Positions 1-62,712 are shown, counted from the first letter of the whole stretch. The stretch is 62,712 nt of DNA, filler included, from Klebsormidium nitens (GCA_000708835.1; 4 parts of 4 records of this genome joined end to end with filler, not necessarily neighbours in it); one strand, 5' to 3'. Program-made: numbers and translations. The notes: generated by a model not told the origin, from the letters alone.

Positions 1-415
1 ATATGCTCAACATGGAGAGCGCTAACTGGGCGCTCATGCCTGGTATGCACAGCGCTGACGTGGCGCTCACGTATTCTCGAGGCTATGCAGCACCGACAAT
101 CGGTTGCCTGACAAATGTCCGGAGATCTCAGATCCAGTGCTCGGACTGCAACTTGCAAGTCCTACAAGGTGGTACATAATAACCCTCGGATCTGAAAAAC
201 CATTCAGTGGCACCACTATGAGGTGCCTGCGGAGAGGCAAAATTGAGCAACCTTAAAGTGGCAACCGGTCTAAGGACGATTGTTAACAAGACAAACCTTT
301 ACAAGAAACTCATAAGACACGCGTCAATGAGAATCTCACTCGAAAAGACATGCCCCTCAGCATTCGAGTAAGCTTCGAGTCCGCAGAAAGTTGCTTCCCT
401 GTCTAAGATCTAAAA

Positions 416-2925
416 CTATGTGACTATGTCAGCTGCCTGGGGCGGTAAAGCAGCCGGCGCATCCGGCACCTCCGCCGGCTGCGGGGCCGCGATCGTAACT
501 AGCTTCTGCCGGAAATCCACCATGCCTTGCAGAGCGTGCTGAGCGCAGCGCCGCGGCTTGGCGTCGTCGGGCAAACCAAAGATGACGGGCTTCTGGTGGC
601 ACGTGGGGTGGGAGCATTGGAGGTGCAGAATGTTGGTCTGCCCCGGGAGGCAGTGCGCCTTGCACCGGCTGGGCGTCGTTTCCCCCCAGAACCCAAACAG
701 CGGTCGGATCTGGCACTCGGGCTCCGCACACAGGCGCGAGCGCGTGTTGCCCATTCCCGGCAGCATGTGCTCCTTGCACCGGCTGGGGCGCTCCCCCGCG
801 AACCCGTACGACGGCTGCGTGCTGCACCCGCCCTCGAACTTGCACCGCTTGTTGATCACGTCCTGCGGCAACGATGAGCAGAGGGTCAAGGCCATGACGG
901 GGACACGCCGCAGCCAGAGCTCGACGAGCAACAAGGTAACCTGACTCTACAGGAAATCTTGCAAGCTACCAAGTGCGGGTCTTCTAAGTTCGTTCCGCCA
1001 ATGCGCCAGCCGCCGTGGGGCTATTCAGCGAGTTGCCCTAACGCGCACCCGTGAATTTGACAGCATCCCAAAAACACCGCTCGACTGCAATCGGTCAGCA
1101 GCACCCTCCCGACCAGAAACGTAGACTCTGCCCAACTGTAGACAAAGTGCCTTTTCTCAATTGCAGGCGAAAGGAACCCTGCAATTACATATCGTCCAAT
1201 CCTCGCACTCTCACGACAGGCTCGGGCTACTTTAACAACGAGGAAAGAAGCACCAAATGCATCTTAAGACCAGCAAGCTTCGTGGCAGAAGAGGGTTCTA
1301 AAACTGCAACAAACGATAGTTTCATGTAATCGTTAACAGGGAGCCTTGATCGAGCGGGGCGCGACTGACCACCATGCCCTTGAGCATGTGCGCCTTGCAC
1401 CGCGTCGCTTTCTTGTCCCCCGGGAAGCTCATCACGGGGCCCTTGGTGCAGCCGACGTGTTGGCACCGCTTGTTCTTGCGGTTCACCATCCTGCGCAACC
1501 CAGAATGCAACGTCAGAATTGCCGATTTCGGACCAGCAGCGTCTCTTTGTGAAGGAACACGGGATACAGGAGCGCCCCGAGTATGTTGACCTACGCATAG
1601 GCCTAGTTTGCCTGGAAGTAACGTCACATCTACAGCCAAGACGAATAGCTGGTCCAATGCGACCGAAGCAGGAAAGCTTGAAAGAAGTACAAAGAAATCA
1701 ACGGAAAGGCTTACGAATCTTGTGATTGGTCAGAAGTTGATAAAAACGGAAAGAGTGTCCCAACATGGGTCTTCAGGGACCATATGGTCTACGGTTGGAG
1801 GGGTAACTGAAGGGAATTGGACATGAGAAGAAGAGAATCGCAGCGGTGACTCCACAGTCGAGGTCAAAGGATACGATTATCCGCGACGATTCAAAGTATG
1901 TTGGCCCCTGAATCTTGGAAAGCCCTCGTGTTTATATCCGAATGAAGTATTGCGACGCAAATAGCCAAAGATTGTTCCCCAGGAAAGGCGAAATTGTTTG
2001 TATGAGTGTGGGCTTTGAAACTACGAGGACCCGGGCACCGAACCGAACCCCCGAGGATCTGTACTCCGAAGGAGGGATACCAGCACAACAACTTGCGTAC
2101 CTTACAGCAGACACGCTTCCCAGCGTTCTTCTTTCAAGAGGCTTAGAAGCAAAAGTGACACCTTCAGGACTCTCTTTTGTCTCATTATTTAAGCAGCTAC
2201 CTCGAAAATCGCTCAAGTTCCCTGACGTCTGCCTGTGGCAACTGATAGTGACAGAGCCCTGCCCTAAGAGGCCTTGCAAGAGGGATCCACCGATTTCGAG
2301 CCCCCGAAATTGTCCCAAAACGAATGTCTTACTTCTGCAGAACCCGAAGTCAGCAAAAGGGCAGCCCCCTCACCCCGGCTTCTTGTGCGCCTTGCAGTAC
2401 ATGCGCGTGCGGTCGTGCTCGTTGTCCAGGCTGTAGCTCGCGTACTTGTCACACCCCGCCTGCCGGCACTTCTTGCTGTCCTTGTGCGGGTCCCGCGCCT
2501 CCTCCTCCTCTTCTTCCGCCCCCTCCCCCTCCGTCTCCTCCTCCTGCGGCGGTGCCACCATGAGCGCCCCGCTGTAGTGCGCCGGGATGTGCGCGCTCTG
2601 GAGGGGGGCCTGCGGCAGGCGGGCACTCTTCTGGGGGGACCGCATTTGGTTTGGTAACAGGGGGGCGGCCAGGATCTGAGACGAGCTGTGCACCCCGACC
2701 GTGTGCCCAAAGTGGTGCCCGATCGGGTGCCCGTCGGAAGACACCAGAATGTGATGCTGCGGCATCATGTGCAGCGAGCGCGCGTGGGGGCCCAGTGCTT
2801 GGGGGGGGTCCGCCAGGTGCACAGGCGCCTGCAGCTGGGTGGGCCGCGGGATGGGGGGGGCGGCGGGGCCGTTGCCGCGGCCGCGCTTTCGTGGATTACC
2901 GGGAGGGGGGGAAGAGTAGATTGGC
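416..2925 (-). CDS. EsV-1-7 cysteine-rich repeat protein, 3' exons (about 2925-2373, 1490-1370, 862-416), five repeats
   Basis: Repeats of C-x4/5-C-x3/4-[PA]-x-[FY]-[GS]...[PA]-x-[RY]-C-x2-H-x3-G-[MQ], e.g. CKFEGGCSTQPSYGFAGERPSRCKEHMLPGM, CQHVGCTKGPVMSFPGDKKATRCKAHMLKGM, CRQAGCDKYASYSLDNEHDRTRMYCKAHKKPG. GT-AG splicing joins KKPG|MVNRKN and GMV|DVINKRC in frame. The match to the EsV-1-7 family (PF19114) is from recalled consensus. Confidence 0.8.
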
Positions 2926-3415
2926 TGCAGGGAAGGAGTGATGTGCCGGTTGGGACGGAGCAGCAGAAAGACCGCACATCTTTTGATTCTGGCTTGGGAT
3001 GTTTGGACCAGCTCTTGCAAACTACACAAAAGGGCACGGAACATACGCAGGTCCTTGTTCAAAGAAACAAGAGGGCACAAAGGCAACTTACGGGAGGAGG
3101 CCGGTAGGTGAGGGGGGGGTTGGTCATGGGGATGAGACGGGCCCAATCAACCTTTGGCAGCTTCACAACCACTGTTTCGCCCTGCACAGTCGGGACAGCA
3201 CAAGGTCAGGGGAGAGTGCTTTTGGAGAACCTAGCAGCTTTGAACACCTCTTGTGACATCCATATGCAGAGCCATTGCGCGACCCAGTCGCTTGGGCCTC
3301 CACCATTCGGGACCTTCATCAGAATCAAGTGACAGACTCTTCAATGCAGATTGTAGGTCATCCCTCAAGTTCCGGAGACTCATCGCTGGGCGTGCTTATA
3401 TGCCCCCGTGCTCAC

Positions 3416-4793
3416 CTGCTGTTCGCCCCCCTCGAGCGCCTGCTGTAAATCGTGCAGAGCGCCGGTGAGGGCAGTCTCGCGGTGGGTGTGCTCCTGCAGG
3501 AGGGGGCAGAGCACACATCAGGGGAATATGGGCAATCTCAGCAAAATGGTGGGTAATGTGCGGGAGTAGCTGGTAATATGCTTACAGCTGCTATTTACGA
3601 ACTTTGAAGTGAGGGCCAAGACCAATGCAAGGGTACTACCGCAAGGTCCCCTTGCATTTCCTTCAGTGCGGCCCTCTCACAAATGCTGCTTCAAACACTG
3701 TAAGTGATCCAAGCGACCAGCACTCCGGAGAGTCTGGCATCACTTGGTGCGGTCAAAGCACCTACCGCGATGCGTTTGTCGAGCTCCTCCTGCGCCAGCT
3801 TGTCGGACTGCGCCATGGCCCCCTTAAACATCTCCCGCTGCCGGGCCAGCTCTGCGGACGCCTCGCTGGCGCGCACTTCCAGCTCACTCTGCAGCGCCTG
3901 GGACACCACAGACAAGCACGGGGATCATTTGCAACGGCTGGCTGTCAATTCTACCGGTTTCTCATTCTACAATGATTTACCTATTGAAAAGTCTCCCGCA
4001 TAAATGCCCGATTTGACCTCCTTGATCGTCAGAATCTGGTCTCCTCACTGTCTGAAATATCCAAATGTTGCATATTCTTGCTTTGAGGACGAAGGTTTGA
4101 TTGTCTATTAGCAGCCAGCCCGAGCAACCAACACCAAATTGCAGGGAAGAACTCCAAGGCCATTGGTTACAGGAAAAGGGGGCTGCGTCAAACGCGCCTG
4201 AGTGCTCACCTTAATCTGTGCTTGCAGCTGTGTGACTTGCTCTTGCAGCTGCGCCACGTCTGGTTCTTGGGGCCCCTCCAGGGCGGGCAAGGCCTCCTGG
4301 CCCGGGCCCTCTGCCAGCAAGAGGCCCTCTGCGGCTGCCCCCGCCACGTCCATCTTTGTTGCCGCTGTGGCCAGAGGCCCAGCAATGTCTCAGCAATTTA
4401 CGGGTCTGGCAAAAGCCGACCTAACAGCGAGATGACAAACAGTTCCGGAGCTCGAAGATGCTCAGAATTTTAAGGTGGACGTCGCACAAGCAGGGGAACC
4501 GTCGTCTTCTCCAGCATATTCCTTGTCTAGCTGCGTGGGCGGCCTCTTTTCTGCTCCTCACTTGCCCTCGCAGATCTTCTTTGCTCTCCTCTCCCTCTTT
4601 TCCTCTCTCTGCCCCGGCCTCTCTTCCCTCCTGCTCAAGCCATTGGACCTGATTACAACTTCCGAGTTGTGCCATGTGGTGCCTTCAGACTTCACTGCGA
4701 CAGTGCGAGCTACAGTCTCAGATGTGTCAGCAGAGGCCAATTTGAACTTGCCAGGCAGGCATTGTAACGTATGGGATAGCGACATCTGTACAC
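3416..4793 (-). CDS. Probable upstream coiled-coil exons of the EsV-1-7 repeat gene (3416-3493, ~3766-3897, ~4211-4353, possibly 4562-4793)
   Basis: Same strand, bounded by cag/gtgag or gtagg splice signals. Heptad-like peptides: EHTHRETALTGALHDLQQALEGGEQQ, ALQSELEVRASEASAELARQREMFKGAMAQSDKLAQEELDKRIA, DVAQLQEQVTQLQAQIK. The start codon is not resolved. Confidence 0.5.
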
Positions 4794-5071
4794 CTGAAAA
4801 ATTGAACCAATTCTAACCAATAACACCAAGCATTATCAAGGTCCGTGGGTGGTCCTTAACCAGGTAAATTGCGCATGCCTAGTTTCCAGCTTGTTGCTAG
4901 CTTTGACAATGTGCGGATGAGGGCTGAGGATTCGCAGGAGCTCGATCACGCCTTCCAGCCTTCTAGGCTCGGGTGCGTGCCTCACAAGAGTATTGGACCA
5001 CTCATGTTCTGAGGCTTTGAAAGTGGTGTGAAATACGTGTCCCCTCTTTGCTGCGGTCCCGGTGTTGCACC

Positions 5072-7372
5072 ATGAGTGCCCGCGGTGCCCCCAGCTACTC
5101 CCCTTACTCTGGGATAGAGGAGCGCGTCATGCAGGAGGACGGTGCGGGACCCGCCAGCCGCAGCGTGCTGGGAGCGGACAGCAGGAGGCAGGATGGGCGT
5201 CTGCCAGAGGAATGTCGACCAGCATGTGAGGCTCGGGCGACGGTGGCATGGTGGATGGTGGAACTGGGCAGAACGATAATGTCATTGTTAACCTGCCCCT
5301 GATATTCCTAGATTCGTGGGCTCAATCTGCAAGGGTAGGGGTAACAAGCAGCAGCAGAAGAACATCTGCAATGGTCCAAAAGTGAGCCTCTGCCTCCCCA
5401 CTTCTGGTGGAATGCCAACCACCTGACAATCGATGCATTCCCCAGTTTTGCAGGTTGGGACGGTCAGCAGGGCGGCGGGATCCGCCTACGCTGAGTTTGC
5501 AAGCACAAAGGTGCTGGTGGCAGTGTGAGGACAGACCCAATAACCTCAATTCAGTTGCGCCCCTCCAAAGAGTTGTCTGCATTACGTCTTGTGAGCAGTC
5601 CAACGCTTTTTATTAGGGGGTTTCTGTAACATTGGGGCGTGTTTTAAGATGGAGCTTCTGTGTGCACACCTCGCAGGTCATAATTCATGAGCTTCATACG
5701 CATTGCTGCAGGTATGGCCCCCGTGAGTCGCGCAAGGCTGCTGCGTACAGCGACACCAGCCGCCTGACCTGCGACGTCAAGCTGGCCGCCTTTGCCACCA
5801 AGAGCCGCGGCAAGTACGGCCAGGTGGGCACGCCCGCTGCCTGCGCACACTTGCCTGGTTGGGTACTATTACGTGGGCCTTTCAGAGCATGTGTTCATGC
5901 CATGATGAGCACTGGTTCGGCTGGTTTACTCACGTGTGTAGTCCTGTCATTTTGCCCCACCGATATGGCTCTGCCTGTCCCCTGAGAGTCTTCTTGATGA
6001 CCAAACATTTGATCTCCCCAATCTTTCCCATTATTAAGCCCCACTGCCACATCATTGTTTGTCGTCCCCCGCCACAGGGCACGGCCGAGCGCGAGCTGTC
6101 GGACCTGCTGCACAAGGCGCTTGTATCAGCGGTGCGCCTCGACACCTTCCCCAAGGCCTCAGTCGACGTCTTTGCGCTTGTCCTGGAATCGGGGGGAGGT
6201 CAGCCTTCAGAAACCCCCCTCGATTGCGCCGACCTGAAGTTTCACGAGCCCTGCCAGATTGCGTTCCCCTCTCCTTTCTAGCTGGAGAGGTTCTCATGTC
6301 CAAGGAGTGCCTCTTCTCGACATCCATCACATCAAGAAAAAGCTTCCTTGAGGGTCTATTCACCGTGGCGCTGTGGTCAGTTGCACACGCTCCGATCGTG
6401 CCACAGTATGCCCCCTCTTTTCATACTTTGTGACGCCCCGTGGGTTCCTGGTTGCGCAGCGGACTTGGCTGTTGTGGTGACTGCCGCGTCGCTGGCCCTG
6501 GCGGACGCGGGCATTGAGATGCTCGACATGGTGGCAGCTACTTCGCTGGTGAGCGGGCTGCACAGATTTCCGCTTATTCGATGATTGTTTATGTGGACGC
6601 CTGTCATCTGTCTCGGCTTCTTTCGAAGTGGTCACAGCGTGACCTTGCATGACCCTTGCTGTACTTCATGTGCTGACCGGTTTCTGACTGTTAGTCCATA
6701 AGGTCCAAAAGATCCCAACTGAAAGAGTCAGCACCCAATATGTCCAAAAGAAGGCGTGTTCCGAAAGTTCCTGGTGCCCACTGTGGTACAGAGGGCGTTG
6801 AGCAGGCTCCGAATCGATTCACCATATATTTCTTAAGTATCCAAGGCTGGCCAGTTCTTAGCCGTGCCTGGCAGTCTCAGCTGCCCTGTGACCGTTGTGT
6901 GAGCAGAGCCTGGTGGGCGGTCACTTGCTGGTGGACCCCGCTGCGAGCGAGGAGCGCGCGCAGGACGGCAACGTGCTGGTGGCCCTGATGCCCGCCAGGA
7001 ATGAGGTCACGCAGATGCACCTCGCAGGGGCCTGGCCCGACACGCACGCCGCGCAGGTGAGCAGGAGGGGCAACTTCAGGGGCAGAGGCATCAGAGTCCT
7101 GGATCGAAACTGGAGGCCTGTTTTGGCTTCTATACGGTTTTGCACTCTTTACAGACGGGCAGGCAGGGGCTTCAAGTTAGCACACGGCAGTAGAGGCGTT
7201 GCCAAAGCCCTGTGGGCTGTTCATGCTTATTTTTTTTCGAGACGATGGAGCTTAACAGCTGTTGCTGCGGTTTGTGCAGGCCATCGAGCTCTGCCTGGAT
7301 GGGTGCCACAAGCTGGACGGGGAGATGCGGGCATGCTTACGAGAGCACGCCGCCACAGCCAATGGCAGCTGA
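5072..7372 (+). CDS. RRP41L: Exosome complex RNase PH-like subunit RRP41-like/MTR3, 7 exons (5072-5225, 5446-5524, 5712-5823, 6078-6198, 6460-6548, 6907-7056, 7280-7372)
   Basis: The spliced translation gives [46 protein letters not shown]...TFPKASVDVFALVLESG-ADLAVVVTAASLALADAG...AIELCLDGCHKL, matching plant RRP41L/MTR3. All intron phases are compatible. Confidence 0.92.
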
Positions 7373-8590
7373 CGCGCGAAGTGATTCGTTCGTAGCTCGC
7401 AATTTGAGTAAATGCCGAGGGTATTAGCTGTGACATGTCTTTTCGCAACCAATGCGTACATGCTGACTGAGGGCACCAGCTGTAAATGGCCGTTGTGAAC
7501 CCATGTCACGGTCTACGCGTCCGGCGGCCTCCGGCCGCTCCTACTTTCACTGCGTAGATAGTACCGACTGTTAATTACATGGTTAAGCTCTCGTTCATCG
7601 ACTGTTTGTGGACTCAACTTATCAGCTTGAGCAAACGCAAAGCCGCATAAGCTATGCTGAGGGTATGCCTCCCAATCACACATGCCTGGATCGAGCAGGC
7701 CGTTGCCAGTTGCGGGCGCTACTAGGCTAGCCGGCAGCGGCCACGGGCGGCTAGGAATCCATCCGGGATCTTAAGCAGCTTAAGGCAAATGATTGCCTGC
7801 GCGGCCAGCTACCTCTCAGTATTGTACGTGTTCTTTTGCCAGGCGCAGTCACGTTCGATAAAACTCCAATTAACGCGGGGCGGCCCGCCGAGCTATAGCT
7901 AGCGGCGGCCATACATGAATTATAGCTATATATATACGTACATGCCAATGCTCGGCGGCCATATATATGTCTTTTCCATGTACGTTTATTTATGCGCGAG
8001 GTATCATTGTCGCATATACATATATTTTATAGTACGCACATGGGCTTCATTCAAGCTCTAGCCGGAACCGTCCGACCATATATTCATTTAACAATCTCAT
8101 GGTCAACATGATGGTATCCGGCACACAATCAAGCCTGGCCGGGCGGGCGGCCAGCTTGTGTTTTGCATGAATCAATCACGTCTGATCCAATCGATTCCTC
8201 TGCGTCCGCATCATTCCTGACAACGCAGTGGAAGCCGAACTGGCAAACCTTAAGCAAGATAATTTCCCACCTTTGATATATTGCAGTGGACTCACGAAAA
8301 AACCCTTCAGTGATAAACGTCACTCAACGACTTTGAGATACCCAAACAAATGTTTCAAGTATCCAAGTAACCAAAGCAATTGAGGCCCTATCTACGCAAT
8401 ACTCTGATAAGAGGTCTCTTGTGCGCGCATCAAAGTGAACCGTGTCGTCAAGTTTCTATTGCGAGCCCACGGGCTTCATAGTAGACAAGGGCTCACTGAC
8501 ATGATCAAACAATTTCTTCCAGTATAACGGTCCAGTAATGTGCTCAACCGGCAAGCTTCGGCTGTACCAAACCTGGACCGCCATCCCTGC

Positions 8591-11500
8591 TTAAAGCGGC
8601 CCTTGCCTTCCATGTTGGTTGCGTGTCCGGATGTCCGCCACCAGCTCGTCTGAGAGCTTCCCGTTGGTCTGCAAAAACGATACCCAGCCACCGCTCAGAT
8701 GCGATGCTTCAGAGTCGAGCCATCTTTCTATGTACTTGTTTCGACGGAGAAAGAGGCTATGCGCAACTCATTCTTGACAACCATCCCCTGTGCAAAAGGA
8801 AGTAACTTTTGCAGTTCCTCTGAGAGCAGACGTGATACAAGAAGAGCGCGAGTCCCCCATACGACAGCGGCTGTCTTGCTGGCCGTGCTGACCTGGAAGT
8901 GGCGCATGTGCAGGATGGAGTCGGAGCCGAGGTCCACTGCGGCCTTGCCCGCCACGGTGCGGTCGACCATGCGCGGCTGGAAAGCGTCCAGCAGCGCCTC
9001 GCCGGGGGTGCCGATGCGCCGGCACACCATCAGCAGCGCGTCCAGCGAGTTCATCTGGAAAAGCGAGTGGGTTAACAGCATTTCAGAACGACGTTGGCCG
9101 AGTGACACCTGCTCTGAATAAAATCAGAATATCTCCGCGACTGCCTATCTCTGAAGAAAACAAGCATTTAGAATCTTTCTCTGAACGAGTAACGCCTCGA
9201 CCAATCATTCATCGAATGATCTCAATGACTGCCACTTTCCAGGATGGTTGGATATCGAGATTCTCAAAAACCGCTAAACATCCTGACAACAAAAATGACA
9301 GAGCATCCTTTGAGACGGCGGTCACCTTCATGTACGGGCACGACGCACACCCCCCCGCTGTAGAGCAGCCCTCTCCCGCCGCCACTCCCGGCACAATCGT
9401 CAGCCCCGCCAGTGCCTCCGAGCCACCACTGCCGTTCTCCCCCGTGGCCGTCACTGCGTCGGCACTGACGGGAAACACGATTTCCACCTCGACCGGTGTA
9501 TCGTTCCCAGCCGCGCGCGCTTCCTTGAGGATCCCCTTGACCTTGTTCACGATGGCCGTCACCATGCCCGCTTCTGTGCCCAGCACGAACTGCAGCCGCT
9601 GCGCGTACCCCGCCGCCAGCGCGGCCTGCGTGCGCTCCGCAATGAAATCCAGGATGTTCTTGGTGCTGCCGACGATGCCCATGCCGCGCGCCGCCGCCTC
9701 CAGCGCCAGGTCGAACATCTCGCCCGGCACCTCGAAGTGCGCAGCCTGGTACGCATCGCCGTAGCTGGCGCGCACGCGCTGCGTCACCGCCTGCCCAAAC
9801 ATGTCGTGGACCATGCATGCGCCGTCCTGCGGGCGGCGAGCATAGATTCGGGTATAAAAGAAGAGAGCCGTCTCTTCATAACCATCTTTCCACTGGCCAG
9901 CTCTCGTTAAAGTGCCTCTGGGCTACCTATCGAAGGACTTATCCAATTGGAGTATCAGATGAAGGCTGATACTCCACACGTCCTCAAACCGTCACCTCCA
10001 GTCTCTGCAATAACCTCGTGCCTCTCAGAGTACAAATCTCCGGAGACACTCTCTCAAATGGTTAGGGATACCAAGTCTGCCCCCGTCAAGCTCGGCGAAT
10101 CCGTTCCCTGCCGTGGCAGGGCCGTGGCGTACCTGGAAGTAGTGGAGGCGCGGCAGGAGCGCCCGGATGGAGGCCTGCGTGTGCGCGGGGTGCACCTTGG
10201 CCACGTCCTCGTCGCTCTGTGTGGCCAGCTGGCGCAGCAGCGTGCCCAGGTTGCCGCCCATGTACGTATCGGGGCCGTAGTACACGCTGCACTCTGGGAC
10301 TTGCGCAAACGCCTGCAGCAAAGGTGGAGGAGATGATTGTATCACCAGCAGAGGGCGCCAAGGCGCACCACACCAGACCAAGCGTTTTGGACACAGATGC
10401 ATACACAAGGTCACACGTGAAGGGAGGATGGAAGCGCAGATCGCTGCTTTGAGAAGTGCCAACGTTCTTTATGGCTGGATTCCCCCCGTTGCTGTCTTGA
10501 CTGGCTCAAAGAAGGTACACCTGACCACACAACTCCAAGTTGAACATATTCTATCTTTGTCGACGCCTCCTCCGCACCACCTTTTCGCGCAACTATTGAG
10601 ATGAAGCAAAGGGTGCAGGGGGCCCCGGGACGTAAGGCAGTGCCTTCTAATTAGGCCGCTTGTCAAAAGCTCTGTGGAAAGTGCCCCTCAACCACCGGCA
10701 AGAAGAGCCAGGACTCCTATCAACAATTCTCCACCCGTCTCTGGCAGAGGCTCCCAATGAACCGGATTGGTTCAAGCCCCGAGAGTGATTGAAAGCCAGA
10801 AGCCCCTCTAGAATTTGTGTAAACCCTGAAAAGCGATCCTCCACAAGACCTGTGACCAATGGCTCCCTCTCAAGACTGCCCATCTTCTTTCAGCGCTGTG
10901 CGGCGCCTGCCCTCACCTGCAGCACTGTCTGCACCACGTTGGAGGAGGTGCACGTGATGGTCGGCACGCGCGCGTGCGCCTCCGCCTTGGTGCCCAGGCT
11001 CGTGTTGATGTAGATCACGTGCAGGCTGCCCGGCGTCCCCGCCGCCTCCTCCAGAAAGTCAACATACGCGGGGCTCTCTGCCGCCTCCGCCAGGCTGCAC
11101 CCAATGTGCTCCGCGGCCATGCGGTACACCGGCACCTCGGGGTAGCCCCCACGGCTCAGGATCGCGCGCACGTTTTCACTCATGAAGTCCACCCCCAGCA
11201 CTGCGATCCGCTCGCACCCCGCGGCCGCCATGCTGACGGCACGGTCGGCCATGACCAGGCTGTCGCTGATGTGGATGTGCGGCCACTGCCGCGCGGCGGC
11301 CGCCAGGACCCCCTGCACCTGGGGGTCCATGTAAAAGTGCGCCACCACGCCAATCTTTTTCTCGCGCAGCAGGTTTACCAGCTCTGTCACCGCGGCAGGG
11401 TCGGGGGACAGGTACTCCGCCTGCGCGCGTGCAAACTCGCCCTGCGCCTCCACCGCCTCTCCCCCTGCTGTGATCAGCAGGGAGGGGAAGGGGGCTGGGG

Positions 11501-12798
11501 GAGCCTCCCCCGCGGCAGCGGCTACGGCGGCGCGCGTGCGTCGCTGGATGCTCTGGAGCATGTTGTAGAAGCCATTGATGCGAGAGCGGGACGTGACGGC
11601 GGACCCCAGCTGCAGGCCCGCCAGAGCGTCCTCCTGGACAGCCAGCACCTCAGCGGGGGGGCGGCCCCCTAGGGCAGCCACCAGTACGGCCACTAGCCCC
11701 CGGCTGAGCTCGCTGTCGCTGTCGCCCCCCAGCTGGACCAGGCCAGCATCATCCAGACACACTGTCACGTAGACCTGCGAAGAGGGGTCCACCGTGATAT
11801 GAGTCTCAATGTAGATTGAAAGTAATGGGCTTCCATAAGGGCTGAATCTCAGCTTGTGAAACCCTAAAGCGCCTAAACCCTAAACCCCCAGCATGATCTT
11901 GAAAATACTATGATGAATGTTTCAGGGGATTGCTCAGAAAACTTCAAGCACCTTTAACGCGTAACCCTGGACCTGCACCACCTAGCAACGAAAAACCATC
12001 AGATGTCGGGAATCGATTATCAGTCCGGCTGCAAGCTGCAGACTCCTGACTTGTCACGTATTCTGAAAGGCCAGCTGATCAGAGAACAACCAGAACCCAA
12101 ACTCCACTTGTCAGTCCTGAGACACCCCTTCAACCAACTAACATCCAGTCTCCTTGCGATGGATGCACTAGAAGTGGAGCAAAGACGTCGCACGAGGTAA
12201 GCTGTGGCCACCACAGTGATCAAGAGCCCCCTCTCCTGCCCCCTGCCCGCCCCACCTGTGCGGTGCAGCCCATGACCCTGTTGTCCGCCGTCTTGTCCCC
12301 CTCCCCCAACCGCGGCAGCCCCGCCGCATACTGCAGCAGCAGCCGGTACTTGCTCTGCCCGTCCGCCAGTGCCTCAAACCTTCGCCGCACCTCCTCCAGC
12401 CCCCACCCGCCCGTTTCAGTCACCACGTCCTGCACCACGCTGACTGCTGCGCGCACCTGCCGCCGCTCCCGCGCTGTGGCCCCTATGCTCCCCCGCTGCT
12501 TCCGACCCCCCTCCCTGCCTGCCTGTCCCTCAGCCCTGGCGAACGCCGGGCGAGTGGACTGGGGCCGCTGGCTGGAAGCGTCAGGGTGCCAGCTGGTCCC
12601 AAAAAAATCGCTCCTCGGCAGCTCCTTGCCGCAACGGCAAAAGAGAGGCCCACGCCTGGGTATTTTAAGAGGGCTGGGGCTGCTGGCCAGCGCCGCTGGC
12701 CTGGCTGGCTTGCCCCTCGCCTGACCCTGCCCATGGAGCACTTGGCCATCAGGCAGCAAGTGAGGGAAGCTGGCAGCAGATCTGGTGGCCACCTCCAT
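8591..12798 (-). CDS. QS: Plastid quinolinate synthase, SufE + NadA fusion, multi-exon with N-terminal transit peptide
   Basis: SufE motifs KYRLLLQYA...NRVMGCTAQV|YV...DSDSELSRGLVAVL. NadA motifs KIGVVAHFYMDPQVQGVL, SDSLVMAD, GVDFMSENVRA, IYINTSL, CTSSNVVQTVLQ, YGPDTYMGGN, GTEAGMV, GCASCPYMK|MNSL. Last exon 8668-8591 is TNGKLSDELVADIRTRNQHGRQGPL*. The ATG at 12798 is the likely start. Confidence 0.93.
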
Positions 12799-13155
12799 TT
12801 CTTGCACACCAGCACTGAACAGGACCTTTGTGTCTATGGGCTCAGATCTGTTGTTGATCAGCACTCGCGGGGGACTCCCTCCACCTCGTGCTGTTTATAA
12901 AGACAATAAAGACAAAAGCCCCTTCTCAATGGAAGGAAGCGTCTTTTCATGCCAAATCTGGAAGGAAATGCTGCCGTAGGGCTCCTCAGATTTGCAAAAC
13001 CTGCGTCTCTATTATTCTAAGTAGGTAGTGTGTTGCTGTTGATAAACTGTGCTCAGAGCTTTCTGCACTTTCCAGCTGCCTTCATGTAGGTAGGTACCTA
13101 TTAGTATGGGCCCTCCTTGGCTCTTCTGTTGACAGCTAGGCTTTCCTGAGGCTCA

Positions 13156-13703
13156 GGGGCGATTCGCACCGGGGCAATTTTGCAGATCAGATTGGACCTC
13201 TTATCTGATCTGAAAGTTTCTCAGATCAAATAAGCCAATCTGATCTGCGCATAACCCGGGTAGCTTTCAGATAAGCGAAACTGCGCCGTTTTCCAGATCA
13301 GATAAGCACAAGTCAGATTGGAAGCCAGGAAAAGCTTCCAATTTGCACTTCGACGATAAAAGTGTCGATTGTACTGGTGCACGCATGATGTACACAGGGT
13401 GTACTGAGAAGGTACACAACTTTGCCTTGGCCGAGTACAAAAATGTACTCTAAAATGGACCCCCCACCTATCCTTTTAGCTCTACAGGCAAAGTCGTCTC
13501 GTCGTTTTGCTTTCTCAGATTCGACTTGAATCCGCAGAGCAATCTGGCCTCATATGCGAACGTTGCGCAAATTGAATCCGCGAATCTGCGCATATGTGCG
13601 AATGCTCCAACTTTCAGATCCACCAATCTGCGCTTATGTGCGAATGAATTTCAGATTCGTTATCTGGAAAGTTGGCCTTATCTGCCTGGGTGCGAATCGC
13701 CCC
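13156..13703. mobile_element. PIF/Harbinger (Tourist-like) MITE, 548 bp
   Basis: Perfect 15-bp TIRs GGGGCGATTCGCACC (13156-13170) and GGTGCGAATCGCCCC (13689-13703), with a 3-bp TCA duplication at 13153-13155 and 13704-13706. Many internal TCAGAT/ATCTGA repeats, including a 14-bp inverted pair at 13182-13195 and 13235-13248. No coding capacity. Confidence 0.8.
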
Positions 13704-13800
13704 TCAGTGATGTGGATCAGTGACAGTGAAGGAGGCGATGTCCTAGCTAATGTCGAACCTTCCCATCCTCGTGGCGACCACGGAACCGATCTTTCTGCTA

Positions 13801-14118
13801 CAGCAGTTTCGGGGCAGGCTTCCCGGTTGCGTTCTATAGATAGGGTGTATATAACTTACGCTAAATTTAGTCTAAGTTTAGTTGCGTTACCAGACCAATT
13901 GACGTCATAGATGAGACCAATATTGATACGTGGCAAAGACTCGGCGCGTCAGATGGGCCCTGAGCAGCGGATCTACGGCTCGGTGCTCACCTTGGTTTTA
14001 AATGACGTCAAAGCAAAAGCTAAAACTTAGACTAAATAGCCTAAACACAGACTAGAATTAGACCCTAAATACACCCTATCTATCGAACGCAACCGGGAAG
14101 CCTGCCCCGAAACTGCTG
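13801..14118. mobile_element. Tc1/mariner (Stowaway-like) MITE, 318 bp
   Basis: About 50-bp TIRs CAGCAGTTTCGGGGCAGGCTTCCCGGTTGCGTTC[T/G]ATAGATAGGGTGTAT with one mismatch, flanked by TA on both sides (13799-13800, 14119-14120). Weaker internal symmetry continues (TTTAGTCTAAG and TGACGTCAT in both orientations). Confidence 0.85.
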
Positions 14119-14175
14119 TACCAAGTCGCCGCGCCGTGATGCAGATTCGGTAACGGCTCCGTTACCATTCAGTGG

Positions 14176-14369
14176 GTATGAACAGTCTGGCACACCGGGC
14201 TGATCAGCTGCAGCACCGGGACTAGCACACCGACAAACGAAAGGGGAATCCTCGCCCCTTCCGCAGCGGATGGCCGGGTTCGAGAATCGAACAACACGAC
14301 CTTTCGGTCCAACCCCTTTTAGTGTGCTAGGTTAAGCACGACGCTCAACCAACTGAGCTAGCCCGAGGA
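14176..14369 (-). mobile_element. tRNA-derived SINE-like insert or tRNA pseudogene (tRNA-Ile-like head) between 21-bp direct repeats
   Basis: The minus strand reads GGGC-TAGCTCAGTTGGTTGAGCGTCGTGCTTAA...AAGGTCGTGTT-GTTCGATTC...CCCGGCCA, with A box and B box, a broken acceptor stem and extra sequence after the anticodon loop, followed by ~95 nt of non-tRNA body. An identical 21-mer GGCTCCGTTACCATTCAGTGG lies at 14155-14175 and 14370-14390. Confidence 0.6.
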
Positions 14370-14696
14370 GGCTCCGTTACCATTCAGTGGCCCGCAGGAT
14401 CGAGTCCGCAACCAATTAAGGACAAGGGTCCGAACTAGCATGAGGAGGAGCTATCTTTAAGGAGCTGCAGCGCAATGGTGCCCATCTGTGCACAGCATGC
14501 ATTGCGATTTGCACATGCCTTGATGAACCATATTTTGAAATTTGAGACGCAGTGGCGGCTGAGGGTGCGGCTACCACTAGACTTGATGCCACCTTTGATG
14601 GTAGACCCTTCCGTCCTCCAGAATGTGGCATACATTGAGGTCCTGACTTCGAGGCACTGGTGATTGTTTGTTGGTTGAGTTGACGAAGTACTGGCG

Positions 14697-17427
14697 ATGG
14701 CTTTGCGGCGCGCGCTCCTTTCATTGAAGGCACCCAGCTTTCACGCGCCATCTCGGGCATTGACGAGCAGTCACATGATTGCTGATTTGTCTCTTGATCG
14801 AGACATTGCCGAGGAAAGTGGTTGCAGTGAAGCGCAGGAAAGGTAAGTAAAAAGCAAATATGTCGGTCCCTGCATCACCGCTGTGCACCACTTGCTGCTG
14901 AATCCACTGGCACCCACCGCTACGATTGTTGATCCAATGAAGTTCAAGAGAATTCGACCAAAGGTGAGACGGGAGATTGGAGCCCACAAAAGGATTGAAA
15001 ACTTCAGTTGTAGACATATGAAGCTGGCCACATTGGTGGGAACCTCATGTGTTGGGAACTCAGCAATCAAGGCCACTCGACAGGGTGTGCGAGTGCACTT
15101 TCTTCTCATCAGCGGCAGTTCTGTTTACACCTCCTCCCACTGATCCTTGCTTTTCCTTCAGGCCTGCCTGTGCACCCAGCTCTGAAGCGCCCTCCACATC
15201 GTACACTCCGTCTCCGCCCTTCCCGCTGTTCCACTTGCACCGGGCAGCATTCCACCATGCTGTAGTGCACGCCGCGCCCGAGGCAGCTGCGCTGAGCTCT
15301 GGCGTGTCTCCGAGTGCCCTGGCGTCCATGGTGGCAGCGGGTCAGCAAATGAAGTCAGGGGGGACAGGCGGGGGGGGCACAACTCCAGGCACCAAGAACG
15401 GCCTCTGGAGGGGCGAACCTATGAAGCAGCTCACCATTGGGCTCAAGGTGAGGCGCGGCGTCAACGTGGCGCGCAATTGGGCGGTAGGAACGGAGGTGCA
15501 TCTGTGATTGGGAGACTTGTTGCCACTGTATTCATAGCTTTTTGCCAGGATCTAGCCCAGGGCAGTGTGTTCCAAACTTCGCGTGGGAGAGCTGATGAAC
15601 CTGAAGAAGGGTCGATAGCAGCAGAAGGCAAGGACTCTGTTGAAGTCAGGGGGAGATAAGGATAATCTCCCCTCTCTTTTTGGCTCTGTTTGTCCTTCCG
15701 CAGATCCTTCTGGTTCTTGTCATGCAACGCGTTTTGCTGTTTCTAGAGTCCCGTCAGTGGACGCACAGTCGATCGAACACAAGGGCATACCAACGCCCAA
15801 CAATACCAGCGACCTACGGAAACGAATATGGCTTGGCCAGCCGCTTTTGACATAGAAATGGGGCGATGAAAGTCAAATACCCGAACCTGGAGCGTGCTAT
15901 CTGTTGCCCCATGTTGAACGAGCACTGACCGGCACTTCGCCATCCAACCTGCGGACGTGCCCCACCCCCCGGCAATCGGAGGTCCGGGCGTTTGTAAGCG
16001 AGAGGCCGGAACGAACTGGTATCAATATTGCATTTCTTTACATGTACATGTACAGCGGATTCAGCGGTCTGACGTCATTCAGATGCACCAGCGATAGCAA
16101 CCTGGCGGAGAACTGGGAGTAAGCAGAGCAAACGACCGCTCGAGCGGGTCAGAGCATTGGAAGTCCCTTATGATCCTTGTGATCCCTTGATGAATCTTGC
16201 CTTCCCTTGCACTGTAGCGCATCGGGGGCCGCAATAACACGGGTCGCACCACCATCTGGCACCGCGGCGGGGGCCACAAGCGGCTATACCGCGTGATTGA
16301 CTTCAAGCGGCAGGGCCCGCTGGTGAACGACGTGCCAGCGATGGTGCAGCGCATCGAGTACGACCCCAACCGCAATGCGCACATTGCTCTCATTCGCTAC
16401 GTCAGCGGGCACGTGGCGTACATCCTGGCGCCAGAGGGGCTGGCGGCGGGGGACCCGGTCATGGCGGGGCAGCACGTGGACATCAAGCCGGGGAATGCGC
16501 TGCCCCTTGGAAACATACCCAGGTGGGGTGTCAGGCACGGCGGCCACAAACGGACAAAGACCAGCGAGCGCGTTCCTGCCAAGAAGCGTAACAAGGGAGC
16601 GTGCCTTGCGGTGTTCGTACTCGTCCAACAGATCGTTTCGTTATTCTTGTCGCTCTACCTGGCTCGCTCTACCCTGTCCAGTTCCTGGTCCTGTGAGCAT
16701 GCAGGGCCTGTCGTGCCTTCCTAGCTACAGCAAGGGTGGCTTCCTGATGACTCCGTCTGCTGTGCAGGGGTACTGTGATCCACAACATCGAGCTGACCCC
16801 CGGGCGAGGCGGGCAGCTGGTGCGGGCGGCTGGGGCGTCCGCGCAGCTCATTGGCCAAGTGGACCGCTACTCCCAGGTCAGCCCCGCTTGACGAACTGGG
16901 AAGGAGGCCAACTGTGCAGATTGGCCAACGTCTTAGCCCCGCTTGTTCCGTCCAATCAAATGCGGATGCAGCACTGATTGACTGTTTCATCCCTCTGGTA
17001 ACGCGGCATATCCTGAAAGCTTAGCTGGAGTTGTCCTCCACGAACGTGCATGTAAGCGGCCCGTTTTGGCAGAGTAGATGTTTATCTGCAAGCCCGTCCG
17101 CAGGTCCGGCTTCAGAGCGGGGAGATGCGCATGATCCTGGCCAAGTGCATGGCCACGGTGGGCAGTGTGTCGAACGCCAACTACCACAACATCAGTTGGG
17201 GCAAGGCCGGCAAGTCGCGCTGGCTGGGGTGGCGACCAACGGTGCGCGGTGTGGCCATGAACCCTGTGGACCATCCCCACGGAGGTGGTGAGGGTAAGAC
17301 GTCGGGGGGGCGGAAGGGCAGCATGTCGCCTTGGGCGAAACCGGCAAAGGGGGGCAAGACGAGAAACAAGAAGAAGGCCAGCACAAAGCTGATCATGTCG
17401 CGACGGAAAAAGCTGTCAGCAAGGTAG
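14697..17427 (+). CDS. RPL2: Nuclear-encoded mitochondrial ribosomal protein uL2, full length, 5 exons (14697-14842, 15162-15447, 16218-16522, 16768-16876, 17104-17427)
   Basis: L2 motifs [100 protein letters not shown] resembles the alphaproteobacterial/mitochondrial type. Exon 1 begins [25 protein letters not shown], which is R/S/A/L-rich and presequence-like. Splice phases join in frame. Confidence 0.9.
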
Positions 17428-19028
17428 TGCCATCCAGAACCTTGGCTTCGATACATCCAGCCTTGTGTAGACTACATGAGGGACGAGTTCGTAGGTATCT
17501 GCCTAGCCTGCTCGAGCAGCTCGTAAGGTTTATGCTTGAACCTGCTTGCTGCAGTCGCTTAAGTTGTCGCTTTTATGATGGCACAACTTGAAGTTGGCAC
17601 ATCGTATTACCATCACCTTGAAGCAAGGAAAGTACTCCACCAATCAGCTAACTAGTGTGCATCGATATTATTAGCCGGCGCTAACTTCAGCTAGCTAGCC
17701 TAGTCGAAATCAACCGTGATGGAGTCAGGATATATCTGCTAAGTTGTGTTCCGAGCTTCGTTGAACCTGGATACTGCCCATTGTGACGCGCCTTAAGCTA
17801 GTGTTCCGTGCGGGCCATTGGCTGAAGCTTGAAGTATTTTCTTGCCCCTGCTCAGTCAATCCGATGCAAGTGCAATGATGTCGCTAACATGCATCGACAG
17901 CAAAAGGGGTGGCCCGGCCTCTTTTACTGAGCTGATCGAAACTTAAGCACTCCTGTGAGTGAGGCCCGGGGCCTCTGTATATGTATATTGAAAATTCCCA
18001 ACTTCTATAATTTAAAGACAGCCAAAAGTTATTAAATAGAGCTATTTTGTATACATTGAATCATGAACTGTATGAAGCATGGAAGATCCGAATCAAACGT
18101 ACGATCGATAAATCTAATTGACTCGCATGTTCTTCAGATCATTCTTGCTATATAGCTTCCTACCTTGGTTTCCTTGAGGAAACGTACCATAAGAGGACGG
18201 TCGGAATTGGCTTCGCGAAGATCCGGATCTGCTCATGCATATGCTCAGTGTACGTATGCAGTCGGACATGCAGGCTGCGCGCTTAATTTATACAATCGAT
18301 GAACATGCACCAGCTAGCTACATGCATGTACGTTCACGCAATATATTTATAATTTAATTGAATCATTATGTGCATATATTGAATGAATGATCATTTCGAT
18401 CAAATTCCTTAACATGTCGGAAGATGGGAATTGACGCGGTCATGGACAATGATGTAATTGGACATGTGTTGGAATTAGTACGTGGAATGCATGAGGGCGG
18501 CCCGGCCCGTAGCTAGCTATATTAAACTTAGCTACCGGTATATAGGCGGCACCAACGTAATAACGGGGAGTCCGACCGCGACTTGACGGTCCTACTTAGT
18601 GAGGAGCTCATCGATCATGTTGCAGTGCATCTACCTTATATATTGCCATGCTGCCATGCAAAATTCCGAGTCAATTCCAGTAGCTAGTTAAAACTAAGCA
18701 TGGGATTTCCGATTTATCCTATATCACTGGCAGCCCAGGCTCGGAGTGACCGTCACGTACCCACGGTCAGTGACTCAGTGACCGGCGCGGCCGCGTTTAA
18801 GAATCTAGCTAGAACCCTAAAATCCAAAACCCTCGAGTCTGAGAGCCTGAACTCTAAAGCCCAATGTAAAACCCTTAAACCTCCGAAAGTGCTAACGTCG
18901 AACCAAGTTAGGGTTTTTGCGAGCTCTGGAAGAAAAGCAATCTGGCAAGAATGCCAAGCAAGATGTTCTAACTTCTGGTCAGAAAGCTGGCCCAGCTAGA
19001 TGCGCACCCCTTTGGTGGCAATTGCAGG

Positions 19029-22000
19029 ATGGCTTGCGTCCAACCCGCCTGTCTGGGGGCTGCGTGTGGGCCAACCCTAGGGGGGTGGGCCCAGCGTGAC
19101 GCTGTTGGCGGAGCAGGGCGAACCGTCCCGGCAGAAGCACTCAGACCGCGCAATGCGGGTGGTAATGGCATTTGCTGCACAGCTTCCTCCTGGTGGAATG
19201 AGCAGGAATACAAGCACTGTCACAGAGCTAGGCAATGGCGCCAAAGTAAATTCTTAGGAGCTGGTTGTGGGCACCATCAGCAGAATGCAGCTTTCCTACC
19301 ACCACCCACCTCACTTCAACAACTTCGTCACAGCCCTTCTGCCTCGCATCTGGCCTCACGAGCTCTTGTAGACCTGCACTGCTCACAATCGTCCAAGTCT
19401 CAACAACACTCTCGCTTTCAGGGCTGGCGTCAGCATTCTCAAAAGAGCAGGTCTGTCGCCGCTCGAGCAGGAGAGGGCGATGCTGAGCGACCAAGCGGGG
19501 AGGACGCTTCCACCAGCAGTACCGATCAGGGGGAGCCTCCGCAGACTTCTGACAGTGCCCGGGGAAGAGACCCCAATGAGCCGGAGGAGCGCTATGGCAA
19601 GGGGCCGTACCCCAACCCATACCCCATTCTGCCTCGCGAGCTGCAGCAGTGGCAGAAGCCAAAGCGCGATGTCCTTCCTGGGTACGAGATACACTACCAT
19701 GAAGACGGGCGGCGCTTCACGGAGGAGGAAGAAGAGGAGTTTGAGCTGCAGCGGAAGCTGGGCGTGGTGGACGCAGCGTACGAAGAATACGACCGCGAGT
19801 GCGCAGAGGCGTTTGCGCGGGGGGACTTTGCGCCCATCCCGCCCCCCCGGCTGATGCGGCTGCCGGCCAAGGTGTCAAACTTGATACAGACTGCCCGGGA
19901 CGGCATGACGTACATGGTGCCAGACGCCAACGTTTATGACCCGGGGATCAGCCTGGAGGACGCGCTGGCCAACATGCGCGCAGCGGTGGGCTACGACGAC
20001 TACCACCAGCAGGGCATCGTCACCGTCACAGGTTCGTACCGCACCACCCCCCCATCGCCCGTGGTGCAAAGCTCTGTGGCAACTTTCTGGGCGTATTCAA
20101 GGTGGACGCCACTGGAAAGCAAGTTTTGAAGAGCCTCTTTGCAGTCCAGACTATGAAAGACTTGACAAGGTTCACGCACTTCTTTGAAGGCAGAATCTGG
20201 AGAAGATACTGATGATACTGATGAAGAGCTTACGTCGATTTACAGATGACTCTGCGACCCGCGCTTGTACAAACAGACTCCAGATTGAACTCGAGCTTGT
20301 TGTGGGTAACACAAGCGCTCTCTCTTCGGTTACTGCCTAGGCGCCTGCCGGCATCCTGACTGGTGCGTGCGTGGTGCAGGGACGCAGGAGCTGTTCAAGA
20401 TGGAGGGGCAGTACACGTGGCTGTTTGAGGTGCGCACGGGGCGCTTCTTTGAGCAGTGGAAGAGCCCCCAGCTGTCGACCAGCCTGGGCTGGAATGGCAA
20501 CCAGAACGCCTCTGTGTGGGACGCCAACATGCAGGGCAAAGTACGCCTGCTCGATCTGGACGACCTTGAGGTGAGCCGCCGCCGCCACCGTGCTGGGGCA
20601 TCGCACTGGAAGGACCACCGCCGGTCATTGTCCGGGTCTGGGTTGCACCGTTCGGCTGCCTCTTCACGAGGGACAAGACAACCAAGGACAATCCTTGCAT
20701 TTTTGGTTGTTATAAAATGAAAACGACAAAAGGAGAATGCAGGGCGTAAGATAACGCACTCCACCAGTGAAGGCAGCCAGGTGGCTGTCTCAGATGCAAA
20801 GGCTGTCCTTGCTTACTCAACTCATCTGGGCTGCCTCTTGCTCCCCTCTGGTGAATTGGCTCTGCACACGGAGCGCTATCAAGGTCCCTGCCAGCCGTTC
20901 AGATTAGATCCTAGCCCTCTTGACCGGGCGCTGCGCACTGATTGCCGTACTTACATGGGGACTTGCAGGTGGTGCATCTGGCGCATTGGGTGCGCAGCGG
21001 GTACTACTTGAACCGAAGCCTGGAGGCCAAGCGGGTCATGACCTTGTCCATCCCCAACTACCAGCCCGAGCCGGGCGAGTTCCTGCTCCGCATCCGCATG
21101 ACCAAAAAAATGGTGAGGCAGTACCCCCATTGTCACTGGTTCTGGCCTGCGGACACCGCTGCAGACGTATGGCGGTTCTGGATCGATTGCTAGGAGCTCC
21201 AGGAGCATTGCAACCTGCTGTAATCCACTCTTCTGGTCGGTGTTGCGAGATTCATCGAGACTAGTACTCGGTTGCCCATGGAAAAGACTCGCCATCATGT
21301 CGAGGCTGCCAGGTCGGTACGTGTGTAGCGGTGAGCACATCAGAGGGTGCTCTCGCATCATTCTCTGGTGCCGTTGGTGGTGGCTGGCGTGCAGATCAAG
21401 GGCACCATCGTGTTTGACCGCGAGACGTGGCTGCCCAAGCGGCTAACCATGAAGGTGTTTGGCACCTGCGAGGAGCGGTGGGAGTTCAACGACTGGCGCA
21501 GGATGAAGGTGAGGTGCGGAACCTGAGGTGGTCGGGCCGGGCTCGTTGGCGGCCCTGTCAGAATCAACCCCGTCAGAACGCAAGAGCTCTGGGCACGGCT
21601 GCCCATACACTTGTTGCAAAGAACACGATTGCGCGGGATACTCTGGTGTGCTCCTGCAGCAGGCCGTGTATCACTTGCCTGGGTCGTTGCACTTGCCGCT
21701 TGGCACTGCAGATTCTGAAGTACTGTTTCGGGATGCCGCTGAGAGAGTCTGCCCGTGGTTTCGCAGCCGGGCCTGGCGTGCCTGCACCCGGTGGAGGTGA
21801 TCAAGGAGCACGTGGGCAGCGCGGGACGCACCGTGCTGCGAGTGGAGACGTTTGAGACGCGGCCGCCGCTGACCCAGGCGGAGGAGAACGAGGAGCTGCC
21901 GTTCGACGTGCCCATCATCCCGTACCAGGTGGCCTCCCCCGAAGACCCTGCGCCGCGCCAGTCCGTCAAGTGGGTCGGCGACGACATCGTCGACGTCCAG

Positions 22001-25000
22001 GTGAGGGTCGGGCGGCCGTGGCGGGACGGGAAGTGAAACACGTGCCGTGTACGCTAAGCATGGACGCACAGCGGTCGGGTCTGGAGGGACCGGTGAAGAA
22101 GTATGCCCCGACGCATATAAAAGCGAATCTGTGATCGATTTGGGACGGCCCACTGTTGTCCTGCCGCCGATTTGGCTGCTTAATGCACTGCAGGCTGCTG
22201 TGGCTGCCTTCGCTAACCCCCCATGGCTGCTGTTGTGGTCAGATGATCCGAACTGAGAGTGGACACAACCTGGTGCGGCCGCTGGTCGACGGCCAGGACA
22301 TTGGGTGAGCACACTGCTCACACACCCACATCGATAGTAGAAAGCGGCCAACAACTCGTTATAAAGTAACTTTCTCCGTGCTACCTGGCTTTCTTGATGT
22401 CGAGCAGTCAGCCCCCGCGCTTCGGACCTCAGGCGGATAAAGAATTGGCACAGCAAGGAGTCTGCCAGAGCACGCAGCCGAGCATATGGGCACTCGTATG
22501 CGGAAGCTCGTTGAATCTTCCGATGTTTGAGCGGTGTGCACAGCAGTGTCGTGCGGGGCCTGTTTCCTGGCGTCATGTGCGCGATGCGCTGCTGGTGTGC
22601 AGGCTGTACGTGGTGGATACGGGCGCCAGCATCATGACCATCACCAAGGAGCACGTGAGCAAGCCACCCCAGGATCGCCCCAGCACCGCTGTTCTGTGGA
22701 GCGTGGCCCTCCTCGCTTGTCCATTTCTATGTTGGCCAGCTCTTACCTCAGACCCCTGAAGTCTTCGCTTCTATTGGCCCCAAAGGGATGCCGAACGTCA
22801 CGCCGTGCATGCCTACCTCCCCATTACTCGCCTCTGCTCTTAGTCGCTGAGCGCGTTTCCTTGCTTGGCCTGGCGGTGCAGGCGACCCGGTTGGGCATGG
22901 AGCAATTTGGGGAGATCAACGTCGTGACAGCTACCGGCGAGGTGAGCCGCCCTCCGCTGCCCCCGGTGACACGGTGGGACGCCGCCTTATCCCGTGCATC
23001 CCGTGCTCTGCAAACAAGAGACTCCTGTACTCGTATCTTTTGCGGTTGCACTCATGGGTTCAGGCTCGTCCCCCCTCGTGAAGCGGGGCAACGTCTCTTT
23101 GACTTGAAGCGGCTTTAGGGCATGCGTGCTCTTCCTTGTCGCTGTCCCTGGCTGCCCCGCTGCTCCTCCCCGCTCACCGCGCCGCACCCCGTGTCACTGC
23201 TGCAGTTCCCGGCCCCCTTCCGGCGCGGCCGCACGTGGCAGCTGGGCCCGGTGGTGATCAGCGATCCGCTGTTCATGGAGGTGGACCACCTGGCGGAGCT
23301 GGTCACCGGCTACGACCCCGCGCTCGGGCCCGTCGTGGGCGCCGTCGGCCACGACCTCTTCTTCAGCGCCACCGTCCACGTGAGCACCCGCGCGGCACCT
23401 GCCAACGGGAAAACTGGATTGCGAATATGGCGTAACGTAAACAGCACAGCCCTGTTTGACCGGCTGTTCTTGCTCGGCCTTACCCCCCGCCTTTGTTGAG
23501 CTGAAAGATGGCCCAGACCTTTTTTGGCGTAAAAAGGGGAGTGCAGGAGTGAGAGGGCCCGCCTGGGCCGAAGTTGGACCCCTGCACACCGCTTGCCACA
23601 TCGGGCCCACTGCTCGGAGTCCAGGATTTAACTGCCGGTCTATTGGTTGTCGAGCCGGCTTGTACCGCTGCGCTACGGGTTTGCTGACTGTCCTGCCGGC
23701 GGTGCCGTTGCTCCGGTGCAGATGCGGCTGACCGAGGCCGGCACGGACGACGCGGGCATCCGGCTGCAGCGGCCCGAGAAGTACGAGGCGCTCCCCGACG
23801 ACGCCAGCCTCATGCAGGTGCGCGCCGCAGCACGCACCCGGATGCTACTGCAGCACGGCCCCGCGCCTCGATGGGGCTAGCTGGCCCGTTTATCCAGATG
23901 CTGTGGAAAGTTTGAAAGCTTCAACTGCTTCCTCCCTTTGGCGACCTGTGTTCTCGTGCCCGTCCTGTACGCACTATGCTGCTAGCGTGCCATGCCCCGG
24001 AGGCCCCGCGGCGCCGCCAGCTTTCCCGCACCCGCTTTTGGCTTACCGGAGCGCCGGCTTCCTTCCTTGTGTGTTGCAGCGCGTCCAGATGATCGGCGGC
24101 TGCCCCGTGGCGCGCGGCACGTTCGGGCGGTACACCGACCTGTTCCTGGTGGACACCGGCGCGGGCGGAGTGGACCTCATCTTCAACAAGCGGGGGGTGA
24201 GCGCGCCAACGACGGGTCCTAGGAACGGGAATGTCTTTCTTGGGGTATAGCGGACCTTGACGTCAGCCAGTTGTGCATTGCGGTCGTGGCATCTCTGCAC
24301 GTCCTTGTGCCCGGCTACTGCTGTCTTACGGATGCGCAGAGTGGCCGGCTGACAATCGGAGCGTGCGCACTGTTGGCAGGTGGCCAAGTACGACCTGCTA
24401 AACGCGCGGCGGCGGCGCGGCAACATGCGCATCAAGGGGGTCTCGCCATTCCCGGGCCAGGAGCAGAGCGCAGTTAGGGTGGGCGCACACCTCCGCACCT
24501 GCCCGCCTGGGCCTCATACAAGCAGCAAAGCAGGACTGCGCTCTGTCAGTTGCCTCGATGCTAATGAGATTCGAATTGTTTCAGGTGCTTGCTGTATAAT
24601 AGCATCGCTGCTTTTCATCGCGGGTACGAATGAGGCGACCTGGCTTGTCCGTGCAGTTATTCTCAGCTGAGATCCCCTTCGTTCTGGGGGGGTACACTTT
24701 CAAGCAGCCCAAGCAGGTACGTCCTTCCCCCTCGCTTTTTCCAAGTGTGCTTTTTGGACTGTCAGGCCGCTACGAGTTGCCTGCTTTTTGGGCTCCGAGC
24801 TGCGCGCAGGCAGTCCCGACAAAGAGGCAGGCGGGCCAGCCTGCATGAGGGGTCCTGCCCGGCTGACGCTGCTCCAGCAGCGCGGATGGCTGCGGGGTGG
24901 TGATGACGCTGAGCGGAGGGGTGGGTGTGCGTGCAGGCGCTGCTGTGCATCGAGGAGAACATGTTCGACATCTCCGAGTACGTCGTGGGCGTCATCTGCG

Positions 25001-25570
25001 GAGAACTGCTCGAGGTGAGGCCGCGCCAGAAGAGGCCCGCCGGGCAGCAAGCAGCTTGGCTGCTGTGAGGACACTTCTTTAGAAAGCGGAAGTGGTGGAA
25101 CCCCGGGCGTTAGAGCTTCTCAGGATCAAAGCGCTACTGTCCTCAGGAAAGACAACTGAGGTTTGAAGACAGGACTTGGCAGAGAGGAGGCGTTCTTGCG
25201 ATCGATGGAAGGGGATGCAGTACAGCTAGCACTTACGTGCAGCCTTGAATTGAACTGTTCCAGCATATTGTCAAACTGAAGTGGTCATCCGTTTCTCACC
25301 TGACGGGGTTGCGGAGTGCTTGGAGGCTACCTTCTCCCTTGTGACCGTGTCTGCTGCTCACCTGTGTGTACCTTTGCTCGACAGGGGAGCCGCATCATCT
25401 TCGATTACCCGCGGCTGCGGTGGGCGATCATCCGGGATCCCATCCCGGGTGAGGAGAAAGCTCCTTATGACTACGAGTTTGTGACCGAGTGGGAAAGCTT
25501 GTTTGGCCACAACGAGGAGTTGGCCCAACCGGTGGGTTTTGAGCTCAACAATAATCCTGTAAATTCTTGA
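19029..25570 (+). CDS. Multi-exon protein with a putative organellar transit peptide and two retropepsin-like aspartic protease domains
   Basis: Two catalytic-type motifs, LYVVDTGASIMTIT (~22603-22655) and LFLVDTGAGGVDLIFN (~24140-24190). Each is followed by the downstream glycine motif of clan AA proteases (VVGAVGHDLFFSATV; VVGVICGELL...RIIFDYPRLRWAI). Exon 1 has an R/S/A-rich N-terminus ending ...SRSVAARA. About 12 or more GT-AG exons; the internal boundaries are approximate. Confidence 0.75.
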
Positions 25571-26471
25571 CATATAGCCCAATCATTCGGGAAGCATCAT
25601 TTCTGCTCGTCTAAGAAAATTGAGCCTGCCATTTGCTGTGCATTCTCTAATCCCTTTGCACCTTCTAGAGTGAACAATAATGCATGTCAATCGCTGGGGC
25701 AGCTAAAAGAACGTGACCTTCAAATTGTTGGTGCCATGGATCGTGTTCGATGTACAAACTTGTGACTTGCAGTCTCAGAGCGCATAGCTGCATGCTGCGC
25801 TACAGAATCGCTGCACACCTTTCAAGACTGAGAAGCTGCCAAGCGTTGGTTATGATACGCACATGGGGCAAGGTGAATAAAACGCTCGCGATACGAATCG
25901 ACGTACCGTCCATAGTGGTCATGTCGACGATCGAGCATGGTAGCCAATTCATATGAATATGACAATGATGCATGCTTTTCCTTGACTCGGAAGTATTGAA
26001 CGGGTACTCAATATATATAGCTAGCTCTAGAATTACCGGTATAGGCGGATAACTAATTAACTATAGCGCGCAGTACGTAATATGAACATTTTGTAATTTC
26101 ACATATATGTTGTATTTAAGGCCGGTGCACATGCGCTTACTTCCACGATGATTTATTGGCTTTTCAAACTTCAAGGCCGCCCGTGATATAGATCGAGACA
26201 ATTTGATGCGCACCAGTATTAATGCCATGGCACCGTGACCCGCGTACGTGACATTCCTCAATTGCGCGCTTTCAGACTGAGAATCTGCAAAATTACTCGC
26301 GAATTTGGACATTATATGTTCTTGGATTTCCTTAATTTTCGGATATGACGTCAATTTTGCATTTTTGGGTTGAAAAGAGAGGGTTTATGATACATTGAGC
26401 CAATTTTGTTACTGGATCTGGGTCACATTTTTTATTCGCTTTCAGGATCTCCAAAAAAATCAAAATACGAA

Positions 26472-26605
26472 GGTTAGGGTTTTAGGGTTTTGTTCATTTT
26501 TTGGCATGACGTCATGGTTTTAGGGTTTTTTGGTTTTTTGGTTTTTGGGTTTTAGGGTTTTAGGGTTTTAGGGTTTTTGGGTTTTAAGGTTTTAGGGTTT
26601 TAGGG
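26472..26605 (+). repeat. Telomeric array (TTTTAGGG)n with degenerate proximal units
   Basis: TTTTAGGG units run up to the scaffold end at 26605, G-rich strand pointing outward. Proximal variants TTTTTGGG, TTTTAAGG and TTTTTTGG; two isolated copies at 26472-26490. Confidence 0.9.
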
Positions 26606-26705
26606 NNNNNNNNNNNNNNNNNNNNNNNNNNNNNNNNNNNNNNNNNNNNTTAATTAATTAANNNNNNNNNNNNNNNNNNNNNNNNNNNNNNNNNNNNNNN
26701 NNNNN
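26606..26705. other. Artificial scaffold-joining linker
   Basis: 44 N + TTAATTAATTAA (stops in all six frames) + 44 N, exactly 100 nt, with identical structure three times in the window. Confidence 0.98.
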
Positions 26706-26720
26706 ATCAGCGTTTGTGCA

Positions 26721-26880
26721 CACTGTCGATCCTGTATTGAAACAACAAAAAATCAACACTGAATAAAATCAACACTGGGTTTAATGGATGATCAACGTTG
26801 ATTAAGTATCAACAGCCAATAAACAACCAAAATCAACAACTGAGCTGTTGAATTTGCTTGTGATTTGTTTTCAACATAGG
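26721..26880. repeat. Left TIR and subterminal TCAAC repeats
   Basis: At least 6 [A/T]TCAAC or GTTGA motifs in ~150 bp of AT-rich sequence following CACTG. Confidence 0.75.
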
Positions 26881-27529
26881 ATCAAGGACGTTTTCAATTA
26901 CGGCATGCCTACTTGATAAAGCGTACACCGCGTGTTGATTTACTGCCATTTCAACGGAGCTCGTAAGACACGGAATCACGACATGAACCTGTTTGTCTGA
27001 GAAGCATGCATCATACATGAACGCATGGTTGGAGTCGTGTTGAAGTTTCTTGAAGCCACTGCATCCGTATACAACACGGAATGTTTCATTCAGCGCGTCA
27101 GCACGCTCTTTCAGACAACAATTTAGAGTTCTTGATACGGACAGAGTTGCAAAATCAGGTAACGACCATGTAACTTCAAGACTGAGTATCTCAACGGGCA
27201 AATCTCGTTGCTTAAACTACTGCCTCGGGGTTTGCTGCAGTCTCGTTGGCTTGCTCCGACGAACCAGACCCATCTCTATCCGCTCTGTCCGCTGCTGCCA
27301 GTGCCTTTGCACGCTCTGCTACACGGCCCTGAAGCCTCATCGGACAAACGGAAGGGTCTTCCGGTGCCACAACGAGTACAAAAGCGCTAACTCGAGCCTC
27401 TCCTGCTAGAGCCTCTTCTCGTACCCGAAGCATCTTCGCCTCTTGCTTCTCCAACCGCTTGATGCCACGGAAGTGTAGCTCCAGCTGCATCAAAGCCGGA
27501 GGCCATGTCAGCCTAGTGCCAGGCATCAT
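26833..27529 (-). CDS. Hypothetical protein or fragments at the left end of the transposon (ORFs 27212-27529 and 26833-27201)
   Basis: Two adjacent minus-strand ORFs (105 and 122 aa) in different frames with protein-like composition. No recognisable motif; they may be spliced or frameshifted. Confidence 0.3.
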
Positions 27530-27809
27530 GATATGATATCGTTTTGAATTGTAAGTGAGGACTCTGCACGTCTTTAATTAGCCGAGTTGGACCATGTATC
27601 GGGCCGAAGTTTTGAATCTACATCAGAATCTCCGACTACAGGGGCTCCACAAGAACGAGGATTATCTTGCCAGACCCTGCCGAAACGAGCTGGCTTTCCC
27701 TTATCTGATTTTTATACAAGCGATTCCATGCGACAGCAACTTCTGCATTTTGTCAGGAAGATAAAGTCCTTTGAAGCGAGTTCGTTCTCAGCACCCTGAT
27801 TTGTCCCGA

Positions 27810-30800
27810 TCACTTTGAAACGCATCCGCACTTGCAGGCTAAATGAGCCACATAATGGCAGAGGTCAACTAGACAGTGTTTAAGAATACGTACCACAACC
27901 TCGACCATTGCAAGCTGAGCGATCGTCGCGATAAGCTGATCAGGTACGGGCTGATTGTCGACGTCCACGTTGCACGCCTTCGCAAGCACTGTCCGGAAGC
28001 GGAGGTCGCCGTAAGCGTCCGTACCTGCCTTGCGATAGGCGTCACCTGTCAACATAATCGGACAATCAAGGAAATCAGCTTAACATCTCAGCGAAGCGAA
28101 TTAGTTCAGAACATTATAGTGATGCCAAGTCACTACGACAAGTGTACCAAGACATCCAGAACATTTCCGAAGCAGGGTACAGCAGATCTTTGTTGAGAAT
28201 AGGACGTAAGTCTAGCTCAAGGCATGTCTGATCTGCAAAGTACTGCCTGCCTGTGCACAGTAGATGCAGTACATCTGCTTCTCCCTAGCAGGACTTGCAA
28301 ATGACAAAACGTTTGCTGTCTGCATACTCACGATCAGAAGCAAAAACCAGAATCAAAGAGTCAATTCGTGCTGACTGGTTGCCAACCCTTTGGGCACAGT
28401 GCTCATCGATGAAACCTTGCCTGCCAGAAGCTCGGTGGTGACCCTCGACCAATCTTCAGTTCCAGTCGCTGGCAAGTTGTAGCACTTTGTACCCGCTCCG
28501 CGAATCTTGGACACAAGCTGGCCCCTTTTCATGCGAAACTTGTCCATTTGGTGAGGTTGAATGAGGTCTTCGTAGAGCTCCTCGAAGAGCTCCTCTTGCT
28601 CTGGGTCAGGTGATACTCGGAGTGCGAGCTGGGTGTTGCTCCTCATGAGCTCGGAGTCAGCGACCCCGGATGTGAGCAGGCTCAGGTTGACAGCATCGGA
28701 AACCAGGAGCTGCACAAAAAACACTCTGTTAATGAAAGGATTGCGAATAACTTTTAACAGGTCACTGTTCGATGCATTGTCCGCAAAGATCACAATGGTG
28801 TTTAGACCTACTGGCTAAAGCACCTGGAACATGAAGCAATCAGATGGACCCCTTGATTGTGAGAGAAGCCCTTCTTATAGATAGCCAGATTACGAAGCGG
28901 AGCTAAGTGCAACTCAGACTTTGCCACGGACATGACTTGAGCAAAGCTTGAAGAGGTCTAAGATCGCATATGCTCGCTCACAGAGTTCTCTGGTTCTTCG
29001 CTTTTGAGTTGTTGATCTTACTTTGGTGGTGGACTTGGCGGAGCTGAGGAGCTTGGGGTTTGCTTTGAGCCTCTCGAGTAGCCCAAGCTGTTGCTCGGAC
29101 GCTTCAGCCTGCAGAACATCTTGTTTAGTAAGTCTTTGGTGATGTGCTCTGACCGAACATGGCAAGGTGGAATCTGTTTCTCCTAGTACTGCCTCTCCCT
29201 TTCGTAGGGACAATTCTGCTGTTTTCACGCAACGAAGAAACTTCAAACGATGCTGTTGCTCAACGCTACCTTGGCTTTAAATACTCACTTTGAGATGTTT
29301 CCAAGCTCGTAGTAGGTTTGGATATGATGGACACAATGATAGTCTAAATCGAACTCACTATCCTGTTGAACAACCAGTCTTCCAAACAGGCCTGGCATTG
29401 TTGCAGAGAACAACTTCAACGTTCAACGTCCGAGATGCTCAACTGAAGGCTGTTGTTTCCACTAAGAACAAGCAGGCAGCTTAATTACACACCAATCTTA
29501 CTTCAAGATGTGCAGAGATGACATTGCATAAGCTTCCCATTCAAAGTGGATGTCGCTCATTGAATAAGATAAGTGCTACTTTGCAGCTCACCTGTTGAGT
29601 CACTGTCACAGAGGACGTTGCGGGGTCAGAACTTTGCTGGCTCGACCCCGATTTTGACTTCTTGAAGCAGTTGAGAAGCTGATGCATTGCCTTCTCCATC
29701 CTGTCGTTGCGCGCCAGCTGCTCAGCCTGGGCCTGCTGCATTTTCAGATGTGACATGAGCAAAAGATTGAGGTCGAAACCGGCTCCAGTGGATGCCGCGT
29801 TCAGCACCAGTTCGCCGGCGGTACTCCGGCAGCTTTTGGCTTGAGGCTTTCCACCTGAGTCAGAGGAAGGGACAGGGATCAAGACCTGATTACTTGCGGA
29901 GCTCTTGAAGTCTCAAGACTTTGCCTGTCCATTTCAAAACTTGGAGCAACTTTTGCAAGACATCCATCTCTTATGAAAGATGAATCGCCTACTTTGAAGA
30001 GCTGAGCAAACTTATGCTTGCAAAACTGGATCGACGCAAGTCATTGCACAAAGCATTCTTTGGTGAAGATCAGAAAAGCGCCTACCATTTTCAGTCCTAT
30101 TGAAGACGATGAGACACACAGTTCCAATAACCTACCCTTATCGCGTGGTACAGGGATGATTGCACCACTGTTTCCAGCTTTCTTCTTCTTTTTGCGAGGT
30201 TTTTCTTTCCCTGGAATCGTTGCCATCAGGTCAGCAAGGGGGTCTTCCTCAGCACTGCCGCCATCAGCTGTACCACCTGGTAGATTAAGAAAAAGGGTTG
30301 ACTGCTTCTTGATAGAAGAGATGCTCCATTGTCCTATGTAAGCTTCAGCTATTGAGCTTTTGTGACAAGAGGCTGTGAAGTTGGGTCACGAATTTCTGCG
30401 AAGATACATAGACCAAGTGGAACGCTGCCCTATTGATGTTGAAGTTACTTGATGCTGGAATGCTGGAGCCTAAACCAGTGTCAGGTAGCACAATAAGCAT
30501 CCAAGTGCAGGAGACTGAGTCAATTGACCATCCAAGCCCAGTCTGACTTGTCTTGCTGAGATTGGCATAAGCCCTAGACAGCACATTCTTTTATTCTAGA
30601 AACCTTGGCTCATTTCTTCCTGGTTTAGAGTAGAAAGGGACAGAAACGTTCATCATCATTGCGCCTCGTCTTGACAAGAGATCTTCTGAACATTCAGACT
30701 CATATTCATAGGTTCCATTTCAGTAATGCATAACTCATTTCAGGACCTTTCCGAGTGCTCACCATCAGGACCCAGCTCCTTGGCAACGTCCTCCTCCTCC

Positions 30801-31312
30801 AGATCATCATCGCTATCGTCGTCGCTCGCAGGGTCTTTCTCAGCATCACTCTCGTTGTACTCCGAACCTGACAGCTCAGGCGAAGACTCTTTGCCGGCTC
30901 CCCTAGTGCCGCCAGCAGCACCACCATCCTTCTCCGACTCGTCATCGCTCGACTCCGAATCGTCCTGGAACAGAGACGTCATCTGGGGCCTATTTCTTTT
31001 GCCATTGGGATTGATGTCAGATTGACCAGCTGCAGTTGCGATGGCTGCCTTTGCTTTAGCAAGAGCGGCTGGATTTTTGGTGATGGCAGTCAACACTGTT
31101 GCAAGCTCTCCAGCGTCATCCCCTAGCATGTGCGCAAGGCGAGCCTCTTCAGTGGTGGCTGATCTTCTAGGCCTTGCCAGCGGCTGAACAGGAAGAGAGC
31201 CGCCATTGTCCTTGTCTCTGTTTGCTGCGCCACCACCATTGGCTTTGGCCCTGCTGGTCCTGCCACCAGCCGAAGCGGTGGCATCTCCTTTCCTTCCTCC
31301 GCCGCCAGCCAT
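27810..31312 (-). CDS. Large multi-exon gene of unknown function inside the transposon (candidate second, TnpA-like, gene)
   Basis: Chain of minus-strand ORFs with splice signals. Exon 31312-30763 has an acidic/Gly tract; exon ~30277-30137 is GGTADGGSAEEDPLADLMATIPGKEKPRKKKKKAG (NLS-like); further ORFs at 29541-29882, 28914-29246, 28353-28793 and 27810-28055. Internal exon joins are only partly resolved. Confidence 0.55.
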
Positions 31313-32165
31313 CGATCATTCACGGAGAGGGAGCTTGGAGCTCTTGTCGTTAAAAAGGCAAGGCTGGGTTTTACCTAGGCACAGGTACAGGTAAGATGCC
31401 TGATCGTTGATGGCAGTGATGCAGAGCCCGTCTCCAGCTTCTCCAGCGCTCCAGGCTCCAGCTGATAGGTAGTGAGCGCTCGCCGCCGCTGTCACGTCAT
31501 GGAAGTTTTGAAATTCATCGTGAGTCGCGGGATCAAAATTGTATCGTCGATACTTGATCTGTGGCAATCGAACGGTGCTGATACTGGTAGCTTCCAGCCA
31601 CAACAAGGAACGCACACCGTCGAATGCTCGATTTGCTACTCTTATCTCCGTCCTCTAAGCCCTCCCGCCACTTCAAGAGCCTAATCTGAATCGTCCATTC
31701 GCATCACCAATAGTACTGTATTATCAACCCAGCCTAGTTCGCGAAGCCTTCGCAGGCTAACACAGCAAGATGGCGTCAATCTGGTAATGGCTTCCACCCT
31801 TGAGAGCAGCTTGCTGTCCATGGTTGCGCTGGAAGATCGGAAGCAAAAGTGCTACGAAAGCTTTTTACTGATGACAAAAAAGCTGTCTGTAGGTTTTCAC
31901 GTTGTATCTTCCAGCACTTTCTGGTGGTAACCATTCATGCGATTTGGCTCATCCGAACACTGTGACTGCTACTACTGGTAGCCTGAGCGTGCATGAGGCG
32001 TCTTGAGGAGTTGAACCAGGTCTTCAACCTAGGGCTGGCATCACTACGTACTTGGCATTCCCTTGCAATTCAGGGCACTGACCGTCATGTTACAGTCTCC
32101 ATAGACAGTAGGGGTGTGCAGGTCACACGCCGCGAAGGAGCAGATTCTGCTGGTGACAGGAGTTT

Positions 32166-33460
32166 GTGAGTAGCCAGAATCGCAAGGCGGTGCAGATGGA
32201 GAGCAGCGGTTTGGGAGTTGGCGTCCGCCTCATTAGCAAAGCTGAGCTGACGAGCACTTGGGAATTTGAGGAGCCGTTGTACCCATCATTGCAGCGCTTG
32301 CAGTTGAGAGATATGCCGCGCGAGCTTGTAAGGGTAACTGCGCCCGCATCATTAGTTGAGCCTCTTCATGTTTACCTTCATGCGGCGCTGTCAAAAGAGA
32401 AGGACTCTTCGGGCAAGTGGCGGGCCCTCTTCATGAGGTATTACCAATCAGAACGGAAACTTTGGGACTCTGCCTTCCTCCGATTTCAACCGGAGTACCG
32501 TCTGAAACAGATTGAAGGCTTTTTCCACAAACTGAAGCGAGGGAACGTTGCAAAGAAGCCGGTCGTTCGAGTCACCACAGTGGTGGCCTTGCAGCGGGCG
32601 AGTGGTTTTGGCAGCAGGCAAGTGCTACTTCAGTGAAACGACAGCATACTCTCACAACTTAGGGGTTTTCAAGTCTGCCAGGTGTTTTGAGTCTGCCGGG
32701 TAATTCTGGGCCGAAGAAAAACTGAAAAGCCTTGTGTTCAAGCTCTTTTGAGGGTAGCATTACAAGGTGTCATTGTTGACATGGTTTCAAGGTGGCATGG
32801 TTGATTGGTAGACTGCTTCCATGCTTCTCTTATTCACTGGTTTTTATCCAAACCCTCATGTCAAAACGTGCTGTAACACTGTCAACAAGCTCGCATAAGT
32901 GGAGTGGCACTTGAATTCTACTACAGGCCCTTGCAAACTCAAAAGGTGCAAAATCTGTCTGGTTGCATTGAACTTCAATCTGGCTCCATACCTGTCAGCC
33001 GCGTGACTTTTGTTCATATTCTCCAGGCTGTACAATTTCTCCGATCAATCAATCTATTCGTGTGGTTGATGCACCTTCATCTCTGCAGGGACTGCCACCC
33101 AGGGACGGAGGTGGAGAGATCGGGCGAGCAAAGCGCAGGTGGGTCTGCCAATGCTGAGAGACTCAGCGCTGAGCATGCAGGAGCGGTCGTAGTAGAAGGG
33201 GAAAGAGCTGGCAGTTTAGAAGGGCGCGGAAGTGCTGAGGCGCGTGCGAACGAAGGGGTATGGCCCCAGAAGTCGGGTGAGAAGGCTTTGGTCGTGGCAA
33301 CCGAAGAGCAGGGCGCTGGGCGGGCGGGAAAGAGCGGCAGCGGGGGCTGCAATAGCGCGGCGGCAAGCGCTTCAAGCTGTGAAGCTGCATCAGGCATCAA
33401 CGGAGGGGCGAATGGCGGTGCAGGAGGTTTCAAAAATGAGTCAACAGAAAGTGGAGGCAA
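32166..33460 (+). CDS. Probable upstream exons of the transposon-borne kinase gene (orphan domain plus Ala/Gly/Ser linker)
   Basis: ORF 32166-32636 (156 aa, globular-looking) and ORF segment ~33089-33460 bounded by ctgcag and ag|gtatgt, same strand and directly upstream of the kinase exon. The connection is inferred. Confidence 0.4.
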
Positions 33461-33945
33461 GGTATGTGTTGTATTCAGTCACACTGTTGTGCCCGGTTCT
33501 TGCTTGGAAAGCACAGAAACGGGTTACAAGTCAGCCATGCTTGTGTGACAGCGTGGCTTTCAGTGAAATTTGTCAAGTGGGAGCTCGTACTTGCTGTTCT
33601 GGATCGTGACAGAAGCCAATTCTTGCACCGCGCAGATTGGCGGCACTCGAGGTCGCCAACTTGTGCAGCCTTCTTGTTGTGCCCGCTTTGCTTTTGAGAG
33701 GATTCTGGACAGTCTTGTTGATTTGATCCGGTCAACGAACAAGTTTCGTTTATATTCTTTGCCTTGACATTTCAAAGATTCACTTCAAGATCTTTCGTCC
33801 AATTGTTTGGGTTTCGCCAGATTTGTACCGTTATGCACCTTGGCCAATGACAAGCGCTTGTTGAGGCATCCCAGTTTTGCTCAGGTGTTCCCGCTCGAGT
33901 CGTTGAGGCATCTTCAAGAACCTCCGAATTGAAAATACCGTTCTT

Positions 33946-34866
33946 TTGCAGTCCCTGCGGATGCTGACGATAGAGGAGCGAAACATTCTGCACCTCCCAG
34001 CTGCGGCCGACGCTGTGGGGAGTGGTTCGTATGGAAGGGTATATGAAGTTTTGGTTGAGGGGGGGTCTCCTTGGGCCCGCGTCTTTCCCGATCGTGTTGA
34101 GACCAGGATCGCTGTCAAAGAGTACTGCGCTAAGGGCCTAAGTTATCATCACAGTACTGTTTATACGGTTGAGAATGCTTCTTACGAGGTTATCTTAGCA
34201 TCGGCGTTTTCCCATGACAACGTCGTCAAGCCTTTCGCTGTGTGCATCGGCGGCTCCGGGTTACCTTTGGCTTTCTTCCCTTTCTTCAACCAGGGGTCTT
34301 TACGTTCTGTCCTTCGAAAACGGGAAAACCGCAGCTTGGGAAAGCCCCTCGCTAAGCTGATGTGGACGGCTAGGGTCCTCGTAGGGGCGTGCTTGGATCT
34401 CTTGCGGGCAATTCAGCACGTTCACAGCATGGGTATTGTACATAACGACTTGACTCCCAATAATATTCTCGTCCACTTCAACGAGTGTGATCTGTCTATC
34501 AAGCTGGCTGTGCACGATTTCGGTGTAGCCAGTAGACTTGTTGACCGTAAGAGTCATCGGAGTTTCAAGTCTGTCAAAGAGGAAGACGAGTACTCGAAGA
34601 GGTACAGCTATGTCGCTCGAGAGCTCATCTTAGGGGGCTTCTTTTCGACAGAAACCGACATGTATTCTGTAGGTCTTCTATTGGGGGACATTTTAGGTCT
34701 TGATCGGGCCTCGGTTAGAAACGAGTTGTTGGAGTCAAGAGAATGGAGTACGGTGCTCCTCTTGATAGCGGCGCTGTCAGAAAAAGTCCCGCATAAGAGA
34801 CCCACTTGTCATCGGCTACTTGAATCTTTTGAAACATTGTGGCGAGATTACCAAGATAAAGACTAA
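33946..34866 (+). CDS. Ser/Thr-type protein kinase domain (non-RD), transposon cargo
   Basis: Subdomains visible: GSGSYGRVY, IAVKEY, E of helix C (NASYE), HNDLTPNNILV, HDFG, YVARE, TDMYSVG, KRPT. A probable acceptor ttttgcag at 33950 suggests upstream exons. Confidence 0.92.
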   Translation: MQSLRMLTIEERNILHLPAAADAVGSGSYGRVYEVLVEGGSPWARVFPDRVETRIAVKEYCAKGLSYHHSTVYTVENASYEVILASAFSHDNVVKPFAVCIGGSGLPLAFFPFFNQGSLRSVLRKRENRSLGKPLAKLMWTARVLVGACLDLLRAIQHVHSMGIVHNDLTPNNILVHFNECDLSIKLAVHDFGVASRLVDRKSHRSFKSVKEEDEYSKRYSYVARELILGGFFSTETDMYSVGLLLGDILGLDRASVRNELLESREWSTVLLLIAALSEKVPHKRPTCHRLLESFETLWRDYQDKD

Positions 34867-35459
34867 CAGACTTGGACAAGAGATGGACTCAAAAGATATT
34901 GTTTGGCCCAACGGTTTATGCAAATGGAATTGGGCTTGCACACCGGTTGCTTGTATGCCTAAAGTATATCTACACAAGTTGATGCATGTATTCTTTCATC
35001 ATAACTCGATCCAAAGTCCATGTGCGATATGATCATGATATTTTAGGTACAACCGACCACTGAAATTATACAACTTGGAGCGGCTGATCCTCGGATGGAC
35101 CCTAATTTTCAACATCGCCCAACAGACATATGCAAGCACTAAAGACTTTGGAATCCGACCACTCCACATTTTCAATGATCGGCCAACATGCATATTATCG
35201 TTGTGGCGCACACAGAGTCCATTGTCGAGGGCTTCACTTAAATCGTTTGTGGTTTAAAATAACAGCTTGTACATGCCGGGTGACACAAATGCAATCGAAG
35301 TATACAAATAAGTCGTCGATCGATCTCAAGCGCTATACTTGATCGGCCGCGCAGAGCTCGATCCATGGCATACGTCCAGGGCCGGGGCATCAACGAGGGT
35401 AAAGTCCATGCAAGTACAAATGGGCCGGTTCAAGCTCGCCAAATCAATGGTTAGGGAGA

Positions 35460-35672
35460 CCCATGTTGAATTCGCGGCCCAAAGGCTTTTGTAACGAGCA
35501 TATCAGTGGTTTCGCAAACCATTGAAATAAGCCTTAACGCTTCTGTAACGGGCAAATCAATGGTTTCGCGAACCATGGAAATAGGCGTTACGGCTTCTGT
35601 AACGGGCAAATCAATGGTTTCATGTACCATTGAAATAGGCCTTACGGCTTTTGAGTACGGGGAAATCAATGA
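35460..35672. repeat. 54-bp minisatellite, about 4 units
   Basis: GGTTTC...CCAT[T/G]GAAATA.GC.TTA..GCTTCTGTAACGGGCAAATCAAT units start at 35508, 35562 and 35616, with a degenerate unit before them. Confidence 0.9.
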
Positions 35673-35904
35673 CTTCAGAAACCATTGAATTGAGTTAGAA
35701 TCATGTTCGATTCAGGTGGGAGACTCGAGACTGGCAAACACTCCTTGCGCGGACATTCTGGCTGGCCGCTTGGCGCGGGGGCCGCCCCCGTATGTCGCAG
35801 CTCGCGGTTACATCCACCGCCATCATGGAGGCAGATAGTGCGTTGTACGGCGCACATGCACCCAGAGCCGACGATCAAATGAACTCGTTCTCAGGCACGC
35901 CCTT

Positions 35905-36427
35905 TTGCGTCCGTGCCTGATGGAGACGACGTGTCGCCTGCGTTGTGATGCCGCCCGCCGCCCTCGCGCACTGGCATGGCGATCATATTCGAAGTGTCTG
36001 TCACACGCAGTGCACCCCCCTCGAAGGGCCCAATCGATCGATGACGACCACGTTTTATACGTGCTGCATCCTTTGTCAAGAGCGATTGCGCGCCTGCATC
36101 ATCGCCCGAATATTCGAACTTTGGAGCACGATCCCCGGTTGTTCGAATGCCTCCATTACGTTAACCCCGCAGACTTCTTGCGAGAGAATATTCCGCACGC
36201 TGTTCAACGTGCTCGCGGCAGTCTTCGCAAGCCAGTTGGACCCAAGAGTGGCATGTACCACATGCTCACGCATATTATTTTGGACTCGACGCCTGCGCGC
36301 GGTACCACGCATTATTGATTGCAGAGCATCGATGCGTCAAAATGTTGACGCATTCGCATTGTTGAGCTCGTGCTGCTGGCGCGATCCAGAAAATGTTGCA
36401 TATGTCCAGCTGCTGCACACTTATTGA
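35905..36427 (+). CDS. Hypothetical small ORF(s) between the kinase and the transposase
   Basis: Two overlapping same-strand frames are open (137 aa and a Cys-rich 160 aa with CILC and CTTC). No family recognised. Confidence 0.3.
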
Positions 36428-36706
36428 GTTGGATTACATATAGCATGCCACATGATATGCGCAGTAGCATATACAGCATGCCATGATATGCGCAGTAGCA
36501 TATACAATTTGAACCGACCTTACCATGAGCTGCCAAGGACGACCTACAGCAGGTTAATCAATTCACATGATCAAGCGATTGACTAGTCGCCTTCAATAAA
36601 ACATTTTCAATTGTCCATATTTACAAGTCCAATCAAGCGCTCTTGAATCGGATGATGCAATAAGTAGGCTTATTAAGTTACTTTGCTGTGTCCTAGCAAT
36701 GATGTC

Positions 36707-39700
36707 CTAGACCAAACGAGTTTCGTTGACATAAAACAATCCCTCGTTGTTTGGATCTGGAAGGATGTGCTCAAGCCGCTTGATTGTTTGGAGCCCTATG
36801 ACGTCGTATCGAACCTGCTCGACACCATCGAGCCCCTTCACCATCTCCCATTTCAGCCGGACGCTCTTGGTCCCGTCCTGTGGGCCCGTTCTTTGATACC
36901 ACTTGACGAAAGCGAAGGCGCGCTTCATTCCCCTGTGATCAACACAGGTGAACAGCAAACGAAGCTGTGCATACCATTCAGTTCGCGCCAGCTGCCCTTG
37001 CCGCTCCGGCCCAGCTCCATTCACGACCACGTCGCTAAAAACGGGCCGCTTGTTCTGCCCGAAGCATGGGTTCGCCCGAGCTAACTCCGTCTTCAAACTC
37101 CCGTCAGGCTGCCGTGCTCTCGCAATCGCAAGCGTCTTGTGACGTCTGACCTTCAAAAGCGAATAAGAGGCGGACCCATTCAGCTTCGCAACTTCTCAAT
37201 GCAAGTCCTCGTCCGCCCAGTGACTTTATCACAGCTTGACACTAGGTTCGGCAAGGACGGTCAAAAGCACAACACTTTAAGCAGGATAGATCAAAGCGAG
37301 GTTCAAAGATTGAAGACCGAGCAACATGCCGTGGTCCAGATTAACACAGCCAGCAAACGTGTTGGCTCCGATTTTCAAAAGCTTCCAACCTGTACCCTCG
37401 CACACTTCAGATCGCCGGAGTGATTTGTGCGTCACGGCCGGCAGCCACAGCGTCGAGAGATAGTCGCATCAATTGGTCACTAATCTCCTCACCTTGGCGT
37501 CTTGGACAGTGGGAAGGTTTGCGAGCAAAGCTTGATTGCCTCGGGGGTTTCCTCCGAGATGCGCGCGAAGTACGCGCTCGAGATGGACGAGCTCGGGCTG
37601 TTCGAGAAGGACCGGATCTCGATTGCCGTCCCGCAGGGACTGACTGGACAGGCGGAAGAGTCGAAGAGGGCGACTTTTCACGCTCAGGAGGTTGGTCCGT
37701 TGGGCCCTCGCCTGCATCCACAAGCGAAACCCCTATTCACAAGGGTCCTTGATAGCGTTGCAAAGCATGCACGACAGCCGAACTCTGGTTGGGCAGGCAG
37801 ACACAATTGATACGAGGGCCACGAAACATCACCAGGCAAGTACGCAGCCATCGAAACGACAAGATATTATCTGAAGTGGCAAGCTTAAAAAGCAAGGCGG
37901 AATGATCGACGATATTGTAAAACAGCCCCCTGATTGAGCGCTTAAAGAACTTCAGTAGATTACCATTGAAAAGTGCTCCTAAGCCGGAACTTGACGAGAA
38001 GAAACGAGAAGAGACTGATGCACAGAACAAAAGCAAAAGCAGATGACTCGAGAAGAGGGCAGCACTCGCAACGGATCCTCGATGCACAGCAACAAGAGTA
38101 CGGAAAATATCTTACCCGTTTCCGGAGAGCTGTCTCCTTTCGAGTTGGGATGAACTCGTCTTTCCCCGCTTTTAGAAGGCGAAGTCGGTCAGTCACGTGT
38201 TTGACCATTTGCATCTGCATCTGGTTTTTGTTAGAAGCCCTGAACGGATTTTTCGCCGTACGCTTATGACTTGACTCGTAGTTGTCAGCAGAGTACTCCC
38301 CAGAAAGACCCTTCAGACTGACAGACTCAGTAGAATGCGCATTCGTGTGTACCTTCACGGTGCCCCAACCCGAAGCCTGGTAAGGCAGTATCCTCTTCAT
38401 CTTAGCTAGGACCCTATCCCAATCAGCGTCTACCTTGGCCAAGGACTCGTCAGTGTGACCGCTCGTTTTGTGCCTGACCGCGAAGTCAAGGTACACATCA
38501 GCAAAATCTCGAAAGAGCGGGGTTATCTCGTCACGGCCATTGGGCAGCGTGAAGACGCCCACGACGGCGTACACGGCCACCTGCGAAGATACAAGGTCAA
38601 TTTTTTACATAGGTTGAGAGCGCAAGGTTCAGGTATGGCGAAAATGGAAGAGAAATCAAATCGGACACCAAAGATACTCGTTACGTTCCTCCGTTCATCA
38701 AAGCATACATGCCCGTGACTACAAGGCCCAGCTTTCCGGTCGTTTCAAGTCGCTCGAGAACAGATCAAACTAGTCAGCTTCACTTTGCATCACACCCACC
38801 CAGAGTCCAGAGGAGGCTTGTGAAAACAGCAAATCGGGTCACCGGTCAAAGTGAACGAAGAAATCGTTGAAATCTTGAAGAACGATAAGGGCGCTGGCTG
38901 AATGGGACAACTTCGTTACCAACAAAGAGCAGAAAGCATGGGCAACGCAGCCAGGGATTTCTTTCATGAATCACCAGCCCAAAGACGGAGCAACTTCCAG
39001 AAGCAATGTTCAATGATCGACAAGACGCACAAAGCAAGAATCATTGTTACCCACCGACAGACTGTGGCGATGCTCGAAGGCTGTCACGAAAGACGAACCG
39101 CCCAGGAAGTCGATGTTGGGTAGCCGGAGACCGGGGTGTGTGTTTCGGAAAGAGAGGAAGCGCTTGTTCGCTAAAGCCAGGCGCTTGTTCCCCTTCTTGG
39201 CTCCAAACTTGTCTTTGGCGTAGTTGCCCACGAGCTCAAAGAGCATGGGTATAACCCCGTGGTCGAGCTGCGAAAATAGAGCATGGCAGTGCTCTTCACC
39301 AGTTTTGTCGAAACTCGAATCCATTTCGGAGAGGACAAGAAGACAACATTCGTCTTGCCAAAGGGAGTCAAAGAATCAGCAAAAAGGCTCGATTGAGATG
39401 TTAGTTAAAGCAGTGAATCATATGCGCGACTGAAGATAAGAAACCAAGCGGAACCATTACTAAAGATGCGATCTTCACAAGACATACCTGGTGCATGATC
39501 TCTGGTAGTATGGAACGGTAGACGTTCCCGGACTCCGTGTTGCCGCCCTTCCAACCCCATAGCGCGTTCTGCGCATGAAAGCTGTGCTCGTATCAAAACA
39601 GGACCAGATTCGACGGCAAAAAGCACGTTGTTAGACTTGCGATCAGTTTGGTACTATGTGATTAGCAGTAAAGATCTGCTCAAGCTCTGTTCATTCCGAA

Positions 39701-42493
39701 ATCAAAAAGCCACTGATTCGACTTCATTCGAATCAGAATATCGAAGCACTGCAGTCAGCCACAACGTGTTGTACCAGACGAGCAGATAAGCGTGATCTGA
39801 ACGACCAAGAAACAGAAAACCTCTTCGATGCTGTGAAGGGGGGTCTACATGAGCCTACTATCATACTCAGACTTTCAAAGGTGCAAAGGGTAGATAACTT
39901 TTCTTACACTGAGACCTTTCCTTTGGCGTAGATGGGTTCAAAACTTGCACAAGAAACTCCACATACCTGAACTGGGTTCACCGAGAAACCTTTGAGCAGG
40001 GACTCAATGACCGCGTTACACCCGCCCTTCTCGTGGAGCGTCACGACCTGATTGTAAATCTGCTTCATCTTCGTCTCTGTCCGTAGATCAGCACGTCTGC
40101 CTGCAGCTAGATCGTGAAGTTCGGTGGCCAATACAAGACACGTGTGACAAGGGCAGTTAGTCTTGTTGCCGCTCTTTGTACCTGCGGCAACACAGCCTTC
40201 CTGCCAATCTGTCACGACGGCATATATCATGGGCCAGACTGTCGTCTTGACGCCATGCGCATCCTCTACCTCCATGCCCCTGCACAACAGGCAAGTTCAG
40301 CAGATTCGTCAGCAACCTGCTCAACAATCCCCCTTTAAACATGAAAGCTTGAAGTAGATATCCAAAGAAGAGAGACTTGTTGGATGCTCTAGTGACTATG
40401 GCCCAGAAGAAGAATCTTCACGATGCTCAAATTGCCACAATGATCGATTGCCCCCAACCGAGACGTGCTCAGAAATGCACAGACCTAGACAACCAAAGTT
40501 CAAGGGCCAAGCAAGAACCTCACGTCCAGGTGAAGAGCTTCAAGCGTTCAAGAATCCTTCGGTACGACTCATGCCATATCTGGAGCTGCCGCAGACGGAG
40601 CGCCTCCGAGCCGTCTGAGAGCCCCGACTCTGGACGTGGTTCCACGTACGGAATGTAACCCACAAGAACCCAGCCAGAGCTTTTCCCCCTCAGCTCCTTG
40701 GGGATATTGGCCAGGCTTAAAATCACAGGGCGCACTTTCAAACGTCCACTCAAACTCAGCGGAGTCCCATCGCTGTAAAGTATGAGCGCCAGTACTGTGT
40801 CTGACGCCGGGATGAGTTTCTGCAAGAAACAGAAACAACATACGATGTATACTCCACATGTCTTTCACACAGTCAGTTCGAAGAGTCTAACCAGATTCAA
40901 AACCTCAAATAGAGCTCCGCCCCCAGGAATATTGAGAACGTTGCGTTGGAGCTGAAGTTCAACGGGGTATGAAGTGGCACTTTGAACTTGGGTCTAAAAA
41001 CCCCAACACAAGAAGAAGTACGAGCCAAGATCTAGGGACACTACAGAGGAGTCAGATTTTACAAGCAAAAACCGCAGTAGGAGTCATACTGGAACTGGTT
41101 GCTTTGGACAGAAACAAGACATAGCCCAAGGCATAGCCCAAGGCATAGCCCGCGCCTCTTAAGGACTCTGAGTTCGTACCTGCATCTCATTCCACCAGAT
41201 CCCAGAATGGGCCCCTTTGTATCGACGCTTCCCATCTCTATCACGCAGCACCATCGGCTTCAGGATCAACTTTCCAGCATGGAGGGGATCTTTCCACAAG
41301 CCCAAGACCGAGGTGTACGCATCGCAATAATCGAGAAAGAGGTCTTGTCCATCTGTTGAGCTCGCTAGATTGATTCTAGACCAACCTTCCTGCATGGCAG
41401 TACATATAACCGCGAGTTAGCTACCACATCCTTGTGTACTAGAGCCTGGCAGCTCGACAAGCCCATAGAAAGAATGATGCAGCGAGAAGTCATGCTCATC
41501 ACTCAAAGTAGCCTATGCAATAGATCAGATTGATGATTGCTTGCATCCTGTGCTAGACAATTGAAGTGCCCACACCAGCAAAACGTTTGAGTTCTGAATC
41601 TAGCAAAGACGATAAGGCCAAGGCCAACATTAAACTGGTAGCCAGTGACACGGGCTTCAAGTATTGACACAGGTTTGAGTCAACAGAGACTTCGTCGCCA
41701 AAAACACTGGGCCTTCCTCTGCCATGACGCGCTGACAAAGGATGTCGGCCAAGCTTGCACAGATCTGGAGTGCGGTTGGGGGCCTTACTGATTGTGGGAG
41801 CTGGTCAATATACCGCTGCACATCCTTGTCATTCTTCAAACCAGGAACCTCAGCAAAGCTGAGCAACCAATTCTGGTCCTTCCGAGAGAGCCCTTTGCCC
41901 CCATTGCAGTTTTTGATAAACGCTGCAAACTCTTGCCTCTTCTCCTCATCAGGATCTTCAGAAGCAACGGTGTTTGAACCGTCGTTGCAAGGGGTCTCTT
42001 CAAACCGCGCGCCTATTTGCTGACCAACGGCAGATGTCCTGGGCTCTGGGCTAATCAGGTGGTGGTAGGAAGTATCAGCTTCTTGGGAGCCTGTGCCAGT
42101 TTCAGCTACATTTTCAGTGACATTTTGGGGTTCAGGAGGAGTAAGGGGATCAGCGATCGGCGACAGAGGGTTTTCATGGAAAGGCTGAGCTTGGAACGCA
42201 TTAAACTGTCGGAGTGGCGATGATGGCCCTTGAGAACAAGTTGAGGAAACAGGTGCAGCACTAGATGCAGCCTGAGGAGTGCAACCGCCTTGCCTCCGCT
42301 GGTGGTTGGTCAGTTGCTGATAGGAGACAAACTTTCTTGTACACCTACGGCACACAATTCTGGCACCCACGGGACTGGAAGGCCCGTTATTGCTCCGTGA
42401 TGCTGCTCGTCTTGTGGGAGAGAGATGGGGAAAAAGAGTATCAATGAAGTGATTGACCATCGAAACTGCTGCCAAGCTGAACAAAGCTGCCAA
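36707..42493 (-). CDS. Plavaka-type (CACTA/EnSpm-related) transposase, about 9 exons, N-terminal C2H2 finger
   Basis: Exon peptides: CRRCTRKFVSYQQLTNH; DLFLDYCD...LILKP...GKRRYKGAHSGIWWNEMQ; VLALILYSDGTPLSLSGRLKVRPVILSLANIPKELR...WHESYRRIL; VVTDWQEG...CPCHTC; NALWGW...LPEIMHQ|LDHG (exon 39568-39488); KVHTNAH...NYESSHKRTAKNPFRASNK; C-terminal WYAQLRLLF...AFVKWY...YDVI..IKR. These match the recalled Plavaka (PF18759) consensus. No premature stop was seen in the reconstructed exons. Confidence 0.85.
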
Positions 42494-42894
42494 CAGTGAG
42501 TCAAGGCTGCAAGACGCCGGGCCAGGCTTCGGATGACCTGGAATCTACCAAAGTTGGCACTGGTGACGGCCACCTTTTGCCACCAACTTGCTTCAGATGC
42601 TAGTTCCCCTTTGAGACTTGGACCGGGACAGCCATGACCATGCACACAGATCTCCCTAGCTCTCAGCTGCCTGTGGCACAAGCATGCGCAGCAACTACTG
42701 AATTGAAGCACTGGCACCAGTCTTAGCTCAGCTGCCAAGCCTTGTGGCAAGCACTGGCAGCCCGGCCGCCCGGCGGCCGCGCTAATTGTGCCATGCCATG
42801 ATGATCGGATGCCATGATGCAGGAAATACCACGATGTCACGGTTTGGAACGTCGATAAGCTAACCTAGATACTTTCAAGATATTTTTCAGCCGT

Positions 42895-43063
42895 CGATTC
42901 TGTTTCCGTGTTAATTCAACATCTCAATTGCCGGTTGAATAAGCTTCAGTCCTGAATCAACAATCAATCTGCTTGTTGAAAATTTGTCCACGTTGAATCG
43001 ACACTGACTTTTCTGTTGAAATTATTTTACGTTGATTTTTTGTTGATTAAACAGACTTTCGAC
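42895..43063. repeat. Right TIR and subterminal GTTGA/TCAAC repeats
   Basis: At least 8 GTTGA/TCAAC motifs in ~165 bp, mirroring the left end. Confidence 0.75.
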
Positions 43064-43163
43064 NNNNNNNNNNNNNNNNNNNNNNNNNNNNNNNNNNNNN
43101 NNNNNNNTTAATTAATTAANNNNNNNNNNNNNNNNNNNNNNNNNNNNNNNNNNNNNNNNNNNN
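43064..43163. other. Artificial scaffold-joining linker
   Basis: N44-TTAATTAATTAA-N44. Confidence 0.98.
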
Positions 43164-43589
43164 AGCCCAATTGCTCAATTACCCTCATTATTCAACGATT
43201 TGCGGTGTGTACAGAGCTTCAAGAGCTCTGGGTGTACAAGAAAGTGGGCCTGGGGGGGTCAGGTTGTGTGTAATTATTGCAATCTGGCTAACTGAGCAAT
43301 TCGTACTCTTCAGTTACCCGAGTTACTCAAATTACCCTAATTGCTCAAGATTTCCGGGTAGGTGTGGATCTCCATACGCTATGACAGTGGAAGGGGCTCA
43401 CCCTAAGGACTCAGATTACTGCAATTGACTAATTGAAGCAATCCACCCTTGTTCTCTATGTATGCACACTGTTATGTCTGTACAGCACGTCTGACATCCG
43501 CAAACTGCGCACAGCCCGGTACTCTTGGCCACTATCCATTGCACTTGGCCATTTGCATCAAGATACAAAAGCCTCTCAAGCACCTACAT

Positions 43590-43770
43590 TTAAACCCTAA
43601 CACGAAAGAATGACACGCTCCGCACCCTTACCCACCCTAACCACCAAAGTAACCCCAACCATCCCTAATAGCCCCGTTCTTAGAAGCCTGGGGCCCCCAA
43701 CACAGAAAACCCTAATACAAAAAGTGACACGCTCCACACCCGTACCCACCCTAACCACCAAACTAACCCC
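43590..43770. repeat. Imperfect 114-bp tandem duplication with ACCCTAA motifs
   Basis: TGACACGCTCC.CACCC.TACCCACCCTAACCACCAAA.TAACCCC at 43611 and 43725, with AAACCCTAA before each unit. Confidence 0.75.
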
Positions 43771-43943
43771 ATCTGTCCTTCGAGTGCGTACTGCATACCT
43801 TAATGTACCAGCACCGGCTGCTTTTGACCTAGGATACTCTTCAAACCCCCTCCCGTCCCTTTGATAGCGTCCTAGACGTCATGATCGTAGTTAGCGTTAC
43901 GCGTTACTTTTCCGTTTTCCACCAGAATCCACCAGGGGTCGTT

Positions 43944-44987
43944 TTAGCGTCCCCCTACAACGGCCAGGGTCCGAGTCTCACCTGGTGATGACGAACCTGG
44001 TAACCCCGGCTGCACGCGCGGGTCCCCTCCAGTCGTGACAGCAGGGCTCCGTAGTGGGGCCGCCTTGGGTGTTTTGAACCCAGGTGGCGTCACTGGAGTC
44101 TGTGTTGGGGCCGGGATTGTCGCTGCTGCTGGCCTAGGCACGCGTGGTGGCTGGGGCGCAACCACGACTCTTGGAATGGCGGCTGCAAGCAGTCCGCCCG
44201 CTCGAATAAAGGCACGTCCCTGCTTGAACGCTTGCGCCAGATTGGCCAGAGTTGACTTCGCCAAGTCGTCTCGGCCCCGCGCTGGTTCCACTGCCCTCTT
44301 CTCCTGTTCTGCTACCAAGCGCCGTGCGCTGGCCAGTGCGGCATCTGCAAGGCGCACAAAGATATCGCGCATGGTCAAGAAACCGGCCATCTCACAGTTG
44401 CGCAGGGCCCAGGCCAAGTATTTCCACAGACATGACTGCGGCCACCTGTCGGCCTGGTCCAAAATCACCTGGAGATTGACCAATCCGTGACCCAGATAAC
44501 GCAACTCAGTGCCAATTCCGTTTACGTTCCCCCTGACAAGATACTCAGACCGCCATTGCAACCACCACCAAAGTTCGGCAAGCAGCATGCACGCCGTACT
44601 GGTTGGGCCGCTTAGTGTCTTTGTCGCGTCAATCAGGCCGTGGGCAAGCTCCAACACATACTGCATCAAAGCCAACCCGTGCTCAACCTCAAGTGATGTG
44701 TGCTCAGCAGTTCCAACAACCTCAGCTGGCGCTAGGTTCAGGGGCAAGAGAGGAAGTTCATTGAGCTCTTTTAACAGGAACAACCGCCGTGACCCCAGAG
44801 CTTTGTACTGGCCAGGCGTCAGCAAGTCACCCGTTCTCAAAAAGACTCCATGTCTCAATGCTGGGATCAAGCAGTGCGCTACGGATTGCGCGCGCCTGTT
44901 TGTCCTGAGCACTATCTGTGCAACTCGGTTCCAACTCTCCCCAAGTGGGGTAATTCTCACGGCCTTGGCGCGCACGGTTGCAGGCAA
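43944..44987 (-). CDS. Intronless 347-aa orphan ORF, probably the distal part of the older gag-bearing element
   Basis: Long open frame with a helical core (LAELWWWLQW...CLWKYLAWAL) and a Pro-rich tail. It lies downstream of, and on the same strand as, the gag frame interrupted at 45187/54985. Confidence 0.55.
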   Translation of the reverse strand: MPATVRAKAVRITPLGESWNRVAQIVLRTNRRAQSVAHCLIPALRHGVFLRTGDLLTPGQYKALGSRRLFLLKELNELPLLPLNLAPAEVVGTAEHTSLEVEHGLALMQYVLELAHGLIDATKTLSGPTSTACMLLAELWWWLQWRSEYLVRGNVNGIGTELRYLGHGLVNLQVILDQADRWPQSCLWKYLAWALRNCEMAGFLTMRDIFVRLADAALASARRLVAEQEKRAVEPARGRDDLAKSTLANLAQAFKQGRAFIRAGGLLAAAIPRVVVAPQPPRVPRPAAATIPAPTQTPVTPPGFKTPKAAPLRSPAVTTGGDPRVQPGLPGSSSPGETRTLAVVGGR

Positions 44988-45637
44988 GCCTTAGGGGCAA
45001 TATCCTTGTATTCCCCCAACAACTCACCTCCCTCAATCACGATCGGCGGCTCTGCAAACGGATCCACCGTTCCAGGCCAGCCTCGATGTGGGCCCCAGTT
45101 CCATGTCAGTCGCCACGCCTTTCTCCAACTCTGCATGAGCTGATGGACCGGTTAGTGACGTGTCGGGCACTTTACCAAGGGTGTCTGTGTGATGGATGGC
45201 CAGCTATATGCGAAGTGCTGGCTGACACGATCAGCAACCATGTGCGGAAACCATGGAAGCAGGCGTTCTCAAGAAATGGCGGAGATCATAAAAATTGTCG
45301 TCTTTCTGCCCAAGACAACTTTTGTCCTCTTGTTGGACAAGTCCCTCAGGAGATCTTTTAAGATTCCAGAGTCTTGTTTATGCGTGCGTTCAGTCAATCA
45401 CGAATCGTAGAGAGGCAGACTTGGGCAAAGCCCATGGCTGCGTCTAGTCATCTCCATGGCGTACTTCCAGCGTGGCAAAGAGCATACGTCTGAGTTCAAA
45501 GTAGAGCGTCCTGCGCCATGCCAAGCAATCCTGGTCATGCAAGAGACTTGCTAGTCTAGTAGCTCTACTTATACTGGTGTCGACATATCCAATAATAAGT
45601 GTTATCGAATATTACTTCGACACTTGCCACGTGTCAC

Positions 45638-48201
45638 TGTTAGAAGTCGTTGACTCTCTAGGAGTCAGCCGACAGCTTATCAACGGTCGAGATCGTAGAG
45701 ACTCTGAGTTAGTTAGATCGGACGGTAGATTGCAGCCTAGACTTCGGACCTGTGACTTATACTGGGGCAGACTCAGGACAGTGACTAGACTTGCTTGTGA
45801 CAGGCTGCTTTACTGGATCAAGAAGAAGATAAACATTGTGATATGAATCATTCTGAGAAAAGTGCTTAGAAGAAGAGAGGCGCTTTGGTGTAGGGCGTTC
45901 AGCCCCGGTGAACTCAGAATGTGTGGATGTGGGACTGCGCATGAGAAGCTCGATGGCGTTTTTGGTGCTTGTGTTATGCACATGAGGGGTGAATCACAAT
46001 AGGTTATGGGCCCACGTAACGCAACCCTAATTTCAGAGGAATGAAGGGAAACGTGGAAGAAAGGAGAAGGGAATAAGTCTCCTTTGGTGAGGGCTTGAGC
46101 AAACTCTAAAAGTGTTCTCAATGGCGGGTGTTGACAAACTCTCCTCGGCGGTGCCGAAGTTCAAGGGAGAGAATTGGGGAGTATGGAAAGACAAGATCCA
46201 ATCCCTCTTAGAGTTCAATGGGCTGTTTGTGGCAATTGAAGAGCCTGACACGGAAGAAGGGCGGAAGGCTTCCACAAAAGCAAAGGCATTGATCAAGTGT
46301 CCGTTGAGGATGCATTTCTGAAGCTCATTGCGGGGGAGACCACAGCAGCAGAGGCATGGAAGAATCTGAAGCAGAACTTCAAGAAAACCAGCAATGCAAG
46401 GGTGGTCCAGCTCACGGGGAAGCTGACCAGTATGAAGCTGGGAGAAAAGCAGAGCATTGCCGAGTATTTGGGGGAGTTTCGAGAGATCAAGGTAGATCTG
46501 GAGGCGGCAGGGCAGACCATCTCAGATCTGCAGTTGACGGTGCATTGCCTTGAAGGGGCTGCCTAAGGAGTACGAGACTCTCAGAGAGATCCTAGAGGCG
46601 GGAGACGATGAGATGAGCCTGGACATGGCGCAGCCAAAGCTGATGCAGCGGGAGCAGAGGCTGCAAGGTGAGAGCAAGCCTCCGCCTGCGGAGAGTGCAG
46701 ATGTGGGGCAGGCGTCGGCCTTTGTGGCCAAGCACATGCACTATGGGAGCTCACGAGGGAGCAAGGGCAGCTCACGGGAGCACGGAGGTAGCTCCGAGTC
46801 AGACTCGCGGAGTTGTTACCGGTGTGGCGAGACCGGCCACATAAAGATGAACTGCAAGCACCGCAATGCGGACTGCGAAAATTGCGGCAAGCGGGGACAC
46901 TTAAAGGCAGTGTGCAGGCAGCCGGCAGGGAGAGCCGAACGGGCATACACAGTCAAGGAGGGAGCAGACGTGCGCGGCGTGGCCTTCACAGCGTGGCAGG
47001 GTAGCGCTGGAGCACAGACGGGGGTTTGGCTGGTAGATTCTGGCAGCACGCAGCACATTACGGGTGATCGGAGCAAGTTTGTGAGCTACACGAAGCTCGG
47101 ACAGCCGGAGGTGATTGAGGGGATTGGGGGAGAGCCCCTGACAGCGGTCGAAGTTGGGGTGGTCGAGCTGCAGTGCATGAACCCCAAGCGGAGTGGGCAC
47201 CGTGACGTTGTACGAGGTGAGGCACGTGCCCAAGGCGAGGGCAAACTTCTTTGCTCTGAGACGAGCAGCAGATGCGGGGGCGAGGGTGACCATTGAGGGG
47301 CGGGTCACTCAGTTTGAGCTTGGAGGAGTAGTGTGCATGGAGGCGGAGGAACGGTCTTTGGGAGATTGCAACGGCCGGAGCAAAGCCGGTAGAGGGGGTG
47401 TGGGTCTTTGACGAACCCCCCCGATATTCGATGGACGGAGCGAAGAAGGCCCCGGCGGCGGCGCAAAAGAAGGCGCAAGCGGAAAGCGTGAAGGAAAAAC
47501 GGGAGGAGCTCGTGGAGATTGAGCTCGAGTTTGACGAGGCCGGAGAAGAGGCTCAAGCGGAGAAAGCAAAGAACGGGGCAACGGGGGAGCCGATAGCGAA
47601 GACCCCGGCAAACAAGGCGACGGGAAAGAAGAGGGGAACCGGGGCGGCGGCAACGGAAGCCGTGGAGATCGACGAGATTGACCTCCGGGGGAGCAACTCG
47701 GAGAACGAGAAGACACCGGAGAAGAACGACAAGCGGCGCTATCCGGAAAGAGTCCGGAAGCCGGCGACTTGGCTCGAGGCGGCTAAGGGGACGGGAAGCG
47801 CGGAGAAGGGCTGAAAGCATGTCGGCTAAGGGGGAGTGTTAGAAGTCGTTGACTCACTAGGAGTCAGCCGACAGCTTATCAACGGTTGAGATCGTAGAGA
47901 CTCTGAGTTAGTTAGATCGGACGGTAGATTGCAGCCTAGAGCTCGGACCTGTGACTTATACTGGCGCAGACTCAGGACAGTGACTAGACTTGCTTGGGAC
48001 AGGCTGCTTTGCTGGATCAAGAGGAAGATGAACATTGTGATATGAATCATTTCGAGAAAAGTGCTTAGGAGAAGAGAGGCGCTTCGGTGTAGGGCGTTCA
48101 GCCCCGGTGAACTCAGAACGTGTGGATGTGGTGACTGCGCATGAGAAGCTCGATGGCGTTTTTGGTGCTTGTGTTATGCACATGAGGGGTGAATCACAAC
48201 T
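45638..48201 (+). mobile_element. Non-autonomous Ty1/copia element (Gag-PR only, 2564 bp) nested in the chromovirus LTR
   Basis: LTRs at 45638-46001 and 47837-48201 (~364 bp, about 16 substitutions and 1 indel by eye). TSD GTCAC at 45633-45637 and 48202-48206. PBS GGTTATGGGCCC at 46002-46013; PPT AAGGGGGAG at 47828-47836. Frameshifted gag (VPKFKGENWGVWKDKIQSLL, CYRCGETGHIKMNC) and protease WLVDSGSTQHIT. No integrase core, RT or RNase H. Confidence 0.93.
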
Positions 48202-48479
48202 GTCACAACACGACAGTGGACTTCACTTGCCACATGTCACTAGGTGACAGCGTACTTAACCTCGTGCGTTAAAGCGGTTAGACTTAACCATAGCTCAAAC
48301 GTCACAATGCCCCGTTACCCTTCTTCAGATTGTTTTACTTCCCCTGAGGCCAGGAAACTAAACAGAGCACACGTCACAAAGAGACAACTACTACACTTTC
48401 GACTACAATGGCCAAAAACTACTACTCCTACACAAAGAGACAACCACTCTTTATGTTGCCGTGGGGAGCACAAATATCT

Positions 48480-51400
48480 CTATCTGTCTAGCTTTGACGA
48501 TGTACTAAGCAGAAAGGACGCTCCAAGCCCTGCCTGTCGTTCTACCTGTCTTCTCCAATAATCCGCCACTGCTTCTGGCGCATTCACGACATATCTCTCG
48601 GGCTCCCAGGAGTTATGCTCGGGTCCATAACCCTTCCAGGCCACGAGATAAGACGCTCGAGGATGACGTCGCCCTCGGAATCGATGATGTAATATCGAAT
48701 CCACCTCGTACTCTAGAACACCTTCCATCTCAATTGGAAGCGGTGGGGGTTGTACTCGACCGTCAGCCCTGTACGGCTCAAGAAGAACACGTGAAACACA
48801 GGATGGATACGCCAACCCGGATTCATCTTCAACTTATACGCGACGGGACCCACAACTTGCACGACTTTCAATGGATCAATCCATTTTGGGAGAAGCTTTC
48901 GACGTCTTTCGCCGTGCTTTAAATTAAGGTGCTTCGTACTCAGAATAGCCTTATCCCCAACAGAGAACACTTTCTCCGTACGATGCTGACGGTCTGCCAA
49001 ACTTTTCTGTCTCTGTTCAGCTGCAATCAGACACTGGCGTGCAAAGGTGAGAGCAGACTGCCAACGCTCAACGAAAGCTTCAGACTTTGGGTGCCCAACC
49101 TCAAGCTTTTCACCCAGTGGAGTCCGTGGCTGAAAACCGAGGTTTAGGTAAAACGGTGTCTGATCTACAGAAGAGTGAAACGCGGAGTTATGGGCAAACT
49201 CTGCTCGTGACAACAGTATCCCAATCATTTGGCTCAAAAGAGACAAAATGACGTAAATACGTTTCCAGCGCTTGTGTTTGAATCACTCGTTCCGACTGAC
49301 CGTCAGTTTGTGGATGGAAAGAGGAAGACATAACGTGCCTAGTACCAATAAGCTCCGTTACTCCCTTCCAAAACGCACTCGTGAACCGAGTATCACGATC
49401 TGTAATAAAGTCCTTGCTCAGACCGTGAAACTTCCAAATCTGAACAATATAGAGCTTTGTTCTTCGCAGACGAGTCTTCTCGGCAAGCTACGAAATGCAC
49501 CATTTTCGTCAACTTGTCGACAAAGACACTAACACTGTCATTCCCTCGTTCCGTCTTGGGCAACTTAACAATAAAGTCAAACGTGCCAGTTTCCCAAGCT
49601 TTATCTGGAACAGGAAGAGGCTGCAATGCAGCAAAGGGCCTGTGGCAACGGGACTTATTTCTTTGGCACAAAACACAGCAGGAGACATATTTGATTACAT
49701 CCTCAGAGATGTCCACCAAAACAAACGAGCAACTGCCTTTCTGGTCGTCTCTATTCCATAGTGTCCCGAGTAAGGCGTATCATGATACTTTGCGACAATT
49801 TGCCTTCTCAGATCAACGTCGTCTGGGAAAACTATAAGAGAATTCCTTTTTAAGACAAGACCTCGCCAGGTGGTACTCAGCTGGTTTGAGTCCGCCCTGT
49901 TTGCATCTTGCTGAAATTTCTCAGACAACTCCCGACTACTGATAATCAGCNNNNNNNNNNNNNNNNNNNNNNNNNNNNNNNNNNNNNNNNNNNNNNNNNN
50001 NNNNNNNNNNNNNNNNNNNNNNNNNNNNNNNNNNNNNNNNNNNNNNNNNNNNNNNNNNNNNNNNNNNNNNNNNNNNNNNNNNNNNNNNNNNNNNNNNNNN
50101 NNNNNNNNNNNNNNNNNNNNNNNNNNNNNNNNNNNNNNNNNNNNNNNNNNNNNNNNNNNNNNNNNNNNNNNNNNNNNNNNNNNNNNNNNNNNNNNNNNNN
50201 NNNNNNNNNNNNNNNNNNNNNNNNNNNNNNNNNNNNNNNNNNNNNNNNNNNNNNNNNNNNNNNNNNNNNNNNNNNNNNNNNNNNNNNNNNNNNNNNNNNN
50301 NNNNNNNNNNNNNNNNNNNNNNNNNNNNNNNNNNNNNNNNNNNNNNNNNNNNNNNNNNNNNNNNNNNNNNNNNNNNNNNNNNNNNNNNNNNNNNNNNNNN
50401 NNNNNNNNNNNNNNNNNNNNNNNNNNNNNNNNNNNNNNNNNNNNNNNNNNNNNNNNNNNNNNNNNNNNNNNNNNNNNNNNNNNNNNNNNNNNNNNNNNNN
50501 NNNNNNNNNNNNNNNNNNNNNNNNNNNNNNNNNNNNNNNNNNNNNNNNNNNNNNNNNNNNNNNNNNNNNNNNNNNNNNNNNNNNNNNNNNNNNNNNNNNN
50601 NNNNNNNNNNNNNNNNNNNNNNNNNNNNNNNNNNNNNNNNNNNNNNNNNNNNNNNNNNNNNNNNNNNNNNNNNNNNNNNNNNNNNNNNNNNNNNNNNNNN
50701 NNNNNNNNNNNNNNNNNNNNNNNNNNNNNNNNNNNNNNNNNNNNNNNNNNNNNNCTGAGTCTGAAAGAAGGTATTCGACACGTGGTCTGTGAATACTGTA
50801 AACTCTGCTCCTTCCAGATAGCAACGCCACAGTCGCAAAGCATGAATAACAGCAAATGTCTCCTTCTCTGTGACTATATAAATAAGCTCTGCCGAGTTCA
50901 ACTTACGAGACTTAAAAGCAACAGGACGACCCTCTTGCAAAAGAACAGCACCAAGACCGTAATCAGAAGCATCCGTAACAACTTCATAGGGCTTCTTCTC
51001 ATCATGAGTCCTTAGCAACGTAGCCTCAATCACACTACGTTTCAGCTTCTCGAAAGCATCTTGACACCGTCCAGTCCAATCCCAGCTAACAGACTTTTTC
51101 GTCAAGTTCGTTAGAGGCACTGCTATTGACGAGTAGTGATCTATGAACTTGCGAAAATAATTACACAAACCAAGAAACCAACGAACATCATGAACGTTCT
51201 TGGGAACAGGCCAAGACTGAACAACTTCCACCTTCGTGGGATCGGGACGAATGCCTTGTGCATTAATTAACAATATGCCCCAAGTATTGAATCTCAGTCT
51301 GAGCGAATTTAGATTTAGCCTTCGTCACGTAAAACTTTTCACGACGCAAGACATCGAAAACCATTCGCACATGCGCCTGGTGCTCTTCCTCAAACTTCGA

Positions 51401-52873
51401 AAAGATAAGAATTTCATCTAAATACACGACGACAAACTTCTTCAGATAAGGTGAAAAGATCGAATTCATAACAGTCTGAAAGGTTGCCGGAGCATTTCGT
51501 CAGACCTTCGATCAACACTTTGAACTGAAAGTGACCAAACGGCGTAANNNNNNNNNNNNNNNNNNNNCTCTGTGACTGTATAGTTAAGCTCTGCCGAGTT
51601 TAACTTACGAGACTTAAAAGCAACAGGACGACCCTCTTGCAGAAAAACAGCACCAAGACCGTAATCAGAAGCATCCGTAACAACCTCGTAGAGCTTCTTT
51701 TCATCAGGAGTCCTAAGCAACGGAGCTTCAATCAGACTACGTTTCAGCTTCTCAAAAGCGTCTTGACACCGTCCAGTCCAATCCCAGCCAACAGACTTTT
51801 TCGTCAAGTTCGTTAGAGGCACTGCTATGGATGAGTAGTGATCTATGAACTTGCGAAAATAATTACACAAACCAAGAAACGAACGTACGTCATGAACGTT
51901 CTTGGGAACGTGCCAAGACTGAACAGCTTCCACCTTCTTGGGATCGGGACGAATGCCATGTGCATTAACAATATGCCCCAAGTACTGAATCTCAGTCTGA
52001 GCGAATTTAGATTTAGCCTTCGTCACGTAAAACTTTTCGCGACGCAGGACATCTTAAACCATACGCACATGCGCCTGGTGCTCTTCCTCAGAGTTCGAGA
52101 AGATAATAATGTCATCTAAATACACGACGACAAACTTCTTCAGATAAGGTGAAAAGATCGAATTCATAACTGTCTGAAACGTTGCCGGAGCATTCGTCAG
52201 ACCTTCGATCAACACTTTGAACTGAAAGTGACCAAACGGCGTACGAAAAGCAGTCTTCGGACGATCCTCTTCCGAGATCAAAATCGATGGTAACCAGACG
52301 TAAGATCAAGNNNNNNNNNNNNNNNNNNNNNNNNNNNNNNNNNNNNNNNNNNNNNNNNNNNNNNNNNNNNNNCTGCAGCTGCCTTTCCGGAAAACATCGT
52401 CCGTGGCGTCTTACTTGGCTTCGAGCCCTTTCGAGCGGCTGACAGAATACTTTCTGTGAGTAAACCTGCTTAGCAGACACTTTGTCAACAACAGAAGCAA
52501 GATACAATACTCGTAGCTTCTCTAGACTTCGAACAACCTGCCACGTGTCATCTGGCTGCAGTTGACGGACCAAACCGCCTTTAGGAACCGTCAGTATAAC
52601 AGAGAAATCCTTTAACATTGGCAAAGGCACAGGCATGCTATCACGAATCAAAACACATGCTGGCGTGGCAGTAGGATTATCATCAAACGCAGAATGGAAA
52701 TGCCTAACACATTCTGTCAAATGTTTGACCGAACTGGCACTTAACCACACGTGCTTGCCTGAAATCGAAGATGAAAGGAAGTCTGAGTTAGGACATACAT
52801 CTGTGGAAATAGAATCCTCAGAACGACGAACTCCCATATCAAAGATACGACCAGTAATGTTTGATATGTTCAA
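48480..52873 (-). pseudogene. pol: Chromovirus pol: RT, RNase H, integrase, chromodomain
   Basis: KTAFRTPFGHFQFKVL..GLTNAPATFQ, VVVYLDDI, TDASDYGLGAVLLQ, YHDTPYSGHYG, CVLCQRNK, FDFIVKLP, HSSVDQTPF, GPVAYKL, and YEVDSIL...YLVAWKGYGPEHNSWEP. Confidence 0.92.
50866..52243 (-). repeat. Tandem ~680-bp near-duplicate of the RT/RH segment around a 21-N gap
   Basis: 50866-51546 and 51568-52243 are colinear with scattered substitutions. Probably an assembly overlap or a chimera of paralogues. Confidence 0.75.
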
Positions 52874-52913
52874 GAAGTCTTCTTCTCACAGATCTAACAC
52901 ATAGTTATCAACA

Positions 52914-54170
52914 CTAGACAACAGTCCTGCACTGCCTAGCGTTTCTGAAAATCCTTTCTACCCTTCTTCTTTTTCTTTCCATTGTTGCTGCTATGCTGAG
53001 GCTCCTCAGTACAGTCTGCTGCATTATGGGATGGCTTCCCGCAGTTGTGGCACAGGCGGTTCGCCATGTTGTGAGCGTACTGCTCGTCCGAAAAGGCACA
53101 GCAGACAGCCGCGCCTTCGACGTCATCCCGGAGCCACTTCCGGACGCCTTACGTTTGCCAGCCACCAACTTGGTGGACTGTGCAGGCTTCAAGCGTTCCT
53201 CGATCATGGGCCACTGCAAAGTAGCATACTGCATAAGATCACGCAGAGGATTCCAACGAGTACCATTGGGAGACGTTCTGCACAACTCCTTTAGATCCAC
53301 TTGGAGACCAGACCGATACTTTTCGATCTTGATCTGCTCGTTTGTAATCTCAGCGGCAAGGTTAGTAGCAGCTTGCTCGAAAGCAACGTTGTACACATCC
53401 ACACTTGAGGAACCCTACTTGAGATTATTCCAGGTATCCCAATAAGACTGAGCGGGAGTCCGCAGACCATACCCACGAGTCATGGTGTCCCTGAAAAACC
53501 GACGAGCATTCTGAGGATGCAATCCTGGGTTCGCACGTTGATACACAGCATACTGGGAAGACCAATACGATCTTGGCTTCCCATTCGGATATGAAGACGT
53601 CAGGCGCAAATACTCAGCGTTAGGCGTGCTCCGAAGATACTCTTCGATCTGATCGAACCATTCCAAAATGGGCGGGTTGCTCGCCTCATTCTCCCACTTG
53701 GAAGGAGGCGAGGCCTTTACCCGCCCTGCAGCAGCTGCAACAGCCTGGGCCTGAGTAGCAGCAGCAGCCGCAGCTTGCTGCTGTGCTTGTGCAGCCGTAG
53801 CCTGAGCCTGCTGCAACTGGCCCTGCATCGCTGTACGATCAGCGTGATTACGATTATCACGCTTCAGCAACACAGAGATCCTAATGGCGTCACTGCCATG
53901 TGTCAGGGCCTCCGTCTCAGCCGCAATCCTGGCAGGATTTGTCAGAAGACCATTATAGTACTGGTCAAACTGGGCAACCGTCATAGCCGCAAAGTTTGGC
54001 AAGTTGGCCGCCATAGCTAAAGATTCCCCTGAATCAATAGACTGACTCCCCACCTCCCGACTGACAGGAGTGATATACACAGATTGAGAGCTACCCCCAA
54101 CAACCTGACAATAGGAAGGAGGCACGTCACTCTCAGATGGCAGATCGGGAACACTTTCCCAATCCTCCAA
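52914..54170 (-). pseudogene. gag: Chromovirus gag (stop and frameshift), with CCHC knuckle
   Basis: PPSKW...EWFDQIEEYL...RSYWSS...QSYWDTWNNLK*, then MDVYNVAFEQ...EKYRSGLQ. The knuckle CHNCGKPSHNAADC is in a shifted frame. Confidence 0.8.
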
Positions 54171-54425
54171 AATAGCACTTTCCTCTTCGCCAGAGACCTT
54201 CTCCTTCCCTTTGCGTGAAGTCTACAAGACTGCAGCCTCAGGACTAAGAGCACTCGTGGAAGCCTTCGCAGATGCTTCCTCCTCAGAGTCTTTGCCAATC
54301 GCTAACTTAGAGATCGTAAAACACAGATCCGTAATCCGATCAAGAGACGAAGCGATGCACTCCTTCTTCGACATGGACCCAAATCCAATCTCGCAAGAGA
54401 TTAGAACACAAACCTCTGATACCAA

Positions 54426-54984
54426 TGTGATGGTTGGCCAGCTATATGCGAAGTGCTGGCTGAGTTACACGACACGATCAGCAACCATGTGCGGACACCA
54501 TGGAAGCAGACGTTCTCAAGCGATGGCGCAGCTCAGAAAAATTGTCGTCTTTCTGCCCAAGACAACTTCTGTCCTCTTGTTGGACAAGTCCCTCAGAACA
54601 TCCTTCAAGATTCCAGAGTCTTGTTTATGCCTGCGTTCAGTCAATCACGAATCGTAGAGAGGCAGACTTGGGCAAAGCCCATGGCTGCGTCTAGTCATCT
54701 CCATGACGTCCTTCGAGCGTGGCAAATAGCATACTTCTGACTTCAAAATAGAGCGTCCTGCGCCATGCCAAGCAATCCTGGTCATGCAAGAGACATGCTA
54801 GTCTAGTAGCTCTACCTATACTACTGTCGACGTATCCAATAATAACTGTTATCGAATATTACTTCGACACTTGCCACGTGTCACAACACGACAGTGGACT
54901 TCACTTGCCACATGTCACTAGGTGACAGCGGACTTAACCTCGTGCGTTAGAGCGATTAGACTTAACCATAGCCCAAACGTCACA
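54426..54984 (-). repeat. 5' LTR of the chromovirus (559 bp)
   Basis: Aligns to the interrupted left LTR with about 30 substitutions and one 9-bp indel (counted by eye). Confidence 0.93.
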
Positions 54985-56400
54985 GTCTGGCCCTAACTGG
55001 GCCTCACTGTCCGACCTGTCGCTGGTCAAACCATCCGTGCTGGCAGCATTTCGGTACCCGTACAAGGGTTTTTGAATTCCAAACAGGTCGCTTACAAATT
55101 TTTCACCCGGAATCTCAGCCTCAAGATCCGGACTCTGCACCACTTGCGACGTCGGCAGCTGATACTCAGCCTTTCCCTCATACCTGGAGTCCGTTTGGGC
55201 AAGCTCCCGAAACGACTGAGGCAACTCGCTATCTCCACATGCGCCATGCGCCTTTTCAAGCGTCTTTGGCGGGGCTCCCGGCGGTCTCGGTCTCACCTTG
55301 ATCAGCTAAAACCTGAAACGGATCGTACTCCAGGTCCTTCCCCCCTCTGAGACGCGCAGTGGAAGTGGCGTCGCAGGGCAGGAAGTTCAGCGGCATGTTG
55401 CCATGGACGCCCTTCAACCTCTGCGTCTCAGACGACCGCCATTTCTTCTCCGTACCTGCAGCAAGAGCAGGAACAAGGGGTTCGTTCAGCTCAATGACCT
55501 CACCCGTGTAGGCGTCGGCAGGACCGTCCCACCCAGACTGTTTTGCCTGCCAATCTTCATAGGCTGTCTGCTTGTCTGCTGCGGACATGCTCGCAAAGTC
55601 AGCCTCCGTAGCTTTCTTTGCCGATTGCGCATGCTTGACTTGCGGCTTCTCCCTAGCAAAGTTTGGCGCCAGTTCTGAATGCAGTGCCCAGCATTGCTCT
55701 GTCGAGTGAGTGTTAATGTTGTGGTGCGAGCACCACGGCTTTTCCTTCTCCCTCTTCGACATCTTGCCGCCAGCTTGCCGCTTCGTGCAGTCCCTTGAAA
55801 TGTGGCTTGTCTCGCCACATGTGTAACACGCCTTATCTGCGTAGCCCTCGGATTGGCAAAACGCGCAACAGAGGTGATTGGCTTGGCGGGCTTGGGCTTT
55901 CCCCGTGGGGGATGGGGACACGCGTACTGCAAGTGGTTAGGGTCGCCGCAGTTATGACATGCTTGCGTGTCTTTGCGGACCCACCACCAAAAATACTGCT
56001 GCCAGACTTGTTGCTCACATTGTCAGAGTGACTGGATTTGCCTGTTCAGAGTTCCTTTTCACTGCGTCCGCGTTCAATTTGGAGCGCTATGTTGGACACT
56101 TGGTCAACCGTCCACAGGTTCGGATCCAAATGCAGGTGATTCAAATGACTCTCGACTTCGCTGGCCATGTGCTTGGCCTTGACACAGTCTAGCAGCTTGA
56201 ACACGCTTTTCTGCTCGGGTTGGTTGAGAGTGACCATGAGGAACTTCATTCTCTGAAACATGTTCGCCAGCGACTCTCCCTTGTTCTGCGTGAACAGGTT
56301 GTACTCGCTTATCTTGGCGCTCGAACGTTCATGATACAACATCGGAAGGGTGAGCCCCAGCTACCGCAGCGCCGTCAAGGCGCTGCGACAATTCAAGTGT
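54985..56400 (-). pseudogene. Older retroelement gag-like ORF (frameshifted), host of the chromovirus
   Basis: Retrotransposon-gag-like YNLFTQNKGESLANMFQRMK; knuckles CAFCQSEGYADKAC, CYTCGETSHISRDC and WCSHHNINTHSTEQC. Removing the chromovirus restores the frame ...AQLGPD|TLGKVPDTSLTG. Confidence 0.75.
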
Positions 56401-57460
56401 TCAGCGCCGCGAAAGCGCTTCCCGAAAGCTGCGGGGCAAATTCTGGACGCCGATTCTCGATCGTAATTTTCATCGACGGTGAAATTTTAAATTTGGCAAA
56501 TTTTGCCGCACGTGCGCGCGAGTCGACAGGCTGCGACGGCGCAAGTGTGTAACACCCTCGCGTCGCTGCGAAGGCATTCACGCTTTCGCGTCGGTCGCCG
56601 TGGCGACCCGGCGGCGCTGCCCGGTTATTCAGGAAATCGCCCGGTTTGCAGCAACGCCGCGACAGCGACTTCGAAGCTTGCTCTCAACCTTCCGATGAAC
56701 TCCTCAAGCATTGCCCAGAACCTTTCCATTGGCTGAAAGTACAGCTTCTCAAAAGCAGGTGCCACTGGCGGTACAGGCCGCACTGTGTCACCGCGCTTAG
56801 CCTAAGTTTTACCATCCCACAACTCACACTCAAGTTGCCAAGCCCTAGTGCGCGTCGCAAATTGGGCCCGTGCTGGCGCATTTGCAGCTGACAGCTCCAC
56901 CTCCATTGTACTCTCCAAATGGAACACCCGTTCTCGTGCCCCTCCTCCCAACTGCAAGGTGGAACCGGTCATTGTCATTCAACAGCTCTTCTGACTGTGG
57001 CTTGAGTTTTAATTCTACCTCCTTAGCCCTCCACGCCTGGCGGAGACTTTGTAAACTCGGACCTGCAGGATCACCAGTAAAGACCACCCCCCCGGGACGG
57101 AAAGTACTACTAATAGTATTGTCCATGTCGTCAAGTCCTTCAAAGAACAGACTTTGAAACGGAAAAAGCGACTCTTCCCTAAAGCCGTGGCTGCTTTGAT
57201 CGACCTCGATTCGATGCTCACTGCCCGATTCCCTTTAGAAGACTGACTTCCTCTTGCCTAGGCGCAACGCGTCTGGAGCACAAGTCGTACCCCCCAGAGT
57301 GAGGACCACTCATGAGATTGACAGCAAGACCGTCTACCACCAAACGAGGCCACCAAACAGAGTTTATGTGCTGATAAATATCGGGCCCATTGTGCAGCTG
57401 AGAAGCTGCCACAACGTGGTCAGGTCGACCGTTCCAAGTCAACTCCAAGTACCAGTGCCT

Positions 57461-57590
57461 AGCAAGCCAAAGCAAGCTGTCCGTCCATGAACCAAAGTTC
57501 ACTGTCCGCCCTAGCAAGCCGAAGCAAGCTGTCCGTCCGAGCAAGCCGAAGCAAGCTGTTCAACCGAGCAAACCGAAGTTCGTTGTTCGA
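57461..57590 (+). repeat. 27-bp tandem repeat (encodes PSKPKQAVR-like units)
   Basis: AGCAAGCC[G/A]AAGCAAGCTGTCCGTCC units at 57461, 57513, 57540 and 57567. Confidence 0.8.
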
Positions 57591-59844
57591 CAAACCGGGC
57601 AGAAAGCTCCCGGCCGGCAAGTGGCACTGGTCTACTTGCCTCCACAATCCCTTCCGCGGGATATCACCCCCTGGTCTCGCAGCGTTTTGCTTTGAGAACG
57701 CAGGTTTCGGTAGTCAGGTGAGTCCCGCGGTGTAACTGCAAGTAGGCGTAAAAGTGACACGCTCAAGCAGAAACAGCGGGACGGTCACACGACCCAAGAA
57801 AGCAACCACAATGTCTTTCCTCACCCCTAGCGACGGGACTTGGGAAGGGTGATGCGGATGCCGTTGCCAAACTCAATGATGGCAGCGTCGCTGTCCTTGG
57901 CAGGTGAGCGACGTGGTGGCGTCCGATCACGTGGCGTGGGCGGCGACCTCGAGGCGCGGCGGGGAGCGAGAACGTTGGCGCTGAACTGGTGCAAGGCCCC
58001 CGTCGCGTCCCCTATCGCACGCGTTGTTGTTGATGGCGCGTTCACCGCGCCCACGGCCACCACCGGCAATGGGTGCAGGTGCGCGCACTGCTGCAGGCCT
58101 GCCTTGGGCAATGCCTGGTACTGGTCCGGGCCCGGCTGCGGCAATGCGTGCGCGCTCCTCGCGGGAGNNNNNNNNNNNNNNNNNNNNTCACGATGCAAAC
58201 CACTCCCTCCTCCCTCAAGACTACCGGCAACTCCGGAAGCAGCACTCGCGCGCGAGTCCACAAGCATGGGATCCCAACCCCGCGCTCCCGTTTCGGCGGC
58301 GCCACGTAGGTGCCGTCAGACTTGGACTTGTTGATGATGCGCTGCCGCTCGCGGAAACCTTCAAGCACGTCTTGAGTGCCGAGGAAACGGAGCCCAAGCT
58401 CAACGTCAAACACCTCCTTGGTGGGTTCAGCGTTACGCTCGTTCTTCTCGGTCGTTGTAGCCATGAGGCCACACTCCGGCGCCACCATCCTGCATTGCTA
58501 AGGACTGCCATGATGGCGCACAGTCAGCTTCAGCGCGATGCGCGCTAAGGGTCAGACATGTGCTCAATATGCATCCTCAGTCAGGCGCCATTGCGCTAAG
58601 CAGGCGTGCGCCTGTCCCTCACAAGCATGCACCTTTAGAAAGCTGTCAAAGTGCTGCTCAAACAGAAGCGCAAGAACAGCGGCGTGGATCTGAAACTCTG
58701 CCCTCAGCAAAATGCAACAGCGGCAAATCAGCCCGTAACGCCCCGATCCAAGCGGCAATGTGCAGCAAACACCTAGCAAAACCTTGGCTGTCTTACGGCG
58801 CACTTCCTGACGTAACGTGGCTCCAAAATCAGAATTTTCCTGCCTCGTAACTCAAAGGTCTGAAATCATGCAACGCGGCCAATGCCTTGTCACCGCACAA
58901 GATGCAACTTACTGAGGGTGCCCCTGCTGGTCCGTAAGGTGTCATGTGTACCGCTGTCCCTGAAATCAGCCTTTGGTCTCCTTTCAAAAGGGAAACCCTA
59001 CGTAAGTCAAAGTGCCGGAACGTCTAAAATCCATGCCACCTCAACCCAACTAGCTCCACAATGCAACCAAGCTCAAACCAAAGCATGATCTACTTGCAAG
59101 TCGAAGGAGAAAGCCTCCTGGGCTCGTGGCTACCGGGGCGGTCTCTCAAGACATGCATTTGCACGGACGCAATGGTTTTAAGACAAGGTGAGTCACGGGA
59201 GAATGATATATCATGCTAAGAAACCACATGTATCAATGAGAATACATGAGAAGCACCGGAGACAGTACCTTCACTTCAATGAACAGCCCTTCCAAAAGAA
59301 GCGGCTCCTTCCTCTTCTTCTCTCCTTCAAGGTCACTTGCAAGTAGATGTCTAAGAGTTGGTTGGGAGCTCCTTTATAGCTAGGCATGTTACTTGGGTAG
59401 TCATTATCCAACCGGTTACACAAAGACAACTTGGCACAAGTGTGTCACATGTTTATATTGTTAACCGACTACTAACCCCTACTAAATCGGCTAGCCACGG
59501 GCAAGCATTGTATTATCCAATAAAATACCGTTTAATATGGTTAACACCGAGTATCGAACTCGGCTCGGTTTACTACGAATTAGCTATATATTTCGTGAAC
59601 CCCGGATTTAGGGTGATTCGGCCGACTTGAAAGCTAAATCGACGAAGAAAATAGGGCCACAATCGGGCCAGCGTCCGATGATCCCGAATTAAGGCTAAAA
59701 AGTCGGATAGCGCCAACCCGCAGCTCGGGGGGCGAGAATATCCCAAGGGGCAAAGAAACCCAAAGAAAGCGAGGGGCCAGGGAGGCCCAGGGCGGAGGAC
59801 GGAGAGTTTTTGCTGAAGAAGGTGCCGGCGCACAAGAGGAGGCG

Positions 59845-60501
59845 GTGGAGACAGAAGGGCTGAGCTCGCTCGCGCTCGGCGGACAAGAAGTAGGGCCTGA
59901 GTGGTTGGAAGCGGTGCCGGCGGCGGCGGTTGGTCCAAATTCCAAGGAGAAAGGTGCGGAGCATTTGAGAAGAACGCGGAAGAGCCATTCGAGTGGGGAT
60001 CGAGCTGAGCAGATCTGGCCGGGGTTGAGCGAGGCGCAGAGAGAGCGGGTCGTGGAGCTGCTCGAGGCATTTCGGAGCATCTTCGCCTGGACGATCTACG
60101 ACCTCAGCGACACGTCGATAGAGGGGGTGGAGTTCGAAGTGGAGTTCACAGACGACAAGCCCATCTTTGCGCCCCGCCGGCGGTTCTCCCAGTACGAACA
60201 CGAGCTGCTCAAGCCCTACTGCGACGAGCGGGAGGCGGCGAAGCTGATAACGAGGCTGCAGCTGCCGACGGGGGGGAAGGAGCCAAACTGCGCGCCGACG
60301 GTGATTGCACGAAAGAAGGACGCTGAGGGGAACTGGACAGAGCGGCGGATCTGCAAGGACTACCGGGCTGGCACAACGACAAGACGGTGCTGGACAAGTA
60401 CCCCATGCCGGTGGCGGACGAGTTGTTTGACGACCTGGGGGGGAGCGATTTTCTCAACCCTGGACCTGCGGATGGGGTACCATCAGATCCTCAACCGGGA
60501 T
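59845..60501 (+). pseudogene. Ty3/gypsy reverse transcriptase N-terminal fragment, truncated by the scaffold end
   Basis: LSEAQRERVVELLEAFRSIFAW...DDKPIFAPRRRFS...RRICKDYR, then after a frameshift KYPMPVADELFDDLGG and IFSTLDLRMGYHQI. Confidence 0.85.
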
Positions 60502-60601
60502 NNNNNNNNNNNNNNNNNNNNNNNNNNNNNNNNNNNNNNNNNNNNTTAATTAATTAANNNNNNNNNNNNNNNNNNNNNNNNNNNNNNNNNNNNNNNNNNN
60601 N
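60502..60601. other. Artificial scaffold-joining linker
   Basis: N44-TTAATTAATTAA-N44. Confidence 0.98.
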
Positions 60602-62712
60602 GCCAAGCGCCGCGTGCATGGCACACGCGCTTGAAAGGGATGCTCGAAAACTTCGAGTACGTGGCGTCCTTTGCGCATGCGGCGCTCTTCGTGGGAGAGG
60701 TGAACGAAGAGCGGGTTTACCTTATTGTTTGGGTGGACGAGATCCTCGTCGCGGCCCGGGGATCAGAGCGGATTGCGAAGGTAAAGGCGCACTTGGGGGA
60801 CAAATTCGACATGCGGGACTTGGAGGAGGCGACGTACTTCCTCAAGATGAGTTGGTGCGCGACTGGGCGAACTTTGAAGCTCACGCAAAAAGCTTACCGG
60901 AGAGCTTGTTGGGCGGCATGGATTGACGGGCGCACTGGCGCGCTCGGTCCCCCTTGATGCGGGGGAGAAGCTGACGAGAGAGGGTGAGCCGCTTGACACG
61001 GCGAGATTTCTTTACAACGAGCTCATTGGGAGCTTGCTATACTTGTGTGTGTGCACGCGGCCCGACATTGCTCAGGCCGTGGGGCATTGGCGCGCTACAC
61101 AAGCGCGCCAACGGAGGCACATTGGGCGGCGGCGCTTGGGGTCGTGCGCTACTTGGTGGAGACCGCGGAGGACGGAATATTGTTTGGGGGGGGCGGTAGG
61201 TCCTTGAGGCGTTTTGCGATGCGGACTTTGCGGAGGACGTTGACACGAAGCGTTCCACGACCAAGTACGTCTTCCATATGTACGGGGGAGCGGTGAGTTG
61301 GTCGAGCCGTCTTCAGCCAACGGTGGCGGTTTCGACGGTGGAGGCGGAGTATATGAGTGCAGGGCGGGCAGTGAAGGAGGCGCTGTGTTAGATTTGGGCG
61401 GTACTAGCCTTGAGCACGCCCTAATATCCTATGATATATCCTCCATAGAATCGTAGGTTTGATGCATAAGGTCGGCCGTACGATTGTGAGCTTGCATGAT
61501 TGAATATCCACCGTAGGATGTGCGAAACGTGAGCCGTAGGATTGAGTCCATTGTGCATGGGTCCTTTTGTGATGTGTATTTCGGTAAAGCCGTTCGATAG
61601 GTTCTTTTGTTGCCAACGTCGAATAGGGACCGTCGATTTGTCGATTGAAACACATAGGGTAATAGCTAGGCTTGAGCTAGGCTATAAGACTTGGACTCAT
61701 GTAGCAAAAGAACCACACTCATTCCTAGTAGTTGTGCACTTGAAAGGCGCTTGCTTTCAACAAGTTGGCGAGAGACTTGGAGCTGAAACTGAGCACGGTC
61801 CAAATCTACTCCGACAACCAAGGAGCAATACGGCTCCTAAAGCATCCGATTGCTTCTCAGCGGTCGAAGCACATCGAACTCATCGACGTGATTCATCACT
61901 TCGCGCGGGAGAGGGTGGCCAGCGCGGAAGGAGATCGGGTTTGCGTACTGCCTAAGGGGGGACATGAAGGCGGACGTCCCGATTCCAAGGCGCGGGCATC
62001 GGAGACATTCTCGAAATGCAAAAGCGAGATGGGAATTGCGTAGGATACTTAGTGCGTGGGGGAGTGTTGAGATTCGGGCGGTACTTGATTGAGTACGCCC
62101 TAATATCCTAGACAATTCGTAGCCGTCGATCGAGGCTTCCGTAGCGACCGGAAGATGGCAAGTTATTTAGTAAGTTATTCATGCAAGATCGACCGTCCGA
62201 TCATGAGACGAGTCGAGTGATTTAGGAGCCCCGACCACTAGTGTGTGATAGCCCCGACCTATTGGTCCGGTACTACCGACCACCTCGGTATAGAACTACC
62301 GACCACAAGTCCGAGTGGTAATTAGCGAGTCGTATAGTAATCCAAGTGCGTCAAATAGTGCCCCGGTCACTTGGATAGGAGTTCATGTAGTTGAACCGAC
62401 TAGTGCCCGGTAGAGGTGTGTTAGAATTCGGTGATTATGGTCAGCCGAATTACTATGTGATAAGGGTTCGCCCGAGTTAGGGTTTGAACTAGTGAACGCC
62501 GACATGCGTGTACGGCGGTTGGACGGTTAAACCGTTAGGCAGTTTGGAGGTTAGGCGGTTGAGAGCGGCCGTCAGTGTTAGCCGTAGATGAGGATATCGA
62601 AGGCTAAGGTTGAGTGTGACTGTGAGCTAGGCTAGTGAGCCTAGTAGTGTGTGACTTAGGCTAGTGAGCCTAGTAGGCTAGTGAGCCTAGTGGAACGGGA
62701 GAGACCCGTAGG
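60602..62712 (+). mobile_element. Degenerate Ty1/copia 3' half (RT, RNase H, PPT, 3' LTR from 62065)
   Basis: YLIVWVDEILV, KFDMRDLE, YNELIGSLLYLCVCTRPDIAQAVG, CDADFA, VSWSSRLQPTVAVSTVEAEY, IYSDNQGAI, RSKHI. PPT GTGGGGGAG at 62056-62064 is followed by TGTTGAGA; TAGGCTAGTGAGCCTAG repeats at ~62628-62691. Confidence 0.9.
61386..61762 (+). repeat. Solo LTR of a related copia family inserted in the RNase H coding region
   Basis: Begins TGTTAGATTTGGGCGGTAC...ACGCCCTAATATCCTA, like the host 3' LTR start at 62065, and ends TTTCAACA. It splits EAL|..KLARDL. Confidence 0.75.

Follow-up and report, generated by a model that had tools for sequence, protein, structure and literature searches.

A probable kinase-bearing Plavaka-lineage transposon of about 16.4 kb in the streptophyte alga Klebsormidium nitens

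Genes and repeats of scaffold DF237989.1

The window, a 62,712-nucleotide stretch (filler included) made up of parts of four records of the Klebsormidium nitens genome (GCA_000708835.1), contains a piece whose sequence is identical to that of scaffold DF237989.1, to which the protein P0008 (KFL_010400010) also maps. The piece encodes a transposase, a protein kinase and an orphan protein, all three being real genes of the element described below, and is bounded by subterminal repeat regions (Table 1). The earlier note had recognised each of these genes on the strand given here, and corrected K. nitens models are now available for all three.

Table 1. Features of the element on scaffold DF237989.1, in window coordinates
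Feature	Position	Strand	Details
Left terminal inverted repeat	26706..26775	+	Element positions 2-71; alignments A1 and A4, inverted repeat I1, shuffle test
Left subterminal region	26706..26960	+	7 TCAAC copies, mostly (A/T)ATCAACA; conserved 75-78% in L007, L009 and L012
Orphan accessory gene KFL_010400010 (P0008)	27212..31312	-	7 exons, 560 aa as annotated
Orphan exons 1-4	31312-30761, 30277-30134, about 29860-29590, 29111-29019	-	
Orphan exons 5-7	28715-28491, about 28045-27885, 27484-27215	-	
Conserved non-coding block	31771..31915	+	~400 nt upstream of kinase ATG; alignment A3
Accessory kinase gene	32196..34866	+	Exons 32196-32617, 33089-33461, 33952-34866; 569 aa
Minisatellite	35484..35689	.	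54 nt x 3.8 copies, unit partly palindromic; TRF and repeat calls
Plavaka DDE transposase gene	36707..42460	-	9 exons, 8 GT..AG introns, 970 aa, frame intact
Transposase exons 1-5	42460-41789, 41389-41180, 40819-40524, 40279-39967, 39568-39488	-	
Transposase exons 6-9	39267-39055, 38580-38116, 37711-37493, 37150-36710	-	
Right subterminal region	42900..43063	-	6 GTTGA copies and inner 50 nt of right inverted repeat (43014-43063)

The transposase gene is identified by its open spliced model and by matches to the Pfam Plavaka family PF18759 in two minus-strand exon ORFs, 40523-40864 (46.5 bits against a cut-off of 26.3, E 3.8e-12, profile positions 106-196) and 39907-40296 (25.0 bits, E 1.4e-5, profile positions 202-295); the genes of a K. 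nitens paralogue and of the related element L007 bear the same Pfam mark. Seven of the eight introns are backed by spliced contigs of public run X5, which presumably derive from mRNA (the run is labelled 'DNA?'), and we infer the eighth from its conservation with L002, L007 and L009. Neither the loose-end sequence of X5 (at 37650) nor that of X1 (at 42461) occurs in the window. The spliced protein has a weak C2H2-like finger near its N-terminus and contains the stretches ...AVVTDWQEGCVAAGTKSGNKTNCPCHTC... and ...EIMHQLDHG..., invariant in alignment A5, with NCPCHTC and HQLDH motifs lying after the second catalytic Asp, as judged from catalytic residues assigned by eye.

The kinase gene has no GenBank annotation on this scaffold. 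Its model is open after splicing, with GC..AG and GT..AG introns, and the product combines a conserved, novel N-terminal domain of ~140 aa with a TK/TKL-like kinase domain, the two being joined by a low-complexity linker. The kinase domain matches Pfam Pkinase (E 3e-21) and, as best PDB matches, ROS, MET and LIMK (E about 1e-12). The hallmarks of the eukaryotic kinase fold (Gly-loop, VAIK Lys, HxD...N and DFG) are all found, in the form of the motifs GSGSYG, AVKE, HNDLTPNN and DFG, and are conserved in L009, L007 and L008. The Lys, Asp, Asn and DFG are kept even in a 52%-identical relative, and this non-RD kinase is predicted, with reasonable confidence, to be active. For the N-terminal domain, no neighbour was found in the Atlas and an AlphaFold model built from four sequences was poor (pLDDT 49). 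The conserved non-coding block upstream has invariant stretches in the window copy, L007, L009 and the distant L008; it holds a donor-like TGGCGTCAATNTGGTAATGG and an acceptor-like TTGTATCTTTCAG, and probably represents an intron in the 5'-UTR of the kinase gene.

The orphan protein, which is present in exact form in NCBI and mapped to this scaffold, is acidic, lysine-rich and of low complexity in its N-terminal half and conserved in its C-terminal half. It matches no Pfam family, even at E 10, and has only two full-length relatives among 5.8 billion proteins, both within these elements. Atlas features gave only unnamed basidiomycete/streptophyte clusters, together with DUF6698/DUF6532 below the reliable range (model pLDDT 0.42). 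Weak multi-stretch matches to P0010-P0012 were discarded as spurious, since these are repetitive proteins.

Two further ORFs in the earlier note are not gene-like: the left-end ORF on the minus strand sits among the subterminal repeats, with stop codons in its conserved frame, and the small plus-strand ORF at 35921-36424 falls in a stretch without nucleotide match in L007 or L009. The minisatellite reported there is present, within a spacer that separates the convergent kinase and transposase genes and is not conserved. L007 and L009 lack it, there is no blastn match across 34871-36628, and it is probably without function. An Rfam search found nothing, and a viral origin was rejected, there being no relatives of the kinase or transposase in IMG/VR contigs.

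At the ends of the piece, positions 26725-26774 and 43014-43063 form an inverted repeat of 50 nt that is 74% complementary and has CAACAAAAAATCAAC in both arms. An end-to-end match of 37/50 was reached by 1 of 200,000 random 50-mer pairs drawn from the piece, so that the ends are indeed colinear imperfect inverted repeats, as had been claimed. TCAAC occurs seven times in the left 300 nt (0.48 expected) and GTTGA six times in the right 300 nt (about 0.5 expected), an enrichment of ~10 times; the TCAAC copies are presumed to be bound by the transposase or an accessory protein.

Related copies and mobility

The orphan (minus), kinase (plus) and transposase (minus) genes lie in the same order between the same kind of ends in the window copy, L007 and L009. 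Exon blocks of the latter two align with the window copy at about 80%, their introns are not alignable, and dS among the three diverged copies is 0.5-0.8. Values of dN/dS, which come from tblastx segments and so favour conserved stretches, are 0.18 for the transposase, 0.14-0.16 for the kinase (which has homologues in L007, L009 and L008), and 0.28-0.31 for the orphan exons and their homologues in L007 and L009; all three genes (0.14-0.31) are thus under purifying selection. Since the genes are collinear in three diverged copies and under such selection, the kinase and orphan are best regarded as fixed accessory genes and not as chance cargo.

L007 is a complete relative of 16,224 bp (126-16349) located inside a Ty3/gypsy pol gene and flanked on each side by TG. 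The flanking sequences match Pfam RT_RNaseH at profile positions 18-61 and 63-103, and removal of the element together with one TG yields an open 81-aa frame of the interrupted gene. A 3-bp duplication would leave that frame broken whilst a 2-bp duplication restores it, and the target-site duplication is therefore 2 bp (TG) and not the GCA expected earlier. The full-length L007 was inserted precisely into the pol gene.

We read DF237989.1 as a single, nearly complete Plavaka-lineage DNA transposon, autonomous and of the cut-and-paste type, with PlavakaB-type ends and with the kinase and orphan as its own genes, and put the probability of this at about 0.85. This is essentially the giant Plavaka-type transposon of the earlier note, autonomous and with the kinase belonging to the element, as the shared gene order of L007 and L009 attests; it would also explain the free-standing 16-kb state of the scaffold.

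The best-surviving alternative, although improbable, is that the family is immobile in K. nitens, its two copies being old duplicates, or domesticated loci with genes retained by the host, and the short scaffold a product of assembler breaks at repeats. Annotation of K. nitens gives only two full copies, dS 0.5-0.8 apart, K. nitens itself yielded neither an empty site nor a polymorphic insertion, and purifying selection would fit domestication equally. Domestication does not, however, need the inverted and subterminal repeats that are conserved along with the genes, and L007 is cleanly inserted in a retrotransposon. In addition, the contigs in three independent assemblies are broken at the ends of the element or inside them, and the source reads hold extra variant contigs, 90-99% alike, which suggest further, younger copies.

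Less probable still is the view of the kinase and orphan as ordinary host genes, without a function in the element, which came to lie between two separate Plavaka ends, or next to a transposase gene, through a composite structure or by chance. Few copies are known; moreover L008, a contig of another sample, has a kinase gene whose product is 52% identical and shares the N-terminal domain, yet neither a Plavaka nor an orphan gene lies within 11.7 kb of it. Set against this, the three genes keep their order and orientation in copies from three unlike settings (a lone scaffold; the gypsy pol gene; the end of a 170-kb scaffold, adjoining a coiled-coil gene), each time flanked by homologous ends. 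The copies have all kept a total length of 16.2-16.4 kb, the accessory genes are constrained by selection as strongly as the transposase, and the orphan has no relatives outside these elements. Close relatives of the kinase all lie beside a transposase, and even in L008 the tail-to-tail neighbour of the kinase gene resembles another transposase of the same wider clade, though this is a lead only. As to whether the two genes lie between the same kind of ends in other copies, a point raised earlier, they do so in L007 and L009.

Termini and class of the element

By homology with related ends, the mobile element proposed here lacks 1 nt on the left of the scaffold and ~20 nt on the right. Five related ends (both of L007, the right end of L009, and those of L001 and L002) all start CATCAGC beside unrelated flanks, and the first 15 nt of the scaffold match their terminal CATCAGCG... 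base for base, with the same spacing to GTCGA; the left end of the scaffold reads ATCAGCG from its first base, the initial C of CATCAGCG falling just outside it. This alignment places the terminus 1 nt before the scaffold start and makes CACTG internal. The earlier note had the element begin with CACTG after a 15-nt flank: CACTG is indeed at 26721-26725, but the 15 nt are terminal element sequence. CACTG occupies element positions 17-21 at one end only, and the site is not conserved, reading CATACTG at the L007 left end, GATCTTG at right ends and GTTCTCG in L001/L002.

Related right ends run 20 nt past GTCGA, reading ...TCGAC AAGATCCC...GCTGATG, and this displaces the right terminus predicted previously (...TCGAC followed by AGTG, at 43067). 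The outermost ~20 nt of this end lie off the scaffold; Logan contigs of the source sample extend 15 nt past 43063, compared with the 20 nt expected from relatives. When metagenome contigs were scanned for GTCGA-N13-CAACAAAAAATCAAC, four matches turned up by chance, none of them with any other similarity. The element would thus end 5'-CATCAGCG...GCTGATG-3', of PlavakaB type with a 2-bp target-site duplication, and measure ~16.38 kb (about 16,379 bp) in place of the 16,347 bp calculated earlier; the duplication and exact length of the window copy rest on homology because its right terminus and both flanks are off the scaffold.

PlavakaB elements have termini 5'-CATCA..TGATG-3' (PMC12730594), as seen at the five related ends and at the left end of the scaffold (the right end of the element being off it), and make duplications of 2-3 bp, as in L007 (TG, 2 bp). 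The CACT(A/G)...(C/T)AGTG termini of CACTA/EnSpm are not found in the window element, nor, judging from L007, is their 3-bp duplication. By its termini, duplication and Pfam Plavaka match the element is assigned to PlavakaB and not to classical CACTA. A classical CACTA/EnSpm element running from CACTG at 26721 to ...TCGACAGTG/CAGTG at 43067, with a 3-bp duplication and 15 nt of host flank on the left, is suggested by that CACTG and by the equal spacing of GTCGA and CAACAAAAAATCAAC at both ends, yet it is highly improbable given that the supposed flank is homologous to the termini of L007, L009, L001 and L002 (whose own flanks diverge beyond CATCA), that no other end conserves CACTG there, that the 2-bp duplication of L007 at the CATCA/TGATG boundaries restores the frame of the interrupted gene, and that Pfam matches Plavaka only, not Transposase_21. 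The ends CATCA..TGATG and a 2-bp duplication are now defined for algal Plavaka elements.

Known systems and possible roles of the accessory genes

Accessory genes are rare in eukaryotic cut-and-paste transposons, and the majority of those known are directed at marks on DNA or chromatin, among them TET/JBP, SET, methylases and VANDAL anti-silencing proteins. A kinase under purifying selection in a transposon family of a streptophyte alga, from a lineage near the base of land plants, would bring in a different kind of accessory function. The sole precedent found for a transposon kinase is the uncharacterised kinase ORF of the ciliate TBEs.

Plavaka transposases are reported from streptophyte and green algae (PMC13519894; bioRxiv 10.1101/2025.02.07.637104), and the PlavakaB elements of fungi (Agaricomycetes; Iyer et al. 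2014; Kojima 2025, PMC12730594) share PF18759 and the C(2)C and H(3-4)H motifs after the second catalytic Asp. Some fungal members carry one accessory gene, a TET/JBP dioxygenase, whereas here there are a kinase and an orphan, a streptophyte algal host, a length of 16.4 kb and eight introns in the transposase gene. The suggestion that the family is undescribed was overstated, as giant Plavaka elements with accessory genes are known in the red algae Bostrychia moritziana and Chondrus crispus (bioRxiv 10.1101/2025.02.11.637652). These resemble the K. nitens element in their algal host, size (17-19 kb against 16.4 kb) and possession of an accessory cassette, comprising in their case PAG1, PAG2 (N6-adenine methylase and SET) and PAG3 (ParB-like and 2OG oxygenase) (bioRxiv 10.1101/2025.02.11.637652). 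The domains of that cassette (PF01555, PF00856, ParB-like, 2OG oxygenase) were absent by Pfam from 20 ORFs and from P0008 and P0013, the cassette here being kinase and orphan. The red-algal giants make up one third of a red-algal genome and have conserved inverted-repeat arrays, whereas the K. nitens element has a low copy number and its tandem array is not conserved; the minisatellite was rejected as a PAG3-style binding array on the latter ground, being absent in L007 and L009.

En/Spm (CACTA) belongs to the same wider DDE clade, likewise has short terminal inverted repeats followed by subterminal arrays, and encodes more than one element protein (TnpA and TnpD). It differs in its CACT(A/G) termini and 3-bp duplication, and in K. 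nitens each of the two additional proteins has a gene of its own instead of arising by alternative splicing, and one is a kinase. A parallel in gene content is the Oxytricha TBE, which encodes a 42-kDa transposase, a 57-kDa zinc-finger/kinase ORF and a 22-kDa orphan ORF (Chen & Landweber 2016, as cited in bioRxiv 10.1101/2025.03.17.643836), likewise a transposase, a kinase protein and a domain-less orphan under purifying selection within the element. TBEs are Tc1/mariner elements with a transposase of an unrelated superfamily, and their kinase is likened to the present one by domain. They differ further in a length of about 4 kb, in numbering tens of thousands of copies and in their tie to genome rearrangement in ciliates.

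The transposase may recognise the inverted repeats and the TCAAC repeats, perhaps via its N-terminal zinc finger, and would then excise the whole 16-kb unit and reinsert it with a 2-bp staggered cut. The kinase and orphan would serve the element and not the host: the kinase may control the transposase, or its targets may be host factors of chromatin, repair or silencing, and the orphan, by analogy with TnpA of En/Spm, is a candidate architectural or DNA-binding partner.

A wider and rather doubtful idea is that the two-domain kinase, with or without the orphan, is a portable module exchanged among, and needed by, transposons of the CACTA-Mirage-Chapaev-Transib-Plavaka assemblage, where it would regulate transposition or host silencing or repair; if so, a selfish element would have a signalling enzyme in its service. 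The gene next to the L008 kinase bears on this. It has no PDB sequence match, its comparison with the Plavaka core exon by BLASTP and hhalign was not significant, and its single-sequence model is poor (pLDDT 47). Language-model features place this tail-to-tail neighbour with RAG1/Transib transposases, a lead that it may be a RAG1/Transib-like transposase of the same wider clade.

Termini and insertion of the element

Scaffold DF237989.1 of assembly GCA_000708835.1 makes up 26706-43063 of the stretch (16,358 bp), and its extremities (26725-26774 and 43014-43063) form colinear imperfect inverted repeats in which 37 of 50 bases pair and CAACAAAAAATCAAC is common to both. The earlier note had described such repeats, and they stand up to comparison with random 50-mer pairs drawn from the scaffold, only one in 200,000 of which reached 37 matches. 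The leftmost 300 nt of the scaffold contain seven copies of TCAAC and the rightmost 300 nt six of its complement GTTGA; the interior would predict about 0.5 in each case. CACTA-like elements usually have their subterminal binding sites arranged just inside the ends, as these arrays are.

Related copies were recruited by searches with one transposase exon and with the kinase. They include contigs L001, L002 and L007, all from JGI metagenome 3300060284, and L009, a second K. nitens copy on scaffold DF237105.1. Five related ends are alike up to 5'-CATCAGC(G/A) and unrelated outside it (alignment A4). The first 15 bases of the scaffold, ATCAGCGTTTGTGCA, align to this CATCAGC terminus at the same distance from an invariant GTCGA, indicating that the scaffold begins at element base 2. 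These bases are therefore not host flank, as had been proposed, and the CACTG previously taken as the terminus lies at element positions 17-21 and is conserved in no other end. On the right, related ends extend 20 nt beyond the last base of the scaffold (...TCGAC AAGATCCCAAAA[C/T]GCTGATG), so that the full element would be expected to measure about 16,379 bp instead of the 16,347 bp first suggested; Logan contigs from the source sample extend 15 nt past 43063.

A complete copy, 16,224 bp long, occupies 126-16349 of L007; roughly 120 nt of flank remain at each end, and TG borders the element on both sides. Removal of the element together with one TG yields an uninterrupted 81-codon frame, which is broken when no flank bases, or three, are deleted. 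In Pfam RT_RNaseH the two flanks cover profile positions 18-61 and 63-103, and the position left out corresponds to the codon that was split. The L007 element has inserted cleanly into the pol gene of a Ty3/gypsy retrotransposon, duplicating 2 bp of the target site. The flanking sequences (1-125 and 16350-16472) represent the RNase H part of pol. Here one transposon lies nested within a retrotransposon, an arrangement that also accounts for the contig stopping about 120 nt outside the transposon.

The ends of PlavakaA and PlavakaB elements have been defined (Kojima 2025, PMC12730594), the PlavakaB lineage having CATCA..TGATG termini and 2-3 bp duplications. Both features match those found here; the CACT(A/G) termini and 3-bp duplication of classical CACTA elements are absent. 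The overall finding of the earlier note is real as regards the nature of the element, but the CACTA-type ends it envisaged give way to CATCA..TGATG termini with a 2-bp duplication in the relatives.

A second Plavaka subfamily is present in metagenome 3300060284 (L001 7439-7560, L002 492-612), with a transposase 47-79% identical and the same CATCAGCG terminus; the L001 element lies downstream of an EXS-family gene. In this subfamily the subterminal repeat is TCGAC in place of TCAAC, a switch that would fit repeats co-evolving with a binding protein.

Gene content of the element

The real genes on the element are three: kinase, orphan and transposase. All were anticipated on the strands now modelled. 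Two further predictions failed: the 'orphan ORF' at the left end lies within the subterminal repeats, with stops in its conserved frame, and the 'small ORF' at 35921-36424 lies in a spacer with no counterpart in L007 or L009.

Features of the element and of related contigs (coordinates without a contig name are those of the whole stretch)
Feature	Position	Strand	Description
Orphan gene KFL_010400010	27212-31312	-	7 exons
Conserved upstream block	31771-31915		non-coding, ~400 nt upstream of kinase start codon
Upstream-block counterparts	L007 ~5472-5632; L009 ~5604-5795; L008 3715-3900		same conserved block
Kinase gene	32196-32617, 33089-33461, 33952-34866	+	open 569-aa product
Minisatellite	35484-35689		54 nt x 3.8; units internally palindromic (TCAATGGTTTCGCGAACCATTGA-like)
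Transposase gene	42460 down to 36710	-	nine exons, open 970-aa protein
L008 neighbour ORF	8774-9655	-	293 aa, tail-to-tail with kinase homologue

Two exon ORFs of the transposase fall in Pfam PF18759 (Plavaka), and the spliced model is intact. Contigs from sequencing run X5 skip seven stretches of the gene. Once the boundaries are moved by no more than 4 nt, a change that does not alter the joined sequence, each stretch begins with GT and ends with AG on the minus strand; the eighth intron was deduced from conservation with L002, L007 and L009. Given the canonical splice sites and one intron-retaining contig, mRNA is the simplest reading of the X5 contigs, the run type being guessed only as 'DNA?'. 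The protein has a weak C2H2-like finger near its N-terminus, and the NCPCHTC and HQLDH motifs, expected past the second catalytic Asp, are invariant in five copies. GenBank annotates merely a 507-aa C-terminal part on DF237989.1.

The last of the three kinase exons is the ORF matching Pfam Pkinase (E 3e-21). Intron 1 (32618-33088) is of GC..AG type, with donor AG|GCAAGT, and the model is in frame with the GC donor only; GC is the common non-canonical splice donor. A low-complexity linker separates the kinase domain from a conserved N-terminal domain, some 140 aa long, for which a search of Atlas neighbours found no known relatives. The kinase domain carries GSGSYG, AVKE, HNDLTPNN and DFG, and its closest solved structures are ROS, MET and LIMK, at just E ~1e-12. 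All catalytic residues are retained over 48% divergence and the enzyme, of non-RD type, is probably active. The upstream block is strongly conserved, with TGGCGTCAATNTGGTAATGG and TTGTATCTTTCAG unchanged even in L008, the distant copy; it resembles a 5'-UTR intron's donor and acceptor together with a regulatory motif. The gene is unannotated on DF237989.1, and the model of its L009 counterpart, KFL_001560290 (6021-8552), is truncated mid kinase domain.

A search with one exon of the predicted large orphan gene retrieved a 560-aa protein whose sequence is that of the scaffold exons and which NCBI names KFL_010400010; homologues are present in L007 and L009. The protein is recorded on no contig other than DF237989.1, the retrieved sequence of which is identical in every base to 26706-43063. 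Its N-terminal half is acidic and lysine-rich, its C-terminal half is conserved, and it has no Pfam family. The database model omits a coding stretch conserved throughout the relatives (28416-28490, ...TKCYNLPATGTEDWSRVTTELLAGK). The minisatellite lies in the same spacer as the 'small ORF' and brings to mind the arrays of ParB type next to PAG3 in Plavaka elements of red algae, but has no counterpart in the sister copies L007 and L009.

Association of the cargo with the transposase

In L007 and L009, elements of 16.2-16.3 kb, orphan (-), kinase (+) and transposase (-) lie in identical order between homologous ends, and not as unlinked host genes. Their surroundings differ, L007 lying in a gypsy element and L009 at the end of a 170-kb scaffold, adjoining a coiled-coil gene. 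Alignment between copies is confined to blocks the size of exons, with nucleotide identity of about 80%; introns and spacers do not align. By the Nei-Gojobori method dS is 0.5-0.8 over aligned codons, and both kinase domains give a dN/dS of 0.14-0.16, with values of 0.18 in the transposase, 0.28-0.31 in the orphan and 0.52 in the linker. These ratios derive from tblastx segments and are biased downward, equally so in every gene. For the orphan, 5.8 billion proteins yielded no full-length relatives other than the two K. nitens copies; exon-sized fragments are present in further runs, and one such contig, L012, again ends within the left subterminal region. As far as can be judged from sequence, kinase and orphan are part of the element.

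By analogy with its family, the DDE transposase would bind the ends and the subterminal TCAAC repeats and move all 16 kb as one unit in a cut-and-paste reaction. A candidate repeat-binding partner is the orphan, in the manner of TnpA in En/Spm. The kinase would most likely target the transposition machinery, or host factors for chromatin, repair or silencing.

The sole exception to the trio is L008, from Logan run SRR20627847, where a kinase 52% identical, with both the N-terminal domain and the conserved 5' block, has no Plavaka gene or orphan nearby. The neighbouring 293-aa ORF resembles RAG1/Transib-type transposases in language-model features (Atlas score 0.95-0.96) and has a D...KSG...CxxC stretch similar to that of Plavaka. 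It gave no Pfam or PDB sequence match, alignment-based tests against the Plavaka core, including hhalign, were not significant, and the structure model was poor. These observations are a lead that several transposon lineages may carry the kinase.

Relatives and further copies

Plavaka elements were first defined in fungi, and Klebsormidium nitens is a filamentous streptophyte alga. Plavaka transposases have been reported from streptophyte and green algae (PMC13519894; bioRxiv 10.1101/2025.02.07.637104), and the red alga Bostrychia is dominated by giant Plavaka elements that measure 17-19 kb and carry three accessory genes (bioRxiv 10.1101/2025.02.11.637652). Oxytricha TBE transposons code for three proteins under purifying selection, namely a transposase, one with zinc-finger and kinase parts, and an orphan (Chen & Landweber 2016, as cited in bioRxiv 10.1101/2025.03.17.643836). 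In full-text literature searches neither this Klebsormidium family nor any Plavaka element with a kinase turned up.

Run X6 (37064-43063) is bisulfite-like, its 1,542 short contigs differing almost exclusively by C>T or G>A. Six of the 27 listed converted positions are in CpG, equal to the background share (20%), and this very small sample gives no sign of methylation protecting the element's CpGs.

In the source reads certain sites (39831/39854, 41918-41929) hold a second variant at about half depth. A contig from runs X1 and X2 departs from the element at 42461, a single nucleotide upstream of the start codon of the transposase, into 255 letters not in the scaffold, and an X5 contig departs at 37650, in transposase exon 8, into 80 letters likewise absent. 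Together these suggest at least one further, closer copy, or rearranged versions, in the same strains.
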